Shown here: positions 1 through 64,000 of the stretch, in pieces
How positions within the stretch are numbered: position 1 is the first letter of the stretch
Layout of the letters: every line of letters starts with the position of its first letter
Source: Escherichia coli
Lineage (GTDB): Bacteria > Pseudomonadota > Gammaproteobacteria > Enterobacterales > Enterobacteriaceae
Assembly: GCA_902500205.1 (NCBI GenBank)
Contig: GCA_902500205.1_4868.1
Strand: one strand, 5' to 3'
DNA length: 64,000 nucleotides
The notes under the pieces: model-generated
Told to the model about the DNA's origin: nothing
What the model saw: the letters and a program-made list of their open reading frames with translations, nothing else
Databases searched by the model: none
Position numbers and translations under genes: made by a program

Positions 1-2026
1 CCGTGTTGCTGCCGAGAGCGCGAAGCCGGAATACGCCAGCTACATGCCGATCGCTATTTCTGGTGCAGCATCTCTGGCTGCTGACTACGGTAAAACTCCG
101 CTGGTCGCAACTGAATACTACACCAACAAAGACCTGGACAAAAACCTGGGTCTGACCTGGACGCTGAACGTGCGTGCTCTGGAAACTCAATCCAAGTTTG
201 CAGAAACCCTGTTCCCGACCATCACTGTGGACACCAACGACGTCGGCATCACCGTTCGTACCAAAGTTACTACTGTAACTCGTGGTATCCTGAACGCCCT
301 GCTGACCAAAGACGTGGTTGAAGACAACCGTCAGCCGCTGCATAACGCGCTGTCTAACCACAAAGTCCTGCAGGACGATGCTATCCGTATCGTACCTTAC
401 GTGATGGAAACCGGTGAGAACGCGAAGTTCTTCGTATCCGAAGACATCATCGAAAACGAAAACGTTCAGCTGGGTCGTGTGCCGGCGTATCCGACCAACT
501 ACCTGAGCTTCTCTGAACGTCGTCTGAACCTGTTCCAGCTGTCTGCCCATCCGGGTATCGTGCAGGAAGGTTACGATGAAACCGACGAAATCGCACCGGG
601 TGCAGCGCTGGGTAGCCTGCTGCTGTCTGTGCGTAAGCCGACCGAAGAAGCGAAAGATGGCGCGCTGATCAAACTGAACGTACGCGACATGCAGTTCGCT
701 ACCTTCCAGCGTCCTCCTGAAGGTGATGGCCGTGAGCTGGTCCTGCAGTTCCGTCGCACTGTGTTCTCCCTGAACGCCAAGTCTCTGGACTGGAAAGGTG
801 CTGAAATCCCGGCACTGGCCGCTCTGGCACAGAACGATTACACCATTCGTTATTCCATGAACATCAGCATGTCTCTGTTCACCAACGGTCAGTTCTCTGG
901 TCGTGTTGACGTGACTGCACCGTCTCTGGAAATCGAAGGTCTGTACGACGCAACTGGTACTGCTGTTGATATCGAAAGCGGCACCGGTAAAGTGATCATC
1001 GACAACCTGAAACTGGAGCTGCTGGGCTGGCGCTTCGACGGTACTCGTACCAACGAGAACCGGAGAACCCAGGGCCTTCTGCTCGACCCGATTTGGGAAC
1101 AAGAGAACTACAAACTGCAGTACGGTTCTCCGATCATGACCAAATCTCCGGTTGGCGTTGAATACGACGACACCGAACGTCTGGACGACCTCGTTTCTGC
1201 GGTTAACATCCGTAACGAAATGCTGGCTATCACTCAGACTCTGTCTTACACCGAAGCGGTTAAGAACGCAGCTGCGTCCATGATCACTCCGTGGGACAAA
1301 CCTGCTATCCGCGGCCTGGGCCGTCACTGGGTTGCTCCGTGGTACAGCGAAAGCGACTACGAAGTGGACAAAGTGATCCAGTCTCTGGATACCAAAGATG
1401 CGCTCATCAACGCCCGTCAGGGTCTGGTACAGCGTATCGGTGACCAGGTAACTCGTGCTATCCAGGACTCTCGCTTCATGCCGGCTCTGCGCCTGCTGAC
1501 TGCGGACCCGAACGCACTGCCGAAAGTTGTTATCGCAACTGACGAACCGACTGCTGCAATGCTGCTGCTGGTTCAGGGTGACCAGCGTCTGCTGGGCGAT
1601 CGCTACGAGTACGAAGTTATCACCACCAACGATGACCGCTGGCGTGTGAAGAACGAAGCTGACGGCAGCTGGACTCGCCGCCTGCAGTGGGTTCTGAAAG
1701 TTCCAACCGCTGATGATGGTTCTTACTGTGTTCTGAACTGGGGTAACCACTTCTGGTCTCCGATCATGGTAACCAACATCAACATCCAGCGTAACGGCGC
1801 TACCAGCAAAGAGCTGGCAGTACAGCCTCGTAACGCGCACATCTGCCACTGCCCGATCACTGGTCTGATCTGGATTAAAGGTATCACCAAGTTCGTGGAA
1901 GAGAAACTGGCGTTCAACGTCACTACTACTTCCAACGGTACCGGCGGTACTAATGGCGGTAATGCGGGTGATGTTGGCGGCGGCGCTACCCAGCCAGGTA
2001 CTGGCGGTGAAGGCGCTGGCGGCTAA
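1..2026 (+). CDS. 5'-truncated, highly expressed virion structural protein (major capsid protein candidate; tail sheath not excluded)
   Basis: Frame is open from the window edge through ATG 44 to TAA 2024-2026; strongly host-optimised codons (CTG, CGT, GGT, AAC, GAA) unlike most neighbours; Gly-rich C-terminal tail; strong terminator directly downstream. Family not verifiable without a search. Confidence 0.6.
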   Translation, partial: RVAAESAKPEYASYMPIAISGAASLAADYGKTPLVATEYYTNKDLDKNLGLTWTLNVRALETQSKFAETLFPTITVDTNDVGITVRTKVTTVTRGILNALLTKDVVEDNRQPLHNALSNHKVLQDDAIRIVPYVMETGENAKFFVSEDIIENENVQLGRVPAYPTNYLSFSERRLNLFQLSAHPGIVQEGYDETDEIAPGAALGSLLLSVRKPTEEAKDGALIKLNVRDMQFATFQRPPEGDGRELVLQFRRTVFSLNAKSLDWKGAEIPALAALAQNDYTIRYSMNISMSLFTNGQFSGRVDVTAPSLEIEGLYDATGTAVDIESGTGKVIIDNLKLELLGWRFDGTRTNENRRTQGLLLDPIWEQENYKLQYGSPIMTKSPVGVEYDDTERLDDLVSAVNIRNEMLAITQTLSYTEAVKNAAASMITPWDKPAIRGLGRHWVAPWYSESDYEVDKVIQSLDTKDALINARQGLVQRIGDQVTRAIQDSRFMPALRLLTADPNALPKVVIATDEPTAAMLLLVQGDQRLLGDRYEYEVITTNDDRWRVKNEADGSWTRRLQWVLKVPTADDGSYCVLNWGNHFWSPIMVTNINIQRNGATSKELAVQPRNAHICHCPITGLIWIKGITKFVEEKLAFNVTTTSNGTGGTNGGNAGDVGGGATQPGTGGEGAGG

Positions 2027-2056
2027 TAATCCGTAAGGATTACGTTGCCTAAGATT

Positions 2057-2096
2057 AGCTTACTCCCTTCGGGGAGTAAGCTTTTTCTTTTTTTCT
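2057..2096 (+). terminator. Intrinsic terminator (11-bp stem, TTCG loop, T-tract)
   Basis: 'agcttactccc-ttcg-gggagtaagct' followed by 'ttttctttttttc'. Confidence 0.85.
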
Positions 2097-2106
2097 AAAA
2101 ATTTAT

Positions 2107-2128
2107 AGATAGATATTATCTTAGGGAG
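2107..2128 (+). promoter_or_regulatory. Conserved 22-bp promoter-like motif, copy 1
   Basis: 'agatagatattatcttagggag'; just after a terminator, 34 nt upstream of ATG 2162. Confidence 0.55.
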
Positions 2129-2161
2129 AAAGTCATCCGGTTTTAACTTAAGGAGACAGTA

Positions 2162-2245
2162 ATGGAAGTCAATTTAGAGAGATCAAGACTAGTTGCACCG
2201 ATGTTTGATGGGCGCGGTTTTATGGCGAACGGTCACCACGTTTGA
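2162..2245 (+). CDS. Micro-ORF (27 aa) with strong Shine-Dalgarno
   Basis: 'taaggagacagtaATG'; MEVNLERSRLVAPMFDGRGFMANGHHV; lies between two promoter-motif copies; too short for the ORF track. Confidence 0.3.
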   Translation: MEVNLERSRLVAPMFDGRGFMANGHHV

Positions 2246-2304
2246 TACCCTAAAGTTTTTTACGTTAAGGGCACTGGGTATGAACCCGTGCCCAAAGTAA
2301 TCTG

Positions 2305-2326
2305 AGATAGATATTATCTACGTGAA
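2305..2326 (+). promoter_or_regulatory. Conserved 22-bp promoter-like motif, copy 2
   Basis: 'agatagatattatctacgtgaa', 33 nt upstream of ATG 2359. Confidence 0.5.
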
Positions 2327-2358
2327 TAATTCTTTTGGTATTATTACTGGGATGTTCA

Positions 2359-3363
2359 ATGAACCGTTATGATTTAGACGTTCAGCCAACGCTAACCCAG
2401 CGGCCCATGCACCGTGGTGCCGTGTCGAAGACTATCACGTACGAAAATAATACCGGGTTTCCCATATACGTCACTGAACTCAGTGGCGGGCATTTTGTTT
2501 TAGCCCCGTCGTCCACCACAGCGGCGGAATTTGGGATTGTGATTTACGTGACCTATACGGTGTTTGCGAACGGTGCTAACCTATCTGGTTTGCGCGACGC
2601 ACATTCGCCAAAGCAGTATGCGCAGATATGTAAGGAATTAACTACGAACGGCGAAACAACGCTGATGTATGTAGTTGATGATATCGGTGCGTTAATGCGA
2701 GGCGACTTGGTGGTGTTGAAGAAGCTAGGAATGGCTTTCTCTACTCAACCAGTAAAACTCGATTCTGAGGTTATTGGTAAGCCAGGAGGGGATCGTAAAG
2801 AATTTGCCTTGGGCGTGGTAGTTGTACAGAAGTACGAAGACCCAGCACCTTTAAAGTGGCTGAGGTTCTATACAACGATGTTGGAAGTCGAACCGATTCG
2901 ATCGAAGTATTACGACGAGGGTATATACATGGTAATCGGTGGTGCGGAGTGCGTCGAAGGGGGTAAGATGATAATGTACTCTTTCGATGACCCGATGTCC
3001 CCGTTCCGGGCGTTTGCATCTGAAGATGAAGCGAGGCGTTATCGGTGGCTCGATAATATTCCAGAGTTGCGAGATGTTCGTGCGAAGCTGGAAGCCACGT
3101 ATCAGGCCAAGTTGCAAGATCTCGATGAGAAAAAGAATCGGCAAGACCTCGATTATCGTACACAACTTAATAATCTGGCGCTAGAGAAGGAGAGGATTAA
3201 CACCCTTAACACAATCCAGACGAATGAGCTTAAGTTGCGTTCCGATGTTCGTAAAGACCAATACGAGTCCCGAGCTTATCAGCGAAAAGATAGCTCGGAG
3301 TTCTTGAAATCCATTCCCGCGTATTTGGCTGCAGGGGTAGCACTCGTTGGGATGATTCTCTGA
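2359..3363 (+). CDS. Hypothetical protein with coiled-coil-like C-terminal half and hydrophobic C-terminal tail
   Basis: ORF-track frame 2335-3363; first ATG at 2359 (track start is TTG); C-terminus 'IPAYLAAGVALVGMIL' looks like a membrane anchor. Confidence 0.7.
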   Translation: MNRYDLDVQPTLTQRPMHRGAVSKTITYENNTGFPIYVTELSGGHFVLAPSSTTAAEFGIVIYVTYTVFANGANLSGLRDAHSPKQYAQICKELTTNGETTLMYVVDDIGALMRGDLVVLKKLGMAFSTQPVKLDSEVIGKPGGDRKEFALGVVVVQKYEDPAPLKWLRFYTTMLEVEPIRSKYYDEGIYMVIGGAECVEGGKMIMYSFDDPMSPFRAFASEDEARRYRWLDNIPELRDVRAKLEATYQAKLQDLDEKKNRQDLDYRTQLNNLALEKERINTLNTIQTNELKLRSDVRKDQYESRAYQRKDSSEFLKSIPAYLAAGVALVGMIL

Positions 3364-3374
3364 GGGAGGCCGGT

Positions 3375-5153
3375 GTGTTTAAAGATGCGATTAGGAAGAT
3401 TAAAGAGGCAGGCGAAATAGTGCCTTTTAATCGTGCAATTGCAGAAGGAGTTGGGTACACACAAGCTAAAGACGGGATACATGATCGTGTGGCAACCATT
3501 CTACGTCGTGAGTTGACGTATGATGAAATCGATAACCCGAAATTACCAGAAGGGTTAACGGTGTTAGGCTGCCGTCAGATGTCCCCGTTTGAAGCTTTTA
3601 TCTTTAAGTTATCGAAGTCGGATAACAATTCACGAAACAATCGTGGCCGGTCAATTATTAACATCTCATCCACTGACACGTATATGGTAATGGCCTCGTT
3701 CCGTGTTCCAGGCGACCCCCGTCCGGTGCAACGACCGATGAGCTTACCATTTATTCGTCGTGGCGGCTTAATGAACTACTACGGTACAACGTACCACGTA
3801 GCACCTGTAATCCACCAACCTGGTATTTGTCGTGAGCACGGTGGTATCTTTATTAACTTTGACTTCACCCGCAAGGTGTCTATCAAGTTCTGTAAGAAAC
3901 CAACGAAGATTCTGGTGAACGGTCGTCCGGAACAACTGTTCTTACCAGGCACGTCGAATCTGTTTGTCTCAACCGGACAGATTGGACACGACACCGATGA
4001 GAAGCCGTTGATGTATTGGCTCTTCGGGCGCTACGGCTTTAAACAAGCTGTGAAGCGTTATGCGGGCGTTGATGTGACGATTTGGCCAGCGATTAAAGTA
4101 CGTGATGTGGACTTAACGAAGTATGTGGTGATTCAGTCCGGTGAGCCACAACTCGCGAAGACCATCCAGTACGTACTGTTGGTTAAACGTGAAGATATGC
4201 CTAACACCGATGCAGGGCGTTGGGATCAGAATGAACATCTGTTGCTGGTAGCGACTGCTGCGTTCTTCAAAGCAGCGCACTACTACGCAGGTAAACAGAA
4301 CAGTAAGAACGGTCGTGCACCAACACTGCCGGGGCTGTTTACACAGATTAACGAAATGGCAATGGACGAAGATATTGCGAACCTCAACTCTGCAGCCTCC
4401 TGGCGCGAAGTGTTGGGTCGTAGTATTCGCGGACTGAAGCCCTCGGATATCGAACTGAGTCGCAGTATGGACAGCCACTTCCAGGAATGTGAACGCTATG
4501 TCAACAGCACCTTCCGTGGTGAGCTGATGGCAAACGATCCGTCCATCCCTGATGATTTGGATATGTTTGATTTCCTCTGGTATACCACGCAGCTGATGGT
4601 GCGTACTCGTCTTACCAAACAAGATGATATTCCGTCTATGTACGGAAAACGTCTCACGGTAACCGATTACTTACTGTTGGGCCAACGTGGCTTTACCACA
4701 ACGATCTCGAAAATACGTTGGAAGCTGGGGCAGTTGGAACATCGGACTCCAGAGACAGCGGCGAAGTCTATTCGAGACGCACTGAACAAACAGATCGTGC
4801 TCAATCTGGTGATGCGCACCATTACGAGCAACGGCGGTATCAGTTTCTTCAATGCCTCTACAGAATCAATGGTATTGGCAGTGTCTACGCACGCCATCGG
4901 TCAAACCGAAACCGATGCTAAGCGTTCGAAGAAAGGAGGCAAGACCGTTAACTTGAACGACCGTACTAAGCACGCATCCGCGTCGCATCTGGAATGTGGT
5001 AACGTCTACTATATTCCTAAGTCGGCACCGTTTAAGGCGAACATCCTCAACCCGTACATGAAGACCAACCCAAGTTTGGTAATGATGCGGAACCCTAAAC
5101 TGGACCCGTACATCAGACCGACCGAAGAAGACATTGCTAAAATCGGCCGCTAA
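3375..5153 (+). CDS. Hypothetical protein (592 aa), possibly virion-associated
   Basis: Long ORF, GTG start after 'gagggagg' SD; no recognisable catalytic motif. Confidence 0.8.
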   Translation: MFKDAIRKIKEAGEIVPFNRAIAEGVGYTQAKDGIHDRVATILRRELTYDEIDNPKLPEGLTVLGCRQMSPFEAFIFKLSKSDNNSRNNRGRSIINISSTDTYMVMASFRVPGDPRPVQRPMSLPFIRRGGLMNYYGTTYHVAPVIHQPGICREHGGIFINFDFTRKVSIKFCKKPTKILVNGRPEQLFLPGTSNLFVSTGQIGHDTDEKPLMYWLFGRYGFKQAVKRYAGVDVTIWPAIKVRDVDLTKYVVIQSGEPQLAKTIQYVLLVKREDMPNTDAGRWDQNEHLLLVATAAFFKAAHYYAGKQNSKNGRAPTLPGLFTQINEMAMDEDIANLNSAASWREVLGRSIRGLKPSDIELSRSMDSHFQECERYVNSTFRGELMANDPSIPDDLDMFDFLWYTTQLMVRTRLTKQDDIPSMYGKRLTVTDYLLLGQRGFTTTISKIRWKLGQLEHRTPETAAKSIRDALNKQIVLNLVMRTITSNGGISFFNASTESMVLAVSTHAIGQTETDAKRSKKGGKTVNLNDRTKHASASHLECGNVYYIPKSAPFKANILNPYMKTNPSLVMMRNPKLDPYIRPTEEDIAKIGR

Positions 5154-5184
5154 TTATTACATCTCTTAAGGAGTATTATTTACA

Positions 5185-6855
5185 ATGAGCATTACTGTTG
5201 AACAAATCAAAAACGTCATCGTTAAACACCTCGATCAGGATGCGGTGCTGTCGCAGCTGAATAACGTGATGCGTAGTCGTAGCATTCCGCCAGATCAGGC
5301 GTTAAAGATTGCGACGTATGTTGCGGCATGGGCAGCATCCAAAGGGGGTAGTGAAGCACAGGTTATCGCATATGCGGTCGACGCGTATAAAGCAGCTGCC
5401 TATCAGCAGGTGCATAACGCGGGCGACGCGTATAACGACGATCGTCACACCAAACTGGTTAATGCTTGGGAACAAGTCGGTAAGATTCTTGCCGAAATTC
5501 GTTCTCAGCAGTCTGGCGGTTTGGGTGGCAGTGGTGGTTTAGGTGGTGGTAGCAACGCAGGTGGGTTACTGGGCGGTAACAGTTCTGGCGGTGTTCGTGT
5601 TACTGATGGCCTGACCATGTCTTCTGCGCCATCTGGTGGTGTTAAGATTGGTAACACAGATGCGGCACTAACCGTGATTGCTGGCGGTGAAGGTCTTAAC
5701 CTGGTCAATGATCCTATTCTGAACCCACAACCGGCGCAAGTAGCCCCAGCACAACAGCCCCGGCCTGAACCAGCACCGGTGCCTGTACAACCAATGCCGG
5801 TGTCTAATGCTACAGTTAATAACCCAGTGCTTTCCCCACTCGGCGCAACAGAAGAAACCGAGAAGGACACTATCAATGGCCCAATTAACAACATTCTGCA
5901 GGAGATTGATTTGATGGAAGACTACGCACTTCACGAGCTGAAAACCCCCGAGCTTAAAATGTCGATTCCAGCGAAGGAAGCTAACAGTCGCATTAAGCAA
6001 TCTGTTTACGCGGAAACGCGTGATTGGGCTACACCGTTGCAAGATATCTTTAACGGTAATGAAGAGGTTGTTTTCTACGACGGGGCTGACCTGATTGTGC
6101 GTGCACGGGATAGTTATCGCGCGTATCTGGTCGGTGTTAACACTGATATGTGCGAACGCATGAAGCAATTTGTTGCTAAGCACGACGCGTTGAAATCCGA
6201 TCTCGACAGCCTGGCGCTGGTAGAAGATGTTGAAACTATCATGGCTAAGGTGAAACGTACGATCGATGAACTGCGTAAGAACACGAAAGAACTGCACGAT
6301 TATGCGATTGCGAACAGCAGCGAAGCAGAAGTGGTTATCAGTGAGATTTCTCGCTTTGCTAATGCGTACCTGGCGAACATCACGTTCTTGGTACACAATG
6401 CGCTGTCGCTGGGCACTAAGCGCGGTAAAGATGTGCCGAAGTTCAAAGCCATCGATTTCGAACGCAAAATCAGCGATATTGATTTCTTCGTAAAAGATCT
6501 GTTCACTGCAACCGCTGGCGACAACGGCGTCAGTGAATATGAAGACTGGTTCCGTGACCTGTTCTTGATGGTGGCGAACTCTCTGCGCAAACTGACTATT
6601 AAGCTGAGCGATTCCGGCAAAGTAGTTAATCTGATTCAGAGCCAGTTCACTATTGTAATTCCAGGCATGTACCATTCCGTTGATAAGCATGATGTGGTTA
6701 CGGTAGCGTCTTTGGGCAATACCGCAGACCCTGTTGTATCTATCTACGAAGCTGTGCAGGAAAACGTGCCACATGCAATTGTATTGATGCAGCTGCCGCA
6801 GCACACCTATCTGCTTCTGAGCAATGGTGAGAAAACTGCACCAGTGTTGTACTAA
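5185..6855 (+). CDS. Hypothetical protein with Gly-rich and Pro-rich low-complexity linkers
   Basis: 'taaggag' SD before ATG 5185; internal 'SGGLGGSGGLGGGSNAGG' and 'PQPAQVAPAQQPRPEPAPVPVQPMP' segments. Confidence 0.8.
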   Translation: MSITVEQIKNVIVKHLDQDAVLSQLNNVMRSRSIPPDQALKIATYVAAWAASKGGSEAQVIAYAVDAYKAAAYQQVHNAGDAYNDDRHTKLVNAWEQVGKILAEIRSQQSGGLGGSGGLGGGSNAGGLLGGNSSGGVRVTDGLTMSSAPSGGVKIGNTDAALTVIAGGEGLNLVNDPILNPQPAQVAPAQQPRPEPAPVPVQPMPVSNATVNNPVLSPLGATEETEKDTINGPINNILQEIDLMEDYALHELKTPELKMSIPAKEANSRIKQSVYAETRDWATPLQDIFNGNEEVVFYDGADLIVRARDSYRAYLVGVNTDMCERMKQFVAKHDALKSDLDSLALVEDVETIMAKVKRTIDELRKNTKELHDYAIANSSEAEVVISEISRFANAYLANITFLVHNALSLGTKRGKDVPKFKAIDFERKISDIDFFVKDLFTATAGDNGVSEYEDWFRDLFLMVANSLRKLTIKLSDSGKVVNLIQSQFTIVIPGMYHSVDKHDVVTVASLGNTADPVVSIYEAVQENVPHAIVLMQLPQHTYLLLSNGEKTAPVLY

Positions 6856-6862
6856 GTAATAC

Positions 6863-6897
6863 GGAGACCTTCGGGTCTCCTATTATTATTTTTTATT
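6863..6897 (+). terminator. Intrinsic terminator (TTCG loop)
   Basis: 'ggagacc-ttcg-ggtctcc' followed by 'tattattattttttatt'. Confidence 0.8.
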
Positions 6898-6920
6898 CTA
6901 CCGTGAAATGGAGTATTAAA

Positions 6921-7187
6921 ATGTCTAGTGTTGAAGCAGTAATCTATTTTGAAAACGATGGGGTCGCAGGGTGTGGCTTCCCGAAGACAACAGGGGTTAA
7001 ATCTCTGTTGGCAAAGTATAAAGAAGAGCTTAAGAAAACGGCAGGGCAGAACCCTGGCGTGCCACTGCGTAGCGTTTTTCCTGAGATGGAGAAGGCCGCA
7101 AAAACTGATCCGGTGCTAGATATGTTCTGCGGGATGATCAAAGAGCGATTCCCTGACATTGATAAGTACCACATTACGCTGGCGTAA
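6921..7187 (+). CDS. Small hypothetical protein
   Basis: ATG 6921 after 'ggag'; ORF-track frame 6903-7187. Confidence 0.6.
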   Translation: MSSVEAVIYFENDGVAGCGFPKTTGVKSLLAKYKEELKKTAGQNPGVPLRSVFPEMEKAAKTDPVLDMFCGMIKERFPDIDKYHITLA

Positions 7188-7221
7188 TTATTATAGAGTA
7201 GCTCTATAATGAGGTTCGAGC

Positions 7222-7524
7222 ATGGTAAAGTTCATTGTTGTCAACATGGATTTTGAGCGTAGTGTGCGTTTTCGCTTTGAGTTACCTGAAAACAAAGCGA
7301 CTGAAGCTTTCTTAGCCGACTTCCACAAAGCCAAAACAGCGATCAGTCATGGACGTCGCTGGCAAATCTTCTATAACGCCCGTAAAGGCCTCCTGAAGGC
7401 GTTAAAAGCAGCAAAGGATACAAAGGTATTGGAAAAGCTAGAACCTTTCCAGAACGACCCTCTGGCGATTGGTATCATGCTCGACGAACTGGTTAATAAA
7501 CCCAAAGCTGCTACAGAAGATTAA
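7222..7524 (+). CDS. Small hypothetical protein (100 aa)
   Basis: ORF with ATG 7222; ends at a bidirectional terminator. Confidence 0.65.
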   Translation: MVKFIVVNMDFERSVRFRFELPENKATEAFLADFHKAKTAISHGRRWQIFYNARKGLLKALKAAKDTKVLEKLEPFQNDPLAIGIMLDELVNKPKAATED

Positions 7525-7582
7525 AAAAGAAAAGGTACCTCTCCCCGAAGGGAGAGGTAAACCTTATTTCTTTTTCTTTTTT
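7523..7582. terminator. Bidirectional intrinsic terminator between convergent genes
   Basis: Stem 'acctctccc/gggagaggt' with 'cgaa' loop, A-tract on the 5' side and 'ttatttctttttcttttttg' on the 3' side. Confidence 0.8.
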
Positions 7583-7584
7583 GT

Positions 7585-10329
7585 TTAGAGGACGTTGTCT
7601 GGGTTGTCGTCGGTAGTTCCTTCACCGCCTTCTGTGCCTTCCGTTCCCTCGGTAGTTGTTTCCGTGGTTTCGGTCGACTCAGTAGTTTCCTCTGTACTAT
7701 CACCACCGGTGCCGTTATCCGTATCGAGATCGAGGTCTAAATCATCGTCACCCCCACCGCCGAGATCCCCATCACCACCGCCGGTGTCACCGCTCGCATC
7801 AAAACCACCACCGAATCCGCCGGAAGCATCGTTAGGATCAAGGTCGGCATTCTTCGCTAACGTTTCCAGTCGCCCGGTGAAACGTTTCGCCAATTGAATC
7901 AGCGTTTTCGAAGCAGCCATCGCTTCATCAGTCATCATGGTGATGTTGTCCTGACGAGAATCATCGTCGTAAACCAGATCGAAGAAGTCGGTTTCAATAC
8001 CTTGTTTACGCAGCCAGTTGCGCGTATAGAAGGATTTGATCATCGTCTTCAGATCGTTCGGGTCCATCGAGATGCCTTCTTGCTGGAGTTGCGCAGCAAT
8101 GTCATCCGTTACAACCAGATCAGCCAGCTTCTCAAAGAACTCCGTACGTTTATCGAACAGCTCCATCTGCGAAGCTGCTGCAGAGGTGTCTGGCGGTGGT
8201 AAGGTTACTTTCATACCGTTGATAAACGCAGCCAGATACTCAGAGACCTTTTTCGTAATCTGGTCAGTAGTCATCCCATTGCCGTTAGCATTGATGTACT
8301 CTGCAATGATTTTAATCATCGCTGATTGCAACGACGGAGAGGCCAACATCCCATTAACTACGTAACGTGTCAGTGGCTTAGAGAGAATCTCTTGCTTCTT
8401 AACAACCTGCTGGGTGACCAGTAACGATTTAGAGAAGATCTGTGAAGCAAACTCGATGTTCTCGGGGGTCATTACCAGGTCAGGGTCAACACCTGCGATG
8501 TGACAAGTACGTCGTAACAGACCTTCGTCGAAATCCTTATCCGGGTATTTATAATCCGGCGTAGTGTCCGACACAGACACTTTGGTACTACCGTAGTAGT
8601 CGTTACCAATAACGTTAAACGCAATACCTGCGTTTGTCGTCATTGCCCAGGTGTCGTTCATGTCCCCCCACATCGGTTGACGACGGTTATAGGAGTTCAT
8701 GATGTCTGTTTTCAGCTGGTCAATTGTTTTCTGACCGTTCATGTCATCTGGTGCCAACTCAATGTCGTACTGCATGTGACGTGCAGAGTTCAACACCGCA
8801 GAGTTCATGGTAGCGAACAACAGCGCCATACGGACAGTAGAGATAACGAACGAGCGTTCGGTAATAGATACACCGATACCATCTTCATCAAAGTCCGTGG
8901 CAAAATAGCAAAGGTTTTCCGCAGGAATATAGATAACCTGCGTATGACGTTTTGCCAGATGGCGCGCCAGCATGATACGGCTGAACGTTTCGGTTACTGT
9001 CATGCTAATCTCAGCACCACCCAACGCCTCACCCAGAGCTTTGGTTAGCTGGTCTTCAGCAATTTCACCATAACGCGCTGTTAAGCGGTTAGCAATGTCT
9101 GGTGTGATTCGGGTTGTGTTGCCCATCCCCAGATTCGCACGGTTGATTGTTGAATCCACCATACCGTCGTTGTTCAGGTAGTTCATGAAGTTCGCATCAC
9201 CGTAAAGTGTGGAGCGCGAGTTAATGAAGTTACCCATTTCGTCAACGATGGCCAGATAACCTATGGGGTTACGAACATCGTCGCCGATAACGAGCGGGAG
9301 TGTGGACTCTGCTGGCAGTAATCGTTCCGTGTATTCGATTTTGTTGGCATCGGAGAAACTCATCTTCGGTACTTCGCCGTAAAGCTTTTGCTCAGGCGTT
9401 TTCTGGTACGCTTCGTTGAGGTCGCCGATGTTGATTAAACCGAGTTTTGCCTTCTCTTGTTCACTGTCTGTGAACTGGTCAGCGTTATACTCTGACGCAC
9501 CTGTCGGCGTAGAAGGTTGTTCATATGCGTACTGCTCTAACTGACCGAACAGGCCGGTGCGAGCATTCTCCTGTGCTACACGGCGATAAGCCTCTGGTAG
9601 CAGGGTAATACGCGGGTTGTCGGTGATAACGATATCCAGGGAAGCTAACATACCGTCTGCTTTAAACGGACTGTTAGGGGCTGCTGCAAAGTTAAGTTTA
9701 ATGGTTTGTGGCTTGGTGGGCTTGTCAGCGCCACGTGCACGACCCAGAATACTTTCTACACCAACCTTCGGTTTGTTTTCACCGCCAATCTTGCCCAGGA
9801 TACCCAACTGACGTTCAAAGAAGTCAGATTGGCTACGGCGCAACGATTCGGTTGCAACAGACGGCTTTAAGCCGAAGAGTTCATCGAATCCGGTATCTGA
9901 AATCAGCAACACCGGGCTCGCGCCTTTGGATTTCAGTGCATCGTAAATCCACTGATACAGTTTGTTGGGTAACTGGCGCGTGTGGTCATGGAATTCACGC
10001 ACAGGTTCCAACAACTGTTGACGCAGGTCGATCGGGATATCAGCCACGTTGTCGTAAATCAGCGTGGTGTTAATCAAATCTTTTGTGGACAGGAGTGAGG
10101 AGGTCGCGATGGTAACAATGACCTCTAACTCAGGGAGCGCATCAAAGATACGTTCGGCATTTTTAACGGTGCGAATGCGGCTACTCGCAATGCCTGTGAG
10201 TTCTGTACGGGTTGGTGTAACGCCGCCATCTTCACGCTTACCGCGTTGCTGCTGAGCCGACGGGCTCGTGGACTTACGCAGTATGGCAGCTACCGCGGGG
10301 TCGCCCGTTAATTTACTAATATCTTCCAT
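7585..10329 (-). CDS. Large protein (914 aa) with acidic low-complexity C-terminal tail; only long minus-strand gene in the window (portal-like candidate, speculative)
   Basis: Uninterrupted 2.7-kb ORF; C-terminus rich in D/G/T/E repeats ('DLDLDLDTDNGTGGDSTEETTESTETTETTTEGTEG'). Confidence 0.8.
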   Translation of the reverse strand: MEDISKLTGDPAVAAILRKSTSPSAQQQRGKREDGGVTPTRTELTGIASSRIRTVKNAERIFDALPELEVIVTIATSSLLSTKDLINTTLIYDNVADIPIDLRQQLLEPVREFHDHTRQLPNKLYQWIYDALKSKGASPVLLISDTGFDELFGLKPSVATESLRRSQSDFFERQLGILGKIGGENKPKVGVESILGRARGADKPTKPQTIKLNFAAAPNSPFKADGMLASLDIVITDNPRITLLPEAYRRVAQENARTGLFGQLEQYAYEQPSTPTGASEYNADQFTDSEQEKAKLGLINIGDLNEAYQKTPEQKLYGEVPKMSFSDANKIEYTERLLPAESTLPLVIGDDVRNPIGYLAIVDEMGNFINSRSTLYGDANFMNYLNNDGMVDSTINRANLGMGNTTRITPDIANRLTARYGEIAEDQLTKALGEALGGAEISMTVTETFSRIMLARHLAKRHTQVIYIPAENLCYFATDFDEDGIGVSITERSFVISTVRMALLFATMNSAVLNSARHMQYDIELAPDDMNGQKTIDQLKTDIMNSYNRRQPMWGDMNDTWAMTTNAGIAFNVIGNDYYGSTKVSVSDTTPDYKYPDKDFDEGLLRRTCHIAGVDPDLVMTPENIEFASQIFSKSLLVTQQVVKKQEILSKPLTRYVVNGMLASPSLQSAMIKIIAEYINANGNGMTTDQITKKVSEYLAAFINGMKVTLPPPDTSAAASQMELFDKRTEFFEKLADLVVTDDIAAQLQQEGISMDPNDLKTMIKSFYTRNWLRKQGIETDFFDLVYDDDSRQDNITMMTDEAMAASKTLIQLAKRFTGRLETLAKNADLDPNDASGGFGGGFDASGDTGGGDGDLGGGGDDDLDLDLDTDNGTGGDSTEETTESTETTETTTEGTEGTEGGEGTTDDNPDNVL

Positions 10330-10340
10330 TGGGGTCTCCG

Positions 10341-12524
10341 ATGCAGAGATTTAACATTTTTCGTGACCAGGCTATCCAGTTAGCGAAATCCCTGATTGTC
10401 AAATCAGAGAGCATCGCACAACAGATGAACCTGGCAATAACCAAAAACGGCGGTTTCGTTTCCGAGAACCGTGAGACGTGGCGGTATTACCTACACTTAG
10501 CAGGTAAACGACATGCAATCGACAAGCCGATATACATTACGTCACTCGACACGCAAGAGCAGATAGAGTTAACGACGCAGAACCTCTCCCGTCATAAAAA
10601 GACCTCAAACGTATATCGTTCTAACCCGGAGTATATCGACGACTTAATCGCCGAGTATCCGGACTACGCAGTATATATTCGAGGCACTTTCAATCCGATT
10701 GATATTGCATATGCGATACGTGTCGATGACTGCTCAATTTTGTATTACGATCCTGCTTTAGTTGAACCGCAGGAGACGTCGTTAATTACACATATTGAGA
10801 ACTTTATTCGTGCAGCACATGTGCGTTTCATGGCCGATGGCTGGAAAGTTCACAACGACTGTTTCGTACTGGCCTTTTACATGCAACAGTACCCGGTGTG
10901 GCCGGGGCTTATCATGTACATCCGCAAACGGTTACAGTTTACGACCGAAACGCACTCCTACTACGTGACCGAGTTCTTGGCTTCGCACCAAGAACTGCAC
11001 GAGTTCATGCCGTACCTGACCCTCAAGCAGAAATTCACACTGTATCGCAACATCCGTTACTGGGAACGTAACTCTGGTAAGGAAGAAATCTTTACCTGGA
11101 TGATTGACACCCTGCTGACGGGTTGGGGTATGCCTGCTGTTGGATATAAGGTCGCCCAGCAGATTCACGACCCGACGACGGGCAGTGATGATGACCTGAC
11201 ACCTCTCCCGATCGGCTACCAGTCATCGCTTAACTATACTGAACGTGACTCGGGTCGTGACCTGGACATTGTTAGCACAACTGACATCATCCAGAAAGAA
11301 ATCAATCTGGCGTACAATAACCCAGTGCACGAACCTGACTATCAGGAAGACCTCGATCGGCGTTTGAGCTTGACGCAGTATCCGAACCTGCCAACGAAGT
11401 TAGTTGAGGTAACGGCGATTGACCCAGAGGCCATCGAACGTTGGGAATTTATGCATGGCTTGTTCAACGAGTGGATGCATATCGTGGCACGCGGACAGTA
11501 CAACATTTACCACGAAATTCTTAACCCAACGAACGGGGATACGCTAAAGCTCACTTCAAAAGAGCTGCTGGCACTGTTCTTGTATGCGAGCTTCAAAGGT
11601 TATTCGGGTGTAGCACTGGATAAAATCCCGGTGTGGAACGTGTTTGGTGTGCTAATCAAACGCTGGGTTGGTTTTGATGAGATGGAGCAGTATCTGCCAA
11701 GCTCATGGCCCGGCCGTTTTAATGCGTTGATTAACTATTACACGGACACGCATCATGAAGTTATCGGCAATTTGATGTCTGCAGATGAGCTGTACGATGA
11801 AATCAGCGAAATCATGGTGCAGAAGCGTCGTCGTTACCGTTACTCGTATAATCGACACAAGCTAGCCGACCGTGCTGCCGGCACAATGCTGTTTACCTAT
11901 CATTACCGTGACTATAAGTGCGATCTTGACCTACCTTACCGCGATTACGACGAGTTCTTCAAAACGTTTGGTTTTGATTACAAGTTAGTCTCCGCGGAAA
12001 CCTGGCAGGATATCGCCACCGACGCTTTAAACGTGGCCACTAATCTGGAAACACGTGCGTCTGTCTCACAAGCTGAAATACAACGCGCGATGGTGCGGTT
12101 AATGACGAAACTCTCGTCGTATACTGTCCATTTTGCCGCACGTATGGGTTCTGACACCTACGATGTCACCGACCCAGTCATCCCGATTCTGGATGATATT
12201 CTCGCAGAGGCTGCCGATACAACAAATATCATTTACCCTCTGACAGACGTGCAGCGTGTGAGCCGTAGTTCATTCATGACGACGGATAAGCCCATCCCTG
12301 TCGCTCCCGTGATAAAGGAAATGGCAATCCCGCAACGTATTAAGTTGCGGATGAATGTCTACCCTGGTATCCGCGTGAAGGTCGAGCAGGATGTTGTGAT
12401 CGATATGGTACAGCCGCCTATTGATGTTATCCGTGTGCGGACGTCATTTGAGGAGTGGACGCTTGCCGAGCGCGTGGCCGACCGTGACATGGATGGCTTC
12501 CGGCTAGACCAATTACCAAAGTGA
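10341..12524 (+). CDS. Hypothetical protein (about 727 aa), divergent from the 914-aa gene
   Basis: ORF-track frame 10329-12524 (TTG); first ATG at 10341. Confidence 0.8.
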   Translation: MQRFNIFRDQAIQLAKSLIVKSESIAQQMNLAITKNGGFVSENRETWRYYLHLAGKRHAIDKPIYITSLDTQEQIELTTQNLSRHKKTSNVYRSNPEYIDDLIAEYPDYAVYIRGTFNPIDIAYAIRVDDCSILYYDPALVEPQETSLITHIENFIRAAHVRFMADGWKVHNDCFVLAFYMQQYPVWPGLIMYIRKRLQFTTETHSYYVTEFLASHQELHEFMPYLTLKQKFTLYRNIRYWERNSGKEEIFTWMIDTLLTGWGMPAVGYKVAQQIHDPTTGSDDDLTPLPIGYQSSLNYTERDSGRDLDIVSTTDIIQKEINLAYNNPVHEPDYQEDLDRRLSLTQYPNLPTKLVEVTAIDPEAIERWEFMHGLFNEWMHIVARGQYNIYHEILNPTNGDTLKLTSKELLALFLYASFKGYSGVALDKIPVWNVFGVLIKRWVGFDEMEQYLPSSWPGRFNALINYYTDTHHEVIGNLMSADELYDEISEIMVQKRRRYRYSYNRHKLADRAAGTMLFTYHYRDYKCDLDLPYRDYDEFFKTFGFDYKLVSAETWQDIATDALNVATNLETRASVSQAEIQRAMVRLMTKLSSYTVHFAARMGSDTYDVTDPVIPILDDILAEAADTTNIIYPLTDVQRVSRSSFMTTDKPIPVAPVIKEMAIPQRIKLRMNVYPGIRVKVEQDVVIDMVQPPIDVIRVRTSFEEWTLAERVADRDMDGFRLDQLPK

Positions 12525-12531
12525 GAGACTT

Positions 12532-13059
12532 ATGGGATACCGTATAGATTTATCAAAAACCCCGAAACAGATTCTGGTTGAGAGAATCAATTACGTTTTT
12601 AAGTTATCGTATAGTGAAAATAACTACGAGTTTAACCCACGTGGGGTGTGGCCGTTAACCCAAGCAGAGCGACGCGCTAAAGGTGTGGAGTCTAAAGTTG
12701 CGGCGCGCTTTGTAAATGGGGTACACGGCACTCAAGAGTTTTACCTGACTCGTGCGGACTTAAACAAGTTACTTAAAGACGTAACGGTTGAAGTTCCGAA
12801 GGGTGCGGCAGAATGGAGCCATGAATTAGTTCCGTATACTGTCGATGAGCTGGGTCTCCAGCTTGACACCTACGATATCATGGTTGAACCGATTACCCCG
12901 GAAATGGAATCGTATGAGGCGCGCTTAATCCCGCACCATCTATCTTTCAAAGGCACGATTGCGATTACTTTTGTTGACCCAACTCCCCGTAAGCTGGCGC
13001 AGCTGGTAACTAAACGGGCACTCGACGGGTTTCGCCCAGGAGAATTTTTAAATGGCTAA
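12532..13059 (+). CDS. Hypothetical protein (175 aa)
   Basis: ORF with ATG start; overlaps next gene by 8 nt. Confidence 0.7.
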   Translation: MGYRIDLSKTPKQILVERINYVFKLSYSENNYEFNPRGVWPLTQAERRAKGVESKVAARFVNGVHGTQEFYLTRADLNKLLKDVTVEVPKGAAEWSHELVPYTVDELGLQLDTYDIMVEPITPEMESYEARLIPHHLSFKGTIAITFVDPTPRKLAQLVTKRALDGFRPGEFLNG

Positions 13060-13939
13060 CACCAAAGTTTACGATGGTAAACTGTCAACAGTGACTCTTA
13101 ACGCGATGCGACTTACGACCGCGTTATTGACAGGTGCTGACGTGCAGTACCCACAGAAATCCACGATGAACGAGTTTTATAAACTCATGACCTCGAAAGT
13201 TCCCGATGGCGCTACACGTCCGCATTTAGGATACATGTGCGTGGGTAACCGTGGTCACATCGTTGATCAGTCTGATGTTGTGGCAGACGTTGTTCCTGTC
13301 GCGAAATCCCCGATTACGTCAGGGATGTTCTCGCGCGTTCCATTGGTACTGCGTACGTTGGATAATGACTTGTCTGATGAGCAACGTAAACAGTACGCTT
13401 TCCGTACTCGTGAAACTATCGGCGCGCGGGATTACTGGGCGTATTATCTGAAACGTATCGACATGCGCGCAGTGAAGACCACTGACCTGGATATCACTCG
13501 CGAAAACGGTGTTGAAACCGTCAAAGATTTCGTCTATACCGATGCGGAACTGAACCCGGTACCGAAAGAACTCCCAGACTACGATTACGACGATGACGGC
13601 ACTGTAGAGATCCCCGACGGTCGTTATGTTGAATCGGGCGCAGACCTGGTGATTCCATGGACTGAGTTTGATGTTCAGGAATACATGAACGTGACGGCGA
13701 TTCTACGTGGTACGCCACGCAGTTCGATTATCTCTGAAATTGCGCTGTGCTCTGGCGTTGATACCCCTGAAACGGGTGAGTCGGCTACCGGTTCACAGTT
13801 CAGCTACGACGAAGCTATCGGTGTGCAGGCGTTGTACTACATCTCCCTGTTCACTAACCTGGCACAGACCAACGATCGTCTGTCACTGACCATCCGTATC
13901 GGCCAGCCGGCACCGTGGTTCTTAGGGACAGCTAACTGA
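13052..13939 (+). CDS. Hypothetical protein (295 aa)
   Basis: ORF; stop overlaps next start (TGATG). Confidence 0.75.
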   Translation: MANTKVYDGKLSTVTLNAMRLTTALLTGADVQYPQKSTMNEFYKLMTSKVPDGATRPHLGYMCVGNRGHIVDQSDVVADVVPVAKSPITSGMFSRVPLVLRTLDNDLSDEQRKQYAFRTRETIGARDYWAYYLKRIDMRAVKTTDLDITRENGVETVKDFVYTDAELNPVPKELPDYDYDDDGTVEIPDGRYVESGADLVIPWTEFDVQEYMNVTAILRGTPRSSIISEIALCSGVDTPETGESATGSQFSYDEAIGVQALYYISLFTNLAQTNDRLSLTIRIGQPAPWFLGTAN

Positions 13940-14589
13940 TGCTGATTCCTGAGCCGAGGTTACCCGACAGTATGGTGAGGATTGCGGCTGTTGACCCCGG
14001 TACTGCCCATCTTGGGATGGCGGTTATCGACTGGGAATTTGGCCAACCTCAAGGTGAAGTTGTCTGGGCGGGAACGGCTCATGTTGCGGACCCTACGCAC
14101 AATGGCTCTTTTGGTGAGTGCGTAGGGAAACGCGATGCGCGTTTGGTAGAATTAGAAGAACGCTTTCGTGAGTTTTTAAAACTGGCAAGGCCGACTTTTG
14201 TCGCTACCGAAACTCCATTCATGCGAAGAGCTAAGCTCTCAGCGTACGAATCTGGGGTGGAATTGCAACTGATGTTGCGGCGAACGCTTTGGGACGTGTT
14301 TCCCGAAAAATATCTCCATGGGTTTAATCCTATTATTGTGAAGTCGTACGTTGGTGTGGAAGCAAAGGGTACAGATAAATCGCATATGCAGCAAGCGGTT
14401 ACCAAGCTCTACGCTAACCATACCCGGTGCGACTTATCGGTATTGGATGAACACAGTATCGATGCCGTGGCGGTGGGTAATATCTTCGTCAGGGTCAACT
14501 TATTAAACCTAAATAGTCTCCTTCCGCCCAAGGTTAAAGTTCCTAAAGCTAAGGCCGGTAAGCGGAAAGGAAGACGCCGGAGGAAATAG
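13939..14589 (+). CDS. RuvC-like Holliday-junction resolvase (putative)
   Basis: N-terminal 'IAAVDPGTAHLGMAVID', central 'ATETPF', C-terminal 'DEHSIDAVAVGN' resemble the RuvC catalytic signature; basic C-terminal tail. Confidence 0.6.
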   Translation: MLIPEPRLPDSMVRIAAVDPGTAHLGMAVIDWEFGQPQGEVVWAGTAHVADPTHNGSFGECVGKRDARLVELEERFREFLKLARPTFVATETPFMRRAKLSAYESGVELQLMLRRTLWDVFPEKYLHGFNPIIVKSYVGVEAKGTDKSHMQQAVTKLYANHTRCDLSVLDEHSIDAVAVGNIFVRVNLLNLNSLLPPKVKVPKAKAGKRKGRRRRK

Positions 14590-14591
14590 CG

Positions 14592-15164
14592 ATGTCGCAG
14601 TCTTTGCAAGAAGCCTCGACGGATGTGTTGGATGTTCTTATCCAGGCGGGCACCAATAAATTAAGCCTGGAGGAGAGTAAACGACTAAAAACAGCCGCCC
14701 AGACCGCTTTGGGAAGTGATGTTGAAATTGATGTCACTAAACCTGCTAACGTGATTCTTACTTCTTTACGCCCCCTCATCCTTGAGCAGGTGGGGAACAT
14801 GGCGAAAACGTTTGAATCGCAAGCAAAAGCCGCAGTAGAAAGCATGGATGAAAAGCTCGCCAAAGAAACGTTATTGACCCTGTGGCCAAATTTGAAAGGT
14901 CCGCAGAAAGTCCTTATCGTTTTGTTGGTGCTGACCACTGTGGTGATTACTGGCGCGATGGCCTGGGACACACACCTGCATTATCCACAAGAGTTAACGG
15001 ATGTGCTGATTGTGGCGCTCTTACCTTTGTTTGCTCAGGCCGTGTTCTTTACATGGCCGATCAAGACGCTTGCTTACAATTCGATGGCCATTGGCGCCAA
15101 AGTCGTTGAATACAAGCTGAATAAGAGCAACGCGAAGCAACAGACTACCGCACCTAAAGAGTAA
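14592..15164 (+). CDS. Hypothetical membrane protein
   Basis: Hydrophobic segments 'VLIVLLVLTTVVITGAMAW' and 'VLIVALLPLFAQAVFF'. Confidence 0.7.
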   Translation: MSQSLQEASTDVLDVLIQAGTNKLSLEESKRLKTAAQTALGSDVEIDVTKPANVILTSLRPLILEQVGNMAKTFESQAKAAVESMDEKLAKETLLTLWPNLKGPQKVLIVLLVLTTVVITGAMAWDTHLHYPQELTDVLIVALLPLFAQAVFFTWPIKTLAYNSMAIGAKVVEYKLNKSNAKQQTTAPKE

Positions 15165-15170
15165 TTAAGC

Positions 15171-15210
15171 CCTCTTCTCCTCCTGGAGAAGAGGCTTCTT
15201 ATTTTTTTTA
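15171..15210 (+). terminator. Intrinsic terminator
   Basis: 'cctcttctcc-tcct-ggagaagagg' followed by 'cttcttatttttttta'. Confidence 0.8.
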
Positions 15211-15261
15211 TTACGTCTACGTAAATTACTGTGTAAGCACGACCCAAAAGGAATATAAAAA

Positions 15262-15900
15262 ATGCAATTACAATTTCGTCAACGGTCTGTACTACTACCG
15301 TTTAGCGCTATATTAGGTTCGTTTACCAAAATGCTGTCTGTGGATTTTACTGCAGCTGAGAAAGAAGCGCTGTTATTGGCGGCAGTCGAAGAAGTATTGT
15401 GGGAGGCATTTTACGTAGTGCCGTTTCGTAGCTGCTTAAACGCCCCGTATGTTGAAGGGCAGTTTGTCAGCGCGCTTTCCGCCGCGATTACCAAACGTAA
15501 ACTAAATGCCATGGCGCATGTCAAAGAGATCACCGCGCAACGAGGACGGATATTCGCTGCCGTCAGAAATGTGTTAATTAAAGAAGGGTTTCTTGCAGAC
15601 TCGCTAGGTCCCGAGGTTCCTTGGGAGCCGGGTCATCCACCGCGTCAGTTCGACCACGGGTACAAGTTAAGTATAATTATGCCACGCGGTAAGCGTGACG
15701 TCTCATTGGGGAAATGGTTACAGATAAGCTGGGTTCGCCCTACTATCGATTGGCAAGAAATGTCGGTCAATCGCTATCTGGAACACCTGGCAAAAACACC
15801 GGCACAGTTTCACCGTTCAACAATCCTGCCGCTACACATGCTGTTAAAACCGTCCCTGTCATTGGCAGAAGCCATATACCTGCTTAGTGGAGAGAAGTGA
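15262..15900 (+). CDS. Hypothetical protein, translationally coupled to the downstream GNAT
   Basis: 'aaaaggaat' SD; stop overlaps the GNAT start. Confidence 0.7.
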   Translation: MQLQFRQRSVLLPFSAILGSFTKMLSVDFTAAEKEALLLAAVEEVLWEAFYVVPFRSCLNAPYVEGQFVSALSAAITKRKLNAMAHVKEITAQRGRIFAAVRNVLIKEGFLADSLGPEVPWEPGHPPRQFDHGYKLSIIMPRGKRDVSLGKWLQISWVRPTIDWQEMSVNRYLEHLAKTPAQFHRSTILPLHMLLKPSLSLAEAIYLLSGEK

Positions 15901-16382
15901 TGCTTGTTATTAATGTGGTCGAGGATAAGATTCCCGCGAATGTTTATCCTGAACTGGTTGAATGGGTACGCGACTTAAACAGTATTCGCGAGGAGCCTAT
16001 TAAACTCACGATGTTTGTTGAGGATGATATCGTACGGGGAATCATGGCATGGGAACCTGGCCATTTGGTCTATATGGTTGTGCCCGAGGAATCGCGACGA
16101 GGCGGTGTCGGTAGATTTATGCTTAAGTATCTTCAGCAGAACTCCGATCGTAAACATGTCAGCTGTCGTGTTCACCCGACCAACATTCCCGCGCTGGGAT
16201 TCTTTCACCAACAAGGCTTCCAGATTGACCGATGGTATATTGCTGCTGACGGCCAACGGTATTTTCGTATGACGAACTACAATGTTATTTCGTCACACAC
16301 GCCACCGGAGGAAAAGCTTTTAACTCATTACGCTGAAAGCGTTCCCATTTTTCTCTCGATGGCAGAAGGTCATTTCGTCTAA
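15900..16382 (+). CDS. GNAT-family N-acetyltransferase (1 of 3)
   Basis: Acetyl-CoA motif 'RRGGVGRFMLKYL'; typical size; GTG 15897 is an alternative start. Confidence 0.75.
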   Translation: MLVINVVEDKIPANVYPELVEWVRDLNSIREEPIKLTMFVEDDIVRGIMAWEPGHLVYMVVPEESRRGGVGRFMLKYLQQNSDRKHVSCRVHPTNIPALGFFHQQGFQIDRWYIAADGQRYFRMTNYNVISSHTPPEEKLLTHYAESVPIFLSMAEGHFV

Positions 16383-16399
16383 ACGAGCGAGAGTGTATA

Positions 16400-16876
16400 A
16401 TGATACGTGTTGCTTACGAAACACGAGATACGGATGGAACCCGTATAAACGTCATCCGCCGTGTGGAGCTTGTTCCTCAGCATGAATTGAATATTGCAGA
16501 CAGTTCGCTTAGGGGCACTCCTGTTAAGATTCTGAATCTTACGAGACGTTCTTTTCATCACAGTAAGACTTCACCAGCAATACGGTCCAGTAAAAGAAAA
16601 AGTTATGCCGATTTAAAACATCGGTTGTCCCGGCATTTTCGTCGGAGTGCCTGGAAGGCTTTAGTTGAGATTTTGGTTGACGAGCACCTTATCCAGAGGT
16701 TGGAGTGGGAAGAAGTTCTCAAGGAAGCGGGCTATCCAACAAAACCTTTCTCTTATCACTGGCATCACTTCAAAAAACAGTTCCATGATGCCTTACAGGT
16801 ATCGCCAAACACTCGCAACATGATTCACCGTTTGGAGAAAATGGACTGGCTTCTACCCTATCTGGAAGAGGACTAG
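16400..16876 (+). CDS. Hypothetical protein (158 aa)
   Basis: ORF with ATG start. Confidence 0.7.
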   Translation: MIRVAYETRDTDGTRINVIRRVELVPQHELNIADSSLRGTPVKILNLTRRSFHHSKTSPAIRSSKRKSYADLKHRLSRHFRRSAWKALVEILVDEHLIQRLEWEEVLKEAGYPTKPFSYHWHHFKKQFHDALQVSPNTRNMIHRLEKMDWLLPYLEED

Positions 16877-16878
16877 AT

Positions 16879-17268
16879 ATGATGCGTGCTGTATTAGCTG
16901 TGTTTATAATTTGCGTTACTACGTCAGTATACGCGTTTACTGTTCAGGACTTCCCGCAATACAAACCAATGTGGGAAACTGACGCACCTGTGAAATTCAG
17001 CGACAAAGATGAACCAGTCGTGACAGTGGAGAAGGGTGAGTTTGCCGTGGTCAACTACGGGCGTTCTGAACTGTGTCCGGGCGGTGGCTTTTATCTCGTT
17101 AACACAAAGCGCAAGACGTACCAGCCAATAGATGCCGGTACGTGTTCGTCGAAAGTTAAAGCGACAATTGCCCCGACAGTACGAAGACATCGCAGCGTTA
17201 ATACCCACCAGTTAACTTTTTGGGTAGGTAAAGAAATTTCCGCGCGGTATCCTTTGTACGATTATTAA
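16879..17268 (+). CDS. Small secreted/periplasmic protein (predicted signal peptide)
   Basis: N-terminus 'MMRAVLAVFIICVTTSVYA' resembles a Sec signal peptide. Confidence 0.7.
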   Translation: MMRAVLAVFIICVTTSVYAFTVQDFPQYKPMWETDAPVKFSDKDEPVVTVEKGEFAVVNYGRSELCPGGGFYLVNTKRKTYQPIDAGTCSSKVKATIAPTVRRHRSVNTHQLTFWVGKEISARYPLYDY

Positions 17269-17276
17269 ACACAGCG

Positions 17277-17312
17277 TATAGGGGCTTCGGCCCCTATACT
17301 GTTTATTATTTT
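17277..17312 (+). terminator. Intrinsic terminator (TTCG loop)
   Basis: 'tataggggc-ttcg-gcccctata' followed by 'ctgtttattatttt'. Confidence 0.8.
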
Positions 17313-17359
17313 CCTGTGAAGTATTATGACCCCCCTTAATCAAATACCAGGAGCGAGGC

Positions 17360-17977
17360 ATGTCTTTTGTTATTGACTTTAACCACCATCATAGTCAAAC
17401 CTTGCTCGATTTAGTCAATGCTTTTAATGCTGAAACCGTTTATACGCCCCTGACCACAGAACGTATCCGAGTGGAGAGTTATGGTCCACCGGAACCGGAC
17501 GGTCGTGTAAGTGCTTTGCTGACTAATAAGAGTAAGCCTGATGACTATGTGGTTGTACGCTACCGCAAATTGAGCCTCAATGATATAATCACGTTGAAGC
17601 CTGAACATCTCACGTGGTTTGATTTGTCGAAAGGTAAACCGGCCGATTTGCGTGTATGGTCCGAAGCCGCGATGGCCAGTTTTGAATCAGCCTGTGCAGA
17701 ACGTGGTATCATCGTAAGTAAGGCGTGGGAAAACCCTGCGCAATGCCACGTAGAGTACGACATCCTGACCGATCGATACATCCTCGTCTATGAATGTGAA
17801 TCGTTTGTTTACGAATCACGCACACGTATTACGCTACCGTACCATATCGGCCAAGACTTAACCAAGACAACGCTGCCTGGTCTGGAATACGACTTGGCTG
17901 GTTTCTGGGGGCGTAAGCTGTTAGAAGAAGTGACTATCACGAAGCTTAACGGTTTTCGTTATCGTGTGTTTGTTTAA
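17360..17977 (+). CDS. Hypothetical protein (205 aa)
   Basis: 'ccaggagcgagg' SD before ATG. Confidence 0.75.
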   Translation: MSFVIDFNHHHSQTLLDLVNAFNAETVYTPLTTERIRVESYGPPEPDGRVSALLTNKSKPDDYVVVRYRKLSLNDIITLKPEHLTWFDLSKGKPADLRVWSEAAMASFESACAERGIIVSKAWENPAQCHVEYDILTDRYILVYECESFVYESRTRITLPYHIGQDLTKTTLPGLEYDLAGFWGRKLLEEVTITKLNGFRYRVFV

Positions 17978-17981
17978 GACA

Positions 17982-18023
17982 CTACCCTCGCCCGTTTAGC
18001 GAGGGTAGGTATTTATTTTTTTC
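17982..18023 (+). terminator. Intrinsic terminator
   Basis: 'ctaccctcgc...gcgagggtag' followed by 'gtatttatttttttc'. Confidence 0.8.
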
Positions 18024-18058
18024 TTACGAATCGTCCACTCCGTATAGGAGGTAAGTCC

Positions 18059-18658
18059 ATGAAAAAGATTTATAAAATTGCGGTAATCGGTTCTCGGAAG
18101 ACTGATGAAGATACCATGTCTGAAATGTACATGCGATTGTTACGTGGGTTTAATGCGCTGCACGCCAAAGATTACACGATTCATTTTTCCTCTGGCGGCT
18201 GCTGGTGTGGTCCAGACCAATTGCAATTCCGATTTGCCCGACAGTGGGCGAATACAATCGACCAAGATACCGGCAAGAAAGTGGTGTGGGATGATGAGTT
18301 CATTTGTTACCTACCCGATGAGAAAAAGCTCTGGCTCAGGAAACAGAATCCCAACGTAGAGTTCCGTGTAATCCCTCAGGATGACCGCTATCGTGAGATA
18401 GTAGGTAAGCTTCATCCCGCGCCAGAAAAGCTCCAGGAGTTCGCCTGGGCGCTTCACGGGCGTAATCTGAATATAATTATGGGCGATGATTTAGCAACGC
18501 CTGTAGACGCAGTCTATTACTCTGCGCCTTTAGATAAACAAGGTAATCCGACCGGCGGTACTGCAATGGGCGTGAAATACGCTAAGCAGTGTGGTATTCC
18601 TTGTTACCACCATGCGCTTGAAGGACATCTGTGGCTTGAGAGCTTGTGCTTATTATGA
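18059..18658 (+). CDS. Rossmann-like protein with DprA/SLOG-like 'IAVIGSRK' motif (tentative)
   Basis: 'KIAVIGSRK' near the N-terminus and 'GNPTGGTAMGVKYAKQCGIPCY' near the C-terminus; 'aggagg' SD. Confidence 0.7.
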   Translation: MKKIYKIAVIGSRKTDEDTMSEMYMRLLRGFNALHAKDYTIHFSSGGCWCGPDQLQFRFARQWANTIDQDTGKKVVWDDEFICYLPDEKKLWLRKQNPNVEFRVIPQDDRYREIVGKLHPAPEKLQEFAWALHGRNLNIIMGDDLATPVDAVYYSAPLDKQGNPTGGTAMGVKYAKQCGIPCYHHALEGHLWLESLCLL

Positions 18659-18688
18659 CCACGTTGCCTTTAATCAGAGGTCGCTATT

Positions 18689-18961
18689 ATGCAAACTACC
18701 AGTTTAGCTCGTCGTTTGTGGGAAGCGTTCTTCCCTACGCCGTCAAAACCCATTAAGAAGGTGACTAGCCTTCGCTTGTTCCCAGGCACTGAAGATGAGT
18801 TCTTCGATTACCTGGAACGTCACGGTTTTGATTCGAAAGTCGCACCACAAGAAAATGACCCAATTCAGACAGTTTACACCACGCCGGATACGGGAGAGAT
18901 ATTTGCCTTGTGTGTTCGATGGCCACATCGCAACTACTACTATACTTTGACGCAGATGTAA
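18689..18961 (+). CDS. Small hypothetical protein (90 aa)
   Basis: ORF with ATG start. Confidence 0.6.
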   Translation: MQTTSLARRLWEAFFPTPSKPIKKVTSLRLFPGTEDEFFDYLERHGFDSKVAPQENDPIQTVYTTPDTGEIFALCVRWPHRNYYYTLTQM

Positions 18962-18971
18962 GGAGCAGGGG

Positions 18972-20105
18972 ATGTCGACGCTCGATTTAGATTTAGAAGT
19001 CCTGACTGACGACTACGATCGCCTGGTCGCACTCGAAGGTCTGGGAGTTAAGCCCGACTTCCCTGCGGTTTGCGCGATTCGTCAGCGTTGGTGCTTAACC
19101 GACGACGGTGAAGATATGTTGGTTGCTCGTGAATCGCGCGAAGCGATGGAGCGTGCTCAGTTTATGACTGATACTGACCCGCGGGCTGGCATCCATCGCG
19201 CAGCAGGGCGCATTACTGCGAAAGCTGTTAAAGGTACTGGAAAGTTAGTGGGAGCTGGACTAGGCGCAACCGCAAAGGGCGCGGGTAAACTTTCGAAAAA
19301 GCTCGCATTACGCTTTTACGATTTCGCGGAAGCGCTAGCGAAAGAACAAGCCGACCGTTTGAAAGAAATAACTTCGAAAGCCGCATTCATGGAACGTAAG
19401 CTCAATAAGCTCAAAGCACGAATGTCGTTATTGGATGACCACAAAACACTCGCTGCGGTCGACGTTCACACGAGTAGCTGGACGTCTAAAGTTTGCTTTG
19501 AAGATCGACCCGATTTTGAAGCGTGTGTTAAGTTTTCTAAACGAACAAATGCGTACGAAGGCGTCGTGCAAAAGTACACGGTTTACACACGCACCGCTCT
19601 GAAGAAAAGCAAAGCATTCGAAGGGCCAGGCTTAAAACAAATCAGCAAGTCCACGAACTGGGCAGTTAAGCGCGCTGCTGGGTTGCTTGGCATCATCGAT
19701 CCCTTTAAAAAGGTGGAAGCTTTTCCTGTCCCTGGAAATATCGTTGTGGTTGAGCACCATAGTGGTAAGGTCAGTTGGGCAATTGCGCGTGACGGTGAGT
19801 ATGGTGAAACCATTAAATCGCTGGATATGCATCAGTGTGGGAAAGCAATAGAGGCTGTGGAAGCACTTATCAAATCTATTGCAGCACGCGGAACAAAGAA
19901 CCGCGTTGTGGGTTACACCGGCATTTACGAAGAAGTGGAAGCGATGAAGTCCGAGCTTAAGAACCTGGAAGGGGATGAGCTGAAAGAAGCCACTTTGCGC
20001 TACCGCAATGCAATGGCAATGGAAGACGCATTCACCACGGCGTTGGTACGCGTGGCGGAGGGTCTAATGGAGTGGACGAAGCAATCGTTGGCTGAGGTGA
20101 AATGA
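18972..20105 (+). CDS. Hypothetical protein (377 aa), translationally coupled to the downstream GNAT
   Basis: 'taaggagcagggg' SD; stop TGA overlaps the GNAT start. Confidence 0.8.
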   Translation: MSTLDLDLEVLTDDYDRLVALEGLGVKPDFPAVCAIRQRWCLTDDGEDMLVARESREAMERAQFMTDTDPRAGIHRAAGRITAKAVKGTGKLVGAGLGATAKGAGKLSKKLALRFYDFAEALAKEQADRLKEITSKAAFMERKLNKLKARMSLLDDHKTLAAVDVHTSSWTSKVCFEDRPDFEACVKFSKRTNAYEGVVQKYTVYTRTALKKSKAFEGPGLKQISKSTNWAVKRAAGLLGIIDPFKKVEAFPVPGNIVVVEHHSGKVSWAIARDGEYGETIKSLDMHQCGKAIEAVEALIKSIAARGTKNRVVGYTGIYEEVEAMKSELKNLEGDELKEATLRYRNAMAMEDAFTTALVRVAEGLMEWTKQSLAEVK

Positions 20106-20569
20106 TGAAAATTGTTTTTGTCACCAAGCCCAACTCTCCGTATGGAAAGAAATACTACGCGGACTTGTTAGGACTACACAACAAGTTATACGACGATCAG
20201 AAAATAAAACTTGCCGACTTAAACGGTCGTGAAGGGTTTAATCAAATCTTAAAACTGGAGGAGGTTTGGGGTGAAGGTACGCTGTGCGCTTGCGCCGTTG
20301 ATGACCGTGGTGTGGCTGTTGGTTTCATCACCTTCGGCTACACCAAAAAGGGACAACGTTTCCTCTGGGTATATAACTTTTTTGTAGATGAATCGGTTCG
20401 TTCACAAGGCGTTGGCCATGAACTAATCGAAGCCGTAGAAAACTACGGCAAATCAAAAGGCTGCGCATGGATGCAGCTTAACGTGCTCGGTAATAATGAC
20501 CGTGCTATTGCGTTTTATGAACGTTTCGGTTTTCGAACTGAATACCAGGATATGGTAAAGGAGCTTTAA
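20102..20569 (+). CDS. GNAT-family N-acetyltransferase (2 of 3)
   Basis: Motif 'VRSQGVGHELIEAV' and 'AFYERFGF'. Confidence 0.8.
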   Translation: MMKIVFVTKPNSPYGKKYYADLLGLHNKLYDDQKIKLADLNGREGFNQILKLEEVWGEGTLCACAVDDRGVAVGFITFGYTKKGQRFLWVYNFFVDESVRSQGVGHELIEAVENYGKSKGCAWMQLNVLGNNDRAIAFYERFGFRTEYQDMVKEL

Positions 20570-20570
20570 C

Positions 20571-21179
20571 ATGGTGGCTGTCCGCAGCGTGCCACATCAG
20601 ACTGGCTCGCGATATACTTTTTGTGTAAAGCGTTTTGGGGCAAGAAATCGCCCTGGTTGGAAGGTGGTACGTGCGATGGGACAGTTCTGGCAAATACCAC
20701 CCGGCACGTTAAAATATTTTTCAGTAGACAGAATAATCCGGTTCTTAAACGCGGCTGACCCAAGTCAACGCTCCAGTTTTATGGCAGGGATTGTTTGTCG
20801 TCCCGATGGGAAAACACGCGATGCAACCACTCGTGGAATCTACTGGACAGGACAGAATGCGTTTCAGGTTGGCTTACCTTGCCTGAAGTGTGAAGTGACA
20901 CCGTTTAATGGTCCCTACGCCGATGCGCACTTCACCGGTATCTTTGTGTCGTTCCCAGACGACCCGTCTTTAAACTACTTTTTATCAGTGGACAAAGACG
21001 TCAGTATTGATACCTTTTACAAATACTTGTTGTTTTACAGCCGGTATATCCGCGTGACTCCTGTGCATGAAGATTGGTATTATAAAAATCCCTTGAACTA
21101 TGGGAGGGACAGGAGACTAGAAGGATGTTCTATCGAGAGCTTCAACTCTGTACCGCAGCGCTCCATGGCGCTAATGTGA
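20571..21179 (+). CDS. Hypothetical protein (202 aa)
   Basis: 'aaaggagc' SD before ATG. Confidence 0.7.
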   Translation: MVAVRSVPHQTGSRYTFCVKRFGARNRPGWKVVRAMGQFWQIPPGTLKYFSVDRIIRFLNAADPSQRSSFMAGIVCRPDGKTRDATTRGIYWTGQNAFQVGLPCLKCEVTPFNGPYADAHFTGIFVSFPDDPSLNYFLSVDKDVSIDTFYKYLLFYSRYIRVTPVHEDWYYKNPLNYGRDRRLEGCSIESFNSVPQRSMALM

Positions 21180-21496
21180 GCAAGAACGGGGACCTGGAAG
21201 ACGTCGCGCAAGCCTTACGGGTTGTGCCGGAGGTTGACCAGGTCGACATCGACGCTAAGTATTTAGGCGACGGCGTAAAGCGTATTCAGTTGACCGTGCG
21301 AGCCAAACATGGCAGCTGCTCGTTACATTTCCGAGTCAGTGCGGATTATTTCCTGGTACTGCGCTCCACATTCAGTCACGATGGTCGGACTCACCGGGTT
21401 CGGTGGATGCACGACATTACTAAATTTGGCTACCCGCTTGCAGAACAACGTAAAGTCGTCCATGACTTTATGGCTGCAGTCGTTGCGGGGTTTTAA
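21125..21496 (+). CDS. Hypothetical protein (123 aa); start uncertain
   Basis: Overlaps upstream gene by 55 nt if ATG 21125 is used; in-frame GTG 21176 is an alternative. Confidence 0.55.
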   Translation: MFYRELQLCTAALHGANVSKNGDLEDVAQALRVVPEVDQVDIDAKYLGDGVKRIQLTVRAKHGSCSLHFRVSADYFLVLRSTFSHDGRTHRVRWMHDITKFGYPLAEQRKVVHDFMAAVVAGF

Positions 21497-21508
21497 GGGG
21501 AAACTGTG

Positions 21509-22105
21509 ATGTCTGAGATGATTCTCGATTCGCTGTTTTTGATTACGGTTGCAAACATCAATAAAAACGGCAATCTTCCAGAATACGTAGACATAAGTCG
21601 TCATGGCTTTAAGCGTCGCTATCAAATCGGTAAGGTGTTAGAAATTGCCTGTTTAGTAACGAACATGCGTAGACCGGTGGAAGGCTGTAGCGTTAAACAT
21701 GCACAGATGATACTCGGACGTGCTATTTCAGAAGTACGTCGTAAGCGTCGTCGTGCACCGTATCGCTTTTATCCTAACTCTACCAAACAGGTGGTGGGCG
21801 AGGGTGAAGGTGTGGTTGATTTGCGCGAGGCCAGTTGTAATGTAGGCGGTATTGCACGTGACTGGTTAATGAGCATTATCAGTAAGCATCCACGTACACC
21901 TACGCCGCAAGAAGGACAGGCGGTACTCGCACTTATGCGTAAGACCCATTTGGTGATTACTGATACACCAAACCAGGCAGCACGAATGCAGCACTATTTG
22001 GCATGTCGTGGCTTCACCACACTTGCAGTACCTTCTGAATACACAGCTGATATTAAACTTCCGCCAGTCCCAGAGTGGTCTGAACCGACAGTTGATCATC
22101 AGTGA
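21509..22105 (+). CDS. Hypothetical protein with basic stretch 'RRKRRRAPYRF'
   Basis: ATG 21509 (track GTG 21506) after 'aagggga'. Confidence 0.7.
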   Translation: MSEMILDSLFLITVANINKNGNLPEYVDISRHGFKRRYQIGKVLEIACLVTNMRRPVEGCSVKHAQMILGRAISEVRRKRRRAPYRFYPNSTKQVVGEGEGVVDLREASCNVGGIARDWLMSIISKHPRTPTPQEGQAVLALMRKTHLVITDTPNQAARMQHYLACRGFTTLAVPSEYTADIKLPPVPEWSEPTVDHQ

Positions 22106-22110
22106 GTTAT

Positions 22111-22149
22111 ACCCACTCCTTCGGGAGTGGGTCGACTCTATTCTTTTTT
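22111..22149 (+). terminator. Intrinsic terminator (TTCG loop)
   Basis: 'acccactcc-ttcg-ggagtgggt' followed by 'cgactctattctttttt'. Confidence 0.85.
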
Positions 22150-22171
22150 GGATAGATGTTATCTTAGGGAG
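22150..22171 (+). promoter_or_regulatory. Conserved 22-bp promoter-like motif, copy 3
   Basis: 'ggatagatgttatcttagggag' abutting the terminator; 95 nt upstream of ATG 22267; leader holds two hairpins. Confidence 0.55.
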
Positions 22172-22266
22172 ACGTGCAAAAATTACGTTTCATCCTTAGC
22201 ATATGCTAGAAGCCGTTGTGAGTCGGTTAAAACTCACCAACTTAAACTTAAAAGCGAGTAAACAAA

Positions 22267-23031
22267 ATGTCAAAACTCAATAAAGCAGCAACCAAAGAAT
22301 GGCTTTCCGTACCTACCGCAGATGGTCAGTATCGCTACGTATTCACGTATGACGAAAATGACCTGACGGCAAAAGGTATTCCGCACATGTTAAGTCACAA
22401 ACTGATTAACAGCGTGACCGGTGCCACCTTAGTAGGTTCCGGCGGAAGGACAATCTTTTGTGCCCCCAGTTGGGATCAAACTGAACTGACCAAGAAAATG
22501 CTCGGTGAACTCCGGGCGGTTTCCGCACGTCTGTTCTTTAAGCTGATTGCCAGAAAACCGGCGCTATGGGATGCATGGTCTCAACACAATCTCGAGGCAT
22601 TGCGTGGGGAGTGTCTGAATTACGTATTGGTCGAAGAAGTGATTGATAACTTCTTCGCTAACGTGATGAAAACCGAACGACTGCGTAAGCCGAACACCGA
22701 CGGTTATTCGTTTGTCTCCGTTAAGAGCAGCGAACTGATTCGGGGTGAGTTTGCAGGGCATGTCCTTTCGGTAACTCGGAACCTGAGTTTCTTTGGCCAG
22801 CCTTTCAGTGAGCCAGTTGTTCAGGTAACTTATGATTTCCGTTTACCGTTTACTGTTCGGAATGAGTTTGACCCAGGTCAAGTTTCGTTGAAGTTTTTAT
22901 ATCCTCTCCAGTCATGGCCGTTATTGAAGAGGTTCTTAGCTGAGCCCCGTGTAGCTGCGGTGCTGCAAGCGTGGATTGATTCATGGCCAGAAGGCATTGA
23001 GGAAAAATCGAAAACGCGAGTTGACTTCTAA
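22267..23031 (+). CDS. Hypothetical protein (254 aa)
   Basis: ORF downstream of promoter motif copy 3. Confidence 0.75.
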   Translation: MSKLNKAATKEWLSVPTADGQYRYVFTYDENDLTAKGIPHMLSHKLINSVTGATLVGSGGRTIFCAPSWDQTELTKKMLGELRAVSARLFFKLIARKPALWDAWSQHNLEALRGECLNYVLVEEVIDNFFANVMKTERLRKPNTDGYSFVSVKSSELIRGEFAGHVLSVTRNLSFFGQPFSEPVVQVTYDFRLPFTVRNEFDPGQVSLKFLYPLQSWPLLKRFLAEPRVAAVLQAWIDSWPEGIEEKSKTRVDF

Positions 23032-23037
23032 GTAAGC

Positions 23038-23073
23038 TAGGCACTCTTCGGAGTGCCTATTATTTTTTTTTTC
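23038..23073 (+). terminator. Intrinsic terminator (TTCG loop)
   Basis: 'taggcactc-ttcg-gagtgccta' followed by 'ttatttttttttttc'. Confidence 0.85.
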
Positions 23074-23136
23074 TTTACGTATGCTCGCTATATTGTGACA
23101 CCACTACAATTAATTAAACTTTTGGGGAAGAATAAA

Positions 23137-23760
23137 ATGTTAAACTCAGTGGCGCTGGATGGTCCAGATTTTTCTGGCAAATCAACACTCGCGAAAATGA
23201 TTCAAGCGATGTTGCGCTCCGCTGGCGTTAATGTCATCATCGTCAATCACCCGACGAATACCACTGAAGCCGGTATTAGTGCACGCTCTCTGGTTATCCA
23301 GCACGCTTCTAACGAACGCATTGCTAAAGCGATGTGTCTGGATTTCCAATACACGATGGATTTCGTTGTACCAGAGCACGATGTCGTTATTTTTGACCGT
23401 TTTTGTCAATCGACTATTGTCTACCAGGGCGTCGATGGTAAAGGGGAAGTTTTCCGTTCGCGGGTATTAGACCACATTAACGCACCAAAGCTTTACGTGG
23501 CAACCGATGTATCTTACGAAACCGCCACAGAACGCTTTAAGAAGCGCGTAGAGGCCCAGGGCAAGAACTGGGATGATGAGGTACTGACAGCGAAGTATCT
23601 GCGCTCACAGACTGATTGGGACGCGTTACGCGACCACTACCGTTTTGCTTTCCACATCACCACAGATGGCGGCGATAAGTTCCCGCTGATGCGTGTTACG
23701 GCTGACGACGATATAGCGTTACAAGCCGCGCGTATCGTTGAACGTATTCTGGCAGGTTAG
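23137..23760 (+). CDS. tmk: Thymidylate (dTMP/dNMP) kinase-like protein
   Basis: P-loop 'LDGPDFSGKSTLA' and 'DRFCQSTIVYQG' match Tmk signatures; 'ggggaag' SD before ATG 23137; track start 23053 lies inside the terminator. Confidence 0.7.
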   Translation: MLNSVALDGPDFSGKSTLAKMIQAMLRSAGVNVIIVNHPTNTTEAGISARSLVIQHASNERIAKAMCLDFQYTMDFVVPEHDVVIFDRFCQSTIVYQGVDGKGEVFRSRVLDHINAPKLYVATDVSYETATERFKKRVEAQGKNWDDEVLTAKYLRSQTDWDALRDHYRFAFHITTDGGDKFPLMRVTADDDIALQAARIVERILAG

Positions 23761-23765
23761 TTGTA

Positions 23766-23805
23766 CCCCTCTTACCTTCGGGTAAGAGGGTATTGTCTTT
23801 TTTAC
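23766..23805 (+). terminator. Intrinsic terminator (TTCG loop)
   Basis: 'ccctcttacc-ttcg-ggtaagaggg' followed by 'tattgtctttttt'. Confidence 0.85.
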
Positions 23806-23851
23806 AGATCGTAACAGTCTTATGCTTTTTGCTTCCAGTCCACTAAATTTC

Positions 23852-23873
23852 AGATATATATTACTTAGGTGAG
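23852..23873 (+). promoter_or_regulatory. Conserved 22-bp promoter-like motif, copy 4
   Basis: 'agatatatattacttaggtgag'; 49 nt upstream of ATG 23923; identical to copy 7. Confidence 0.55.
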
Positions 23874-23922
23874 AGTTACTACTAAACTCTCTAATCGACT
23901 ATTAATCTAAAGGAGTATTCTA

Positions 23923-24288
23923 ATGCGTTTTAAACATCAAACCGTTGTGTTGGCAAAGAAAGCATTTCTGGTTCGTCTCTCTTACATTATTACTCGTGTC
24001 ACTGCGAAGGATGTTACGCAGAAAGACATTGCATTGTTGGTAGGCTGCTCACCGTCACAAATCTCTGCGATTAAAAATGAACGCGAGAAAGCCGTGACTA
24101 TCGAAACTCTGATGCGTGTTGCCGATACACTGCGCCTGAATTACGAAATCGTTTACCGTTCCATTAACGGCAAATGCCGCCATAGCTTCAAAATTGAATC
24201 CTGCACCGACTACATGAATAACTGTCCTATCCGGGTACGAGAAACAGGACTTAAAGTCATGGCACGTAAACCTTCTGCAGTGATGTAG
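23923..24288 (+). CDS. Helix-turn-helix (XRE/Cro-like) transcriptional regulator (putative)
   Basis: 'QKDIALLVGCSPSQISAIKNEREKAVTIETLMRVADTL' resembles an XRE-type HTH; strong 'aaaggag' SD. Confidence 0.65.
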   Translation: MRFKHQTVVLAKKAFLVRLSYIITRVTAKDVTQKDIALLVGCSPSQISAIKNEREKAVTIETLMRVADTLRLNYEIVYRSINGKCRHSFKIESCTDYMNNCPIRVRETGLKVMARKPSAVM

Positions 24289-24299
24289 GGAGCAAACGT

Positions 24300-24686
24300 A
24301 TGAATTGGTTTGTAAATGGTATCACCCGTCGCGTGATGACGGAAGAGGATGATCGATGTAAACATCTTAAAGTGGGCTCTATAGCCCCGCGCTATACGGC
24401 AGAGTGCGACCCATGGGGCCGCGAAACGTACTACATGTGCGAGAACTGCTGGGAAAAGCTGCAGGCTGAAATTGCAGCTGAAGAAGTGGTCTGCGACGAT
24501 TGCAAAGGTACCTTCCCGAAACGAGATACCGTTGAATGGAAATGGTACGACTTTGACCCCAGTCAAGGGGATAAAGAACTTTGTATCTGTAATAACTGCG
24601 TGTCTTTACCGACACATTTAAACCGTGTAGAGAATGACCGTCGGGCATTTGAACACGACTTTCCAGAAGCAGCTTTCTGGGATTAA
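24300..24686 (+). CDS. Cys-rich zinc-ribbon protein
   Basis: Cys pairs 'CENCWEKL', 'CDDCKG', 'CICNNC'. Confidence 0.7.
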   Translation: MNWFVNGITRRVMTEEDDRCKHLKVGSIAPRYTAECDPWGRETYYMCENCWEKLQAEIAAEEVVCDDCKGTFPKRDTVEWKWYDFDPSQGDKELCICNNCVSLPTHLNRVENDRRAFEHDFPEAAFWD

Positions 24687-24712
24687 CTAGTGTAAACCTT
24701 AAGGAGTATACC

Positions 24713-25369
24713 ATGGCGAAGGCCCCTAAAACTGTAGCAAAAGATTCAATGGCAAGCAGCGCGGTTAAATCCACAAAAACGCGCACCACTGAATCCACGC
24801 GTACATCTAGCATTCCTAAACCGGATGTAATTGTACCGATCAGCGAGCGTCTGAAAACAATTCACATCGAGCGCGAATATCCGATTGACCTTGGTCAGGA
24901 AATCGTTGCGGTTAACCTTGGTAGCGACGTACGCTTTACCATCTATAAAGGCGCGCATCTGAACAACATGGTGCTAACCCGTGGCGATGAAGTTATCGGT
25001 CTGTCTCGTTACGACACGCAAATCGAAAACATCTATCCGGTGTTTGCAGTAGCGATGTTGCGTTTGTTTATGCAGGATAAAGCCGACCTTTGTGGTCAGC
25101 TTGCGGGTATGGCGGATCGTGTTGGTCATATTCTGCCGACGCTGGTGAAACTGTACCCAGTTACGATTGACGTGGCGTTTACTACGGTAGACAACAACCA
25201 CGGTTATATCGTACTGACCAAAGACGGTAAAGTTATCGCTGGTAATCTGACTGATAACGAAGTGCAGAAGCATATGGACAAATTTGCGTTCATGGTGAAT
25301 CGCTTGGCGCACGTCAGTGTCAAACATTCCGAAACTTGGACGACGCTTGTCTCCAAACCGGAACTGTAA
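24713..25369 (+). CDS. Hypothetical protein (218 aa)
   Basis: 'ttaaggag' SD before ATG. Confidence 0.75.
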   Translation: MAKAPKTVAKDSMASSAVKSTKTRTTESTRTSSIPKPDVIVPISERLKTIHIEREYPIDLGQEIVAVNLGSDVRFTIYKGAHLNNMVLTRGDEVIGLSRYDTQIENIYPVFAVAMLRLFMQDKADLCGQLAGMADRVGHILPTLVKLYPVTIDVAFTTVDNNHGYIVLTKDGKVIAGNLTDNEVQKHMDKFAFMVNRLAHVSVKHSETWTTLVSKPEL

Positions 25370-25372
25370 TCA

Positions 25373-25410
25373 TTAAGGGGTCTTCGGACCCCTTAATTTT
25401 TTGTCTTTTT
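25373..25410 (+). terminator. Intrinsic terminator (TTCG loop)
   Basis: 'ttaaggggtc-ttcg-gaccccttaa' followed by 'ttttttgtcttttt'. Confidence 0.85.
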
Positions 25411-25458
25411 ACGCATTATCCTCATGTTGTGACAGCAATACCTTTTGAGGGCATTACA

Positions 25459-26457
25459 ATGAAAACTGTGGCTAAATTGTTCCGCAGCAGCATTCGCTCT
25501 GCCGAGTTCCAAAATAACGTCGGTAGCGATACTGTACGAGCACGCCGCCTAAAAGAGTTTCTAAAGGACGAGACTTATTCTGTTTACGTGGTGAAGAATA
25601 AAGAAACCTGGGAGGGTTATTTAGTGGCCACCTATCGACACGGTGACCCTACACTAACCTGTCACTATTTTGAGGAGTTTGTACCTGGGGCGTTCGATAA
25701 AGTTGGTTTGGCCCTTGTGCTCGACCATACCGGATTCGAATATATGTCGTGTCCAGCACCTACTGACGATGTTGAACAAAAACTGGTCGAAAAAGGGTTT
25801 GTTCTTTCAGATATCGTTTGGGCATGTCATTCTAAACTGTTTGACAAAGTAATCACCGCATCGGAAATCAAGATTATTTCTGGTGATGCATACGCAGAAC
25901 TTACCAAGGAAGATAAAGACGTTATCCTGAATTTGATTAGCGGTGCAATTTGCGAAGAGCTAGAATACGATATGCGTGGCTACTATACGCACATTGGCCC
26001 GTTAGCAGAAACAGTAATAGCAAGAATTCAGCACGCTAATGTGGAGACTGCAATTTGGCGAGACGGCCATGATATCGTCGGTATTGCCCAGATGCGCTTG
26101 GTTACACCAGGCGTCGTTGAACTTTCTGGTTTAACCGTTGCACCAACACACCGTAAACGTGGCATTGGCCGCCGGCTAATGGGCGCGCTATTCGATTTCG
26201 CACAACGTCATTCCGACCAAGTCTATATTGAAACAGCTGCTGATAATAATCCAGCAAATCACCTGTACGGCAACATCTTACGTTGCAAGCAGGTACTGCG
26301 TACACTAACGTTGAAACGCGATCCTGAACTTATTAGCTGGAAACGGGTGAATGGGAACCGCGCCGATCGAGTGCTGAAAGAAGAACCTAGCATTCCGGTG
26401 GAGACTACAACCAGGCTGACTATCAGTGATATGTTTCAATCTGGCATGAGAGGATGA
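25459..26457 (+). CDS. Two-domain protein: unknown N-terminal domain fused to a C-terminal GNAT acetyltransferase (3 of 3)
   Basis: C-terminal 'LSGLTVAPTHRKRGIGRRLMGALFDFA'; true start ATG 25459 (track 5' extension overlaps the terminator). Confidence 0.75.
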   Translation: MKTVAKLFRSSIRSAEFQNNVGSDTVRARRLKEFLKDETYSVYVVKNKETWEGYLVATYRHGDPTLTCHYFEEFVPGAFDKVGLALVLDHTGFEYMSCPAPTDDVEQKLVEKGFVLSDIVWACHSKLFDKVITASEIKIISGDAYAELTKEDKDVILNLISGAICEELEYDMRGYYTHIGPLAETVIARIQHANVETAIWRDGHDIVGIAQMRLVTPGVVELSGLTVAPTHRKRGIGRRLMGALFDFAQRHSDQVYIETAADNNPANHLYGNILRCKQVLRTLTLKRDPELISWKRVNGNRADRVLKEEPSIPVETTTRLTISDMFQSGMRG

Positions 26458-26463
26458 TATCGG

Positions 26464-27282
26464 GTGATAAGACCAATTTTAAAATGGATGGGTGGTAAGA
26501 GTCGCGTACTGCCCGAGTTGCTACAGGTGCTTCCAGATGCTGAGTATTTCGTTGAACCGTTTGTGGGTGCAGGGTCAGTGTTTTTAAACACTAAATACCC
26601 GAACTATATTCTCGGCGACACGAACCCAGACTTAATCGAGTTACTGACCATGGCGCGCGATCGTCCGGAAGCGCTGATTCTGGAAGCAAAGGCGCTCTTT
26701 GCAAATGGGCTGGACCGCGGTCTGTACATGAAACGGCGTGAGGAATTTAACAGCGAGACAACCACGGGGAAACCTAATCTCCAGCGCGCTGCGATGTTCC
26801 TGTATCTTACACGTCATGGTTACAACGGCTTGTGCAGATACAATCAGTCAGGTGGATTTAATGTCCCGTATGGTCAACATCCGAACGGTGCCTATTTCCC
26901 TGAAGAGGAAATTCTGGCGTGGGCAAAACGTTGTTCGGAAACCAACGTCGAGCTGCTCTGCGCCGACTTCCGCGACATCCTAAATAAGTGCCCATCTAAC
27001 GCAGTGATATACGCTGACCCGCCATACATCCCACTTTCGGATACGGCTAAACATGCGCAGTATCACAGCAAAGAATTTTCACAAGCTGACCACCGCGAGT
27101 TAGCGAAACTTTTAAAACAACAAGCTGCCGATGGCAATAAGGTCGTTCTGTCAAACGCAGATACGTTACTCACACGCGATATTTATTACGGCTTTACTTG
27201 GCGCGAAGTTCAGGTAGGTCGATATATGTCTGCGGATGCGAATAAGCGTAAAGCGGTGACGGAGCTAATCGGCACCTTATAA
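26464..27282 (+). CDS. dam: DNA adenine methyltransferase (Dam-type, N6-adenine)
   Basis: Near-collinear Dam signatures: 'KWMGGK', 'EPFVGAGSVFLNT', 'FLYLTRHGYNGLCRYN', 'IYADPPY'. Confidence 0.9.
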   Translation: MIRPILKWMGGKSRVLPELLQVLPDAEYFVEPFVGAGSVFLNTKYPNYILGDTNPDLIELLTMARDRPEALILEAKALFANGLDRGLYMKRREEFNSETTTGKPNLQRAAMFLYLTRHGYNGLCRYNQSGGFNVPYGQHPNGAYFPEEEILAWAKRCSETNVELLCADFRDILNKCPSNAVIYADPPYIPLSDTAKHAQYHSKEFSQADHRELAKLLKQQAADGNKVVLSNADTLLTRDIYYGFTWREVQVGRYMSADANKRKAVTELIGTL

Positions 27283-27291
27283 GGTACCAAC

Positions 27292-28095
27292 ATGCAACTA
27301 TTTAATCTATACGGTATGGACAAAAACGACCTGACCGTAGAGTTTAGTGGTCGGTTGACCACCTTGGGGCAACTCCGCGAACGGATTCAAGATTTGCGAC
27401 CCGTCGCAGACCAAGAAGACGATCATTGGTTAGTGTTGAGCAATAGCGGTCGTGCGCAAATGTATTTTCGTGGATGTCGTTCAGGTATTGTTTACTACAT
27501 CTACGAGCTGCACGTGCTCTCCGAGCCCCTGTTCCACGAGTGGAAGCGTTTAACGCGACTCCTGGAAGTGCAGATGCTCGATATTACCTGCTTTCCGCAT
27601 GACACTGAGCACGCAGCACTATACCAGCGCCTGGGGTTCGAAGCTGTAACGAAGCGTGTGGAGATTACTGTCAGTCCGAAATACGGTTTTACGTCAGACC
27701 CATCGGTTGTCCCGTTGGAGACATTGTCATTAGAACAAACCCAGGATGTTTGCTATCTAATGCGACCTACGCTAAAAGACGCAGGTACGCGTGAGATGTT
27801 GGGTGAATTAGCAAATGGTTTTGTCTCTGCGTTCGTGGGGTTGCACGGCCAGAAACCGTTTTCATTAATGCTTTATAAGGAATTCCCGAAGAGCATCATT
27901 ACTGAGCAATTCTGCTGCCAAACTTTTGACCCGGTTGCTTACTCGGTAGAGTTTCTAAAACACTACCACGCTATTTTGCATTTGGCGGGACAGAAAGGTA
28001 AGAAGGTCAACATGGGTGTTGCGATAGAGCACGAGTTTCCTTCTATCGAAGGGTTAGAGTATCGTGTAATCACGCATCACTACACCCTTGCGTAA
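27292..28095 (+). CDS. Hypothetical protein (267 aa)
   Basis: ORF with ATG start. Confidence 0.75.
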   Translation: MQLFNLYGMDKNDLTVEFSGRLTTLGQLRERIQDLRPVADQEDDHWLVLSNSGRAQMYFRGCRSGIVYYIYELHVLSEPLFHEWKRLTRLLEVQMLDITCFPHDTEHAALYQRLGFEAVTKRVEITVSPKYGFTSDPSVVPLETLSLEQTQDVCYLMRPTLKDAGTREMLGELANGFVSAFVGLHGQKPFSLMLYKEFPKSIITEQFCCQTFDPVAYSVEFLKHYHAILHLAGQKGKKVNMGVAIEHEFPSIEGLEYRVITHHYTLA

Positions 28096-28104
28096 GGAGA
28101 GAAT

Positions 28105-28917
28105 ATGCTGAGAGTTATCGAACGCACGGAGAGGATTCTGGACCGAACGTGGTTGGAAGACCGTAAAGCGTTATCGTTGTTAAACGATATCGATCCTTCC
28201 ACGTTACAAGATGAACGTCGTCTTTACTACCGAATCTTTGAAGTTTTCAGTCGGGACACAGTTGCGCCCGACGCGATCGTGCTCTGTCTGGACCACGGAT
28301 ACATGTTAGAAGTTATCAATATGGTTCGTGCTTTAGACGCCCAGTTAACCTCGCTTGCGGATGCTTTACTCCGCTCAGCGGGGTGTAACTACGCGATGCA
28401 TTTTACTCGTTCTGAAGGGGACGAATATGCTCGCATGGGCTTTTGTTGCGAAACGATAAACTACCGCAAAATTAATACATTGGTGCCTAGCCACGATGAG
28501 GATTTCTGTGGGGATGTCAGTTCGTTGTTCGATAGTAAGAAAGCGTTCTTGGATTGGGTTAGAATGCTTTACGGTAAAAGCTCTATCTACTCAACGCTCG
28601 TTACGGGCGGGAGGATGATGTCGTGGCGGAACAGCGATAGTTACAAACTGACAGTGCTCACACATCGTGGACAACGCTGGGTTATTGGTGGATGGTTTAC
28701 CGCAGAAGGGGTGGTTACTCTAAGCCGAGAGGAGTTCGGGCTGTTGATGCACTGTATCCAGTCTGAATTACCGGTGGGGGATGAACTGATTTACACCTAC
28801 CACCAATATACTGGGGGGCCTGCCGCAATGTGGTTATTAGAAAACGGTTGGCTGCCTGAAAGTTATGTGTACGGACGTACTCTGAAAACTAGTAATGGAG
28901 AAGATAATGCAAATTAA
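28105..28917 (+). CDS. Hypothetical protein (270 aa)
   Basis: 'gtaaggagag' SD before ATG. Confidence 0.75.
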   Translation: MLRVIERTERILDRTWLEDRKALSLLNDIDPSTLQDERRLYYRIFEVFSRDTVAPDAIVLCLDHGYMLEVINMVRALDAQLTSLADALLRSAGCNYAMHFTRSEGDEYARMGFCCETINYRKINTLVPSHDEDFCGDVSSLFDSKKAFLDWVRMLYGKSSIYSTLVTGGRMMSWRNSDSYKLTVLTHRGQRWVIGGWFTAEGVVTLSREEFGLLMHCIQSELPVGDELIYTYHQYTGGPAAMWLLENGWLPESYVYGRTLKTSNGEDNAN

Positions 28918-29185
28918 TCGTACAGTGTCGAAGTCTAAAGAAGTCGTTTACAACGTTGAAGACGGTGATGTAATGCAGTTTCGTGCCGTCATTGACGAAC
29001 AGCACGTACTCCAAGTCGTTTATTCGAAAGAAGAAATGACTCGCGCACATAGCCGCGTGTTAGAAAAACTCGTTGCGAAAGCCAAACAGCGCGACGGTAT
29101 TAAATCCTACAACGTCATGTACGGTTATCAGTTACGTGAGGTGGAAGGGGAGCTGTTAATCACCCCTGTTCCGGTAACGGCGTAA
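28907..29185 (+). CDS. Small hypothetical protein
   Basis: ATG 28907 after 'ggaga' (track start 28895). Confidence 0.6.
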   Translation: MQINRTVSKSKEVVYNVEDGDVMQFRAVIDEQHVLQVVYSKEEMTRAHSRVLEKLVAKAKQRDGIKSYNVMYGYQLREVEGELLITPVPVTA

Positions 29186-29225
29186 TTCGCCATTGTATGA
29201 CCCTTAAATACCGTTGAGGTTAACT

Positions 29226-29708
29226 ATGGATATGATCGAATTAGGTCAGCTCCCTCAGCACGATTTTGATTTAGGCGTGCGTCATGAGGAAGGGGCCGAC
29301 GCGAACACACTTATGGCCCGCTACTACGAGCTACTGACCGGTCAACCGTTGGACGATGAGCATATCAACCGTTTTGAAAAACTGTTGGCACAACTCATCA
29401 CCTCTAACGCAGAACGCATTGGCATGTTGAACGAAATGAACTTTGCCGATGTAGAGCCATCAGACGCTCAGAAGATTCTTATCGATGGTCCTGTGCCAAG
29501 CGATGAAGTACAAGACCTTCTGGCAGGTATCCGTGCAGGCTTCGATGAAGCTGCTGAGAAATACGCGGAAGAGCTGGCAGATGTCGATTTGGCTGCGCCG
29601 GTTGACCCGAATCCGTCTGCAGAGGAGACTGCAGCTGCGAAATTGAAACTCGCACGCTTTATCTGTGCTGCTGTCTTGACAGACGACCGTGAAGAAAACC
29701 AACTGTAA
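29226..29708 (+). CDS. Acidic hypothetical protein
   Basis: ATG 29226 (track TTG 29214); D/E-rich. Confidence 0.7.
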   Translation: MDMIELGQLPQHDFDLGVRHEEGADANTLMARYYELLTGQPLDDEHINRFEKLLAQLITSNAERIGMLNEMNFADVEPSDAQKILIDGPVPSDEVQDLLAGIRAGFDEAAEKYAEELADVDLAAPVDPNPSAEETAAAKLKLARFICAAVLTDDREENQL

Positions 29709-29714
29709 GGCCCG

Positions 29715-29750
29715 CCTCCTTGCCCACGGGTGAGGAGGTCCCTTTTTATT
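29715..29750 (+). terminator. Intrinsic terminator
   Basis: 'cctccttgcc-cacg-ggtgaggagg' (two G-U pairs) followed by 'tccctttttattt'. Confidence 0.7.
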
Positions 29751-29804
29751 TACATCAGTCCACTAACTTATGTGAAACAACCCACGTAATGAGGAATTAA
29801 GAGA

Positions 29805-30122
29805 ATGTGGTTAAGTGCTATTCATCGTGACCTGCCAAAACGTGAAGTGACCCTTTCTGTCGATGCGGAACCGATTACCGTTGGTGTCGCTAACTTCGAC
29901 CGTATGGAGGAAGGGCAGTATGTCGTGGTGGACAACGATGAAAACGAATTCATGTTATTCCATCCCGAAGTTGATGCGTCTGAAATCCGCGAGGGTTCTA
30001 TCTTGTTTTCTTGGCAAGACAAAGAAACTAAACAGTGGATGTGGTGCGTTGCTAACACAACCGATGAAAAAGGTACCGCGTATGCCCCAGGACAGCTTCA
30101 TGTCGAACCTAAACCCCATTGA
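29805..30122 (+). CDS. Small hypothetical protein (105 aa)
   Basis: ORF with ATG start. Confidence 0.65.
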   Translation: MWLSAIHRDLPKREVTLSVDAEPITVGVANFDRMEEGQYVVVDNDENEFMLFHPEVDASEIREGSILFSWQDKETKQWMWCVANTTDEKGTAYAPGQLHVEPKPH

Positions 30123-30414
30123 GCCCACGCTGACGCACCAGGAACTGCACGTCCGTTTTATTCGGGCGTTCACACCCCCGTTAGGTGGTGAGGTACACGA
30201 TCGTTCCGTGGTTGCAGAAGTTAAAGGTATCGGCGAAGAACTAATGACACTGTCTAATATTGTGACGGGTGTTGAGTTCACGTTACCGTTAAACGTATTT
30301 CGGTTTATTCCGCGCGTAAACGAAACACTGCTCATCGACCGTGTGCATCATCGGATTATGGCGCAGGTACATCCTAGACGTAAAGAGTATGTGCGCTTAG
30401 AGATGATGGTTTAA
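30082..30414 (+). CDS. Small hypothetical protein; start uncertain
   Basis: Track frame 29863-30414 overlaps the previous gene; ATG 30082 after 'aaagg' (or ATG 30100) is more likely. Confidence 0.5.
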   Translation: MPQDSFMSNLNPIEPTLTHQELHVRFIRAFTPPLGGEVHDRSVVAEVKGIGEELMTLSNIVTGVEFTLPLNVFRFIPRVNETLLIDRVHHRIMAQVHPRRKEYVRLEMMV

Positions 30415-30427
30415 CGCACGACTTTTC

Positions 30428-30449
30428 AGATAGATGTTATTTTACTGAA
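30428..30449 (+). promoter_or_regulatory. Conserved 22-bp promoter-like motif, copy 5
   Basis: 'agatagatgttattttactgaa'; 27 nt upstream of ATG 30477. Confidence 0.5.
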
Positions 30450-30476
30450 CCTAACTGTAAAGAAAGGAAAAAGTAG

Positions 30477-30782
30477 ATGGCTAAACAATACACAATTGTT
30501 AAACGCGCAGGTACAACTCTGCTGTACGTGGAGAAAGGTTGTGAGAACACTACAACCGCCAAGAAACTGAACCTGCAAGGGTTTCTGTATCAAGGTCTCC
30601 GTGCGGGTTTGACCATCACTTTTAAAGGCTTACCACAGGCGAAGAATCTGCGCGTCGTACGTGCAGACGGTGTAGAGCGTGCCTTGGTAGCCGACACCCC
30701 GGTTGATACTATCCCTGCCAGTAAGAAGGCAGCGAAAGCAACCAAGAAAGTCGTCGATAAACGCAAACGCGCTGTCGCTTAA
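30477..30782 (+). CDS. Small basic protein (possible nucleic-acid binding)
   Basis: Lys-rich C-terminus 'KKAAKATKKVVDKRKRAVA'. Confidence 0.7.
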   Translation: MAKQYTIVKRAGTTLLYVEKGCENTTTAKKLNLQGFLYQGLRAGLTITFKGLPQAKNLRVVRADGVERALVADTPVDTIPASKKAAKATKKVVDKRKRAVA

Positions 30783-30788
30783 GTAGTC

Positions 30789-30828
30789 CCCTACCTAACT
30801 TCGGTTAGGTAGGGCTCTTTTTATTTTT
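30789..30828 (+). terminator. Intrinsic terminator (TTCG loop)
   Basis: 'ccctacctaac-ttcg-gttaggtaggg' followed by 'ctctttttattttt'. Confidence 0.85.
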
Positions 30829-30848
30829 AACCCTCTGGGGGATATACC

Positions 30849-31301
30849 ATGTTTCAATGTTCAGTCGTCAATGATGCGGAATTGGCCGTGTACAAGCAGC
30901 GCACAATCCGGGCGCTGGATGCTGAAAAACCAGTCGATGTTAAAACGCGTGCAATCATTAGGGCGTTTAGCGAATGGCCGAATATCGCAACCGTTTGGGC
31001 ATTCACGGGAGAAGTTCGCAAAGACGGAGACAAGCTTCGTACACGTAGACACCACAGCTTAACATTTGTGGCAACCGAGGCGGGTCTTAAAGACATTAAT
31101 CATTTATTAGAAGGATGGCAGCCGCACGAATACGGGAAACGTTTTCAGTTAAACTTTACTTGGCTGCGTCAAGAAGGCAACGCGAATCTCTGTTATCCAA
31201 GCTGGACGTTTAGACTCAACTATCGACCTGACCCAGATGTGATGGAAAGAGTGATGGAGCACTGGCTCGCACTCGCAATTTTTACAGAACATAACCATTA
31301 A
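30849..31301 (+). CDS. Hypothetical protein (150 aa)
   Basis: ORF with ATG start. Confidence 0.7.
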   Translation: MFQCSVVNDAELAVYKQRTIRALDAEKPVDVKTRAIIRAFSEWPNIATVWAFTGEVRKDGDKLRTRRHHSLTFVATEAGLKDINHLLEGWQPHEYGKRFQLNFTWLRQEGNANLCYPSWTFRLNYRPDPDVMERVMEHWLALAIFTEHNH

Positions 31302-31329
31302 ATGAAGACACCCTTAAGGAGAATTAAAG

Positions 31330-31800
31330 ATGCCAGTTTTATACGGTGGCGTGGATCTGAAAGTTTTGGATCGGTTTAAACTACGGGCATCCGAAGCGCT
31401 CGTAAACGGTTGGGTTGAGCGTGGGGTACGGGATGCGTGTGAAGTTATTTGCCGTTACCCCGGCGCGACGACAATGTGGTCATGTCATGGACACGGACCA
31501 TATTCTAAAAAGAACACGCCAGGGGAGTTCCATGTAGTGTTTGTTCTTGGTGTCGGCTTTGAGCACAAAGCGCATGAGCTAGTTGCTGAGTTAATGAAAG
31601 CGGATATTCCACCATTGTGGGATTTATCCATGACGAGACTCATGTACCCTGATGATGATTTCGTTTATGACCTCAGCGAAATCACCCTGAAAAACACGTA
31701 TAACGCGTGGAAGATAACGTATCGTTATCTGCACACCGAACAATCCCTTCGTGAAATTCGTAAAGTATTCCACACAGTTTGCAAAAAGGTTTTTAACTAA
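31330..31800 (+). CDS. Hypothetical protein (156 aa)
   Basis: 'ttaaggag' SD before ATG. Confidence 0.75.
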   Translation: MPVLYGGVDLKVLDRFKLRASEALVNGWVERGVRDACEVICRYPGATTMWSCHGHGPYSKKNTPGEFHVVFVLGVGFEHKAHELVAELMKADIPPLWDLSMTRLMYPDDDFVYDLSEITLKNTYNAWKITYRYLHTEQSLREIRKVFHTVCKKVFN

Positions 31801-32498
31801 TGGCTAAGCAAAAGAAACCCCGTAACAAAAAGTATAACCCGAAAGTTGCCACAGAACGTACGGCACACACCGTCGCTGAAAACGCTCTGAATCGTATCAC
31901 GTTTATCGGCAGTTCGATTCGTCGCCTCGGGCCGTACGCGGGCCGTGGTTTTCACTTTACGGCAAGTCCTCGTATTCGTGCTATCGCCACAGATATGTTA
32001 GTCGGTGGGCTGTTCGACCAACCGCGACCATGGCATCTTTGGGTGATGCACCTCACTGAACTCGACACCGGTGAAATTGTAACAGAAACCGCAGTTGCCA
32101 CACTTGACGATTATACTTTGGCGGACTTCTGCGAACACGCTGAGGAGTTAGTTAAATCGTTACGCCCTGAACAGGAAGAGGGGAAGTATTTCGGTTATGC
32201 ATTTGTGGCTGCACCGAACGAGCGGTACGACTTCAAAGCGGAAGAAGACCAGCTCATTGAAAACTTCATGCATTCTGGACTACTTGATACGTCGTTACAT
32301 CTGTCGGAAGAGCAACAGTTCGTTAGTCGTGCAGAAATGGCAAAGTTACTTGTTGGTTATACTCGGAAGTTTGACGTGACCGTTGAACATGTCAAAGAAG
32401 TACCAGAGATTGTGAGCAAGAAAGACGAGGTGGTACTTCCGGTTGACGAGGTCGTCGGTAAAGTAGCGACTGCGATAGGGGCAACAGGGGATTACTGA
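31800..32498 (+). CDS. Hypothetical protein (232 aa)
   Basis: TAATG stop/start overlap with upstream gene. Confidence 0.75.
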   Translation: MAKQKKPRNKKYNPKVATERTAHTVAENALNRITFIGSSIRRLGPYAGRGFHFTASPRIRAIATDMLVGGLFDQPRPWHLWVMHLTELDTGEIVTETAVATLDDYTLADFCEHAEELVKSLRPEQEEGKYFGYAFVAAPNERYDFKAEEDQLIENFMHSGLLDTSLHLSEEQQFVSRAEMAKLLVGYTRKFDVTVEHVKEVPEIVSKKDEVVLPVDEVVGKVATAIGATGDY

Positions 32499-32707
32499 TG
32501 AATCTACGTTGGCCGATCGTGGCTGCTGTGTTGTTTTGTATCTATATCGCCATCAGCACCAGTACCCGCACTGCAGAACGTCGCGAGACCGCAACCAGTA
32601 CGTTCAGAATGTGTATTGATCGAGTAGACCCGAACAATAGCACTTATCCTGACGCTGTGAACGCGTGTCGCAAAGCGGTTGCTGAGATATTGAAAGAGGA
32701 AAAATAA
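32498..32707 (+). CDS. Small membrane protein (69 aa)
   Basis: TM-like 'IVAAVLFCIYIAISTS'; TGATG overlap. Confidence 0.6.
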   Translation: MNLRWPIVAAVLFCIYIAISTSTRTAERRETATSTFRMCIDRVDPNNSTYPDAVNACRKAVAEILKEEK

Positions 32708-32793
32708 TGGAAAACCTCACGCCGATTGAGATAGTGGTGCTATTAACCCTAGGTTACATGGATTTGATTTTAACCCCATTAATTATCGAGTGA
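32707..32793 (+). CDS. Micro-ORF (28 aa), hydrophobic
   Basis: 'agaggaaaaataATG'; MENLTPIEIVVLLTLGYMDLILTPLIIE; TAATG overlap; too short for the ORF track. Confidence 0.25.
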   Translation: MENLTPIEIVVLLTLGYMDLILTPLIIE

Positions 32794-32797
32794 ATAA

Positions 32798-33283
32798 ATG
32801 AAACTACAAACCGAGGTTAAGGAAATACCCGCACAAACCGTGGCATCCGCGAGTGGACTGATACTGTCTATACCGTGCGACGAATTTAAAGACTCGGCCC
32901 GTCCCGACGAAACGATATCGTTAGCATTACGTCGCGGACACGTTTTCTGTGAATTCGACGCGCCTGTGATTAAACCGTGTCAATCGTTCGGGGAAGTAAA
33001 GGCCGCCATTGATCGGATACGTTGTATTGAACTCGTACGCGTTTGCGGTTATGTATCGAACGTCTGCTATGGCGTTGTCGATGGTTACTTTCAACTCCGC
33101 GGTGAATTCACACCACACGGCCCACTCAAAGCGTTAGCGATTGAAGTGATGCGTGCAGGCACCATCACGATTTCTCCACGTATAGAACTCGATGGATATG
33201 GGAAGATTGTTTGCATCCCATCTTTCGATGTTGTGGCAGAAGAAACCCCACGTTATCAATTTCTACATACGGTGAAACAATGA
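32798..33283 (+). CDS. Hypothetical protein (161 aa)
   Basis: ORF; stop overlaps next start (ATGA). Confidence 0.7.
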   Translation: MKLQTEVKEIPAQTVASASGLILSIPCDEFKDSARPDETISLALRRGHVFCEFDAPVIKPCQSFGEVKAAIDRIRCIELVRVCGYVSNVCYGVVDGYFQLRGEFTPHGPLKALAIEVMRAGTITISPRIELDGYGKIVCIPSFDVVAEETPRYQFLHTVKQ

Positions 33284-34287
33284 CAAAGCTTGTTTCGTTT
33301 TCAGCAGGGTTGGATTCCACCTGGATAATGTATCAGCTGTTGTGCAAAGCACCGGCCAATGAAGCGCGACATGTCCGTCCTGCATATTTCTCCATGTGGA
33401 ATGGAGGTAACGCGAACTTCATGGAAATTCTTTGTAGTGTGGCCATTGTTGAACGGCTAATGGACAGATACCACGCACAAACCGATCGTGTTACATGGGC
33501 GGTGCTCGGGGAAGAGAACTTTCCGCCTGTCGTTAGCGCCGGATACGCTAACGGCTGGTCGCCTCTGGTTCAGCAAGGCAATGTTGTTAACGGCCTCGCT
33601 AAACTGATGTGCGACATTACACGCAAACAGCACCACGCCTATGCAGTTATTGGCTGGAATAAGCTAGATGCGTTGGAGAATAGTCTAGAGCTGGGAGATT
33701 GGACATTAGACGAGTACGCACGCTTAAAGAACCTTTATAGCGAACTGATGTATTTCCAAGATCATGCCGGCCGCGTTCCACCGCTTCTAACACCTGCGTG
33801 GGATAAAGAGAAACTGGAAATGTGGCAGGAGTTGCCGGAAGACATTCGTAGATTGGTGCAGGTCAGTAACTACAACAACTACGAATTCGCGATAGACCGT
33901 GAGAATAACATGCTCATCGTTTATGCCCATCCGTCGGCAAAGTCGCAGAATTATCGTAGTCTTGGTATTACACCGTCTGTGGGATGGGAGATTAAAATTA
34001 ACGATGCTTACAGACGGGTATGGTGCTCTGCTCTCGGTAGTGCTATTTCTGCTATGGGTTTGGACGTACCGACTTTTGCTAACTTTAAGGACCCGAAAAG
34101 AAATCACACAACCTTTACGGTAACTGAAGATACTGAAAGACTATTTATCACGTCATTTACAGCAGAAGAGTGGTGCGAATATGCACCGCATTTTAAAGCG
34201 CTTCAGGAGAAAGAAAAAGAGAGAGCGAATAATGCCAAAGCAAGTAAAGCTGTGGACGCTCCAACTGGCGAAGTGGCGGATAGCTGA
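33280..34287 (+). CDS. PP-loop ATP-pyrophosphatase-like protein (QueC/PAPS-reductase superfamily; tentative)
   Basis: N-terminal 'MTKLVSFSAGLDSTW' resembles the PP-loop (SGGxDS) motif; start ATG 33280 (track frame from 33211). Confidence 0.5.
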   Translation: MTKLVSFSAGLDSTWIMYQLLCKAPANEARHVRPAYFSMWNGGNANFMEILCSVAIVERLMDRYHAQTDRVTWAVLGEENFPPVVSAGYANGWSPLVQQGNVVNGLAKLMCDITRKQHHAYAVIGWNKLDALENSLELGDWTLDEYARLKNLYSELMYFQDHAGRVPPLLTPAWDKEKLEMWQELPEDIRRLVQVSNYNNYEFAIDRENNMLIVYAHPSAKSQNYRSLGITPSVGWEIKINDAYRRVWCSALGSAISAMGLDVPTFANFKDPKRNHTTFTVTEDTERLFITSFTAEEWCEYAPHFKALQEKEKERANNAKASKAVDAPTGEVADS

Positions 34288-34615
34288 AAAACGGAATTTG
34301 CCAAAGCTGGATATAACGGTTAAGTCGGGGCTGAAATATTTGGCACCCGACTGGGACTTTCTGATGGACTACAAGAAGTCTGACAAAGGCCCCGACGCAG
34401 AAGCTGCGTATACCAAACGCTACCTGCAGAAACTTAGTCGGTTGTTTGATGAAGACACTGATAAGTTGATAGAGATTCTCCGCCAGGGCGAGGTCGTACT
34501 AATGTGCTATTGCCCACCGGGGAAATTCTGTCATCGCCACTTGCTAGTTTCTTACCTTATTGAAATCGGTGAGTGGTTCGGTTATGAAGTAATTTACATG
34601 GGCGAGTTATCGTAA
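34232..34615 (+). CDS. Small protein with 'CYCPPGKFCHRHLL' motif (DUF488/DUF4326-like; tentative)
   Basis: C-x-C-P-P-x3-C-H-R motif near the C-terminus; alternative start ATG 34181 gives a basic N-terminal extension. Confidence 0.55.
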   Translation: MPKQVKLWTLQLAKWRIAEKRNLPKLDITVKSGLKYLAPDWDFLMDYKKSDKGPDAEAAYTKRYLQKLSRLFDEDTDKLIEILRQGEVVLMCYCPPGKFCHRHLLVSYLIEIGEWFGYEVIYMGELS

Positions 34616-34626
34616 GGAGAGTCATC

Positions 34627-35022
34627 GTGAAATTGATTATGCCTAAAACCGTTCCCAATCAGGATATGGTTACGACTACACTGTTTTCTGAATCATTACG
34701 CAACTCTGTACGTCAGACCGCTTCACGTCTAGACGTGGCAGTTGAAGAACTCGACCCTGAAGTCTTCATGAAGTATGCGTTTATTGCAGAAGGTTACGCG
34801 ATCGCCCTGAGTTATGCGCGGTATGTCGATGACGTGACAGAAGCTAAACGTTATTTAGAAGGCTGTTGTCAAGTTTTCCGTGAAGAAATCACCGAGATGG
34901 AGATGGTTGACCGTGGCTTACCTGAATTTGTAAAGGTGGGTTACGATAAGCTGTTGCAATCCATCGCGGATGAGATCAAACGTCGCGGGTTAACTGTGGT
35001 GCACAGCGCTACACTACACTAA
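34627..35022 (+). CDS. Hypothetical protein (131 aa)
   Basis: 'aaggagag' SD, GTG start. Confidence 0.7.
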   Translation: MKLIMPKTVPNQDMVTTTLFSESLRNSVRQTASRLDVAVEELDPEVFMKYAFIAEGYAIALSYARYVDDVTEAKRYLEGCCQVFREEITEMEMVDRGLPEFVKVGYDKLLQSIADEIKRRGLTVVHSATLH

Positions 35023-35034
35023 CGGCGTACGAGT

Positions 35035-35080
35035 AGGCTACCACACGATCATATGTGTGGTAGCTTATTTTTTTTTGTTT
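35035..35080 (+). terminator. Intrinsic terminator
   Basis: 'gctaccacac...gtgtggtagc' followed by 'ttattttttttt'. Confidence 0.8.
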
Positions 35081-35092
35081 CTGGAGGCGTTA

Positions 35093-35626
35093 ATGGCAGA
35101 CCGCTATCAGCCCGACCTAACACTCTCGTCGAAAGCGCTTGTCGTGGCGTTGATTAATCACGATAACGGCTTGTCATTATCGCCTGACGAGATTGTGATA
35201 AGCGGAGTAGGGCCAATCGACTTAGGTGTTGAAAGTGCCCGTACCTCGCAAGCGTACATTGCGAAAGCACGTAAACCTAACGGCAAGAAGGTTACCGTCT
35301 ATTACGACCGTCTAGTCGCTAATAAGATTATCGACCCGCAAGGACCGATACTGGTTACTGTAGCTCCCGGCGACACCTATGCTGATTTAGCGACAGTTGT
35401 AAACCAGTTATGCGGTTTAAACTTGTCACGTGAAGACATCTCGACAGGGGTTATTACACCAACAAACGAGCCGTTGATTGCAGCGATGAGTGACGATTCA
35501 CCGGCTTGGACGGCTACCTTTACATTCACGGCGTTTAATGAAAAAGAAGCTGTGGCAAGTCTGGATGAAGAAACTGTTTTATGCATCGGTGATGATGCAG
35601 TGTTAACCTACGGAGACGATGCATAA
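35093..35626 (+). CDS. Hypothetical protein (about 177 aa)
   Basis: ATG 35093 after 'ggagg'; track start 35057 lies inside the terminator. Confidence 0.7.
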   Translation: MADRYQPDLTLSSKALVVALINHDNGLSLSPDEIVISGVGPIDLGVESARTSQAYIAKARKPNGKKVTVYYDRLVANKIIDPQGPILVTVAPGDTYADLATVVNQLCGLNLSREDISTGVITPTNEPLIAAMSDDSPAWTATFTFTAFNEKEAVASLDEETVLCIGDDAVLTYGDDA

Positions 35627-36096
35627 TGGCAACTGTAGTCAAAAAGAAACGTTTGCATGAACTCGATTCTTACGACGGTGATAAGTCGAGCGCAGTAGCG
35701 CTTATTAGCGTTGATGAAAAGGAGTACAAACTTCCTCTCAGTGAAATCGGCGGCGGGGCAGATGCAAACCCTATCCAAAACTTATCCGGTGCTGACGGTA
35801 TCGTTGAAATAGATCCCAATATTGCGGACGACTTCATTATCCGTTTAGGTGACCCCACCACTGCGCTTTCTATCACACCTATTACCGACCCGGTTCCGGG
35901 TACGCGATATGAATTATTACTGACGCTACGTCAGGGTACCGGTGCAAACAAAATCACCTGGCCGGCTTCGGTTAAATGGCCTAACGGTGCAGAACCTCCG
36001 TTATCGTACACGCTAGACGCCGAGGATGTGTTGTCTTTGTCATCTACGGATGGCGGTACAACCTGGAAAGGGGCCATTTGCGGAACAGGATACTAA
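35626..36096 (+). CDS. Hypothetical protein (156 aa)
   Basis: TAATG overlap with upstream gene. Confidence 0.7.
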   Translation: MATVVKKKRLHELDSYDGDKSSAVALISVDEKEYKLPLSEIGGGADANPIQNLSGADGIVEIDPNIADDFIIRLGDPTTALSITPITDPVPGTRYELLLTLRQGTGANKITWPASVKWPNGAEPPLSYTLDAEDVLSLSSTDGGTTWKGAICGTGY

Positions 36097-36099
36097 GCC

Positions 36100-39000
36100 A
36101 TGCGCAAATTTAAAATCTCTGCTAAACGACATGCGTTGAACTATGCGATGTCGCTGGCTTACGGACATCAGGACTTTGTTCGCCGCAATACCGGTCTCAC
36201 AAATGACGCCCACAAAGACCATTATCTGATTAACCCAGAAGGGGTGCTATCTAATAACCGGCATTTCATTGCTGACTCCATGGCAGTGTATCAACCTAAT
36301 GGTGACGCCACCACAGAAGGTCAATCGTTGCTGATTATTGGTTACTGTCACATGTACATTGCTACCAAAAACCGGATGTGGTTAGATGCGGCGATTCGTG
36401 CATGGGAAGCGTACGCTACCTACTATTACGCAGGTCAGGCCATTCCTGAGTCACCGCAACGTTGGATTTGTAACTGGCTAGTTAACGGTAAAGAACCGGT
36501 GCTGGCAGACTATCCGGTGCATCCGACCGAGCCAACCCACGGTGGTTACAAGTGTGTACCGGTAACGTTTACGAACGGGCGTTGTCAGATACCCCAAGGC
36601 GCACCGTTCTTTGGTGAGTATCTGAACAATTTCTTTTCTGCGCATCGTGGCCATCCTACCTGGGGCGCGGTTAATGCTGACGTACAGAAAATTAAGGAAT
36701 CGGAAGACGGGTTAATTGACTGGTCTAAAGTCCCTGATTACTTAATCACCAATCCAGAGAAACCTTACGATGTAAAAGCGTGGGTAGACTGGAACAGGAT
36801 GTTAAACGACCCAACCGGATATACCCCAATATGGGGTGGTTCTACCTCGAAAGGTCCGCGGTACGAACCCGACTGGTTTGTTGTGTGGACGGGTGAGAAG
36901 GTTCAAGACGGCGAAGTCATCGAATCTGGTTTACCTGATGCCCAGAAAGGAACCGTACAATTAAAGGACACCAGTATTAACGGTGTGTATTTGATTAACT
37001 ACGCATCCCAGGTACCTGTAGAACACGGCGGGTATTTGTTTGGCCGCAATGAGCCGTGGCACAACCGTCCAGTTCATACCCCGTTAAAAGGGTCTGTTAA
37101 CCAGATGGGTAACGCGGCAGATGCGGAAGTGTGGTTTATTGATGCCTGTTATCTGCTCTGGCGTATCACAGGTGAACCGCGCTATAAAGCCGCACTAGAC
37201 TCTGTGTTCTATACAGCGCATGAATACACGTATATCGATGCGAAGGACAAGTTTTTCCGACGTTCTAAGCTAGCCGAAACGCCATTTACAGATGGTATCT
37301 CGTACGACTATAAATACCCCAGCACCGTTGAGGTCGCTTACAGTCGTGATGAAAATGGTGATATTGTGTTCCGTTCTGAGAAAGCTGTGCAGAACTTTAT
37401 GGAACAGCAAGCCGTGCGTTTCAGGATAAACAGTCAATCGAAGTTACGTGTGACGTATGGCGGTGTTTGCGACAACGGTGATGCGCTTGCGTGTAAAGTG
37501 ATGGTGGATATCAACCCCGTTAAAGCGGATACTGAAGAAGTAAACTGGTACGGCTGTACGCTTCCAGGATCAACGTCGATGGAAGTAAAACAGCATGACA
37601 TCGGTTTAGGGCATCTGGCCAGAATGACTAATCCGGTCAACGGTGAAGATTACATCATTGCCGATGCGCGAGCATGTTCAGATTACGGTGGGTGTACGTG
37701 GCAGGAGAAGTTTGAGAGTAACATCTACGATGGTCGTTCAGGCACAATCGTAGAAGCGTTATTCCCGAACGACGATGCGGGCTTCATTATCGGTTTCTGG
37801 TTAACCGATGCTGGAGTTGCGCCCCCACAGTCAATTGTCTATCGTGCTGATGCCGATTTCAACTTCCGTTTCGAAGATACCAACAAGTGGCGTTGGTGGT
37901 GGATGTTGCCCGCGACTAACGGGGAATGGAAACAGGTTATTATTCGCCCTGAAGACGCAACACTCTCGGGCTATCAACCTGACCACGATACCGATGTCGA
38001 AACAAAACCGTCTGCGCCAAACTACACAACTATCGATCAGGTAACCATACTGCCCGATTCGGCTGTGGAGAATGCGCACTTTAGCTGGTATTGCGTAAAC
38101 GATGTTCCGCCACTGTTTAATGCAGATGATGGCTGGACATTAACGTTTCGCATCGCAATTCGGGGAGGTTCTGCATTTACGGGTAAAGTGGGCGATTGTA
38201 CGATAAAAGATTACCGTCTTGACTCGCTCGCGTATTGTCCAGGAACGATACCGTTCTCGAACATTTATTCGGAAGGAACGTATCAGCTAGGTGCATGGCA
38301 CGGGATGCCGTATCCTGGCTATCAGTATCCGTTTATGTACACCATACACACCGATGATCGCTACAAAGTCTGGCTCTTAAATCAGATTCGGTTTATGCAC
38401 GATTCACAAACCAACTACCAGGCGCAGTTAGGTGAGTTGGGTCCAGGTTGTGCGGCGTATATTTGGAACCGTTGGGATAACTACACTTACGGACCGGTAG
38501 ATACGTGGACAACGTTCCATTGGGGAGATGGACATCCGTGGGCAGGTTATCAGCCACGCGCGTATAACGCCGCTGCGCGTTGTTGGTACGAATTAGTTGT
38601 GCGTGGTAAAGAGGTTCCACCAGAGCTAGTAGAGTACGTTGAAAATTGGGCTAAGTGGCTCGTAGGGTTCTTAGACCGCTTTGACAACCACACTCCGAAT
38701 GAATTCCCTACGGCACCAAATAAACCGGTATGGGTAGAGAATGATTTCACAGCACATATGTGTGCGCTCTGGATAGCAGGCAGCGCTTATGCGGCAATGG
38801 CTGGCTGTACAGTGGAAGGGTTGAGCCGTATTATGGATATGGGGATGAAGGAGATGGGTGACAACTTCACCGTCACCGACATTCCAGGAAAAGCCATTAA
38901 CGGTGCCTGGTCTCCGTGGGCAAACCCTACTACGGATAACGGTCAGGCTTTTGGGTTTTATACTGGAGAAGCGATGCGTGCAATCGGGTTGTATCTCCTC

Positions 39001-39117
39001 TATAAAGAACACGGCCCAGGACATGATATTTATCGTGACTTGGCAATACCCGACCACACAACAGCTTCACTCGATATAACGTTTACTATCCCAGACGATC
39101 CGCTCGAAACTAATTAA
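36100..39117 (+). CDS. Large hypothetical protein (1005 aa), Trp/Tyr-rich; enzyme-like, function unknown
   Basis: 3-kb uninterrupted ORF inside a block of small genes; no unambiguous catalytic motif. Confidence 0.85.
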   Translation: MRKFKISAKRHALNYAMSLAYGHQDFVRRNTGLTNDAHKDHYLINPEGVLSNNRHFIADSMAVYQPNGDATTEGQSLLIIGYCHMYIATKNRMWLDAAIRAWEAYATYYYAGQAIPESPQRWICNWLVNGKEPVLADYPVHPTEPTHGGYKCVPVTFTNGRCQIPQGAPFFGEYLNNFFSAHRGHPTWGAVNADVQKIKESEDGLIDWSKVPDYLITNPEKPYDVKAWVDWNRMLNDPTGYTPIWGGSTSKGPRYEPDWFVVWTGEKVQDGEVIESGLPDAQKGTVQLKDTSINGVYLINYASQVPVEHGGYLFGRNEPWHNRPVHTPLKGSVNQMGNAADAEVWFIDACYLLWRITGEPRYKAALDSVFYTAHEYTYIDAKDKFFRRSKLAETPFTDGISYDYKYPSTVEVAYSRDENGDIVFRSEKAVQNFMEQQAVRFRINSQSKLRVTYGGVCDNGDALACKVMVDINPVKADTEEVNWYGCTLPGSTSMEVKQHDIGLGHLARMTNPVNGEDYIIADARACSDYGGCTWQEKFESNIYDGRSGTIVEALFPNDDAGFIIGFWLTDAGVAPPQSIVYRADADFNFRFEDTNKWRWWWMLPATNGEWKQVIIRPEDATLSGYQPDHDTDVETKPSAPNYTTIDQVTILPDSAVENAHFSWYCVNDVPPLFNADDGWTLTFRIAIRGGSAFTGKVGDCTIKDYRLDSLAYCPGTIPFSNIYSEGTYQLGAWHGMPYPGYQYPFMYTIHTDDRYKVWLLNQIRFMHDSQTNYQAQLGELGPGCAAYIWNRWDNYTYGPVDTWTTFHWGDGHPWAGYQPRAYNAAARCWYELVVRGKEVPPELVEYVENWAKWLVGFLDRFDNHTPNEFPTAPNKPVWVENDFTAHMCALWIAGSAYAAMAGCTVEGLSRIMDMGMKEMGDNFTVTDIPGKAINGAWSPWANPTTDNGQAFGFYTGEAMRAIGLYLLYKEHGPGHDIYRDLAIPDHTTASLDITFTIPDDPLETN

Positions 39118-39122
39118 GTGTA

Positions 39123-39165
39123 TACCAGCCACCCCGAAGGATGGCTGGTACGCTTTATTTTATTT
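39123..39165 (+). terminator. Intrinsic terminator
   Basis: 'taccagcca...tggctggta' followed by 'cgctttattttatttc'. Confidence 0.75.
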
Positions 39166-39166
39166 C

Positions 39167-39188
39167 AGATAGATGTTATCTCAGTGAA
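39167..39188 (+). promoter_or_regulatory. Conserved 22-bp promoter-like motif, copy 6
   Basis: 'agatagatgttatctcagtgaa'; 56 nt upstream of ATG 39245; leader hairpin 'ctctga...tcagag'. Confidence 0.55.
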
Positions 39189-39244
39189 CCTCTGAAATTT
39201 ACGTTTCAATCAGAGCTTATGTCATGTATTAAGGAGCAATTAAA

Positions 39245-39577
39245 ATGTCCAAAGTCTATCACATTGCGGTATTGCGTCAGGCAACTGACCTTGAAGGCGA
39301 CGGTGAACTTCGAATGCAGGAAGCCATTCTGAGCACCGTTAAAGAACTTAACCAAGCAAACAATTTCGATGCACGCTTCGAGGCGCTGCCTGTAAGCCGT
39401 AACGCTTTCTACGGCAGTCAAATCCTGGCAACCCAGTTTGCGATGGCTTTAAGTGACTTGCGCAATAACCCTAGTCCTGAAACCGCGACGAAGATGAACA
39501 AACTGTCGTTATGGATGAATAACCTGGACGTCCCCGCAGCATCCACTGTAAGTGGTTTGGGGGTGGTTAATGGGTAG
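39245..39577 (+). CDS. Hypothetical protein (110 aa)
   Basis: 'ttaaggagc' SD before ATG. Confidence 0.75.
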   Translation: MSKVYHIAVLRQATDLEGDGELRMQEAILSTVKELNQANNFDARFEALPVSRNAFYGSQILATQFAMALSDLRNNPSPETATKMNKLSLWMNNLDVPAASTVSGLGVVNG

Positions 39578-39905
39578 AGTAATCCGTGTTGCCAGACCAA
39601 TGCGTCTCAATAGGACGCTGATGATAAATCGTGATATCAGTGAAGCTGTAAAACAGTTGTCGAATATCGACGGTTACACCTTTAAAGTGATAACACTGTA
39701 CGACTACCCAGAAGGCAAAGTTCCGCAAGAGGCGCTGGATAAATTCGTTAATGTATTAGACGATTGCCTTAAGAGCCCAACGGACGTAAATCTTATCAAA
39801 CTAAACACCATGTCCCTTGCGCTGTACCGGCTGCGTAAAATGGGCATTCATGCTCGCATCGGTAAAGGCGACCAAACGTTAGCCGAATACTGGGCTAAAC
39901 AGTAA
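39570..39905 (+). CDS. Hypothetical protein (about 111 aa)
   Basis: ATG 39570 in track frame 39552-39905; overlaps upstream stop. Confidence 0.65.
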   Translation: MGRVIRVARPMRLNRTLMINRDISEAVKQLSNIDGYTFKVITLYDYPEGKVPQEALDKFVNVLDDCLKSPTDVNLIKLNTMSLALYRLRKMGIHARIGKGDQTLAEYWAKQ

Positions 39906-39932
39906 GCTATTTTAAATCCTAAGGAGCATTAA

Positions 39933-40451
39933 GTGAATATTATCATGAACCTGTATACCAAACGGGAACGTAACGTTTTAGAATCTGGCGTTGCCCCGGA
40001 AGTATTGGCTGCGGGGGATATTAGTATCGACCCATTGAAAGTGAAAGTCGCAGAACTGTTCCCTCGCGACGAATGGGACATCTGGTATTTCCGTTGTTCG
40101 TCGGTATTAAATGCAATCAAGCAACTGTCTGATTATCAGCCTGGTCCGTATATCGGTACCTGGCACTGGTACGTTCCACGCACACCAAACTTCCTCTACT
40201 TACACGATGACGATAAACGTACCCATATTCGCACTGTAGCGACGCCTGCGCGTTTGGAGCGTTATCTGGAGCTAATCCACGACCGGCCTCGTAACGAGCT
40301 GCAGAGCATCGTAGAGGTGCTCAGACAGGTACCTTTAGACGGTATACTGGAACTGGACATGAAAATCGCCGATCGTCCGAGACATTACTGGGAATTTTCC
40401 TGGGTAGACGCGAAGTACGAAAACCATAACGTTATCTATCTGAAGCGTTAA
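39933..40451 (+). CDS. Hypothetical protein (172 aa)
   Basis: 'aaggag' SD 6 nt before GTG 39933. Confidence 0.75.
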   Translation: MNIIMNLYTKRERNVLESGVAPEVLAAGDISIDPLKVKVAELFPRDEWDIWYFRCSSVLNAIKQLSDYQPGPYIGTWHWYVPRTPNFLYLHDDDKRTHIRTVATPARLERYLELIHDRPRNELQSIVEVLRQVPLDGILELDMKIADRPRHYWEFSWVDAKYENHNVIYLKR

Positions 40452-40461
40452 GGGGGACAGG

Positions 40462-40782
40462 ATGTTGAACTGGTTACTGGCGCTGATTAACAAGCGACAA
40501 AAACAACTGTACGAAGAAAACCGAGAATTAGCTGCCGCTAACCGTCGTGTACAGGCCGATAACTTGCAGTTAAGACACGACCTCGCGGAACTGGGCGTTA
40601 ATGCGAGTAGGCTCTGCACGCACATAAGTCGCTGTCACGACATTATCGAACGTATTGGACACTACCATCTTACGTCTCCTGCGCGTCGCGTCTATGACGC
40701 GGCCGTCCAGGGATTGAAAGATACCAGGAATGTGTACGACGAGATGTTAGAAGAGTTTAGCAAACGTGAGGATAAATACTAA
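40462..40782 (+). CDS. Small coiled-coil protein
   Basis: ORF with ATG start. Confidence 0.65.
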   Translation: MLNWLLALINKRQKQLYEENRELAAANRRVQADNLQLRHDLAELGVNASRLCTHISRCHDIIERIGHYHLTSPARRVYDAAVQGLKDTRNVYDEMLEEFSKREDKY

Positions 40783-41165
40783 TGGAAATGCCAACGAACA
40801 CCGACTTAGCACTGGCAATCGAACACATGAAAAACCATCAGCTGACGTTACTGAATGCAAGCACAGAAGGGCAACGTCAAGGGTATGCGCTCGTTGCAAA
40901 AGCAGCGTTAGAACTTAACAAGATTCTACTCGCTAAACTTTACGGGCTGGAAAACAGCGTGCTCCATGCGTCGCACCTGGGCGAAGCCAGCGAGTTAGTT
41001 ACGAATGTGCGGCTGTATGCAAGTCGTGAAATGGAACGTTTAACCAACGAATGGAATGTCCAGTGTAACGGCGAGCGTGCTGATAAAGATCCGCGTAAAG
41101 TCGCACTGACGCCGGGCGTGTACATCAAAGACGGCACCATTGACGAATACAGCGGATTTAACTGA
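40782..41165 (+). CDS. Hypothetical protein (127 aa)
   Basis: TAATG overlap with upstream gene. Confidence 0.7.
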   Translation: MEMPTNTDLALAIEHMKNHQLTLLNASTEGQRQGYALVAKAALELNKILLAKLYGLENSVLHASHLGEASELVTNVRLYASREMERLTNEWNVQCNGERADKDPRKVALTPGVYIKDGTIDEYSGFN

Positions 41166-41188
41166 TCGGCGGATAAGGGTGATTGTGA

Positions 41189-41614
41189 ATGGTAACCATA
41201 GACGTAGCTATCTCTATCGAGCTTCAACGCATCGGTGTAGGTACACTAAAACTTCGTTATCGTGATTTACCGCATTACAACAAGATGTTTGATGTTGGGG
41301 TGATAAAGTTTTATAACCGGTACGGGCCAAGAGAACTATGTCTATGGTTTGTCGAGTTAGCGATAACTTATGGCGAGTTTTATCATCCTAATGTACCGCA
41401 TGTCGAACATGTGTCAAGAGGGCACCTGGAAACTTCCAGAGAGTTCTATCAGCGATTGTATGGCGCGATGGAGGAGTCCGCACCCATCGACTACGACGTA
41501 CCACCTGAACTGTTATTAATCGACCATGAAGGAGAAGCCGGTGTCTATTTCATTACAGGGACTGACTATTCACGAGATTCAGAAATATTTACTCGAGGGC
41601 GGGAAACTGACTGA
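41189..41614 (+). CDS. Hypothetical protein (141 aa)
   Basis: ORF with ATG start. Confidence 0.65.
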   Translation: MVTIDVAISIELQRIGVGTLKLRYRDLPHYNKMFDVGVIKFYNRYGPRELCLWFVELAITYGEFYHPNVPHVEHVSRGHLETSREFYQRLYGAMEESAPIDYDVPPELLLIDHEGEAGVYFITGTDYSRDSEIFTRGRETD

Positions 41615-41846
41615 CGACTATCAAACCGCAGATATGTTGCTACAGTCATTTGTACCGTTACGTGCTGAGTATTACGAAATCGCGTTCCTGGGCGATGAAT
41701 ATTGTGTCCGCACGCAAGGGCGTGAATACGAAGCAGTTCGCGTACCACGAACACTCGGCGGGGTGATGATACTTATCGCTAATATCGAAGCACTCAATGC
41801 GAAATGTGCGTTATACATCGCACAAGGAGGTCGCAATGGATTTTAA
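41526..41846 (+). CDS. Hypothetical protein; start uncertain
   Basis: Overlaps the upstream ORF by 89 nt; no clear SD. Confidence 0.4.
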   Translation: MKEKPVSISLQGLTIHEIQKYLLEGGKLTDDYQTADMLLQSFVPLRAEYYEIAFLGDEYCVRTQGREYEAVRVPRTLGGVMILIANIEALNAKCALYIAQGGRNGF

Positions 41847-41911
41847 GTGGGAACCGTTAACGTTAGCAGAAATTCGTAACAGAATCGATAGAGCTATTGC
41901 AAGGAGAAAAC

Positions 41912-42313
41912 ATGTTCGGCCTGTTTCAGGAGAAAAAACAGTTGCGTCGCCAATTAGAAATACTGGAATTGGAACTCAGCCTATCAAAGACTGAGTTGGA
42001 AATTTCGAAAGAAGCGTGGAAAAGAAATCTTGATGAATCTTTCGAAGAACGCCGTAAGCTTACGCGATTACTTTCTGAGGAACAGTCTAAGAACCGGAAA
42101 CTCGAAGATGAGCTACGGGATGCCCGACGAGATGCGGATCTGCGTGACAAGATGTTAGGATGGAACCTGGGTGCCCTAATCTATTTCATAGAGCAACGTT
42201 GGGAACCAAAAACACTCCTTGAGTTGCTCTATGAAAAACTCTCCTGTGTAGGTAAACGTTCTGCGGCCATCGAGTATTTCCGTAGTCACGGTTTCGAGGT
42301 AAAAGATGAGTAA
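41912..42313 (+). CDS. Coiled-coil protein (about 133 aa)
   Basis: 'aaggag' SD before ATG 41912 (track TTG 41897). Confidence 0.7.
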   Translation: MFGLFQEKKQLRRQLEILELELSLSKTELEISKEAWKRNLDESFEERRKLTRLLSEEQSKNRKLEDELRDARRDADLRDKMLGWNLGALIYFIEQRWEPKTLLELLYEKLSCVGKRSAAIEYFRSHGFEVKDE

Positions 42314-42391
42314 ATTAGAGGTTGGCAGGCTGTTCGTTAATCCTTAAAAAACAACAGTTTCAAATTAGTTACGACCATAAGGAGTATTAAA

Positions 42392-43195
42392 ATGTTAAAG
42401 CCACGCAAACAGAAAAGATTACAGTTTGTCAAAATAGTACATCCACAGTCCCATCGTGTTACAGGTGGACGTCTCTACGTGGGTAAACACCGTAGTCGTC
42501 TTATCACCTGGTCGGCAATGGCCAACGTAGCCACCCAACTCCAGGCAATGGTTGAAGACCGTTGCCAGTTAAAAGGGGATTTCTTTCAAGAGAAGAAACC
42601 CTATCGTGATATCTTCCGTACACTAAAGGCGTGCTGGGTACTCAGCTGGGTGCCTGGCCGCGAACAACTTTATTTTCTGCGTAAGTTCCCACGCCCTATG
42701 CCGAAGGAAAACATTAACGTTTTCTTAGACAAACTAAAACGCTTTAATGACATCGGCATAAACGCTAATAAAGAGCAAGTTTCTGCTACAGTAGCAGCCC
42801 GAAAACACTTACGCGATTATGTGGCCGATCGAGATGTTGAGTTCGCTTATATGACGCCGACTGTACCGCTGCTAAACGGTGATGCATTGAAAGCGAAGAT
42901 GGAAGAGATCGCGTTGAAGTTTCCTAACATCAGACACATCGCACCAGACGCGGTACTACAGCTGAACACTGAAGGCTGCACGCGTTTACCGACAGTCTCT
43001 GACACGGTGTTAGTATCAACACCTGATGTTCCTGATGGAAAGTCGTTCCTTGAAATGATAAAGAAACGTACAGAGGGTGGATATCAACCGATCTTTCTGG
43101 ATTCCCTTTCACAACATCCTGAAGTAGAACAAGAATTTAACATGAACACTAACAGCCCTTACGACTCCCTATACAAGGACGATAATGATGCTTAA
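42392..43195 (+). CDS. Hypothetical protein (267 aa)
   Basis: 'taaggagtattaaaATG'. Confidence 0.8.
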   Translation: MLKPRKQKRLQFVKIVHPQSHRVTGGRLYVGKHRSRLITWSAMANVATQLQAMVEDRCQLKGDFFQEKKPYRDIFRTLKACWVLSWVPGREQLYFLRKFPRPMPKENINVFLDKLKRFNDIGINANKEQVSATVAARKHLRDYVADRDVEFAYMTPTVPLLNGDALKAKMEEIALKFPNIRHIAPDAVLQLNTEGCTRLPTVSDTVLVSTPDVPDGKSFLEMIKKRTEGGYQPIFLDSLSQHPEVEQEFNMNTNSPYDSLYKDDNDA

Positions 43196-43613
43196 GCCTA
43201 AGAAACGTAAAGATGGTGCGGTCATTTTCTCTCCGAGAATCGCTGTAGCAGTTGGTAAGAAATTACTGGTCCAGGACGGTAAGTGGGTCAGTGACGGATT
43301 CAGTCAGTACACCTCGCTATGCATGTCTTCCGAGATGAATCAGATGCACGGGAAGAAAGTACGTGACCGACGATCTCAGATGCCAAAAGTTATCCGTGTT
43401 GTGGCCGGCTGGTATAAGCGATACATGAAAAAGAACTTCCCACACGCAGCGCCGCCGTTTGAAGAAGGGTCTTTTGTTCGTACAGAACCCACCGAAGCGG
43501 GTGGCGAATTACCGGTGCGTACCGGCACGGCGTATTCGACGCTGACTTCCTTGTGTCGTCAGTCGTACGAAAAGCAGAAGGCGTTGAAGGACACTCTACT
43601 CCACATCAACTAG
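43185..43613 (+). CDS. Hypothetical protein (142 aa)
   Basis: ORF overlapping upstream stop. Confidence 0.7.
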   Translation: MMLKPKKRKDGAVIFSPRIAVAVGKKLLVQDGKWVSDGFSQYTSLCMSSEMNQMHGKKVRDRRSQMPKVIRVVAGWYKRYMKKNFPHAAPPFEEGSFVRTEPTEAGGELPVRTGTAYSTLTSLCRQSYEKQKALKDTLLHIN

Positions 43614-43649
43614 GATGACGCTTATCCCAAGGGTAGCGAATAAAGCAGT

Positions 43650-43688
43650 ACCCTACTCCTTCGGGAGTAGGGTTTCTTCTTTTTTTGC
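43650..43688 (+). terminator. Intrinsic terminator (TTCG loop)
   Basis: 'accctactcc-ttcg-ggagtagggt' followed by 'ttcttctttttttg'. Confidence 0.85.
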
Positions 43689-43711
43689 CTAGTCCGATTA
43701 CAATTATTTTC

Positions 43712-43733
43712 AGATATATATTACTTAGGTGAG
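43712..43733 (+). promoter_or_regulatory. Conserved 22-bp promoter-like motif, copy 7
   Basis: 'agatatatattacttaggtgag', identical to copy 4; 51 nt upstream of ATG 43785. Confidence 0.55.
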
Positions 43734-43784
43734 AGTTAACAATTAACTCTTATCTAATCGACCATTATCTTAAGGAGTTTTAAC

Positions 43785-44231
43785 ATGTACATTCTGAATA
43801 ACGAACTTACTAAATACGCTAGCAAAAACCCGATTATGATTTCTTTCCTAATCGTGATGGCGGCCAACAAACAAGACCCTAGCGAATTCACTACTGAGGA
43901 CTTCGAAGAGATTATCGCCAACGCCAAAGAAGCCACGTTCCAGACCACAGAACCTACTCGCGACGAGTTCCCTCTAGGTGAAGCCGGCGATGTAATGTTT
44001 AACGACATGATTGCTTCGTACTACATCAATAGACGTGGTATGGAAATCGAATACGACGAACTTCCTACTAGCAGCTTTGCTGAAATGATTCGTGATTATC
44101 GTCGTCAAGTTGTCTCTGACGACATCGTAAAGAAATACATGGCACAAATCAGCCCATTCAGTCTTGAATTCGAAAACCGTGCAATCGCCTTAGCGACGCA
44201 TCGCCTGCGTTTAGAAAAAGAAGTACACTAA
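43785..44231 (+). CDS. Hypothetical protein (148 aa)
   Basis: 'cttaaggag' SD; downstream of promoter motif copy 7. Confidence 0.8.
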   Translation: MYILNNELTKYASKNPIMISFLIVMAANKQDPSEFTTEDFEEIIANAKEATFQTTEPTRDEFPLGEAGDVMFNDMIASYYINRRGMEIEYDELPTSSFAEMIRDYRRQVVSDDIVKKYMAQISPFSLEFENRAIALATHRLRLEKEVH

Positions 44232-44292
44232 CAATAACCCGGCGGGCAAAGTCCCGCCAATCAACCTGCAATCTACAAAAAAGGAATATCCC

Positions 44293-44511
44293 ATGCGCAA
44301 CCTCTTCTCCAAATCTGAAATCAAACCTGTTGTTGAAACCACCGCCAAACGTAAGCCTGACATGATTGACCTGCTGCTGAAAATGTCTGCAGCAGAAGCC
44401 AAAGCTTTCATGAAAACAATGAAAGACGGCGATAAAATGATTGACAACGTTGAAGTAACCTACGGTGTTAAAGACCGCCCAAAGAATAACGGCCTTGTGT
44501 GGGTCTGTTAA
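44293..44511 (+). CDS. Small hypothetical protein (72 aa)
   Basis: 'aaaaggaat' SD; host-like codon usage. Confidence 0.7.
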   Translation: MRNLFSKSEIKPVVETTAKRKPDMIDLLLKMSAAEAKAFMKTMKDGDKMIDNVEVTYGVKDRPKNNGLVWVC

Positions 44512-44532
44512 TCGACGATTGAGGATAAAGTC

Positions 44533-44964
44533 GTGAACGTAATCAAAAAGCTGAACGGCGATACTTTCCATGCTCTGATGCCGAAGGGTGCACGTATTCG
44601 GATAAACAACAAAAACAAACCCTATAAGACGGACTACACGTTCGACACCACTGACCACGCATTCGGTATCTGCGACGAAGGGACGAACGATGTCAAATGG
44701 ATTATCGTGGTATACGAAACGTCTAGTGGGTATAAGTTCTGGGATGCCTATGAACTGCAGAAGGGCTATTGGTGGTATGTCAGTTGGGAAGCTTTCAATG
44801 ACAAGGTATCTTATTCGTGGAACGACTTCCCGCACTTTTGCTGGGATAGTTGGTTTCATGATTGCGGGGATAAGATTTCTGATCTTGTCCAGGAACTCTA
44901 CAAACACTACAAAGAACACAATGGAAACTTCGTCTATCCTGAATGGGAGCAGTCGAAGTCGTGA
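44533..44964 (+). CDS. Hypothetical protein (143 aa), Trp-rich
   Basis: 'gaggataaagtcGTG'. Confidence 0.75.
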   Translation: MNVIKKLNGDTFHALMPKGARIRINNKNKPYKTDYTFDTTDHAFGICDEGTNDVKWIIVVYETSSGYKFWDAYELQKGYWWYVSWEAFNDKVSYSWNDFPHFCWDSWFHDCGDKISDLVQELYKHYKEHNGNFVYPEWEQSKS

Positions 44965-44968
44965 AGAA

Positions 44969-45000
44969 AAGGGAGCTTCGGCTCCCCTTCTTTTTTTGTT
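44969..45000 (+). terminator. Intrinsic terminator (TTCG loop)
   Basis: 'gggagc-ttcg-gctccc' followed by 'cttctttttttg' and more T-rich sequence. Confidence 0.8.
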
Positions 45001-45117
45001 TCCTTTTCTTTTTTGTTTGCTCTTGTTCGGATTCTGGTACGCTCTACGCTTTTAATATGCTGGCAGGAGGTCTAAAAATCTTACGACCTCAATAATCCCT
45101 TAACTCGAGTTAACGCG

Positions 45118-45915
45118 ATGTCTTTTACTTCAAAACAGAATCTGCTAAAACTCATCAACGAAGAGAATAAGATAAGCCCACCGCTTACCTTTGACGATGT
45201 TGATATCGGACTGCCGGAGGTTGTGTCAGTAGACGGTCGTGATTCGGAGGTAGTCCTTACCTCGAAGATGCGCGGTGATGAAGGTACGCAAGTGATTGTG
45301 GACTACCATCGTCGTCCATTAGAGGACTACCTTAAAGGCGATGTTGCCTTTGGAGACGAGGACGTGCAAACCACGCACGACTTACTCGCGGCGATTAACG
45401 AGCGTTTTAATCTGTCTATCTTACCTGAGGATATCGAAGATAACCCCATTGATGGACAGACGCACACAGTCGTTGCTGTTGAAACTTCCCACGAGTGGCG
45501 AAGTCAAGCGGTCATCGAGCTGAAACCTGCTACACCTCTGGCAGAAGTAATAACCAATACAGAGTTGAGCGGTCTTCTGTACCCGGATCACCAGGACATC
45601 CAGTTGGGTCAGGCGTATATCTATTCGCGCGACATCGATTGTAGCCACATCTCTCGTTTCCTGAGCCTCTTAGCGGTCGGTATCGAAGTAGATGACACGG
45701 CGTTAGCAATCGAACTCAACAAATGTGTTCCTGAGATTTGGGTGGCTGAAGATACCCCATCCCCGTATAACTTGCGTGGTGCTACTGTCGTATTCGACGG
45801 CGTACCTGCAGACTTACCGGGAGCAAATACGGCGTTCGCGAAAGTCGTGTCAGTGCAACTGACCGATAAATGTACGAACTTCCAGGGCACCCTCAACTTA
45901 CACTTTAACAACTAG
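45118..45915 (+). CDS. Fibre-like paralog 1 (virion appendage family; function inferred)
   Basis: Shares the family N-terminal signature (about 80 aa, '...RNT...YYDR.NL...') and C-terminal '...L.LHFNN'. Confidence 0.8.
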   Translation: MSFTSKQNLLKLINEENKISPPLTFDDVDIGLPEVVSVDGRDSEVVLTSKMRGDEGTQVIVDYHRRPLEDYLKGDVAFGDEDVQTTHDLLAAINERFNLSILPEDIEDNPIDGQTHTVVAVETSHEWRSQAVIELKPATPLAEVITNTELSGLLYPDHQDIQLGQAYIYSRDIDCSHISRFLSLLAVGIEVDDTALAIELNKCVPEIWVAEDTPSPYNLRGATVVFDGVPADLPGANTAFAKVVSVQLTDKCTNFQGTLNLHFNN

Positions 45916-45925
45916 GAGGGTATAG

Positions 45926-46768
45926 GTGTCTATTTACGATAAGCCCTCGAAAGAGATGTTGTTAGATGCTATTAACCGACAGAACGGATTAACGGCCAAT
46001 CCACTCACATGGGAGCAGGTTGCAACTGGCTTCCCTGAGTCTGTCCAAACGCCTGGCGCTGACCGGAATACGCGTGTGCTCTTATACGGGTTGAACGGCA
46101 AGGGCTACAAAGGCAACGTTACGCTCGAATACGACCGTATCGAAATGGAAATTCTGTTCAGGAACGTAATACCGGTAGTCGTTGCCGACCCGGTAAATAA
46201 ACTCTCTGAGTTGTTGCCGTTTCTGAATGCGAAATACGGCTTGTCTTTAGTTGCCGACGATATCGTTGACCAGTCAGTAAAAGATTTGGGAGAAAGCTGG
46301 TTAATCGATGTGACTATTAAGCCCGGTTGCTTGGCCTGGCAAGGTGGTTTCCGTTTACGCTTTGCGAAGTTCTTCCCGAACTTGGCGGATGTGGTGACGG
46401 ATGTTGACCTCAGCGCAATTATCGCGCCGTTCGTGGTTGCTAGTAAACCACAGGCCGAGTATGTGGCGTATGGTTACGATTGGACTGAACTGCAAAAACA
46501 GTTCACCACCGATTGGGTTTACAACCGTGCAATCACTGCAGCGGATGTTGAGTTGTTGAATGAAGTGGTGCCATTAAAGTTTGCATATGTGACGGGGGCG
46601 AATGCGCAACCTGAACAAATTGCACTCCAAGGTGCACGATTTATGGGGATAACTTCAGTCACACCGAACGATAGTTACAACCCCGATTATCAGCGTGTGG
46701 CGATTATCAAGCTAGCTGCGGACAGCAACTACGCCGGTAATCTCATCCTTCATTATCTCCCGATATAA
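45926..46768 (+). CDS. Fibre-like paralog 2
   Basis: 'aggagg' SD before GTG; 'DRNTRVLLYGLNGKGYKGNVTLEYDRIEM'. Confidence 0.8.
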   Translation: MSIYDKPSKEMLLDAINRQNGLTANPLTWEQVATGFPESVQTPGADRNTRVLLYGLNGKGYKGNVTLEYDRIEMEILFRNVIPVVVADPVNKLSELLPFLNAKYGLSLVADDIVDQSVKDLGESWLIDVTIKPGCLAWQGGFRLRFAKFFPNLADVVTDVDLSAIIAPFVVASKPQAEYVAYGYDWTELQKQFTTDWVYNRAITAADVELLNEVVPLKFAYVTGANAQPEQIALQGARFMGITSVTPNDSYNPDYQRVAIIKLAADSNYAGNLILHYLPI

Positions 46769-46778
46769 GGATTTTGAC

Positions 46779-47624
46779 ATGCCACTTTTAGCCACAGCTG
46801 TAAAGATTATTATCGCGGAGGTTAACGTCGAAAACAATCTCGATTTAAAAGTCGAGGATGTTGTTTTTGGTGTCCCTGCGATTCCAACGTCTGACGAAGA
46901 CTTGGCAAAAGCTAACGGTCACAACGCGATGGTGCGCATTCAGGCATTGGCCACGGCTAATGCTATCGGTGCCACTACCGTCTATTACGATCGTGTTGAC
47001 TTCGCAGACATGTTTACCGATCCGGACGGGATTCAACCTTTACGTGTTCCTGCGCGTCTCGATGCTGTTTACCAGATGCATGACGTGGTCGGGTTAATTA
47101 ACCAGTATTACGGTCTCAGCCTTAAACCTGCAGATGTGGTGAATACCGAAATCGACAGGAAGACATGGCGTGTGGATCTGATTGCCACGCCCACTTCCTT
47201 AGGTTGGATAGGGCAACAACAGGTACAGCTGTTACCAGGCGATGCGTTGCTTCCTGCAAACTTCGAACCGTTAACAGTGATGCCTTACGAGTATCCGTAT
47301 TTCAACATCAAGGTCGGTCAAGGTGCAGTTTATTCGTATCCCTGGCGCTTTGATAATTTCGCGGAGGAATTTCAACGACTAGGTGCTGCGATAACCACAG
47401 AACGTCTGGCACAGATTCTCAAAACGGTCACCGGTGATAACTGGACAACATACCGTAACCCTATCGACTTTAACCTTCGTGAAGCCGTCGTCGTCTATAA
47501 CGGGCGTAACAAAGCGGAATTACCAACCAACCCAGCAGTCGACAACGTGCTGATTGTGGAGCTGTCGTTGTACTGTCTGAATTTTGGCGGGCGTTTGTAT
47601 TTGCATTACAACGACCCTGATTAA
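46779..47624 (+). CDS. Fibre-like paralog 3
   Basis: 'TTVYYDRVDFADMF' and C-terminal 'LYLHYNDPD'. Confidence 0.8.
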   Translation: MPLLATAVKIIIAEVNVENNLDLKVEDVVFGVPAIPTSDEDLAKANGHNAMVRIQALATANAIGATTVYYDRVDFADMFTDPDGIQPLRVPARLDAVYQMHDVVGLINQYYGLSLKPADVVNTEIDRKTWRVDLIATPTSLGWIGQQQVQLLPGDALLPANFEPLTVMPYEYPYFNIKVGQGAVYSYPWRFDNFAEEFQRLGAAITTERLAQILKTVTGDNWTTYRNPIDFNLREAVVVYNGRNKAELPTNPAVDNVLIVELSLYCLNFGGRLYLHYNDPD

Positions 47625-47645
47625 TCCTGAGTAAAGGAAGTAAGA

Positions 47646-48557
47646 ATGAAACCTTTAAACAAAACGTCCGATAAGCTGGTTCTGGATTTTATTAATGAGA
47701 AAAACCCAGACGCAGAACTGGAACTTTCTAAAATAACGCTCGGCACACCGACCCCTATTAGCGATGAAGGTGCTGATCGCAATACCAGCATGACCCTGAC
47801 TGCGAAAAAGAACTCCGGGTACATCGGTACTCAGGACGTGACTTATAATCGCCTGGAAGGCGGTGCGCTGTTCCGTAATGTAACAGCATACCTCGACGTT
47901 AAACTGCCGAAAACCACCACAGACCTGCTGACGACCCTGAACACCCAATACGGATTGAAGCTGACCGAAGACGATATCGTTCCGGCGGCTATTCCGGAAA
48001 ATACCAACCCGCCGCTGACTAACCCGAACGATCCGGACCCAGCACCGGTTGACCATGTCATTACCTTCAAAGAAGACTGCTACGCTTATCTGGGCAGCAT
48101 CCCGGTTAAAATCGGTGCTAAGCCTCAGGTTGGTGAACGTCTGAGTCTGGTGGTAACACAAACCAAGCTCGACGGCCTGGTTTACCCAGATGGTCCAAGC
48201 GAAGCGAAGGGTCAGGGCTACATCTACTCTTACGGTGTAGACTGCACAGCAATCGCAGCATTCCTGAAAGTACAGGCGAAAGGTGTTATCGCTGGCGACT
48301 CTGCATTCCCGGTTGAGCTGAATAAAGTTGTGCCGGAACTGTGGGTTGCATCTGATGAGCCTGCGGATTATAACCTGAAAGGCGCTAACGTGTTGTATGT
48401 TGGTTCTACTGCTGACGATGGCACTGCTTCAGGCGACGAACCTAAGAAACCGGTTGAAGGTGCAAACACTGCTTACAACCAGGTTCTGCTGCTGCAGCTG
48501 GATGACACTCTGTGCACCAACTTCCAGGGCATCATGTACCTGCACTTTAATGCCTAA
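47646..48557 (+). CDS. Fibre-like paralog 4 (codon-optimised, probably the most abundant member)
   Basis: Family motifs plus host-optimised codons (runs of CTG, CCG, GGT). Confidence 0.85.
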   Translation: MKPLNKTSDKLVLDFINEKNPDAELELSKITLGTPTPISDEGADRNTSMTLTAKKNSGYIGTQDVTYNRLEGGALFRNVTAYLDVKLPKTTTDLLTTLNTQYGLKLTEDDIVPAAIPENTNPPLTNPNDPDPAPVDHVITFKEDCYAYLGSIPVKIGAKPQVGERLSLVVTQTKLDGLVYPDGPSEAKGQGYIYSYGVDCTAIAAFLKVQAKGVIAGDSAFPVELNKVVPELWVASDEPADYNLKGANVLYVGSTADDGTASGDEPKKPVEGANTAYNQVLLLQLDDTLCTNFQGIMYLHFNA

Positions 48558-48570
48558 TTAGGCCTCGCTG

Positions 48571-48610
48571 GGAGGAGGAAATCCTCCTCCTGGCTACTCC
48601 TTTCTTTTTT
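48571..48610 (+). terminator. Hairpin with distal T-tract (weak internal terminator)
   Basis: 'ggaggagg-aaat-cctcctcc' then 'tggctactcctttcttttttgg'. Confidence 0.45.
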
Positions 48611-48626
48611 GGCCGAGGAGGCTATT

Positions 48627-49466
48627 ATGGCTTTATATAGTCTGTCTCAGCGACAATATCTGTACGATGCGATTAATGCCGAAAACCCGGATGCTGTTCT
48701 ACCGATGGGTTTAGACAATGCTATCATCGGTACGCCGAAAGCAATCACACCGACAGCAAGCGGTGCCAACACCGAGATTATCATTCGTGGTCGTCAAGGT
48801 CGTGGCTATATCGGTCCTCAGACGTTCCGTTATAAGCGCTTGTCGCTGAACGACTTATTTAAGAACATGACACCTCAGGTAACTGCACCGAATGCCTACG
48901 GTTGGTTGAACGTGGAGTCGAAACGTACTGCGTTTGCGCAGAACCTGAACGGTCGTTATGGATTAAACCTGGTTGCAGACGATATCCCAGAACAATACGT
49001 TTATCTGAACGTAAACAACACGATGCGTATTAACGCTAGCTGTATCCAATACACTGGCAGCATCACCTTTATGTCTATCCGGGGTAAGAATAGCCTCGAA
49101 GACCTCGTGGTAAACGACATCTTGTTGGCTTTGAACCACCCTGCAGCAGCAAGCACTGGTAAGAAATACATGGGCTTCTTGACGTACGGGGAAGACTTTA
49201 CCGATGAAGTGCAGGTTATGGCCTCGTTTAAGAACGGGCGAATGGATGTAGGAAGTAACTTTGATTTGGGTTACACGTCCAATCTGATGGCCACATTGGT
49301 CGCACGTGGGGTACCGTCGTTTGATCCGACGAACTGCACAATTACCCGCTACAAAACGAGTGAGTTGGCGACCGCCAATAAAGCGTACGATAACGTATTG
49401 CTGATTACCGGCATTCAGAACGACCCGAAAGTAATCGGCGAGTGTATGTTGCACTACAACAACTAG
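48627..49466 (+). CDS. Fibre-like paralog 5
   Basis: 'gaggagg' SD before ATG 48627; C-terminal 'CMLHYNN'. Confidence 0.8.
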   Translation: MALYSLSQRQYLYDAINAENPDAVLPMGLDNAIIGTPKAITPTASGANTEIIIRGRQGRGYIGPQTFRYKRLSLNDLFKNMTPQVTAPNAYGWLNVESKRTAFAQNLNGRYGLNLVADDIPEQYVYLNVNNTMRINASCIQYTGSITFMSIRGKNSLEDLVVNDILLALNHPAAASTGKKYMGFLTYGEDFTDEVQVMASFKNGRMDVGSNFDLGYTSNLMATLVARGVPSFDPTNCTITRYKTSELATANKAYDNVLLITGIQNDPKVIGECMLHYNN

Positions 49467-49476
49467 GAATTAGCGA

Positions 49477-50364
49477 ATGGCTATTTATCAACCTTCTAAA
49501 GACGTCCTGTTGGCAGCAGTGAACGCACAGAACTCGCTTGCTGTTAAGATGACTGACATCATCTGGTCCACGCCAAAGGACATCCGTGGTACGGAGAAGG
49601 AAACGCTGACTAACCGTAACACGCAAATTAAAATTACGGCAGATGGGGTAACGGGCTCTACCTGGTCGGGTAAGAAAAATGTCTTCTACAACCGCATGAA
49701 AGTCGAAGACTTGTTAGTGCTGATCGGTGACACGTTGGCGATCGGCCCATCCAACGAAACCTTGTATGCGGCCATTCCTGGACTGAACCAACGTTACGGT
49801 TTTGTTCTGGAAGAAGCTGACCTGCAGGACGCAGATATCGAGTGGAACGGTGATAAGACCGAAGGAACTGTGCGCGTTGTTGCACATCCAGAGTCTATCG
49901 GTTGGGTTGGACAGGCGACATTTAAAGTCGTGAAAGGTGATGAGTCGTTAGTCTCTGCAGTCACCACTAACGTCCTGACCGGTCTGAAATACCCGAACGG
50001 TCAGATGGGTTCCGAAACCGTTACTGCGGTCATTGCAGAGGTTTATTCCTACCCGTACAACTTCACTAAGTACCGAGATGCTCTGCTGGCATACAAGCCG
50101 GGTATTCTGTCTGGACAGCCGTTAACGGATATGGTTAACCTGCTGAAAGATATTACGGGTACTGCATGGGTAGCGACCACTTCCGCTTCCTACGGTTTGG
50201 CGGGCGCGGAGGTTATCAGCGTTGGTCTGAATGACCCTGTTGCAATGCCGACAAACGCGAAGTACAAGTATGCGCTGGTGTTGAAACTGCCTGTTACCTG
50301 TACCACCATCGTCGGAACGTTGTATCTCCAGTTCAACGATCTGGACGATCCAAGCGAGGTATAA
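49477..50364 (+). CDS. Fibre-like paralog 6
   Basis: Family N-terminal motif; C-terminal 'LYLQFNDLDDPSEV'. Confidence 0.8.
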   Translation: MAIYQPSKDVLLAAVNAQNSLAVKMTDIIWSTPKDIRGTEKETLTNRNTQIKITADGVTGSTWSGKKNVFYNRMKVEDLLVLIGDTLAIGPSNETLYAAIPGLNQRYGFVLEEADLQDADIEWNGDKTEGTVRVVAHPESIGWVGQATFKVVKGDESLVSAVTTNVLTGLKYPNGQMGSETVTAVIAEVYSYPYNFTKYRDALLAYKPGILSGQPLTDMVNLLKDITGTAWVATTSASYGLAGAEVISVGLNDPVAMPTNAKYKYALVLKLPVTCTTIVGTLYLQFNDLDDPSEV

Positions 50365-50367
50365 TTG

Positions 50368-51195
50368 ATGATCAACTATGCTAAGCCGTCAAACGAGTTG
50401 GTCTTTGACCTCATTAACCGGGATAACCCAAACCTACCTATTAAAGCGTCGCCGGCAAACTGCTACGTGGAGAAAGTGACACAGGTTCCCGTTAATGCAG
50501 CTTCCAACAACCGCAATACGTCGGCACGCTTGCGCGGTATTCAGGGTTCCGGATTTCGAGACGCAATCACCGTTTATTACGACCGTGTGAACTTAGCGCG
50601 GTTATTGCCGTGGGGTCCTTCTGTCCAGGCGCAGTTCGTCACGTTTGACGCTCCCAACCTCCACTCAGCCTTTTCGGTGCTCTTGGATACTTACGGAGTA
50701 AACTTCTCTGCAATCGATATCTATAACCTCCCACTGGCGGGCCCCAATACCCCAAATTACACCAATACACAGAACATCGTAGCGCTATCGACATCTCCGG
50801 CTTATATCGGTTCTGCGACGTTGCGTTATAACCGTGGTTTACCGGTACTAGACACTTCGGTGAAATCGGATGTCTTGAATGCGATTCAAGAGCCTATCTC
50901 GCCGTCTCTCGGTAAGAAGTGTATTGATTTGTTGACGTACGGTATTGACTTTACCGCGTATAAAAACCTACTGACAGTAGATGCTTCTGGCCTACCGCAG
51001 TGGGCTGGTTTGCGTAAGGTGTTGGATGACCTGGGTATTCCGAACTACGCGGGGCCACTGAACAGTAACACCGTTCAGGATGTGCCGACTTCCACCGCTC
51101 AGTTCGCTAACAAATCGTACGACCGCGTGGTTATCCAAACGGGCATCGATGAGGAAGGCGTGAAAGGCGTGGCGTACTACCACTATAACAGCTAA
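50368..51195 (+). CDS. Fibre-like paralog 7
   Basis: 'NRNTSARLRGIQGSGFRDAITVYYDRVNLARLL'; C-terminal 'AYYHYNS'. Confidence 0.8.
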   Translation: MINYAKPSNELVFDLINRDNPNLPIKASPANCYVEKVTQVPVNAASNNRNTSARLRGIQGSGFRDAITVYYDRVNLARLLPWGPSVQAQFVTFDAPNLHSAFSVLLDTYGVNFSAIDIYNLPLAGPNTPNYTNTQNIVALSTSPAYIGSATLRYNRGLPVLDTSVKSDVLNAIQEPISPSLGKKCIDLLTYGIDFTAYKNLLTVDASGLPQWAGLRKVLDDLGIPNYAGPLNSNTVQDVPTSTAQFANKSYDRVVIQTGIDEEGVKGVAYYHYNS

Positions 51196-51200
51196 GTGTA

Positions 51201-51227
51201 GGGGCTCTTCGGAGCCCCCTCTTTTGG
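51201..51227 (+). terminator. Hairpin with short T-tract (weak internal terminator)
   Basis: 'ggggctc-ttcg-gagcccc' followed by 'ctcttttgg'. Confidence 0.5.
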
Positions 51228-51242
51228 CGATGCGGAGTCCCT

Positions 51243-52655
51243 ATGCTATTTTACTCGAAGGAGTCGGCACTGCTTGTATACGACCAAGTCAATCGGGATA
51301 ACCCTGATTTAGTTGTTAAGCTGACGCCGGCTATCGCTGCTTTAACCGGCGGCCCAACTTCAGTTACGTTAAACCAACGTAACACCAAAGCTGTTTTCAC
51401 CGGGTATCCAGGGACAGGTGTACAAGGTAATGTTACCGTGTACTACGACCGGATTAACCTGGCCACTTTATTTAATTTTGTGCCGACTGTGGCTATCAAA
51501 GATACAGTCTTAACGGTACGAGACGCGCTACCTGCAATAAACGACGCATTGGGGCTTACATTAGTTGCTTCTGATTTGCAGTCACCTGACGCAAGTTTAC
51601 CTAAACCGAGCGCTTCGCCGCAGACGTTGAAATTAAATATCTCAGGTAATTGCCCTGCGTTTACAGGCAGCTTAACGATACGTTATACCGTCCCGAGCGG
51701 TGCAATTTACCCCGATTCTGGACCTGGCCCTAAAACGTTGCTGCAAGGTAACACTATCGCGGGTTATTTCGGAACAACCACAATTGCAGAGTTGTTTACA
51801 CACTCTCAACTTCTTAATGCCACTATATCGGCCGGTGCGTTACCACCGGTACATTCTGGTGCCGAAGGTTGGTACAAGTTCTTTTACCAGGGTAGGGTTA
51901 TTTACCTCCCGATCAGTCCTGTCGCTAGCTCCATCTCCTGGAATACGTTATATACAAACGGACTCGTTTACGGAACAGATGATAATGGTAAATACCCTGC
52001 GGCGACGCCCGTTAACCAGGGACGCATCATTAGCTTTACAGGCGCAGACAACAAAAGGTTTTACTTCCGCGTTCGTCTACCTAGTGCTGGGAAGGACCCA
52101 TACGTCAGCGGCACCCCAACTGCCGCTGAGTTAGCAGGTAGTGAGTTTGAGATGTTCAACTTTCTGTATAATGGAACGTGGGACAAACCGATTAACAGTT
52201 ACTGGACGCTGTTCTGTTTATTGAAAGATACACTGAAGACCAACGTCGCCTATCATCGCATGGCGACGTTGTCTGGAGCCAGTTGGACAAACTTAGGAAA
52301 ATCATCGAGCGCAGGCAACTACTACTGGTTCCCGGTGCTGGAGTTGGTGGATAAATCCACAGTTACCTTGGGTTTAGAAGATATCCATGGTGCGGTAGAT
52401 TACAGTCTCCAACCGTGCAGCGTGTCCGCAGAAAACACGTTTAGTCTCAAGCCGTTGGTGCTCGGTAATCCAGATACTACCGATTTCGAACCGGTAGTTG
52501 TTACTTCAGAAAACAGTTTCGCACTGCATCCGCCTGCTTTAATGCTGCCGAAGACAGTCGATTTCCAACCTATTGCGGCTACCGCTGAAATGTATACGCC
52601 CCCTGACAAGACAACGTTAACGTCTCTTAACGGTGAACTGGACGGCTTTAAGTAG
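51243..52655 (+). CDS. Cassette gene A1: long fibre-like protein
   Basis: Family N-domain, 'YPDSGPGPKTLLQGNTIAGYFG', C-terminal repeats ending 'LNGELDGFK'. Confidence 0.85.
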   Translation: MLFYSKESALLVYDQVNRDNPDLVVKLTPAIAALTGGPTSVTLNQRNTKAVFTGYPGTGVQGNVTVYYDRINLATLFNFVPTVAIKDTVLTVRDALPAINDALGLTLVASDLQSPDASLPKPSASPQTLKLNISGNCPAFTGSLTIRYTVPSGAIYPDSGPGPKTLLQGNTIAGYFGTTTIAELFTHSQLLNATISAGALPPVHSGAEGWYKFFYQGRVIYLPISPVASSISWNTLYTNGLVYGTDDNGKYPAATPVNQGRIISFTGADNKRFYFRVRLPSAGKDPYVSGTPTAAELAGSEFEMFNFLYNGTWDKPINSYWTLFCLLKDTLKTNVAYHRMATLSGASWTNLGKSSSAGNYYWFPVLELVDKSTVTLGLEDIHGAVDYSLQPCSVSAENTFSLKPLVLGNPDTTDFEPVVVTSENSFALHPPALMLPKTVDFQPIAATAEMYTPPDKTTLTSLNGELDGFK

Positions 52656-52666
52656 AGGTATCATCT

Positions 52667-53665
52667 ATGTCTTTTACTTTGCGTTGGAAAAATCCAAACG
52701 TAATCCCTACGGTAGTAAAAATCTACCGTGACGTTAAAGATATCACACCAAGCGCTTTGCCTGAACCGATTGCAACGCTCTCAAATGGCGAGACAGAATG
52801 GCGTGATGCCACCGCCAAACCAGGCGCAATCTATTATTACCTTCTAACGGTAACCGCCAACGGTAAAACAGTGGCATCGTCTAGCCAGAAATACACCATT
52901 GAGATAAAGCGTGGGATTGGCCCAATGACTATTCTAAACGGTAACGACCGTTTAGGGTTTATGGGTGCGGTTCCTTACGACGAACAATGGCTTCCGTCGC
53001 AAATGCCACCTGCATTTTTGGCGATGTTCCCTAATCTATTAACCGATCGTGTGGCGTTGTATAAATTTACCCGAAACGGGAAAATCTATTACATGCTATC
53101 TAATACGTCGCAGTTCCCGAATACGCCTGTGGACTGGGCTTCCCTCTATCAAGCCGGTTTAGTCTATGGTACAGGCGATGCTGGCCCAGAGAACGGCCAT
53201 GGAACGCTACCAGACACTCCACAAGACGCTAAGATAGTCCACAAAGGGGATACGTACATTATGCGGCTTCCTCGCGGCCTGACGATGTCTAGCGAGCCTC
53301 CTGCGTATCCTTTCGTAGCTGACTATAATGGGAAAACCCATGATGAAATCGCTTCTCTAACCAACCCGTGTGAGTATAACGATTTACTTTACACGATGGT
53401 TAACGAGGTGCCGTGGAAACAGCGTTGGGCTAACTGGGCAACGAACAGTTATACTTTTCTGGGGCAGGGTACTTTGGGAACCTTGGCAGCGTATTTCGGC
53501 GGTGGTGTTCTCTGTATGGAACACGACACCGCGGAAGACCGTGTGCTCCATCGTGGTATCTTTAACAATGCCGGTGGAACACCCGTATCAGCGATTCAGC
53601 GTATAAACTATTTATCACCCACCACGAAAGGGCGTTACTACCCTATCTTTGAACTGGTCGAGTAA
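52667..53665 (+). CDS. Cassette gene B1: fibronectin-III-like N-terminus plus shared C-domain
   Basis: Paralog of 56121-57107 ('...FTLRWKNPN...IYRD...NGETEW...YYY...'). Confidence 0.85.
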   Translation: MSFTLRWKNPNVIPTVVKIYRDVKDITPSALPEPIATLSNGETEWRDATAKPGAIYYYLLTVTANGKTVASSSQKYTIEIKRGIGPMTILNGNDRLGFMGAVPYDEQWLPSQMPPAFLAMFPNLLTDRVALYKFTRNGKIYYMLSNTSQFPNTPVDWASLYQAGLVYGTGDAGPENGHGTLPDTPQDAKIVHKGDTYIMRLPRGLTMSSEPPAYPFVADYNGKTHDEIASLTNPCEYNDLLYTMVNEVPWKQRWANWATNSYTFLGQGTLGTLAAYFGGGVLCMEHDTAEDRVLHRGIFNNAGGTPVSAIQRINYLSPTTKGRYYPIFELVE

Positions 53666-53674
53666 GGGGCAGTC

Positions 53675-54598
53675 ATGACTATACGGTTAAGCTGGCCGTC
53701 CCAAGCCAGCAAAGGTCTTACCGCGATTGAAATCTACCGCAAGGAAGGTTGGAACGCAACAATCGACGTTTACAATCCAGGCACACCCCACGCAACTTTA
53801 TCAGGCAACGCGGTAGAGTTCGTAGATAATATCGATACCCTGACGAAGAATACAACCTATCGTTATTGGGTAGCTGCTGTGAAGGACAGTGAACGACTTA
53901 TCGGCAATCCGATTACGCAAGGATTCTATCCGGACACCGGGCCGGGTCCGCAAACAATCCTGCGCGGTGACTGGGCTTCAGGTTATTTCGGTACAGTACC
54001 GAATACAGAGTTCTTTAATACTGCCGAGTTAAAACTCATGTTAACTGCGCAGCAGGGAAACATGTTTGTCTACGACCCTCAGGAATGGCACAAGTTTATT
54101 TTCCGTGGGAGAATTGTCTTCTTCCCAGCGACGATGCATTCGAAAACCAACTCGGTACAAATGGCGTATCAGTACGGTATGATGTACGGGACCGATGATG
54201 TCGGAAGTATTGTTCCGCAGGGAGCCACGGCGACTAAACAAGATTGTAAGGTCACGAAGGATGGTCGTACGTACCGTATCCGATTACCTTACGCAGTCCC
54301 GTACGACGCTGTTCTCTCAGGACAGGATTACAACAACGGTGAATGGCGAAACACAATGGGCCGTTTGTATCCTGTCGGTGCAGAGTTCGCAGCCCTCGGT
54401 CTTGGTGCGATTGACTCACTTGCAAGACAAGGCGCGACTGCGCAGCCGAATGAGTCAGGTGCCGCTGTATTAGCTCCTTTGTGGAGCAACAACATATTCG
54501 CTTATGCGTATGGCACCGTGCCTATGGGGATTAGTAACACCGCAGGTGTCGGGAACTCGGCCACGATATTCTTTGCTTTCGAATTAGTCTTACCGTAA
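53675..54598 (+). CDS. Cassette gene C1: FN3-like N-terminus plus GPGP domain
   Basis: Paralog of 57110-58009 ('YPDTGPGPQTILRGDWASGYFGTV'). Confidence 0.85.
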   Translation: MTIRLSWPSQASKGLTAIEIYRKEGWNATIDVYNPGTPHATLSGNAVEFVDNIDTLTKNTTYRYWVAAVKDSERLIGNPITQGFYPDTGPGPQTILRGDWASGYFGTVPNTEFFNTAELKLMLTAQQGNMFVYDPQEWHKFIFRGRIVFFPATMHSKTNSVQMAYQYGMMYGTDDVGSIVPQGATATKQDCKVTKDGRTYRIRLPYAVPYDAVLSGQDYNNGEWRNTMGRLYPVGAEFAALGLGAIDSLARQGATAQPNESGAAVLAPLWSNNIFAYAYGTVPMGISNTAGVGNSATIFFAFELVLP

Positions 54599-54611
54599 CG
54601 GAGTAAAAGCC

Positions 54612-56108
54612 ATGGGGTTGTATACAGAACCTTCAATGGAACTGCTCTGCCAACAAATTGTGCGTGACAATCCCGGTTTAGCAGGAAAAATCACCGCTGA
54701 CTCCGTTGGGGTCAGGGGTGTTCCTGTTGCGAGAAACGTTAACGGACGAAACACACAGATTACGTTGGTAGGAAAACCTGGTAAAGGATTTGCTGGGGAA
54801 ATAACGGTATATTACGACCGGTTGAATCTGGCCAGTCTGTTCAAGTCTGGCCCGAATATGGTGAGTATTCCACGTAGCGCACAAACCCATGCGGAAGCGT
54901 TACCGGCGTTCAATGAATTGAACGGGTTGAACTTAACCGCGAGTGACATCACCAGTCCAAACGTTGCATTAATGAAATACGCTACGCCGGAAACTATAAC
55001 TCTGACGGCGCACGCTAACTCCTTGTGCTATACCGGGTCATGCAAGATGACCTATGTTTACGAACCGATTGCGATGTATCCGAAGTCGGGCCCTGGGCCA
55101 AAAGGATTAATGGCCGGTAATGAGTTATACGGATTCTTTGGGCTGGTAAGCGCGGAAGAGTTATTCACATCTGATGAAATGGTGTATGCCCTCTATAACG
55201 GCACCAACTGGCCTAACCGCTACGCTATCAAGTGGCTCAAATTCTTTCTGAATGGGGCGGTAGTGTTTGTTCCGACCCGTGCGATTTGCAACGTTACCTG
55301 GGCAGACCTGTACAACAAGGGTGCAATATTTGATTCCGGAGACGCAGGACCTCGCCCGAAGTCGACTTACACACCTGTCGATGTTGAACAGTTGAAATAC
55401 ATGGTAAAACGGGATGATGAAGGAACGCATTATTTCAGAATGTCTATCCCGTATTACACCGAGAACGCCGCCGCGCCTGATTGGAGTAAACCGCCGTCAA
55501 TCACCTCTATCCTGTCACTGACCAGCAAATTGGGGTCGGTGAACGTATATGGGGAATGGGGAACTCTTAGCACGACTGATGCTAACTTCCTGGATTCCGT
55601 GTGGTTACGACACCAGTTCGGTGCCGACCAAGCGTATTACCAGTCTATCAGTGGGAGCTATCGTTCATACACCTACATCTACACCTCTTCTGGCTTTTGG
55701 CCAATCCTGGAGATGTTTGATGTTGCCAATGAACCTGTGCCGTTGATTGACGAAGGTGCAGAACTAACATGGGCACCGTCCGTGGTTACTCTGACGGACA
55801 TCGACCAAAATGAATCGCTTCGTGTGGTGCCTATTACGGAAACCTCCGCTGCAGCGAATCCACGTCCGTTAGTTTTCAACACCGACAACACCGAAACTGC
55901 CACCCCTGCCTGGGTGCGGGAAGCGTCATCAGACTCACCACGTCCTCTGCTTGCCACGACGGACAATGATGAACGTGCATATTCCGTCGCGGTAACAGGC
56001 ATGGCTAGCGTTAAGATTAGACCGATTATTCTCACGACTGACCAAATCGCCCAACCTTCAAAAATTACTCTGGGCGATACTAACGGTGAGTTGGATGGAT
56101 TCCAATAA
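54612..56108 (+). CDS. Cassette gene A2: long fibre-like protein
   Basis: Paralog of A1; 'YPKSGPGPKGLMAGNELYGFFG'; ends 'TNGELDGFQ'. Confidence 0.85.
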   Translation: MGLYTEPSMELLCQQIVRDNPGLAGKITADSVGVRGVPVARNVNGRNTQITLVGKPGKGFAGEITVYYDRLNLASLFKSGPNMVSIPRSAQTHAEALPAFNELNGLNLTASDITSPNVALMKYATPETITLTAHANSLCYTGSCKMTYVYEPIAMYPKSGPGPKGLMAGNELYGFFGLVSAEELFTSDEMVYALYNGTNWPNRYAIKWLKFFLNGAVVFVPTRAICNVTWADLYNKGAIFDSGDAGPRPKSTYTPVDVEQLKYMVKRDDEGTHYFRMSIPYYTENAAAPDWSKPPSITSILSLTSKLGSVNVYGEWGTLSTTDANFLDSVWLRHQFGADQAYYQSISGSYRSYTYIYTSSGFWPILEMFDVANEPVPLIDEGAELTWAPSVVTLTDIDQNESLRVVPITETSAAANPRPLVFNTDNTETATPAWVREASSDSPRPLLATTDNDERAYSVAVTGMASVKIRPIILTTDQIAQPSKITLGDTNGELDGFQ

Positions 56109-56120
56109 GAGGTAACGACA

Positions 56121-57107
56121 ATGGCTTTTACAATTCGTTGGACGAACAATAACCCTGGGGCTTCGACCGTGAAGCTGTACCGCGACACCAAACCTCTGGT
56201 GCGTACGGCATTACCTGAACCTCTGGCAACGTTCACTAACGGGGAAACTGAGTATACTGACCGAACAGCGATACTGGGGACAACGTATTACTACATGACC
56301 ACTGTGACAGTGGGAAGCCGAACACTGTTCAGTCCGCAGAAATCAATTCTGATTCAGAACCGTCGCGGTATCGGCATCGTGACTCCACAGTACGGTGATG
56401 ACCGCTTTGCGTATTACGGGTATGTGGCGTACGGTGAATTGCCTAGCGCGGCTGATTATCCGCCAGGGTTTGTGGCCATTTCTGGATATGACCCAACTGT
56501 TAAGCCGGGCTTGATTAAGTTCCAGCTAGACGGTAAAATTCTGTATCTGTTTAGTGGTCTTCGTGTGAACGGCAACACGCTGTATAGCCGTGATGCGATT
56601 TATAACGCGGGTTTGCTGTACGGTGTGGAGGGACCTGGTCCGGAAGGCGGTCATGGTGATTTACCTGACGTTGACCAGGCTGGGGAGTTTACGTGGTTGG
56701 GTGACCGCTATCGGATGCGCCTGCTGCGCGGGTTAACGCTCGACAGTGAAAGCCCGGTCATGACACTCGACGCACAGTGGAACGGTAAACTCCATGACGC
56801 GTCACCGTATACTGCCGATAGCGAATACAACCGACTCATCTATGGGATAAGTAGCTGGTTCCCAGAAAAGAAAAAAGTGATGTCCCTGATAAAGTGGTCG
56901 AACACCAGCATATTCGGAAGTGGATCGCTGGTGGCAGGCCGTGGGGCGCATTGTCAGGAGTTTGACCCAGACAGTAAGTTGGGGCTGACGCGCGGATGGG
57001 CGGCGGCGGATTCCACTGATACCGTGGATAACCTCCAGCGTATACAACATGTCCCTGCGACCGTGGGCGGTATTTGGATTCCAGTAATCGAGCTTATCGA
57101 GGATTAA
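56121..57107 (+). CDS. Cassette gene B2
   Basis: Paralog of B1. Confidence 0.85.
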   Translation: MAFTIRWTNNNPGASTVKLYRDTKPLVRTALPEPLATFTNGETEYTDRTAILGTTYYYMTTVTVGSRTLFSPQKSILIQNRRGIGIVTPQYGDDRFAYYGYVAYGELPSAADYPPGFVAISGYDPTVKPGLIKFQLDGKILYLFSGLRVNGNTLYSRDAIYNAGLLYGVEGPGPEGGHGDLPDVDQAGEFTWLGDRYRMRLLRGLTLDSESPVMTLDAQWNGKLHDASPYTADSEYNRLIYGISSWFPEKKKVMSLIKWSNTSIFGSGSLVAGRGAHCQEFDPDSKLGLTRGWAAADSTDTVDNLQRIQHVPATVGGIWIPVIELIED

Positions 57108-57109
57108 TC

Positions 57110-58009
57110 ATGCCTATTACATTAAACTTTGCACAACGGAAGCCACAGGCGCTCGATAACATTGAAATCTATCGCAAGACGCCGGGCAACGCCACCATTG
57201 ATGTTAATGCACCGGGAACGCCTCTGGCAACCCTTCCGGGTGACGCTACATCGTACGAAGACAACGCTGTGGAAAACAACACCACTTACCGTTATTGGAT
57301 AGCTGCGGTTAAAGACGGTGAGCGTGTCTTCAACACCCCTACCGCCCAAGGGTTCTTTTTAGACACCGGGCCTGGCCCCCAGAAACTGTTATACGGCGAC
57401 TGGCACGCCGGATACTTTGGAACAGTAACGCCAGCAGAGTTATTCACTAACGCGGAACTGAACAGCCTCGTGGTGAATATGTTCAGTTCCGCCGTTGGTG
57501 CCTGGCATAAGTTCATTTACAAAAACCGTATTCTGTTTATGTCCGATAACTCGATAATATACGCTAGCCCGCAGTTCATTTATAACCAGGGGCTGATGTA
57601 CGGCCAGGATGGCAACGGATATGTGCCGAGCTGGGCTAGTGCACGTAACCAACGCCGCACGGTGACGAAAAACGGTTACGAATACGTGGTGCGCTTGCCG
57701 TATTTGTTCGACTACAAATACTGGACGTCTTTCGTTGGAAGCGGTAACACCGAGTTGTATCTCGACGGTGAGTGGTTTAACACCTTCGCGCGCCTGTACA
57801 ACTACAGTGGGCAGTTTCCGCGCTTTGACGACATTCCGGTCGGTCCAATCGATTCGGTTACTGCCCAACAATCTGCATTCTTTGCGGCTATGAATAACTT
57901 GTCCGCTCAGTGGTACAACCGTCCACCCTACCCAGAGTCGCCGTCATGGGGTAACTACGGTACCGATACAATACGCTCTATTGCGGTACTTGAACTCGTT
58001 CTGCCTTAA
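57110..58009 (+). CDS. Cassette gene C2
   Basis: Paralog of C1; ATG 57110 after 'gagga' (track start 57074). Confidence 0.8.
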   Translation: MPITLNFAQRKPQALDNIEIYRKTPGNATIDVNAPGTPLATLPGDATSYEDNAVENNTTYRYWIAAVKDGERVFNTPTAQGFFLDTGPGPQKLLYGDWHAGYFGTVTPAELFTNAELNSLVVNMFSSAVGAWHKFIYKNRILFMSDNSIIYASPQFIYNQGLMYGQDGNGYVPSWASARNQRRTVTKNGYEYVVRLPYLFDYKYWTSFVGSGNTELYLDGEWFNTFARLYNYSGQFPRFDDIPVGPIDSVTAQQSAFFAAMNNLSAQWYNRPPYPESPSWGNYGTDTIRSIAVLELVLP

Positions 58010-58020
58010 CAGGAGACTTC

Positions 58021-58056
58021 ATGGGATTGTATAGCGCACTTTACCATAACAGCTAA
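58021..58056 (+). pseudogene. Vestigial 5' stub of an A-type cassette gene (11 codons)
   Basis: 'aggagacttcATGGGATTGTATAGC...' mirrors the A2 start 'ATGGGGTTGTATAC...' (both MGLY...); runs into TAA after 11 codons, directly before a terminator. Confidence 0.5.
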
Positions 58057-58088
58057 AAATAGGCCCTTCGGGGCCTATTTTCTTTTTT
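58057..58088 (+). terminator. Intrinsic terminator (TTCG loop)
   Basis: 'aaataggccc-ttcg-gggcctattt' followed by 'tcttttttag'. Confidence 0.85.
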
Positions 58089-58099
58089 AGGACGTTGCA

Positions 58100-59419
58100 A
58101 TGATCAACTATAACAAACCTGTCATGCAACTGGTTTGGGATCAGATTAATCGTGATAACCCGCAGCTCAAGAAACCGCTCAACGCAACCAACGTGGCGTT
58201 ATTACAAGGTCCTTTAACCAATGCCTTGCGCGATGGTCGCAACAGCCGTATCGTGGTAAACGGATTACAGGGTGGTGGTTACAGCGGTAAGATGGACATC
58301 TACTACGACCGCTTAAACCTTTCGCAGTATTTTAAAGGCGTCAGCGTACCGGTTAAAGTACCTTATCGGGCGACGGTCTACCGCGACATCATCGATCGGA
58401 TTTCCGCAGCTTGTGGGTTGGTGCTTACTGCTGACGATTTAACGTATCCTGACAGCCAGTTTGCAATGATCACTGTGGCAACGGGCGATCGGACGGTGGC
58501 GATTAAATCGGATAACCCCGCATTCACGGGTTATATTCCTATTAGCTTTATTCGTGAAGAGCCCAGCTTTGCCGACTTGTACCACACCACCGAAACCGGA
58601 GCTTGGGAACCCATGGATGTTTACAGCACGGTCTATCGACTCGACTGGAGCATGTACACTCAACAGATAATCAATATCCCAATGGGTACCCCGCTGCGAC
58701 TAAACAGTAACTCGTACATGACCCAGTTCATCGCGGCGCTGTCGGCATGGTCGGGCATCCCGTTCACTATCGGTAATGCTGCTACTGATAACCCGTATGA
58801 CCTCTATGGGTATGTCGCTACACGCAATAACAACCCAGGCTTAGACCCTGATATGCGTGGGGAGTACAAATACTGCGTGAAGTTGACGCCACCTGAGGAT
58901 ATGGGTAATCTCCGCCGTCCGTTCTTCTTGCACTTTGGTCCGAAAAATAACGTGGCCTATTTGGCGCAGGAAGAGGACGTCGAGCGTTATGCGCGTTACA
59001 TGAGTTTCCGGGAAACCAGCCCAAATTCGATGAGCGTCACGTTGTATCAAAACGAGTACGTGTTGACTCGGGCAGAATCGCCTGAAACAGCGGATGATTT
59101 AACGGGTTCCCCGTATGGCACTCGATACTGTACCGGGAGTATTCGACGGCTGATGCAACACGCGTTTCCGACCGAAGAGATGTTCCAAGAAAGTATTGCT
59201 AACCGACGTCGGGTACTGTACCACACTGCTTACACCACCACGACATCAGCTATTACTTACCAGGGATTATACCGTAACGGATACCAATCCAAACAAATGA
59301 CGAGCCTCTACTCGAATTACTGTAACTATTTCATCTATTACGACCCAAGCAAAGGCGGCTATATGGTCTACAGTCCATATAGCAAAACCGCCCCGGTCCC
59401 TTGGTATCCACCGCTATAG
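58100..59419 (+). CDS. Fibre-like protein (439 aa) with family N-domain and distinct C-terminus
   Basis: 'GRNSRIVVNGLQGGGYSGKMDIYYDRLNLSQYF'; C-terminal 'YSPYSKTAPVPWYPPL'. Confidence 0.85.
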   Translation: MINYNKPVMQLVWDQINRDNPQLKKPLNATNVALLQGPLTNALRDGRNSRIVVNGLQGGGYSGKMDIYYDRLNLSQYFKGVSVPVKVPYRATVYRDIIDRISAACGLVLTADDLTYPDSQFAMITVATGDRTVAIKSDNPAFTGYIPISFIREEPSFADLYHTTETGAWEPMDVYSTVYRLDWSMYTQQIINIPMGTPLRLNSNSYMTQFIAALSAWSGIPFTIGNAATDNPYDLYGYVATRNNNPGLDPDMRGEYKYCVKLTPPEDMGNLRRPFFLHFGPKNNVAYLAQEEDVERYARYMSFRETSPNSMSVTLYQNEYVLTRAESPETADDLTGSPYGTRYCTGSIRRLMQHAFPTEEMFQESIANRRRVLYHTAYTTTTSAITYQGLYRNGYQSKQMTSLYSNYCNYFIYYDPSKGGYMVYSPYSKTAPVPWYPPL

Positions 59420-59433
59420 ACTAAGGTGCCACC

Positions 59434-61611
59434 ATGTCCTACACTCCTGATTTAGTGGCGACCGTGATTCGGTCGCTCAACCGTAAAAACGCGGTCGCCA
59501 GAGCAGTAGACCCCGCTAACGTACGCCTGGTGTCCGTGGCGCATCGTGACGAAAAAACCCTAGACGTCACACTGACAGGGGGTCCGGGGTATTCTAGTTA
59601 CGGTCAAATTACGGCCCAGGTCACGAAGCAAAATATTGCTGATTATTTCGCTAAGGTTAAGTTGGATGCCATTCCCACTTGTGCGTCCATCCACGAACTG
59701 TTGCCACATTTAGACACTCTACTAGGGATTACCTTTTTAACCGACGACTTTGAAGACCTGCCCATCACTTGGACAAACAATGCTGCGCGCATCACGTTCC
59801 AGGCGAAACAGACAAGTCTTATCTGGTACGGCAGCCAAACGCTAGATGTGATAAACGGTGACGTGGATATCAACACTGTCTACACTGTTACCAATATCAT
59901 TTTCACGCTAAAGGCTGCGAATAAACAGCAGTGGATTAACTTCTACTCTAATGCAGCCAAACGGATCGTGGATCTTGATAAAGTCGATGTCAGCGCCCCG
60001 ATGTCCCCGGAGGATATAGGCCAAACCTCTGCGTATAACAGCGTCGTAGCTTTGACCGCTAGACCGGGGAGCGGGATGTTTGGAACGAAGTATGTGTTCT
60101 TCTCACGTAACAAACTCGAGACATATGCAGGCAAAACCACATACGTCCCGGACGATTTCACCGGTAGCCTGCATGATGCTCTGGCCATCGAGACACTCGG
60201 CATTCGGAGTGTTTTTGATGTAAACGAAATTGCTCCTGTAGAGAACCTGACAGGCGAGTGGCCGAGACAAGTGCAATTGGCACCCGTAGAGGGTTCGTAC
60301 AAAGTCATGGGCAGCGCCACGTTGAATGTGGCACGCTATCAAGATAACGAGCAAACCCTTAACCTGAACTACACAACTACGTCGCAACTTTCGGACAGCT
60401 ACTGGGCCACAACGTTGATCAACCATGCGGCCTGCGGGCGTTTGTTTGTTAACGTGACCGTAGATGCGGGGGCTTTCGTTTATCGCGACAGCAACCTGAA
60501 ACCGACGTTCGTTATCGACGAATTGCCGCAAATTGGCGAGGTGGTTTGGAACTTCGTTAACCGGGGAACCATTCTTGGTCGTGGTGGTTCGGGTGTGGTC
60601 TACTCTATGCCTGCGAACACATCAGCGGACGGAGCTGACGCAATCCACATTAGCGATACCTTCCGTGGCAAAGTCACCATCGAAAACTACGGCACCATCG
60701 CCGGTGGTGGGGGTGGGGGCGACTACTATGCGTTTAGCACCACCAAGATCGGTGGAGCTGGTGGTGCGCCTCTCGGGCCAGGCGCGGCGGTGCCCAGCGA
60801 CACCAATAACCGTAACGGCTTAGCTGGGTCCCGTGACAAAGGCGGTGCTACCCAGTTAGTCGTCGCGCAATTTACCGGCTACCAGAGTCGCTACTATGGC
60901 GGTCCGGGTGGGGATTGGGGCCAGCCGGGACGTTATACAGCGTTCGAGCAATGGAACACCCCGGCTACCGGCTCGCCGGTCTATGTCTACGGTCGTGAAG
61001 ACGGGATGTCATGGACTCGCCCTGGGATGGCAGGCGAAGCCGTCGGTGGGAATAAAAGTATCGTCAACTGGGTATCCGTCGGAACGGTGAAACCGAATGT
61101 CACCGACGAGTACCAAGAGTTCCTCGACTACCTCGCAGATTTAGATGCCAACCGACTGGCTAGTGCGGATGGGATAGATAAAGTCACCGACCCAACCAAA
61201 CCTGTAGTTGTGGAGTTCTTAGGTACGATTATTTCAGGTACGCTGTTCAAAAAGCAAAACATACCCGGCGGTTTGGTGGGAACACCATACGGCGATGCTG
61301 TAGCCAACTTACCAGCCACCACATTGTTTGGTATCATGGCACACTGTGTATCGGAGTTTGATATTGTGCACGACACTTGGCGTTACAACCGCGCGGTAAT
61401 GTTCACGCTAAAACCCGCACCTACCGGGGCGATTAGCCTCGCTGTGGAACGCAACCGGGTGAAATCGGCTACCAGTAGTGCACCGGTGGAGAAGTTCTAC
61501 GTCGATCGCTTCGTGTATTACGATGCGTATCTCGGTAAAATGATGGAATGTAATCCGTATACCAAATCTGCCCCTAAACCGTGGGTGCGGCCAACGATAC
61601 CGTTATCGTAA
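59434..61611 (+). CDS. Large fibre-like protein (725 aa) with Gly-rich segment
   Basis: Family-like N-terminus; 'GGGGGGDYYAFSTTKIGGAGGAPLGPGAAVPS'; C-terminal 'NPYTKSAPKPWVRPTIPLS' echoes the previous gene. Confidence 0.85.
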   Translation: MSYTPDLVATVIRSLNRKNAVARAVDPANVRLVSVAHRDEKTLDVTLTGGPGYSSYGQITAQVTKQNIADYFAKVKLDAIPTCASIHELLPHLDTLLGITFLTDDFEDLPITWTNNAARITFQAKQTSLIWYGSQTLDVINGDVDINTVYTVTNIIFTLKAANKQQWINFYSNAAKRIVDLDKVDVSAPMSPEDIGQTSAYNSVVALTARPGSGMFGTKYVFFSRNKLETYAGKTTYVPDDFTGSLHDALAIETLGIRSVFDVNEIAPVENLTGEWPRQVQLAPVEGSYKVMGSATLNVARYQDNEQTLNLNYTTTSQLSDSYWATTLINHAACGRLFVNVTVDAGAFVYRDSNLKPTFVIDELPQIGEVVWNFVNRGTILGRGGSGVVYSMPANTSADGADAIHISDTFRGKVTIENYGTIAGGGGGGDYYAFSTTKIGGAGGAPLGPGAAVPSDTNNRNGLAGSRDKGGATQLVVAQFTGYQSRYYGGPGGDWGQPGRYTAFEQWNTPATGSPVYVYGREDGMSWTRPGMAGEAVGGNKSIVNWVSVGTVKPNVTDEYQEFLDYLADLDANRLASADGIDKVTDPTKPVVVEFLGTIISGTLFKKQNIPGGLVGTPYGDAVANLPATTLFGIMAHCVSEFDIVHDTWRYNRAVMFTLKPAPTGAISLAVERNRVKSATSSAPVEKFYVDRFVYYDAYLGKMMECNPYTKSAPKPWVRPTIPLS

Positions 61612-61614
61612 TTT

Positions 61615-61644
61615 AACGAGGAACTTGACGGGTTTAAAGCCTGA
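61615..61644 (+). pseudogene. Vestigial 3' stub of an A-type cassette gene
   Basis: 'aac gag gaa ctt gac ggg ttt aaa gcc tga' (NEELDGFKA*) mirrors the A1/A2 ends 'NGELDGFK*' / 'NGELDGFQ*'. Confidence 0.5.
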
Positions 61645-61657
61645 AGATAAACCATGC

Positions 61658-61689
61658 CCTCTTCCCCACGGGGAAGAGGCTTTCTTTTT
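61658..61689 (+). terminator. Intrinsic terminator
   Basis: 'cctcttccc-cacg-gggaagagg' followed by 'ctttcttttt'. Confidence 0.8.
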
Positions 61690-61716
61690 ATGACCCTATC
61701 AACTCAGGAGGTTATC

Positions 61717-62307
61717 GTGGTCGATCGTTGGAGTAAAGAGGGCATTATTCGTGCCAAAGTAAACATCGAAGCCGGTTACGTTAATAACCCGAAAGATTTG
61801 GGTAAAGCAACGAACCGTGGTGTCACCGAACTCACGGCGCGTGAATATGGCTATAAAGGGGATATGCGTGACCTGAGCTTAGAAATCGCGTTAGACATTT
61901 ACAACAAGCTCTGGTGGCAGCGAATGCGTTTAGACCAGATTATGAAAATGAATGTCCTGCTAGCTGACCGGATGTTTGACTTCGGCATTAACGCAGGACG
62001 CGGTAACTGTATCAAGTCCCTGCAACGTATTCTGAACGTATTAAACCGTCAGGGTAAACTATACGATGATATCGATGCCGATGGTGGTATCGGGCCACGT
62101 ACGTTAACAGCGTTAGAAGGCTTCATCAAAGCCCGTGGGGAAGAGGGCCTGAATCGACTGATGTTCGCTTTAACCTGTCATCAGGTTGCGTATTACACGG
62201 AAATCAGTGAAGGGCGTGAGGATAACGAAGAGTTTACTTACGGCTGGTATGGCCGCGTCTATCAGGAAATGCCAGACTACGTGGCTAAGTTGGGGATGTG
62301 CAAATGA
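61717..62307 (+). CDS. Endolysin candidate: GH108-type muramidase with peptidoglycan-binding-like C-terminal region
   Basis: 'GYVNNPKDLGKATNRGVT...IYNKLWWQ...FDFGINAG...DADGGIGPRTLTAL' fits the GH108/PG-binding arrangement; 'aggagg' SD before GTG 61717 (ATG 61690 alternative). Confidence 0.6.
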   Translation: MVDRWSKEGIIRAKVNIEAGYVNNPKDLGKATNRGVTELTAREYGYKGDMRDLSLEIALDIYNKLWWQRMRLDQIMKMNVLLADRMFDFGINAGRGNCIKSLQRILNVLNRQGKLYDDIDADGGIGPRTLTALEGFIKARGEEGLNRLMFALTCHQVAYYTEISEGREDNEEFTYGWYGRVYQEMPDYVAKLGMCK

Positions 62308-62405
62308 AACAGAATTGGTTTGCTGCCTTAATGAAAGCTATCTGGCGCGCCCTTGTTTTTGCCGCAAGGAGAAAACGTAATGACCCACCGTCCAACTCCG
62401 CCTAA
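62304..62405 (+). CDS. Micro-ORF (33 aa), amphipathic/basic; lysis-accessory candidate
   Basis: ATGA overlap with endolysin stop; MKQNWFAALMKAIWRALVFAARRKRNDPPSNSA. Confidence 0.25.
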   Translation: MKQNWFAALMKAIWRALVFAARRKRNDPPSNSA

Positions 62406-62532
62406 GTTCCCCGAAGTACAAACCGTTCCGGAAACGTATTACGATTCTGGGTTCTTCAAACTATTACGCGCGATCTTCTGTCGGAGGGTAAAACCATGCA
62501 ATACGACAACGACGACTGGCCGAAAGGCTTAA
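62380..62532 (+). CDS. Small ORF (50 aa) with strong SD
   Basis: 'caaggagaaaacgtaATG'; overlaps the next small ORF in another frame. Confidence 0.3.
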   Translation: MTHRPTPPKFPEVQTVPETYYDSGFFKLLRAIFCRRVKPCNTTTTTGRKA

Positions 62533-62588
62533 TGCCCATTTTACTGGGATTAATGGTCCTCACGATGCTCGTGCGTTATATGACGTGA
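62496..62588 (+). CDS. Micro-ORF (30 aa) with single TM helix; holin/spanin-like candidate
   Basis: 'ggagggtaaaaccATG'; 'GLMPILLGLMVLTMLV'. Confidence 0.3.
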   Translation: MQYDNDDWPKGLMPILLGLMVLTMLVRYMT

Positions 62589-62595
62589 GGTCAGT

Positions 62596-63237
62596 ATGGA
62601 AGCACTTAAGTATAAGTTGTTAGAGAAGCCGTGGTTTATCCTCACGGATGATTTCCATTTCGAGTTTACGTTGCGCAGCCTCTATCGTGAACAGACCGGA
62701 ATGGATGCGATGGTAGCATTAGCAGGTGTGCATCCGGATACCCCGTTATGGGTAACGGTACCGAGAGGATTTGTGACGGACCTGGCAAGCATTCCAGAAG
62801 CGTTACGTCCTATCCTGCATCCGGATGGGCCTTGGGCTGCTGCCGCTTGTGTGCATGATTTGTTTTACCAGAAACGTTCATCGGTAGGCTTTTACCCTGA
62901 CACCGTTGAAGGTAATCTATCTCGTGCTTGCGACAAAACATTCGCTGACCTGATGTTCTTACGCATCATGGAGGCATTAGGCGTTGACACCTTTATTCGT
63001 AAGTCCTTCTACCGTGCCGTTCACGAGTTTGGTTGGCCGTCCTATGTAGACGATAACTCTAAGGTGGTTTATAGCCGGCCGGTAGAAAAGACGTTGTCCT
63101 ATAATCGCAACTACCTGTTCTTTAGAACGTCGCGTACGTTAGCGATTCCTGAACACGAACGTGTTGACATTACTAATGGGCAACCGGTAAACGTGCAGTA
63201 TTTGAATATCAAACGTGCGTTCCTGACTACCCCTTAA
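62596..63237 (+). CDS. DUF1353-like protein
   Basis: 'GFVTDLASIP...AAACVHDLFY...ADLMFLRIMEALGV...YRAVHEFGW' matches the DUF1353 pattern. Confidence 0.6.
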   Translation: MEALKYKLLEKPWFILTDDFHFEFTLRSLYREQTGMDAMVALAGVHPDTPLWVTVPRGFVTDLASIPEALRPILHPDGPWAAAACVHDLFYQKRSSVGFYPDTVEGNLSRACDKTFADLMFLRIMEALGVDTFIRKSFYRAVHEFGWPSYVDDNSKVVYSRPVEKTLSYNRNYLFFRTSRTLAIPEHERVDITNGQPVNVQYLNIKRAFLTTP

Positions 63238-63246
63238 GGAGAGAAA

Positions 63247-63762
63247 ATGTTTCATCCGAATCCTGCCAACTTCGCGTTAAAAGAGTTGATGCCGCAGGAG
63301 TACATCGCGAAATACGGTGAAGGTGCTATTCGTTTCCTTAATCCGTTACTGTTAATCTCGCTCCAACAGATTCGTAATCGTTTTGGGCGGATGGTGATTT
63401 TAACCAGTTCCCAGCAACAGCGTAGTCTGCGTACCCTGCAGTTCTTTATTAATCAAGAGAAACCAAAGGGTGGAGATTGGCAAACTCGTGCAAACAAACT
63501 GTACGCCGAATCAGGCAGTATGCATAAATTCGGTAATGCGTTTGATGCAACAATGCTTGATACTCCGTTGCAGAAAGTACACGACTATATTGCCGCGAAC
63601 CCTAACGAGTTTCCGTTTATTCACTTTATCGAGTGCGATATTACCTGGCTACATGTTGACGTACGCAACCAGCCTGATATCACCTTCTGGTCACCGACAC
63701 GTGGTACCGTTAAAGTGGTTAAGCAACAACCCATCGATTGGAGCAAGCTAGTTAAAATCTAA
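63247..63762 (+). CDS. M15-family (YcbK/DUF882-like) zinc peptidase; possible peptidoglycan endopeptidase
   Basis: 'SMHKFGNAFDA' (H-x6-D) and 'FIHFIECDITWLHVDVR' resemble the LAS/M15 metal-binding signature; 'ttaaggagag' SD. Confidence 0.5.
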   Translation: MFHPNPANFALKELMPQEYIAKYGEGAIRFLNPLLLISLQQIRNRFGRMVILTSSQQQRSLRTLQFFINQEKPKGGDWQTRANKLYAESGSMHKFGNAFDATMLDTPLQKVHDYIAANPNEFPFIHFIECDITWLHVDVRNQPDITFWSPTRGTVKVVKQQPIDWSKLVKI

Positions 63763-63844
63763 GCCACTTTAATCAAAAGTAATATCATTTATCATTTGAT
63801 ACGTTTAATGCGCTTAGAGAGCGTTTTAGAGGGTAAATAAAGCC

Positions 63845-63890
63845 CTTACCCACTCCCGTAAGGGGAGTGGGTAAGCATTATTTATTTTCT
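63845..63890. terminator. Bidirectional intrinsic terminator between convergent genes
   Basis: 'cttacccactccc-gtaa-gggagtgggtaag' flanked by A/T-rich runs on both sides. Confidence 0.7.
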
Positions 63891-64000
63891 TCTAACGGAA
63901 CAATCGTAATCGGAGTAGGAACTTCACCGATAAACCCGCTGCTGCAGCGAAAGAATGTCATCCCTTTACCTTCGCCGGTATACGGGTTCACATCCGAAAA
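63878..64000 (-). CDS. 3' end of a minus-strand gene continuing beyond the window
   Basis: Reverse-complement frame open for 40 codons from the window edge (...GEVPTPITIVPLEENK*), stop at 63878-63880 abutting the terminator. Confidence 0.4.
   Translation of the reverse strand, partial: FSDVNPYTGEGKGMTFFRCSSGFIGEVPTPITIVPLEENK

Follow-up and report, generated by a model that had tools for sequence, protein, structure and literature searches.

The window, that is, the whole stretch of 64,000 nucleotides analysed here, was assigned by megablast to the SPN3US group of Salmonella and Escherichia jumbo phages (Seoulvirus); it shows 97-98% identity to vB_EcoM_EC001 and SPN3US over 25 kb and corresponds to the SPN3US genome from about position 70380 onward. 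Phages of this group are relatives of phiKZ, with two multisubunit RNA polymerases and a phage nucleus (PMC7598289, PMC13282480). Several RNA polymerase beta-like genes are annotated in SPN3US, and the sigma-like subunit GP68 of phiKZ has a very divergent homologue in this genome (BLASTP E 2e-13, 19% identity), which is syntenic in that it adjoins an SbcD-like gene.

Two intergenic regions of the window contain, on the + strand, exact copies of TTTACG-N14-TGTGACA (23074-23100 and 25408-25434), as recorded in an earlier note on this DNA; the pattern has no match in 100 dinucleotide-preserving shuffles of the window. Both copies lie behind terminator T-tracts, as described in that note, the hairpins being rich in G+C (hairpin plus T-tract at 23038-23059 and 25372-25397), the first upstream of a tmk-like gene (ATG 23137; Pfam Thymidylate_kin, E 4e-16) and the second upstream of a GNAT gene (ATG 25459; Acetyltransf_1, E 2e-14). 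The weaker copy noticed at the same time is real as well, with TTACG at 15211-15215, 14 nt, TGTG at 15230-15233 and another 29 nt to ATG 15262.

Reading all intergenic gaps of the window revealed variants in which TGTG is replaced by TATG and, sometimes, TTACG by TTACA, and the full motif can be written as a W-rich run followed by TTAC(G/A)-N14-T(A/G)TG. The ACA after TGTG, which the earlier note had included in the consensus, is not general, the informative parts being TTAC(G/A) and T(A/G)TG, and its three copies were an undercount: with the relaxed consensus, the window holds eight intergenic copies. These sites are given below as candidate promoters of the middle type, together with the AT-rich 22-bp elements, which are (T)CAGATAGATGTTATCTTAG-like and presumed to be early-type, and an intragenic match (window coordinates; lower case letters precede the TTAC(G/A) box).

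2105-2126, + strand: AT-rich 22-bp element
2256..2282, + strand: candidate middle-type promoter of RefSeq gp190; tttt TTACG ttaagggcactggg TATG; 77 nt before the start at 2359
2303-2324, + strand: AT-rich 22-bp element, between the gp190 middle-type site and the start at 2359
15207..15233, + strand: candidate middle-type promoter of gene 15262-15900 (SPN3US RefSeq gp179); ttta TTACG tctacgtaaattac TGTG; predicted start G 15233, 29 nt before the ATG
22148-22169, + strand: AT-rich 22-bp element, upstream of the gp167 middle-type site
22179..22205, + strand: candidate middle-type promoter of RefSeq gp167; aaaa TTACG tttcatccttagca TATG; 62 nt before ATG 22267
23071..23097, + strand: candidate middle-type promoter of tmk; tctt TTACG tatgctcgctatat TGTG; predicted start G 23097, 40 nt before ATG 23137
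23798..23824, + strand: candidate middle-type promoter of the Cro/C1-type HTH gene; tttt TTACA gatcgtaacagtct TATG; 99 nt before ATG 23923
23850-23871, + strand: AT-rich 22-bp element, between the HTH-gene middle-type site and ATG 23923
25405..25431, + strand: candidate middle-type promoter of the GNAT-Dam operon; tttt TTACG cattatcctcatgt TGTG; predicted start G 25431, with ATG 25459 28 nt on
29746..29772, + strand: candidate middle-type promoter of RefSeq gp156; ttat TTACA tcagtccactaact TATG; 33 nt before ATG 29805
30426-30447, + strand: AT-rich 22-bp element
34794..34816, + strand: intragenic TTACR-N14-TRTG match, upstream run not W-rich; probably a chance match
39165-39186, + strand: AT-rich 22-bp element, upstream of the gp141 middle-type site
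39195..39221, + strand: candidate middle-type promoter of RefSeq gp141; aaat TTACG tttcaatcagagct TATG; 24 nt before ATG 39245
43710-43731, + strand: AT-rich 22-bp element

The AT-rich, AGATAGATGTTATCT-like 22-bp element, from which the earlier note had set the bipartite sequence apart, is indeed a separate entity, with seven window copies of its own and no overlap with the bipartite sites. It fits the description of the early promoters used by the virion polymerase in phiKZ-related phages (PMC7598289), and we presume that it plays this role here. Four gaps, all in the window, hold both types of element, the early-type one lying upstream in two of them and downstream in the other two. The annotated genes downstream of the bipartite motif are non-structural and include tmk, the GNAT-Dam operon and the gene at 23923-24288, which encodes an HTH_3 protein of the Cro/C1 type; elsewhere in SPN3US, the motif precedes genes for an SMC-like protein, a 3'-5' exoribonuclease and an HslV-like peptidase.

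The 5' untranslated region of the gp167-family gene (ATG 22267) additionally contains a conserved stem-loop, TGAGT-cggttaaa-ACTCA, preceded by GCCG (22219-22236). Its orthologs were located in the relatives (L008 19092, L009 19093, L010 18316, L011 19101, L012 24384 and 25177), with the loop kept (CGGUUAAA or CGGGCAAA) and compensatory changes in the stem (TGCGT/ACGCA, TGTGC/GCACA, CTGTC/GACAG, CACGC/GCGTG). In the window, Asesino, phiEaH2, Caitlin and Huxley, the stem-loop lies about 7-14 nt past the predicted middle start. It has no match in Rfam and looks like a protein-binding RNA operator.

Spacing and distribution of the bipartite motif

The pattern TTACR-N14-TRTG matches the window nine times, on the + strand in every case and in intergenic DNA in eight, compared with a mean of 2.57 and a maximum of 7 in the shuffles; the other spacings from 8 to 21 give 0-4 matches each. 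A genome-wide search with the spacing constraint, as proposed in the earlier note, was performed on SPN3US, the whole genome being assembled from six pieces, with 264 annotated coding sequences. Spacing 14 yielded 35 matches (29 on the + strand and 6 on the - strand), whereas each of 17 other spacings yielded 0-9, with a genome-wide background of about 5 per spacing. The enrichment is intergenic: intergenic DNA makes up 6.4% of the genome and holds 24 of the 35 matches, but just 0-2 matches at each of the 17 other spacings (Poisson P ~ 2e-28). Furthermore, the 4-mer located 14 nt downstream of WWWTTTAC[GA] is TATG or TGTG in 15 of the 21 sites tallied, and therefore the two boxes are truly coupled.

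In the logo of the 24 SPN3US sites, with positions counted from the predicted start, a W-rich stretch occupies -26 to -23 (W W W T), TTAC is at -22 to -19, where it is fixed by the search pattern, and T is preferred at -17; no conservation was seen in the spacer or beyond +2. The -2 position is G in a third of the sites (TGTG) and A in the rest (TATG). The nine core positions appear to be near obligatory because variants with one mismatch show no enrichment at spacing 14 (18 matches versus 9-26 at other spacings); for the same reason, weaker variants are not callable from the sequence. The exact 27-nt pattern of the earlier note, allowing up to two mismatches, gave 4 matches versus 2.2 expected and was uninformative because it included non-conserved positions. 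A TTACG...TATA site before a DprA-like gene (about 18025) was dropped, being not conserved in relatives. In an enrichment analysis of 6-mers in upstream regions, TTTACG did not rank among the top 30 words, which were dominated by T-runs, Shine-Dalgarno sequences and early-promoter words. The information resides in the bipartite arrangement.

Two features pointed out in the earlier note held locally and not beyond. Extra matches inside the spacer are present, at 7 of the 14 positions (binomial P = 0.038), but they carry little weight because they are not kept in relatives, where spacer identity is 0.38. Likewise, adjacency to a terminator is true of both exact copies but incidental, given that a terminator-like hairpin with a T-tract lies directly upstream of only 8 of the 24 sites genome-wide. 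A same-strand start codon follows the final G at 24-99 nt (median 32) in 17 of the 24 SPN3US intergenic sites, and the remaining 7 have no annotated start within 100 nt.

Two further observations concern SPN3US itself. Five middle-type motifs are clustered in the gene-poor first 3 kb of NC_027402 (at 295, 528, 1139, 2772 and 2818), and one of them lies about 90 nt upstream of an annotated tRNA gene (2933-3002). Separately, in 93 upstream gaps that contain neither early nor middle motifs, TATG occurs 32 times in the sense and 14 times in the antisense orientation, 17 of these being TATGA, an apparent twofold bias to the sense strand. The gaps that appear enriched in TATG include those of structural genes (sheath, RefSeq gp096/gp095, gp093 and gp004), which suggests that phiKZ-like late promoters consisting of a bare TATG initiator might precede structural genes of SPN3US.

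Conservation in related phages

We compared 40 kb around the tmk orthologue in each of seven relatives, pEa_SNUABM_29, Asesino, phiEaH2, Caitlin, Huxley, Kwan and Cronobacter phage CR5, in which tmk identity ranges from 76% down to 37%. In six of the seven, a peak at spacing 14 is present on the coding strand (3-7 matches; other spacings mostly 0-2, occasionally 3-4). The matches are found at orthologous places, the genes that follow being the counterparts of gp179, gp167, tmk, the HTH gene, GNAT, gp156 and gp141, and for most of these genes the distance to the annotated start is about 23-86 nt. Four genera thus keep the boxes and the spacing, namely, Seoulvirus (pEa_SNUABM_29), Erskinevirus, Machinavirus and Wellingtonvirus. 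Across 56 cross-phage pairs, identity is 0.38 in the spacer and 0.37 downstream; the box identity of 1.0 follows by construction from picking the sites by pattern, so that core conservation is partly circular, and the meaningful result is that an exact match is present at the orthologous place at all.

The GNAT site is exact in pEa_SNUABM_29, Asesino, phiEaH2, Caitlin, Huxley and Kwan. The tmk site is exact in pEa_SNUABM_29, Caitlin and Huxley and carries one mismatch in Asesino and phiEaH2 (cTACG or aTACG) and in Kwan (TTTG). Orthologs of the gp179 site were found in pEa_SNUABM_29, Asesino, phiEaH2, Caitlin and Kwan, with a single change (aTACG) in Huxley; those of the gp167 site, in Asesino, phiEaH2, Caitlin and Huxley; those of the HTH-gene site (23798..23824), in pEa_SNUABM_29, Caitlin and Huxley; those of the gp156 site, in pEa_SNUABM_29, Asesino, phiEaH2, Huxley and Kwan; and those of the gp141 site, in pEa_SNUABM_29, Asesino and phiEaH2. 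Between the window and SPN3US, all five substitutions within the eight sites fall outside the nine core positions. The motif is not universal in the wider group, given that the 40 kb examined in the more distant CR5 (73365-113913) contain zero TTACR-N14-TRTG sites. In this phage, tmk abuts the upstream gene, leaving no promoter gap.

The choice between A and G at -2 is kept per gene across the four genera (identity 0.91). TGTG is characteristic of gp179, tmk and GNAT (window 15230-15233, 23094-23097 and 25428-25431), and TATG of gp167, HTH, gp156 and gp141 (22202-22205, 23821-23824, 29769-29772 and 39218-39221), as well as of the site at 2279-2282. This hints at two functional sub-classes of the motif, which may differ in strength or timing.

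A possible annotation problem was noticed in Huxley, where the annotated start of gp112 (L011 about 19094-19102) lies 8 nt past the predicted middle start and before the hairpin of the untranslated region, and a Shine-Dalgarno-like AGGAG is located about 40 nt downstream of it; the annotated start is probably too far upstream.

A candidate promoter and the alternative explanations

What is observed is a strict, oriented, spacing-locked, intergenic and conserved bipartite DNA motif that has the geometry of the middle promoters of phiKZ. For these, the motif 5'-AAanTTACc-3', centred at about -24, is given within Yakunina et al. (PMC4666361; Ceyssens 2014 as cited there), and at P62M and P78M, TATG is also correctly placed at the start (PMC4666361). 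In differential RNA-seq of phiKZ, 28 start sites were preceded by a motif with a TAC core after an A-rich run, its centre lying 22 nt upstream of the start, and the 5' untranslated regions were typically 31-40 nt long (PMC8244752). ONT-cappable-seq assigned 33 starts in phiKZ to the middle and 66 to the late type (PMC10914365); in 201phi2-1, it identified 13 starts of the middle type (PMC11512511). The bipartite motif has the TTAC box and the A/T-rich run about 22-24 nt before the predicted start; SPN3US has genes for two multisubunit RNA polymerases, one virion and one non-virion, with the GP68-like subunit among them; and the motif shares gaps with the AT-rich early motif of the virion polymerase (vRNAP) without overlapping it. 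The definition of a phiKZ late promoter, TATG with no upstream element, does not apply to it, the TTACR box being invariant and at a fixed spacing. In the phiKZ genome, P78M reads AAAATTACC-N14-TATG, in the same register as TTACG-N14-TRTG, and the direct comparison with phiKZ is limited to this promoter; P62M was not located in the gap read. A 50-kb segment of phiKZ shows no peak of TTAC...TATG spacing, and thus the obligatory initiator is not universal to the class; in a loose search of phiKZ for AAnnTTAC(C/T), the AT-rich background swamped the signal.

Of the two possibilities offered in the earlier note, a second promoter class or a regulator binding site, the first is favoured by the strand and spacing specificity, the intergenic location, the conservation and the phiKZ geometry. 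We consider it likely, from these sequence properties, that the motif is a phage-specific promoter, the counterpart in SPN3US-like phages of the 'middle' class of the phiKZ-related phages (Chimalliviridae). Our literature search found no promoter, start-site or transcriptome description for SPN3US-group phages, and where transcription starts in these phages, its 'middle' timing and which polymerase or factor is responsible are inferred here.

In such a promoter, the A/T-rich run and TTAC(G/A) would together span about -26 to -18 and T(A/G)TG would cover -3 to +1, the 14 nt between them not being conserved, and transcription would start at the final G. The late promoter of phiKZ is TATG with G as +1, and in the cryo-EM structure of the promoter complex, TATG on the non-template strand is recognised by the beta-like GP123, and the sigma-like GP68 grips the DNA backbone of the duplex upstream, at about -17 to -24, with its N-terminal domain (PMC12809450). 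By analogy, the non-virion multisubunit RNA polymerase of the phage might bind T(A/G)TG via the beta-like lobe, and the -22 box would lie on the upstream duplex, within the stretch held by the sigma-like subunit; the reader of this box could be either the divergent GP68 homologue itself or a separate middle-stage factor. The rigid 14-nt spacing would then reflect the fixed distance between these two contacts. The promoter would drive non-structural genes (tmk, the GNAT-Dam operon and HTH here; SMC-like, exoribonuclease and HslV elsewhere), and where it stands in tandem with an early promoter, expression could be extended into later infection.

A more specific version of the mechanism, in which the holoenzyme of the non-virion polymerase (nvRNAP) of SPN3US, Erskinevirus and Machinavirus alone reads the bipartite promoter, with the GP68-like subunit on TTACG and the beta-like lobe on T(A/G)TG, is possible but appears doubtful to us. 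It has a counter-example in phiKZ, the purified nvRNAP of which is inactive in vitro on phiKZ middle promoters, including P78M despite its TATG (PMC4666361). Because the purified enzyme does not use middle promoters, Antonova et al. expect an extra factor at these promoters, and they keep RNA processing as an alternative (PMC10612078). If the holoenzyme did suffice, 'middle' and 'late' promoters would share one enzyme and differ only in the upstream box, the conserved A or G at -2 would encode promoter strength or timing, and the question of who transcribes the middle genes of jumbo phages would become directly testable in vitro.

RNA processing would account for the motif without a promoter if an endoribonuclease cut read-through or early transcripts near the junction of TRT and G, making the 5' ends of the downstream mRNAs. 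This option has been left open for phiKZ middle transcripts (PMC10612078), and the motif would indeed be transcribed at many sites, since 15-16 of the 24 SPN3US sites have no preceding terminator and the window sites at 22183 and 39199 lie downstream of an early-type promoter. However, 8 of the 24 sites are located directly behind strong hairpin and T-tract terminators, where little upstream RNA is expected, and at two sites the early promoter of the gap comes after the motif. The sites have no fold in common, although local hairpins occur at a few of them (mean MFE z = -0.88, heterogeneous), Rfam has 0 matches at E <= 1 in 22000-25600, the motif-linked 5' ends of phiKZ come from a TEX-based analysis of primary start sites (PMC8244752), and the 3' box is the initiator of a structurally characterised promoter (PMC12809450). 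We accordingly regard processing as improbable. We think it quite improbable, too, that the motif is an operator at which a phage DNA-binding regulator represses or times transcription, although an HTH_3 protein is encoded in the cluster (23923-24288) and could be such a regulator, and the -22 box could be protein-bound, a notion that overlaps with the factor-dependent version of the promoter reading. The two boxes do not form a dyad (TTTACG would have to be paired with CGTAAA, its reverse complement, and not with TRTG), the motif strictly follows the orientation of the downstream gene and stands at a promoter-like distance from it, most of the gaps with the motif have no other promoter-like signal, and the geometry is that of mapped phiKZ promoters (PMC8244752).

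TTTACG matches the host sigma-70 -35 hexamer TTGACA at 4 of 6 positions, but recognition as a host promoter seems highly unlikely: a sigma-70 scan of 14500-31000 found no site at the six motif copies and 17 sites overall, compared with 22.2 in shuffles, the sequence found 16-18 nt downstream, such as GACACC, does not resemble a -10 hexamer, and the biology of SPN3US-like phages counts against this reading. That both copies noticed initially follow terminator T-tracts could indicate that the similarity is part of the terminators or a product of chance, but chance is excluded by the shuffle, spacing and intergenic statistics, the motif follows a terminator in just the 8 of 24 cases, and the boxes are conserved across genera at a fixed spacing, whereas the terminator sequences differ, so that this explanation is hardly credible.

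A 2020 review considered the middle and late promoters of these phages not predictable bioinformatically (PMC7598289), and the enzyme or factor reading the middle promoters of jumbo phages is described as unknown in reviews (PMC7598289, PMC10612078). The signal described here can be located from the sequence alone because nine of its positions hardly vary and a single spacing is allowed, and, read as a promoter, it would define a regulon of about 24 promoters in SPN3US. The physical coupling of the middle box to a late-type initiator argues that the non-virion polymerase initiates there and makes the sites well suited as substrates for transcription in vitro and for pulling down factors. The annotation of operons and start codons could be improved in SPN3US, a jumbo phage of Salmonella in wide use as a model, and in its relatives from Erwinia, and the question addressed is the switch from early to middle and late transcription in phiKZ-like nucleus-forming phages.

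Comparison with known phage promoters

The closest likeness is to the middle promoters of phiKZ, with which the motif shares the TTAC core, the A/T-rich run before it, the same distance from the start (here, a predicted one), the position before non-early genes, the possibility of a tandem arrangement with an early promoter (seen at PHIKZ054 in phiKZ and in four gaps here) and the occurrence in a phage with two multisubunit RNA polymerases. The differences are that the base after TTAC is G or A here and C or T in phiKZ; that the upstream run is often T-rich here, whereas it is A-rich in phiKZ; that T(A/G)TG is present in every copy here at an invariant spacing but in only some of the phiKZ promoters; and that the motif here is information-rich enough to be detected without transcription mapping. 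With the late promoters of phiKZ (T-3 A T G+1), the motif shares the sequence and the presumed position, -3 to +1, of T(A/G)TG. Unlike it, these promoters lack a conserved upstream box, which is obligatory here at -22, and G at -2 is tolerated here, whereas mutagenesis of P119L showed that all four positions of TATG are needed (PMC4666361).

The middle promoters of 201phi2-1 belong to the same class by their authors' comparison with phiKZ, our comparison with them being at the level of this assignment and not base by base. A tRNA is driven by a middle promoter in 201phi2-1, which resembles the motifs about 90 nt upstream of the tRNA gene in SPN3US. The middle promoters of T4 combine a MotA box at -30 with a sigma-70 -10 element. 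The analogy to these is functional only: a stage-specific upstream box, a fixed distance to an initiation element and an added factor; in T4, the host polymerase is used through sigma appropriation by AsiA/MotA, and there is no homology of sequence or protein.

Phage AR9 offers another short bipartite promoter read by a related non-virion polymerase, in that its late promoters (AACA-N6-TA/G on the template strand) are used by the nvRNAP with gp226; the sequence and spacing differ, however, recognition there is uracil-dependent, and AR9-type phages have no middle class (PMC10612078). The promoter class to which we tentatively assign the motif is thus known already, and the twist here is that the middle box is always joined to a late-type initiator, at a single spacing.

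Follow-up and report, generated by a model that had tools for sequence, protein, structure and literature searches.

Short stem-loops at the extreme 5′ end of a transcript are established stabilisers of mRNA in E. coli, as exemplified by the ompA and papA 5′ untranslated regions and by the leader hairpin of phage T7 gene 10. A hairpin of another kind belongs to the early promoters of phage N4, where it is located upstream of the start on the template strand, combines a conserved stem with a loop of 3 nt and serves a single-subunit enzyme. How infection is launched by jumbo phages that inject their own RNA polymerase is an active question, and the early promoters of these phages have so far been described only as an AT-rich box. 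The experimentally defined consensus of AR9 early promoters is AAATATATATTAT-(6N)-G+1, and transcription in phiKZ and phiR1-37 likewise begins 6 nt past the element (PMC5312081). An AT-rich motif of about 10 nt, with its centre near −10, is found ahead of early operons in every such phage, and split β/β′ genes, with virion and non-virion multisubunit RNA polymerases, are typical of SPN3US-type phages (PMC7598289). SPN3US itself is named among the phages that possess both enzymes (PMC7598289, PMC5312081).

The window studied here, by which we mean the whole stretch of 64,000 nucleotides that was analyzed, was found by megablast to be 96–97% identical to SPN3US-group jumbo phages of Salmonella and E. 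coli (Seoulvirus), with base 1 of the window corresponding to approximately 70.4 kb in SPN3US. The annotation of SPN3US, the closest relative, contains seven “RNA polymerase beta subunit” genes, and this annotation together with the literature indicates a genome encoding both virion and non-virion multisubunit RNA polymerases, as expected of a phage that uses virion polymerase early promoters. A further feature of the window is a long array of tandem paralogues, of approximately 270–500 aa and with recurring motifs (positions 45118–58009; repeat families D1, D3, D4 and D6), the SPN3US counterparts of which are annotated as virion structural proteins.

Early promoters and operon starts in the window

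We found seven copies of the degenerate core AGATAKATRTTAYYT in the window, where about one would be expected, starting at positions 2107, 2305, 22150, 23852, 30428, 39167 and 43712; all are on the + strand and all lie upstream of ORFs. The two blocks that are the subject of this study were correctly numbered in the initial annotation as copies 4 and 7 of this + strand series. The AT-rich element and its spacing in the window can be written as AGATATATATTAC-6N-G, with TTAGGT as the spacer of copies 4 and 7. This element matches AR9 AAATATATATTAT at 11 of 13 positions with equal spacing, and it includes the phiKZ element TATATTAC, which occurs at early sites in the first 50 kb of phiKZ as TATATTAC-6N-G. 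In the complete SPN3US genome, we counted 25 copies of the motif, with a G exactly 4 nt after the 15-mer in 25/25; measured from the element, the G six bases on is invariant in sequence in all 25 SPN3US copies and all seven window copies. A conserved AT-rich element, a G at 6 nt and multiple coding-strand copies before operons are the hallmarks of promoters read by virion RNA polymerases (vRNAPs), and all three were found here; most of the window copies are, in addition, preceded by terminators. The repeat matches the early promoter of an injected virion RNA polymerase, a known jumbo-phage class, and the reading of the motif as a promoter in the initial annotation agrees with the experimentally defined vRNAP early consensus of related jumbo phages. 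Because the element, the 6-nt spacing and the invariant G all match AR9 and phiKZ, we infer by homology that +1 is G23871 in copy 4 and G43731 in copy 7. A host σ70 promoter was also considered and rejected, as our scans identified no + strand −35/−10 site (16–18 nt spacing) at either block, and the number of σ70 sites in the scans was not above that in shuffled sequence.

Both blocks share one layout on the + strand. Copy 4 is preceded by an intrinsic terminator with a UUCG tetraloop and a T-run (23767–23790, with the T-run reaching 23803), which ends the upstream operon. The copy 4 promoter (23848–23870) consists of TTTC, AGATATATATTAC and the spacer TTAGGT, with the core 15-mer at 23852–23866. 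It is followed by a hairpin that starts at the inferred +1 (23871–23891; arms GAGAGTT at 23871–77 and AACTCTC at 23885–91, loop ACTACTA), by the conserved leader box AATCGACTAT (23893–23902), and by a Shine-Dalgarno sequence (AAGGAG, 23910–15) and an ATG at 23923 (23910–23925 as one feature), with which an HTH_3 regulator gene (23923–24288) begins. Copy 7 likewise comes after an intrinsic terminator with a UUCG tetraloop and a T-run (43650–43673, T-run to 43686), and has the same promoter (43708–43730; core 15-mer 43712–43726), a hairpin from the inferred +1 at G43731 (43731–43751; GAGAGTTAA at 43731–39, loop CAA, TTAACTCTT at 43743–51), the conserved leader box AATCGACCAT (43756–43765), and a Shine-Dalgarno sequence (AAGGAG, 43772–77) and ATG (43785; together 43772–43787) that open the gene of a 148-aa protein. 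The copy 7 operon comprises three genes and has a terminator at 44971–44986. As the blocks sit directly after strong UUCG terminators, their placement is as expected of operon starts. The operon-end terminators at 2066–2094, 23767–23803, 43650–43686 and 58064–58088 are stereotyped, each with a G+C stem, a UUCG tetraloop (CCTTCGGG) and a T-run, and terminators of this type often adjoin an early promoter downstream.

The similarity of the two blocks was largely as first described. The 31-nt identity was confirmed, with tttcagatatatattacttaggtgagagtta occurring exactly twice in the window (23848–23878 and 43708–43738), and an 18-mer taken from it, searched with up to three mismatches, matched only those two window sites, with 0.05 matches expected by chance. 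The shared leader was also recovered, as AATCGACYAT followed by AAGGAG in both copies, and the downstream genes are indeed unrelated, in that the two proteins gave no blastp match and the copy 4 protein has an HTH_3 domain. The shared upstream context “agtcc”, by comparison, is probably due to chance, as its distance differs between the two copies and relatives do not keep it. The notion of a duplicated block stood in part: two identical copies do exist, but they do not represent a two-copy event, as the cassettes form a family of seven per genome.

The other five window promoters, also on the + strand, are diverse downstream of the start. Copies 1 (2107–2125) and 5 (30428–30446) are without a 5′ hairpin, copy 2 (2305–2323) has only a weak A-U hairpin, and copy 6 (39167–39185) has an inverted repeat, CTCTGA...TCAGAG, from approximately +5. 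Copy 3, a variant (GGATAGATGTTATCT; 22150–22191), has a hairpin at +1, formed by GAGACGTG and UACGUUUC around a 7-nt loop, that folds at −8.0 kcal/mol. Copies 1 and 2 are 198 nt apart and enclose only a 27-aa ORF (2162–2245), with copy 2 located just upstream of a 342-aa ORF at 2335. Copies 3 and 6 (22169–22235 and 39186–39250) have in common a second leader family, AAATT(T)ACGTTTCA...AGC(A/T)TATG, and it would seem that leaders come in reusable families beyond that of copies 4 and 7.

A hairpin at the inferred start and a separate leader box

Folding was run on both leaders, and both formed a hairpin with differing loops, as had been proposed; the copy 4 loop, initially given as “actactaa”, is in reality the 7-nt ACTACTA. 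The copy 4 hairpin folds at −7.8 kcal/mol (z = −2.9), and the copy 7 hairpin has a z of −4.5. Seven SPN3US promoters, including one whose core is a variant, make up the subclass (A)GATATATATTACYTAGGTGAG (positions 4427, 56294, 65413, 94239, 113986, 165687 and 223277, where 94239 is the counterpart of copy 4 and 113986 that of copy 7). A hairpin is present immediately 3′ of the promoter in 7/7, and each of the seven reaches −5.9 kcal/mol or better in a fold from +1 to +3. The arms of these hairpins are AGATGAG / CTCATCT, AGATTGC / GTAATCT, GATAGA / TCTATC, GAGAGTT / AACTCTC, AGAGTTAA / TTAACTCT, GAGTTAA / TTAACTC and AGCGTTA / TAACGCT. At one of these sites (SPN3US 165687–165790), a genuine terminator, GGCTACCTTCGGGTAGCC with a T-run, comes directly after the promoter and 5′ hairpin, ahead of the box and gene, an arrangement that could be an approximately 60-nt small RNA or a regulated attenuator.

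We compared the hairpins with chance expectation using one test for real and control sites alike, in which the best stem-loop within +1 to +32 was taken, provided that its first paired base was at or before +3; the controls were 1500 genomic sites, likewise starting with GA. Among the 25 SPN3US promoters, 48% folded at −5 kcal/mol or better, compared with 17.7% of controls (Mann-Whitney p = 0.002). A scan of IMG/VR with ATATATTACYTAGGTGA returned 85 loci, and after chance matches were removed, 41 unique promoter contexts remained, on contigs of 220–246 kb. Of the IMG/VR copies, 68% reached −5 kcal/mol vs. 4% of shuffles, and after clustering, 24 of 36 independent copies were at −5 kcal/mol or better, again compared with 17.7% of controls (binomial p = 1e-10). 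The first paired base coincided with the inferred, homology-based +1 in 29/33 copies, and likewise in both copies in the window, a position that speaks for a specific role at the 5′ end. The loops ranged from 3 to 11 nt without conserved sequence, and the stem sequences also varied. Cassettes of this kind number in the dozens in related Salmonella and Erwinia phages, across three phage genera. Only about half of the SPN3US early promoters carry the hairpin, and within the first 50 kb of phiKZ a hairpin at +1 was seen in only two of six early promoters; its absence from many early promoters implies that the polymerase does not require it. The phiKZ early promoter of the nuclear-shell gene PHIKZ054 (TATATTAC-6N-G; 45560–45620) has a hairpin from +1 at −8.8 kcal/mol. 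A search of window positions 20000–46000 with Rfam covariance models, at E-values of up to 1, gave no relevant match.

The two strands differ in their ability to fold. With fixed windows, the sense strand folded better than the antisense strand in 34 of the 41 copies and worse in 4, and G·U pairs numbered 25 across the stems, with position 1 accounting for 18. This asymmetry rules out both an operator with duplex symmetry and a hairpin on the template strand, and fits a folding molecule that is either RNA or the non-template DNA strand.

Orthologous loci, which we located using tblastn and blastn, showed which parts of the hairpin are free to change. Upstream of the HTH gene, SPFM16 has 5/7 loop bases changed and its stems intact, Asesino and phiEaH2 keep the stem around different 8-nt loops, and Machina has a wholly different stem, GGACATTG / CAATGTCT, that still starts at the G. 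At the copy 7 locus, SPN3US differs from the window in the loop only, SPAsTU carries a compensatory A-U to G-C change (TTAA...TTAA to TTGA...TCAA), and in SNUABM_29 the terminal G·U is replaced by G-C. For both loci, the promoter, hairpin and box are at syntenic positions in three genera, and the encoded proteins at both have diverged to 35–59% identity. Because it was kept while the proteins diverged to this extent, the cassette is, judging from these comparisons, old and maintained and not the result of a recent duplication.

Covariation was examined first in an ungapped alignment of nine cassettes that was anchored on the promoter only, and which was thus not fitted to the structure. In this alignment, 95.8% of cells were paired, compared with 84.2% after shuffling (0/500 shuffles reached the observed value) and 36–50% when the 3′ partner was slid by 1–3 columns, and changes on both sides were seen in five of the eight pairs. 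A covariance model built from these nine cassettes identified copies 4 and 7 as its only sites in the window, along with the seven of SPN3US, and was used to align 50 distinct sequences. In the resulting alignment, which is biased towards the structure of the model, 93.4% of cells were paired, with far lower values in the slid controls (22–50%); compensatory changes were present in 7/8 pairs (60 cells), and the covariation score was 0.424 vs. 0.149 for shuffled alignments (0/500 shuffles reached the observed value). MAFFT followed by RNAalifold on untrimmed hairpins produced no consensus structure, because the loop lengths differ. As in stabilizing stem-loops, it is the structure and not the sequence that is conserved, as seen from the covariation, the varying loops and the replaced stems. 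The suggestion in the initial annotation that selection acts on RNA structure is supported by this strong covariation across paralogues and orthologues and by the retention of the hairpin in orthologues despite loop and stem replacement; neither of the outcomes that it had named as speaking against it, a lack of a shared fold and a lack of conservation in homologous phages, was observed.

The leader box followed rules of its own. AATCGACYAT lies 6–8 nt before the Shine-Dalgarno sequence in Seoulvirus, and in Machinavirus phages a related GACTAT directly adjoins it. The box is also present at SPN3US 57150, 167592 and 224197, where the gene that follows lacks an early promoter and the spacing to the Shine-Dalgarno sequence is likewise fixed, and the HTH gene of SPAsTU retains the box although promoter and hairpin are gone. 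The window (Seoulvirus) and Asesino (Erskinevirus) share 28 nt of leader without a single difference, where the proteins are 59% identical, and conservation of the box is far above neutral expectation. Because the box occurs without promoter or hairpin, it is by its distribution a separate element of the leader, and by its conservation a selected one. It probably serves translation initiation. Its complementarity to 16S rRNA seems to amount to approximately 5 nt.

Proposed function of the hairpin and alternative explanations

We propose, with moderate confidence, that the most likely role of the 5′ hairpin is to shield immediate-early mRNAs from 5′-end-dependent decay by RppH and RNase E. Hairpins at the 5′ end have been reported to stabilize mRNA and to impede RppH, RNase E prefers an accessible 5′-P, and some mRNAs are not stabilized by 5′-end sequestration (PMC3997798). 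According to our proposal, each block would be a module, insulated by a terminator, from which an SPN3US-like jumbo phage starts its early genes and in which the virion-packaged multisubunit RNA polymerase would read AGATATATATTAC and start at the G six bases on, and the first ~20 transcribed bases would fold into a 7–9 bp stem-loop, such that the 5′ terminus of the mRNA would be base-paired. A paired 5′ end would be expected to hinder RppH, which needs unpaired 5′ bases, and RNase E, which needs an accessible 5′ monophosphate. The setting for this protection would be the Salmonella or E. coli host, and protection would matter most before any phage-encoded countermeasure or protein exists. Downstream of the hairpin comes an unstructured A/U-rich stretch that contains the box, which is set at a fixed distance from a strong Shine-Dalgarno sequence and would act in translation initiation. 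The stem starts approximately 0–3 nt from the 5′ end, relative to the homology-based start, as is the case for stabilizing stem-loops, and the hairpin is of modest stability and clear of the ribosome-binding site by approximately 20 nt. The structural facts are much firmer than the protective function that we infer from them.

A role for the hairpin in transcription, in which a nascent-RNA or non-template DNA hairpin would aid vRNAP promoter clearance, pausing or RNA release, seems to us rather unlikely, though several observations would suit it. The 5′ arm is also the conserved initially transcribed sequence (GAGAG...), the bias towards the sense (non-template) strand fits this role equally well, and how these virion polymerases recognize promoters is not established (PMC7598289, PMC5312081). 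Complementarity also enters the −6 to −1 spacer at times, which is within the transcription bubble yet absent from the RNA. In copy 7, it extends upstream to 43725 and downstream to 43755 (TTAGGTGAGAGTTAA-CAA-TTAACTCTTATCTA), thus reaching 6 nt past the inferred start by way of G·T pairs, with a stability of −13 kcal/mol on the sense strand and −6.2 kcal/mol on the antisense strand. Several relatives share a similar extension, a subset of copies running 2–6 nt upstream of the inferred +1, and the true −6 to −1 spacer contributed a mean ddG of −3.7 kcal/mol, compared with −2.3 kcal/mol when this upstream segment was shuffled (p = 0.001). Such upstream pairing is not predicted by a purely RNA-level element that starts at +1, and it is possible that it stems from heterogeneous start sites, a role of the non-template strand or relatedness among the copies. 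Against a role in transcription, contiguous extension to −1 was found in only 12/29 copies, which is about the chance level, the stems mostly end exactly at the invariant G, and roughly half of the SPN3US early promoters and most of the phiKZ ones sampled have no hairpin.

It is improbable, in our estimation, that the hairpin and AATCGACYAT together form a recognition signal for a protein, whether one that regulates or enhances translation, one that mediates antitermination in the manner of nut sites, or one that handles or exports transcripts made in the early compartment. Such a signal would account for the conservation of the box beyond neutral expectation, with 28 nt identical between Seoulvirus and Erskinevirus where the proteins are 59% identical; a hairpin and a linear box near a promoter also resemble the lambda nut sites, and antitermination has been suggested in the literature for 201phi2-1. 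However, unconserved loops of 3–11 nt and variable stems offer no sequence-specific surface, and the presence of the box without promoter or hairpin makes the two elements look independent. With a similarly low expectation, we can also picture the cassette as an address label on the immediate-early transcripts of nucleus-forming jumbo phages, which a phage or host factor would read for export, selective translation or antitermination, or else as a non-template DNA hairpin that would help the virion polymerase, which is not known to use a sigma-like factor, to open or leave this promoter subclass.

It is very unlikely that the hairpin acts in the leader as an attenuator or terminator yielding short 5′ RNAs. 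According to the literature, transcripts of phiKZ and 201phi2-1 commonly end prematurely within the 5′ UTR, and the family member at SPN3US 165706 has a genuine terminator right after its hairpin, but the stems themselves are weak, at −6 to −9 kcal/mol, and rich in A/U, they are followed by an average of 1.9 T in 5 nt, no U-run follows copy 4, and terminator scans leave the hairpins unflagged. We therefore rejected an intrinsic terminator, which would show a G+C-rich stem and a U-run. We give equally little credence to the idea that the similarity is functionless and is a remnant of a recent promoter-cassette duplication or gene conversion; the identity of copies 4 and 7 over 31 nt amid unrelated flanks and genes would be in keeping with such an event, whereas the syntenic promoter, hairpin and box in three genera, at 35–59% protein identity, and the concentration of changes in loops or in compensatory positions are not. 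Lastly, the inverted repeat is most improbable as a DNA operator through which a dimeric repressor, such as the copy 4 HTH protein, would shut off early transcription, and this was largely refuted, for although the palindrome overlaps the start site, an HTH_3 gene comes first in the copy 4 operon and GAGAGTT and AACTCT are spaced 7 nt apart in both window copies, the arms differ wholly among family members and orthologues (GGACATTG in Machina, GATAGA, GAGCGTTA, GAACTTGC), the spacing ranges from 3 to 11 nt, and at G·T positions the repeat loses its symmetry between strands.

Comparison with known systems

In SPN3US and in Erskinevirus and Machinavirus phages, we thus find a promoter subclass that is firmly linked to a covarying hairpin, located at the base predicted to be transcribed first, and to a leader box. 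This provides a mutable cis-element with which the survival and translation of early phage mRNA, before phage protein is made, could be tested, and practical parts for phage engineering in the form of a terminator, promoter and putative stabilizer cassette. For annotation, the gain is that seven operon starts are marked in the window.

The promoters closest to ours are those of the phiKZ type (AR9, phiKZ), with which they share a nearly identical AT-rich core, an invariant G six bases on, a T/A-rich upstream region, many coding-strand copies before operons, and a phage that encodes split β/β′ subunits. They differ in that conservation in the window subclass extends over the spacer and start (TTACYTAGGTGAG), to which a hairpin at +1 is coupled, and in that the start in the SPN3US group is placed by homology with AR9 and phiKZ. 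In the part of the literature that was covered, we found no mention of 5′-terminal hairpins on the early transcripts of jumbo phages.

Phage N4 resembles this system in having a virion-injected polymerase and early promoters associated with a small DNA hairpin. The jumbo-phage hairpin, by contrast, is downstream of +1, variable in sequence, with loops of 3–11 nt, and favors the sense strand by 34 to 4, and a hairpin promoter of the N4 type was rejected on position, loop, stem and strand. The lambda nut site (boxA plus boxB hairpin) is similar in that its leader, too, combines a hairpin close to the promoter with a linear box that is conserved; here, however, neither loop nor stem is conserved, the order of the elements is reversed, and the box is also found alone at the Shine-Dalgarno sequence, and we did not class the cassette as a nut-like site.

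The 5′ stabilizers of E. coli (ompA, papA, T7 gene 10) are the nearest parallel to the hairpin. They too are short stem-loops with 0–2 unpaired bases at the predicted 5′ end, with free stem sequence, located far upstream of the ribosome-binding site, and faced with the host RppH and RNase E. In contrast to these, the jumbo-phage hairpin recurs across a whole promoter class that is read by a multisubunit phage enzyme, its 5′ arm is at the same time the conserved sequence that is transcribed first, and stabilization is here a predicted property. The pairing of promoter and hairpin is apparently undescribed; of its two halves, the promoter belongs to the known early class of jumbo phages, and the hairpin behaves like the known 5′ stabilizers.

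Follow-up and report, generated by a model that had tools for sequence, protein, structure and literature searches.

The two adjacent genes analysed here probably encode a tandem-GNAT acyltransferase and an orphan Dam methyltransferase acting on phage DNA; they would be expressed within a six-gene unit headed by a motif for a phage RNA polymerase, and they would owe their adjacency to common descent. As a whole, this account has our confidence to a reasonable rather than a high degree. The window (the whole stretch of DNA that was analysed, 64,000 nucleotides) is ~97% identical to the Salmonella jumbo phage SPN3US, and by its sequence the DNA belongs to an SPN3US-like giant Salmonella phage, a nucleus-forming relative of phiKZ. 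The tandem-GNAT and Dam genes are both genuine, and public records already annotate their SPN3US counterparts as gp104 and gp105, respectively; both enzyme types are common among phages and would come as no surprise to a specialist. In the literature searched, SPN3US gp104 and gp105 are mentioned as annotation only, and neither enzyme assays nor data on methylation, localisation or expression were found for these proteins. The genes are referred to by the names of their SPN3US orthologues, and the features discussed are collected in Table 1.

Table 1. Features of the gp104-gp109 region, in coordinates of the window.
Feature	Coordinates	Strand	Size and remarks
Intrinsic terminator closing the upstream unit (HTH gene to gp103)	25372..25405	+	11-bp stem, TTCG loop, T-run; two scans
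Bipartite motif TTTACG-N14-TGTGACA, candidate promoter	25408..25434	+	position and conservation
Tandem-GNAT acyltransferase gene, SPN3US gp104 orthologue	25459..26457	+	332 aa
dam Shine-Dalgarno sequence GAGAGGA	26448..26454	+	inside the last GNAT-gene codons; read from the sequence
Orphan Dam-type GATC N6-adenine DNA methyltransferase, SPN3US gp105 orthologue	26464..27282	+	272 aa from GTG
gp106-like protein	27292..28095	+	267 aa
gp107-like protein	28105..28917	+	270 aa; weak link to the gp106 family
gp108-like small ORF	28895..29185	+	92-96 aa; ORF list, phrog_7896
gp109-like acidic protein, final gene of the unit	29214..29708	+	160-164 aa, pI 4.1
Intrinsic terminator closing the six-gene unit	29714..29739	+	terminator scan; followed by a TTTAC...TGTGA copy at 29750

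Two Consecutive GNAT Folds in gp104

The Pfam family Acetyltransf_1 (PF00583) matches gp104 at aa 194-270 (E 2e-14, 54.1 bits vs a cut-off of 20.7), the GNAT domain being placed at aa 188-272, and the Pfam search gave no match in the first ~185 aa. The earlier note had placed the open reading frame correctly, its 333 aa amounting to 332 aa plus the stop codon, and had described the N-terminal ~190 aa as an unknown domain; sequence and structure searches instead reveal a second, degenerate GNAT fold in this region. An AF2 alignment of 6 close sequences yielded an unusable model (pLDDT 50); with distant homologues from an exhaustive search added, the pLDDT rose to 83, and each half of the resulting model displays the topology b1-a1-a2-b2-b3-b4-a3-b5-a4-b6. 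In this model, gp104 is a tandem GNAT whose architecture is like that of MshD and VipF, with a degenerate N-terminal GNAT (aa 1-124), a C-terminal GNAT (aa ~137-286) and a disordered, basic tail (aa 293-332). The best Foldseek matches to the model are all tandem GNATs, over ~300 aligned columns. The tandem-GNAT acetyltransferases compared, namely the mycothiol synthase MshD (1ozp/2c27), the Legionella effector VipF (7wx7/6wqb), the clavulanate ORF14 protein (2wpw) and MAB_4324 (7q3a), have two consecutive GNAT folds in common with gp104 but share only 12-17% identity with it, and gp104 is orthologous to none of them; against the MshD equivalog model TIGR03448 it scores 24 bits, the cut-off being 163. 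At the sequence level, the best models are RimI, MshD and aminoglycoside-type GNATs, all of them far under their cut-offs.

Motif A (Q/R-x-x-G-x-G/A), the acetyl-CoA pyrophosphate-binding loop, takes the form R232-K-R-G235-I-G237 in the C-terminal domain of gp104 and was not found in the N-terminal domain. Family-wide, G237 (invariant in 12 sequences) and N263 are kept, H268 and R238 are near-invariant, and in most members the C-terminal domain scores above the GNAT threshold of Pfam; with its CoA-binding motif retained, the C-terminal half is likely to be the catalytic one. The N-terminal domain has conserved motifs of its own (GDxTLxC and LLDHTG), which are restricted to this phage clade. 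Taken together, gp104 would be a tandem-GNAT acyl-CoA N-acyltransferase in which the N-terminal half is strongly conserved yet degenerate and devoid of a CoA-binding motif; judging from MshD and VipF, this half may contribute to acceptor binding or act as a scaffold.

It is quite improbable that gp104 is instead non-enzymatic, a binding or scaffold protein repurposed like the GNAT-like domain of chimallin, with gp104, gp106 and gp107 forming a structural or adaptor family. Chimallin does hold an inactive GNAT fold (PMC9365700), gp106 is without motif A, and in distant relatives of gp104 other residues take the place of the motif-B Tyr and, in the most distant members, of the first Gly in motif A; the family-wide retention of G237, N263, H268 and R238 and the Pfam matches of the C-terminal domain nevertheless argue for an enzyme. 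Still less credible, and in our view highly improbable, is a substrate shared with Dam, that is a module for base modification of DNA (or RNA), the GNAT acylating a nucleobase like Mu Mom and Dam adding N6-methylation. Adenine-acylating enzymes of the GNAT superfamily (Mom) occur in jumbo phages (PMC7824862), the GNAT and Dam genes are tightly coupled, and the basic tail of gp104 is conserved; against this, the nearest folds are small-molecule or protein acetyltransferases, nothing Mom-like and no likeness to nucleic-acid-acetylating GNATs stands out among the Pfam/NCBIfam matches of gp104, and routine sequencing has produced the public genomes of the group, for which the literature searched reports no hypermodification.

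An Orphan Dam Methyltransferase

A Dam methyltransferase 6 nt after the GNAT gene, as the earlier note had it, is confirmed: the TGA stop codon is followed by TATCGG and by the GTG at 26464. The open reading frame matches the Pfam family MethyltransfD12 (PF02086, E 3e-54), the NCBIfam model TIGR00571 ‘dam’ (258 bits, cut-off 115) and E. coli Dam (2g1p; phmmer, E 5e-58). Motif I (FxGxG) and motif IV (DPPY), present as FVGAGS and ADPPY, both align to E. coli Dam, and in the phmmer alignment to 2g1p the residues K9, Y119, N120, L122, R124 and P134, which we take to be those contacting the GATC bases, are all identical in the phage protein. With catalytic and base-contact residues conserved in this manner, the phage Dam would methylate the adenine in GATC. 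Like E. coli Dam and orphan phage Dams such as P1 Dmt, it combines a D12-class fold with the lack of a partner endonuclease: the neighbouring genes give no nuclease and no PADLOC match, so that no restriction-modification system is recognised, and the best PADLOC model for the protein is ‘orphan methyltransferase’. Its score of 248 bits against the host Dam equivalog NF008152 lies under the cut-off of 441, which points to a distinct phage Dam subfamily; P1 Dmt is a detectable homologue (35% identity) and T4 Dam a distant one only (E 1e-9). Unlike E. coli Dam and P1 Dmt, this enzyme comes from a phage that forms a nucleus and whose genome shows a deficit of GATC.

In terms of its start codon, the GTG (272 aa) is better supported by the sequence than the ATG of the public SPN3US annotation (264 aa), since the Dam profile already matches from residue 2 if translation starts at the GTG, the relatives are all called at 271-276 aa, and the final codons of the GNAT gene contain a GAGG Shine-Dalgarno sequence 10 nt before the GTG. 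The terminal Arg-Gly codons of the GNAT gene (AGAGGA or CGAGGA) are retained in four relatives, and the translation of dam would be coupled to that of the GNAT gene. A read-through fusion of the two proteins, which are in the same frame across one TGA, was ruled out, as the relatives have a TAA or an overlapping ATGA in another frame.

The likeliest substrate of the phage Dam would be phage DNA replicating in the phage nucleus, where the host Dam may not reach. There is a precedent in chimalliviruses, whose nucleus takes up enzymes that protect DNA (PMC13309987). Packaged genomes would bear the Dam mark, which would guard them from cleavage of the DpnII/MboI type, play a part in phage DNA transactions, or both; an anti-restriction role is conventionally ascribed to such an enzyme and may plausibly apply in this phage group. 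Among palindromic tetramers in the window, GATC shows the strongest depletion (119 sites observed, 299 expected), which is surprising if Dam methylation alone lifted the cost of GATC sites. The literature searched holds no GATC methylation data for this phage.

Alternatively, Dam could serve phage DNA metabolism or regulation and not anti-restriction, through strand discrimination, signals for replication or packaging, or gene control that responds to methylation, a reading that we regard as unlikely and yet worth weighing. Precedents for a role of this kind are P1 Dmt and the control of Mu mom by Dam. The homology to P1 Dmt is consistent with such a role, as are the co-expression of dam with non-early genes (its motif class is that of the thymidylate kinase gene), the far better conservation of Dam among relatives (54-85% identity vs 24-78% for neighbour genes) and the fact that the phage nucleus already shuts out nucleases (PMC9365700). 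However, GATC sites are not markedly clustered in the window (9 close pairs vs 6.4 expected, only a few 3-site clusters), whether near promoters or elsewhere, and no known Dam-dependent element was identified.

A Six-Gene Unit and Its Candidate Promoter

Rather than the two-gene operon of the earlier note, the unit comprises six genes and runs from 25409 to the end of its closing terminator at 29739, with gaps between genes of 6, 9, 9, -11 and 40 nt. The terminator scan found no + strand terminator between those starting at 25372 and 29714, hence none between the GNAT and Dam genes, which makes the co-transcription of these two very likely. The upstream terminator has its hairpin retained in four diverged relatives via compensatory changes in the stem.

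The motif TTTACG-N14-TGTGACA occurs four times in the window (at 25408, 15211, 23075 and 29750), always on the + strand, directly after a terminator and ~25-45 nt upstream of a start codon. In most relatives, down to ~29-30% protein identity, TTTTTAC(G/A)-N13-16-TGTG stands upstream of the orthologous gene, the spacer having diverged; L009 and L012 carry TGCATG or TGTATC in place of the second box. The element that had been proposed to drive the operon is hence a real, conserved motif that heads the unit, but it is not sigma-70-like: the scan gave no sigma-70 site at 25400-25460 and there is no TATAAT-like hexamer 16-18 nt past TTTACG, so that a sigma-70 promoter at 25408-25434 was ruled out. 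A CRP-like or palindromic operator at TGTGACA was likewise ruled out, no second half-site being seen on inspection.

Judged by its position and conservation, the motif is a candidate promoter, probably read by a phage-encoded RNA polymerase, and the six-gene unit would be transcribed from it. phiKZ-like phages use their own RNA polymerases and are independent of that of the host (PMC7598289). In comparison with phiKZ-type promoters (AT-rich early; late with a TATG initiator), it likewise is short and conserved and heads a transcription unit in a phage with its own multisubunit RNA polymerases, and several copies hold (T/C)ATG beside the TGTG box, reminiscent of the late TATG initiator; the bipartite TTTAC-N14-16-TGTG(A/T) nonetheless differs from the published phiKZ consensus. 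The sources covered give no promoter consensus for SPN3US-like phages. The motif class of the gp104-Dam unit is shared with thymidylate kinase and differs from the AT-rich early type seen nearby; an immediate-early role in counter-defence is thus not indicated.

Probable GNAT-Like Proteins Encoded Downstream of dam

BLASTP found no match among gp104, gp106 and gp107. Comparison of profiles by hhalign aligned gp104 with gp106 over 253 collinear columns (probability 79%, E 1.6e-5) when 13-sequence profiles were used, and with a probability of only 29% from 9-sequence profiles. In BFVD, the gp104 model matched an uncharacterised 276-aa Kwan protein (E 9e-12), and 276 aa is the length of Kwan gp133, a member of the gp106 family encoded by the gene after dam. 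Sequence and profile searches gave neither a Pfam nor a PDB match for the gp106 family, and motif A was not found in gp106, which by these comparisons is a probable non-catalytic tandem-GNAT-like paralogue of gp104.

The gp107 family, likewise without a Pfam or PDB match in profile searches, is connected more loosely, the hhalign E values being 9e-3 for gp106 vs gp107, 2e-3 for gp107 vs gp107b and 1.5e-3 for gp106 vs gp107b, each over ~210-240 collinear columns. Neither the gp103 family nor the gp99-like family of ~250 aa gave any signal against the GNAT-like families, and gp109 has no Pfam match. BFVD also returned structural matches to Erwinia phage proteins of 213-215 aa, one of them Kwan gp127, to which no gene of the window could be tied.

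Adjacency by Descent or a Joint System

A gp104-like gene is followed by dam in 18/18 related loci, and dam by a gp106-like gene in all 17 loci with enough flank (17/17). The region is, however, collinear in all relatives from the Tmk and HTH genes onward, so that the conserved adjacency carries little functional weight. RisingSun, a chimallivirus and thus a nucleus-forming phage, but a more distant one, encodes a 39%-identical Dam alone, without a GNAT partner, and in the Vibrio phage pVp-JHP1101 the gene after dam is unrelated to gp106. On these comparisons, the GNAT-Dam adjacency is a feature inherited within one phage clade, and nothing found ties both enzymes to one pathway.

A counter-defence pairing of the two enzymes is a conjecture; the earlier note had read them as a counter-defence operon, for which the adjacency in one clade only and the solitary Dam of RisingSun provide no support. 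In such a cassette, which we consider rather unlikely, Dam would mask GATC and the tandem GNAT would be a second anti-defence effector that, for example, acetylates and thereby inactivates a host immunity protein or the transcription/translation machinery of the host, in the manner of Rac and VipF. The strict linkage and translational coupling at 18/18 loci would fit, and so would the top structural match, VipF, being a bacterial effector with host proteins as its acetylation targets, the modification of host RNA polymerase by phage GNATs such as Rac (PMC7824862), and the strongly acidic, DNA-mimic-like composition of the product of the last gene. Nevertheless, gp104, gp106, gp107 and gp109 have no PADLOC or anti-defence family match, and the linkage is confined to a single collinear clade, with RisingSun and pVp-JHP1101 departing from it.

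A broader version, in which Dam and the lineage-specific tandem-GNAT family of the SPN3US/Machinavirus/Wellingtonvirus clade (gp104 apparently active; gp106 and perhaps gp107/gp107b non-catalytic) constitute one functional module, is very improbable. If it were true, the GNAT-like proteins might direct Dam to the phage DNA in the phage nucleus, accompany it there or regulate it, or they might add a second mark of acyl type, and the module would be a new kind of DNA-marking/anti-defence cassette suited to nucleus-forming phages.

Significance for Nucleus-Forming Phages

Returning to the preferred account of an acyltransferase and an orphan Dam that are neighbours by descent, the tandem-GNAT assignment and the paralogue family sharpen the annotation of several ‘hypothetical’ genes in ~50 sequenced phages, which are Salmonella and Erwinia biocontrol candidates, while the recurrent TTTAC-N14-TGTG provides a specific class of candidate promoters in SPN3US-like phages. 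For jumbo phages that form a nucleus, camouflage of the DNA is considered largely dispensable, as their protein shell bars nucleases; this clade nonetheless keeps a well-conserved GATC methylase while its genome avoids GATC. Entry of Dam into the nucleus and methylation of the phage DNA there would bear on whether the shell alone is enough protection and on whether the host Dam is excluded.

The GNAT–Dam Region and Its Source Phage

Megablast puts the region at about 97% identity with Salmonella phage SPN3US and some 20 close relatives, all of them jumbo phages of ~240 kb; SPN3US, whose gene numbering is used here, belongs to the phiKZ-like phages, encodes multisubunit RNA polymerases of its own and forms a nuclear shell of chimallin (PMC7598289; PMC9365700). 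The GNAT and dam genes (gp104 and gp105) are already annotated in about 50 relatives and in SPN3US, as SPN3US_0104 (putative GCN5-related N-acetyltransferase) and SPN3US_0105 (putative DNA adenine methylase). What is new here is the tandem-GNAT nature of gp104, the corrected dam start and the six-gene operon, along with a conserved candidate phage promoter motif and gp106 as a probable pseudo-enzyme paralogue. In the SPFM phage GenBank records LR535901, LR535903-LR535908, LR535911-LR535913 and LR535917, the region was matched only as many short fragments and the protein calls are broken; such fragmentary matches suggest error-rich assemblies.

Genes and motif copies of the GNAT–Dam region and its surroundings
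Feature	Position	Strand	Details
gp104 (GNAT)	ATG 25459, TGA 26455-26457	+	332 codons (ORF list, sequence)
gp105 (dam)	GTG 26464 to 27282	+	272 codons (ORF list, sequence)
gp106	27292-28095		
gp107	28105-28917		
Upstream element	TTTACG 25408-25413, N14, TGTGACA 25428-25434	+	
Bipartite-motif copy	15211	+	After terminator, before start codon
Bipartite-motif copy	23075	+	Exact TTTACG-N14-TGTGACA, upstream of thymidylate kinase
Bipartite-motif copy	29750	+	After terminator, before start codon
AT-rich motif AGATATATATTACTTAGGTGAGAGTTA	~23840-23870, ~43690-43720		After terminators 23767, 43650
More divergent AT-rich version AGATAGATATTATCTTAGG	2107		After terminator at 2057

A Tandem GNAT Protein

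The earlier note had described a 333-aa protein with a GNAT domain behind an unknown N-terminal domain; the gene and its GNAT domain (aa 188-272; Pfam Acetyltransf_1, E 2e-14, above threshold) are as stated, the length is one residue shorter, and the first ~185 residues have no Pfam match. The protein family is small: a word-indexed search gave five close full-length homologues, and residues 1-185, used as query in exhaustive HMMER searching, matched nine proteins in total, six of them distant (27-39% identity, 315-335 aa) and of the same two-part layout. An AlphaFold model built with 12 sequences (pLDDT 83, pTM 0.72, as against pLDDT 50 with the close set alone) arranges residues 1-124 in the order β1-α1-α2-β2-β3-β4-α3-β5-α4-β6, which is the GNAT topology, and repeats this topology at residues ~137-286. 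Its top PDB matches in Foldseek, aligned over ~300 columns (E ~1e-13 to 1e-11), are the tandem-GNAT proteins VipF, clavulanate ORF14, a glucosamine N-acetyltransferase, MAB_4324 and MshD. On the strength of this topology and these matches, the N-terminal half of gp104 is a second, degenerate GNAT fold and no longer an unknown domain.

The CoA pyrophosphate-binding motif R232-K-R-G-I-G237 and the motif-B-like N263-x-x-A-N-H-L-Y are confined to the C-terminal half, and the N-terminal half carries highly conserved motifs of its own (G62-D-x-T-L-x-C68, L88-D-H-T-G92 and G113-F). The parallel with MshD and VipF suggests that catalysis would lie with the C-terminal domain and that the N-terminal domain would help to bind the acceptor. 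The NCBIfam matches (RimI, MshD, streptothricin and aminoglycoside acetyltransferases) are all weak and sub-threshold, and so point to no particular acceptor. Residues 293-332 (26335-26454) form a basic C-terminal tail, predicted to be disordered, with near-invariant W294 and P310 (VSWKR-KGNR...EP). The window holds another GNAT at 20102-20569, a single-domain protein (Pfam E 1e-17) orthologous to SPN3US YP_009153389, which is reported to have shown no spermidine N-acetyltransferase activity when expressed (PMC9992855).

The Dam Methyltransferase and Its Start Codon

The Dam-type adenine methyltransferase reported 6 nt behind the GNAT gene is confirmed by the ORF list, the sequence and Pfam, whose D12-class adenine methyltransferase domain covers the whole of gp105 (E 3e-54). 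Among solved structures E. coli Dam is the nearest to it (E 5e-58), with T4 Dam far more distant (E 1e-9). In alignment, gp105 is identical to E. coli Dam at motif I (FVGAGS), at motif IV (DPPY) and at K9, Y119, N120, L122, R124 and P134, which we take, from the 2g1p work, to be the GATC-contacting residues. It passes the Dam subfamily model without reaching the host-dam equivalog (248 vs 441 bits); PADLOC matches it best to the model 'orphan methyltransferase', and none of the genes next to dam looks like a nuclease. GATC specificity and activity of gp105 are strongly indicated by these sequence features.

In the public SPN3US annotation dam is 264 aa long, an ATG lying 24 nt beyond the GTG being taken as its start. 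The GTG is better supported: the N-terminus translated from it, VIRPILKWMGGK, matches the N-terminal motif of Dam; the match to the TIGR00571 profile starts at residue 2; gene callers give relatives' Dam 271-276 aa in every case; a GAGG lies 10 nt upstream, inside the final GNAT-gene codons; and the C-terminal Arg-Gly of the GNAT protein, whose codons form this Shine-Dalgarno sequence, is conserved in close relatives. The late public start cuts off 26464-26487 and with it this conserved motif, in which lies the Lys that corresponds to K9 of E. coli Dam. Six bases, TATCGG, separate the GNAT TGA from the dam GTG. Among relatives this junction measures 6, 3, 1, 9 or 33 nt or is a 4-8 nt overlap, a pattern compatible with translational coupling of GNAT and dam, though equally tight spacing is usual throughout the phage genome.

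No palindromic tetramer in the whole window is as under-represented as GATC (119 observed vs 299 expected from trinucleotides, ratio 0.40), and its sites show no marked clustering there. Given this depletion and the encoded GATC methylase, the phage avoids GATC and presumably also methylates it; this combination suggests selection by something recognising GATC and does not indicate the agent.

The Transcription Unit and Its Candidate Promoter

A strong terminator hairpin (25372-25397) with a T-run behind it closes the preceding genes, and the terminator scan places the next + strand terminator at 29714-29739; the six genes gp104 to gp109 are closely packed in the stretch bounded by the two. 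The element TTTACG-N14-TGTGACA, which the earlier note had offered as a possible promoter, is real, recurs and is conserved in relatives. A sigma-70-like reading of it is ruled out, the scan showing no sigma-70 site there and the -10 hexamer being absent. Three further copies fit TTAC(G/A)-N14-16-TGTG(A/T)(A/C)A. As the search expression was refined once the sites had been seen, its shuffle statistic is circular, and support comes from the positional pattern: all copies are on the + strand, directly behind a terminator and ~25-45 nt ahead of a start codon. Upstream of the gp104 orthologue in 13 relatives, down to ~29% protein identity, compensatory changes preserve the terminator hairpin; most of them retain TTTTTAC(G/A), followed after 13-16 nt by a TGTG box, while the spacer diverges, and in two (L009 and L012) the second element is TGCATG or TGTATC. 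The element is therefore best described as a candidate promoter of a non-early class for phage RNA polymerase, and its other copies suggest a promoter class common to them and the GNAT–Dam unit. A distinct AT-rich motif, AGATATATATTACTTAGG..., found behind the terminators at 23767 and 43650, differs from TTTAC-N14-TGTG and is similar to the conserved AT-rich early promoters, those of the virion RNA polymerase, that have been described in phiKZ-like phages.

Neighbours of the GNAT–Dam Pair

Neither gp106 nor gp107 has a sequence match in Pfam, NCBIfam or PDB. Profile-profile comparison linked gp104 and gp106 with 29% probability using 9 sequences and 79% using 13 (E 1.6e-5), the latter over 253 collinear columns that take in both halves. 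In BFVD the gp104 model has further matches (E 1e-13 to 1e-7) among uncharacterised Erwinia jumbo phage proteins of 252-278 aa, one of them a 276-aa protein of phage Kwan that agrees, by organism and length only, with Kwan gp133, the gp106-family member directly after dam. With motif A absent from gp106, the profile link and the BFVD matches make it a probable tandem-GNAT-like paralogue of non-catalytic type; the links of gp107 and of a third group, gp107b, to gp106 are only weak (profile-profile, E 1e-3 to 9e-3).

The last gene of the unit (29226-29708) encodes a very acidic gp109-like protein (160 aa, pI 4.1, 35 Asp+Glu vs 12 Lys+Arg) that has no family match and resembles DNA-mimic anti-restriction proteins in composition. 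Upstream of thymidylate kinase, a gp99-like family of ~250 aa (22267-23031, and L005, L010, L012, L013 and L015 among relatives' loci, in one to two adjacent copies) has no detectable relationship to the GNAT-like family.

Conservation of the Pair and a Possible Counter-Defence Role

The earlier note's finding is real and its gene identities were rightly read. Across Seoulvirus, Machinavirus, Wellingtonvirus and metagenomic relatives, a gp104-like gene is followed by Dam in 18/18 loci, and a gp106-like gene comes next in each of the 17 loci whose flank is long enough. Since the whole region is collinear across these phages, this order is as predicted by vertical inheritance. Outside the clade the link is absent: the Dam of the Erwinia chimallivirus RisingSun (39% identical) stands alone on the opposite strand, and in Vibrio jumbo phage pVp-JHP1101 an unrelated protein follows Dam. 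The PADLOC comparison gave no anti-defence or defence family match to gp104, gp106, gp107 or gp109, and the literature searched held no data on gp104 or gp105; protection from restriction by the methylase appears there as a generic suggestion (PMC6614189). A counter-defence role is unsupported for the acetyltransferase; for Dam it is a reasonable conjecture.

Follow-up and report, generated by a model that had tools for sequence, protein, structure and literature searches.

The window (the whole stretch of DNA that was analysed, 64,000 nucleotides) was found to contain a region with 99.4% identity to Salmonella phage SPLA5c and 98.6% identity to SPN3US, both of which are members of Seoulvirus, the 240-kb jumbo phages related to phiKZ. 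Eight plus-strand genes extending from 30849 to 35022 were found to be bracketed by terminator-like hairpins, and two overlapping genes of this unit, termed here ORF A and ORF B, were found to be the counterparts of SPN3US_0119 (gp119) and SPN3US_0120 (gp120), respectively. The features of the locus are as follows:

30789-30814: strong terminator-like hairpin that precedes the 8-gene unit
32798..33283, plus strand: upstream gene, 161 aa, SPN3US gp117, phrog_7478, with a weak Peptidase_S80 match (E 0.013)
33280..34287, plus strand: ORF A, 335 aa, divergent PP-loop ATP pyrophosphatase, SPN3US gp119, phrog_8825 (a PHROG without assigned function)
33280..33855, plus strand: PP-loop (HUP/Rossmann-like) catalytic domain of ORF A, residues ~1-192
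33301..33321, plus strand: PP-loop motif SAGLDST of ORF A, residues 8-14, a variant of SGGxDS placed by the family alignment and the profile matches
33856..34284, plus strand: C-terminal domain of ORF A, residues 193-335, beta strands followed by a long terminal helix
34232..34615, plus strand: ORF B, 127 aa, assigned to DUF488-N3a of the rhodanese-phosphatase superfamily, SPN3US gp120, assigned as orthologue of phiKZ gp151
34232..34287, plus strand: out-of-frame overlap of 56 nt between the 3′ end of ORF A and the 5′ end of ORF B
34505..34537, plus strand: putative active-site motif CYCPPGKFCHR of ORF B, the core within MCYCPPGKFCHRHLL
34627..35022, plus strand: downstream gene, 131 aa, phrog_17719 (a PHROG without assigned function), the final gene of the unit
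35031..35070, plus strand: strong terminator-like hairpin with a 17-bp stem and a T run, which closes the 8-gene unit

The open frame of ORF A extends from 33211 to 34287 on the plus strand, and the ATG at 33280 was found to give a protein of 335 aa with the N-terminus MTKLVSFSAGLDST, the Met1 of which was invariant among 11 homologues. The stop of the upstream gene overlaps this ATG in a 4-nt ATGA. The frame of ORF B extends from 34181 to 34615, within which translation from the ATG at 34232 yields 127 aa with the N-terminus MPKQVKLWTLQ. Homologues of ORF B that do not overlap a PP-loop gene were found to start 3-5 residues ahead of the conserved WT(L/I)Q strand; the start of ORF B was placed at 34232 on the basis of these N-termini, which gives the 56-nt overlap with ORF A (stop at 34287) that the sequence-only reading had described. 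The minus-strand ORFs within the region were at most 106 aa in length, and no family was matched in an Rfam scan of both strands from 30 to 37 kb.

The block holding ORF A was found to contain many virion and morphogenesis genes, with a protease paralogue adjoining ORF A. This paralogue is gp117, a diverged and truncated relative of the prohead protease, and it is the gene labelled "protease" upstream of ORF A, the actual SPN3US protease being gp245 (Ali et al. 2017, PMC5694885). The label "head maturation protease" on the upstream gene had prompted the consideration of ORF A as a major capsid protein, which was ruled out by the fold search. No queD, queE, folE, TGT or other deazaguanine-pathway gene was found to be annotated across the equivalent of the window, as had been noted from the sequence before.

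The sequence-only reading had taken the 335-aa protein for a PP-loop protein on account of its SGGxDS-like loop, and this was confirmed. The pattern S[GA]G.DST was found once in the six frames of the window against 0.03 occurrences expected from shuffles. A confident AlphaFold model built from 11 sequences (pLDDT 80, pTM 0.85) was found to contain the Rossmann-like (HUP) alpha/beta fold common to the solved PP-loop ATP pyrophosphatases, with the SAGLDS loop (residues 8-13), a variant of the phosphate-binding SGGxDS, placed directly after the strand of residues 2-6. A profile built from 46 family members was found to match Cap9 (5e-5), QueC and TilS in the PDB with the same loop aligned, and 18 of the 46 members matched the Pfam QueC model weakly. 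Among predicted viral structures, the nearest to ORF A after its own family were viral proteins annotated as QueC. With the single sequence the PDB search gave noise only, no Pfam match was obtained up to E 1, and no usable match was obtained in NCBIfam or PADLOC. The PP-loop fold of ORF A and the conservation of its S-x-G-x-(D/E)-S loop are thus established, and the structural comparison, which had been named as a possible refutation, placed the protein inside the fold by both the model and the profile matches. The motifs alone are weak evidence; the observation is made solid for ORF A by the fold match and for ORF B by the Pfam match.

The C-terminal domain of ORF A was found to contain conserved K221, Y225 and G229, followed by a disordered stretch of about 10 residues at the end. 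It has no match to a known fold and is family-specific.

Homologues of ORF A numbered 17 in a word-indexed search of 5.8 billion proteins, and a family of 46 clusters was obtained when 1.84 billion representatives were scanned in full with an HMM. All members with an identifiable source were found to come from jumbo phages or from phage-like contigs of metagenomes, and all but two of those in phage records were annotated as "hypothetical protein", the exceptions being a "Rossmann fold-containing protein" in Klebsiella phage Miami and a "queuosine biosynthesis protein" (QueC) in Aeromonas phage AerS_266. Gp200 of Pseudomonas phage EL (profile E 5e-56) was found to belong to the same family, together with gp102 of Klebsiella phage Miami and the 'QueC' of AerS_266 (2e-69 to 4e-70). 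Across the 46 members the loop was found to contain [ST]-[G32/A8/S3/C2/T1]-G(46)-[LV]-[D30/E16]-S(46)-T with the consensus SGGLDS, and outside the SPN3US clade it was the canonical (S/T)GGLDST.

The residues G10, S13, Q98, G125, P172, K178 and K221 were found to be invariant in the 46 members, whereas E49, W126, D130 and W174 were near-invariant and Q99 was present in 41 of the 46. The catalytic domain therefore contains the family-conserved E49, Q98-Q99, G125-W126-x3-D130-x2-E133 and P172-x-W174-x3-K178. Members with as little as 14-25% identity were found to keep the invariant residues. Five cysteines are present in ORF A, and no cysteine column was conserved in the family, which argues against a self-contained sulfurtransferase of the ThiI, TtuA or LarE type. 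Judged from the alignment, the pattern looks like that of a working, remodelled active site. ATP turnover by ORF A itself is not guaranteed, since alanine takes the place of the first loop glycine in the SPN3US clade and a third of the family has glutamate instead of the aspartate.

The catalytic signature of QueC consists of SGGxDS, YxQxHxxE, VPxRN, YPDC and the zinc motif C(x)8CxxCxxC, and preQ0 synthesis is predicted to be lost where the signature motifs are lost (2026 study, PMC13329287). Four of these five motifs (YxQxHxxE, VPxRN, YPDC and the zinc motif) were absent from ORF A and the first was present only as a variant. The position of VPxRN was found to contain VQQGN and that of YPDC to contain GWNKLDALE (GW-x-K-x-D-x-x-E in the family), Y36 and E49 had the wrong spacing for YxQxHxxE, and the C(x)8CxxCxxC zinc site was lacking. 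The invariant P172 and K178 sit where QueC and Cap9 contain a conserved P...K motif. Compared with QueC, the pocket was thus found to be remodelled, with QQ for PxR, GWxKxDxxE for YPDC and two conserved tryptophans.

The assignment of ORF A to QueC (PF06508), that is, to a preQ0 synthase, was ruled out by the loss of four of the five motifs, the lack of a Pfam match and the lack of linkage to queD, queE or folE. Because of the same motif loss, the lack of a conserved cysteine and a C-terminal domain without a known fold, ORF A is taken to be no preQ0 synthase and no self-contained thiolase. It is unlikely to be connected with the deazaguanine pathway, since four of the five QueC motifs are lost and a zinc site is missing, and the name "QueC" on relatives of ORF A is probably wrong, since the QueC catalytic signature is absent from them. 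The ORF A family represents an undescribed, apparently phage-restricted PP-loop family in which the pocket is remodelled and the C-terminal domain is new.

ORF B was found to match the Pfam model PF22751 (DUF488-N3a) with 46.1 bits against a cut-off of 27 (E 7e-12), and it also passed the general DUF488 model (28.3 against a threshold of 22.2). The sequence-only reading had placed it in a DUF488/DUF4326 group; the DUF488 part of this stands, whereas the match to DUF4326 (PF14216) was below threshold (17.3 against 25 bits, E 0.008), so that DUF4326 is a related clade of which ORF B is no member. The model of the inactive DUF488 subclade was matched at E 0.04 only, and the Cys/His/Arg motif of the 'active' subclade was present. 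DUF488-N3a was reportedly defined by Burroughs and Aravind in 2023, and its predicted chemistry is taken here at the family level, in line with the Pfam name.

The MCYCPPGKFCHRHLL stretch that had been pointed out in the second gene was located, with the CxC...CHR core at 34505-34537. The residues C92, Y93, C94, F99, C100, H101 and R102 were found to be invariant among 14 homologues of 37-91% identity, and the pattern C.C.{5,6}CHR occurred a single time in the window against 0.01 expected. No solved relative was found in the PDB with the ORF B profile.

A tblastn comparison of ORF B with PHIKZ151 gave 39% identity over 97% of the query, and relatives were found by tblastn in 309 phage records, including those of phiKZ, 201phi2-1, Goslar, PCH45, RAY and PA7. 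The ORF B family was found in many phiKZ-like (nucleus-forming) jumbo phages, mostly without ORF A nearby. On these sequence comparisons, ORF B of SPN3US and gp151 of phiKZ are orthologues, and ORF B is a member of DUF488-N3a. The core-gene table of Thomas et al. 2016 (supplement) pairs SPN3US gene 120 with phiKZ ORF151, and gene 119 is absent from it. When gp151 of phiKZ was knocked down by antisense, about ten times as many plaques were counted and the transcription of the phage at 30 min was strongly altered (PMC12571901). ORF B is already covered by Pfam, and the novelty of the locus lies in the ORF A family.

The pairing of the two genes was found to be limited to SPN3US-like and Erwinia phages and a few metagenomic relatives. 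A similar overlap was found in the Erwinia phage relatives (loci L004 and L005), where ORF A is 34% identical, and in a metagenomic contig (L011) with an ORF A of 25% identity the genes were adjacent and overlapped by ATGA only. Two further loci (L006 and L007) contained the genes 2.5-2.8 kb apart with an AAA-ATPase cassette inserted between them. The ORF A gene was present without ORF B within 6 kb at L009, L012, L013 and L016 and in Klebsiella phage Miami and Aeromonas phage AerS_266, and ORF B was present without ORF A at L023-L025. A thymidylate kinase gene, not ORF B, was found after ORF A in EL, L012 and L016. A DUF488-like ORF located 2.8 kb upstream of the AerS_266 PP-loop gene, linked by a weak BLAST match, was rejected, as it lacked CxC...CHR and scored 6 bits against the profile.

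The same separation was found in whole genomes and among the loci of ORF B. A six-frame HMM scan of the complete EL genome gave ORF A as gp200 (5e-56), followed by the thymidylate kinase gp201, and no ORF B (best E 0.2; no CxC...CHR motif), whereas a scan of 277.9 of the 280.3 kb of phiKZ gave ORF B (gp151) at 4e-43 and no ORF A (best E 0.087), both negatives being dependent on the sensitivity of the HMM. A PP-loop ORF lay within 10 kb of ORF B at 6 of 80 DUF488-N3a loci on viral contigs and was lacking at the other 74. Four of the six belonged to the SPN3US/Erwinia clade, and the remaining two (L035 and L069) contained weak QueC-like ORFs 2-4 kb upstream of ORF B. The recurrent neighbours of ORF B at the 80 loci were structural and morphogenesis genes, the S80 protease, the tail tube and the tail sheath, and no recurrent enzymatic partner was found among them. 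The SPN3US order of TMK, HTH, Dam methylase, PP-loop and DUF488 genes was found to recur as a syntenic block in related jumbo phages, so the adjacency of ORF A and ORF B can be explained by common descent. It was concluded that the two are independent genes in a lineage-specific juxtaposition and not an obligate pair.

The sequence-only reading had suggested that the two proteins might form a modification module, and the distribution lends this no support, with 74 of the 80 ORF B loci lacking a PP-loop ORF, ORF A alone in EL and ORF B alone in phiKZ. In its two-step form, this explanation would have ORF A adenylate a base or nucleotide and ORF B remove or transfer a phosphate on the same substrate, so that nucleotides, tRNA or DNA are modified. 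Some functional link is possible in view of the adjacency that persists down to 25% identity of ORF A, the out-of-frame overlap conserved in two subclades and the QueC-like ORFs near ORF B at L035 and L069. The genes are adjacent or overlapping in one transcription unit, the pair is kept where ORF A is only 25-36% identical, and the thymidylate-kinase-like protein encoded downstream of ORF A elsewhere also handles nucleotide phosphates. However, the scarcity of PP-loop ORFs near ORF B, the occurrence of each gene without the other in EL and phiKZ, the shared ancestry that the syntenic block may reflect and the absence of other pathway genes render the two-step module rather unlikely.

The preferred reading, to which a probability of about 0.6 is given, is that ORF A and ORF B are two separate enzymes whose genes share a transcript and are coupled in translation in one lineage, with no obligate two-component system. 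By analogy with the N-type ATP pyrophosphatases, ORF A would bind ATP in the S-x-G-x-(D/E)-S loop and, as in the superfamily at large, would adenylate its substrate at a carboxylate or carbonyl oxygen with the release of PPi. The adenylate would then be displaced by a nucleophile, for which an amine, ammonia or water seems likelier than enzyme-borne sulfur, since the family lacks a conserved cysteine, a zinc site and an Fe-S site. The family-specific C-terminal domain probably helps to choose the substrate. ORF B is predicted at the family level to be a cysteine-dependent phosphoesterase or phosphotransferase that acts on a sugar phosphate, a nucleotide or a nucleic-acid end.

Two other explanations concern ORF A alone. 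It could be a protein-modifying ligase similar to Cap9 or QatC, or a decoy that interferes with deazaguanylation-based immunity of the host (type IV CBASS, Qat). Cap9 retains the zinc site and the catalytic motifs of QueC, ORF A has neither, and with no adjacent CD-NTase or QatB-like partner with an N-terminal glycine and no PADLOC match this role is very improbable. ORF A could instead be a PP-loop relic that has lost catalysis and now acts as a nucleotide-binding regulator or as a structural or assembly factor, for which the change of the loop glycine to alanine, the loss of the QueC pocket motifs and the position beside a protease paralogue among many virion and morphogenesis genes can be cited. 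Against this, G10, S13, K178 and several acidic and aromatic residues of the pocket were invariant or nearly so at 14-25% identity, as is typical of a working active site, and gp119 is unmentioned in the main text and the searched supplements of two SPN3US virion-proteome papers. The relic is accordingly held to be hardly probable.

A bolder proposal would make gp119 and gp120 partners in a base-modifying system, hitherto undescribed, of nucleus-forming jumbo phages, in which the cysteine-free ORF A would adenylate a nucleobase or nucleotide and the cysteine-rich ORF B of the rhodanese superfamily would, like one half of a split ThiI, give sulfur or carry out a phosphotransfer, with the thymidylate-kinase-like neighbour as a substitute where gp120 is missing. 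This is a long shot; if true, its product would be a new modification of DNA, tRNA or nucleotides. A split ThiI-like thiolation or selenation proper, in which ORF A would adenylate a nucleobase carbonyl and ORF B, with its three invariant cysteines, would carry the persulfide that replaces the adenylate, is very improbable, as ORF B belongs to the phosphatase-like DUF488 branch and not to the classical rhodaneses, each gene occurs without the other (ORF B mostly so), ORF A lacks a THUMP or PUA RNA-binding domain, and CxC-x5-CH of ORF B could equally be a zinc site.

The phiKZ-like jumbo phages that build a nucleus-like compartment are intensively studied, and most of their genes are without assigned function. 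On the preferred reading of two separate enzymes, a fold and a probable general chemistry, that of an adenylate-forming PP-loop enzyme, are assigned to gp119 of SPN3US and to the other members of its family, of which nearly all carry the annotation "hypothetical", and the family becomes a candidate source of new chemistry on nucleotides, RNA or proteins. Through the link between gp120 and gp151, a gene whose knock-down measurably affects phage yield and transcription can be studied in SPN3US, a genetically tractable phage with an amber-mutant system. The practical outcome is modest, namely two testable enzyme candidates and no demonstrated new pathway.

Compared with known systems, ORF B, with its invariant CxC-x5-CHR motif, shows no difference of substance from DUF488-N3a and phiKZ gp151 and is an ordinary member. 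The closest counterparts of ORF A, namely EL gp200, Miami gp102 and the AerS_266 'QueC', are likewise jumbo-phage proteins, but they share only ~16-21% identity with it, differ in their C-terminal regions and have other neighbours, with a thymidylate kinase in EL and no DUF488-N3a. ThiI, TtuA, NcsA and MnmA contain catalytic or Fe-S cysteines, whereas ORF A contains neither, and the RNA-binding domains of ThiI, TtuA, NcsA and TilS (THUMP, PUA, TilS C-terminal) were not recognisable in it. Cap9, a QueC-family ligase of type IV CBASS (PDB 9nto), contains Y/FxQ..E, RN and YxDC together with zinc-binding cysteines, all of which ORF A lacks. The gene of Cap9 adjoins that of its CD-NTase substrate, whereas no CD-NTase and no QatB-like partner with an N-terminal glycine was found next to ORF A, the neighbours of which are phage genes, with ORF B starting with MPKQ. 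Cap9 is a protein of ~185 aa with no extra domain, whereas ORF A carries the 140-aa C-terminal domain in addition to its PP-loop domain.

The genes for the divergent PP-loop protein (ORF A) and the DUF488-N3a protein (ORF B) were found to be contained in an eight-gene unit on the + strand, flanked by terminator-like hairpins on both sides:

30789-30814, + strand, strong terminator-like hairpin (11-bp stem, then T run)
30849-31301 and 31330-31800, + strand, adjoining gene pair of phrog_7413 (150 and 156 aa)
32798-33283, + strand, gp117 gene (161 aa; PHROG-based label 'head maturation protease')
33280-34287, + strand, ORF A (335 aa; gp119 of Salmonella phage SPN3US)
34232-34615, + strand, ORF B (127 aa; SPN3US gp120)
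35031-35070, + strand, strong terminator-like hairpin (17-bp stem, then T run)

Both genes of the adjoining pair were found to match phrog_7413 (E 1e-55 to 1e-59), and they are a tandem duplication at the start of the unit. The gene upstream of ORF A was found to match Peptidase_S80 weakly (E 0.013), and for gp117 of SPN3US, descent as a paralogue from the prohead protease gp245, with divergence and truncation, was described (Ali et al. 2017, PMC5694885). The 'protease' label of gp117 in public records is probably an over-annotation. In SPN3US, gp117 was found to be separated from gp119 by an additional 333-nt ORF, gp118 (L001 4581-4913), for which no Pfam match was found, and Ali et al. 2017 (PMC5694885) speculated that gp117 and gp118 jointly make up the full-length protease. 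The gp118 ORF was found to be missing in the window (site between 33283 and 33280) as well as in the close Salmonella phage SPLA5c; the second half of that speculated protease is deleted in the window phage. The gp117/gp119 junction of the SPFM phages was found to contain an insert even longer than gp118. The region was matched merely as 34-38 short pieces in several SPFM genome records (LR5359xx), whose predicted proteins were garbled, and these assemblies appear to contain many indel errors and are unfit for alignments.

In two lineages, a two-gene cassette that encodes a protein of ~190 aa along with an AAA+ (Cdc48/ClpB-like) ATPase of ~580 aa was found between the PP-loop and DUF488 genes (L006 5842-8165; L007 6932-9143), and in a third lineage upstream of the PP-loop gene (L004 1033-3310). 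In its behaviour, the cassette resembles an insert that is mobile or has undergone rearrangement.

Distant relatives were found to contain a thymidylate-kinase-like gene directly 3' of the PP-loop gene, and the window was found to contain a thymidylate kinase (TMK) gene of its own:

L012 7111-7956 and L016 7369-8178, thymidylate-kinase-like gene (269-281 aa, exceeding plain TMK length)
L108 14520-15167, thymidylate-kinase-like gp201 of Pseudomonas phage EL, directly after the PP-loop gene
Window, roughly 23137-23760, TMK gene, about 10 kb upstream of the PP-loop gene

The gp188 protein of Pseudomonas phage phiKZ, labelled 'putative thymidylate kinase', was found to contain 352 aa. ORF B was found to match the PADLOC 'phage defence candidate' models PDC-M45C (E 4e-5) and PDC-M19A (E 1e-3) weakly, which indicates that DUF488-type domains are present in candidate bacterial defence systems too.
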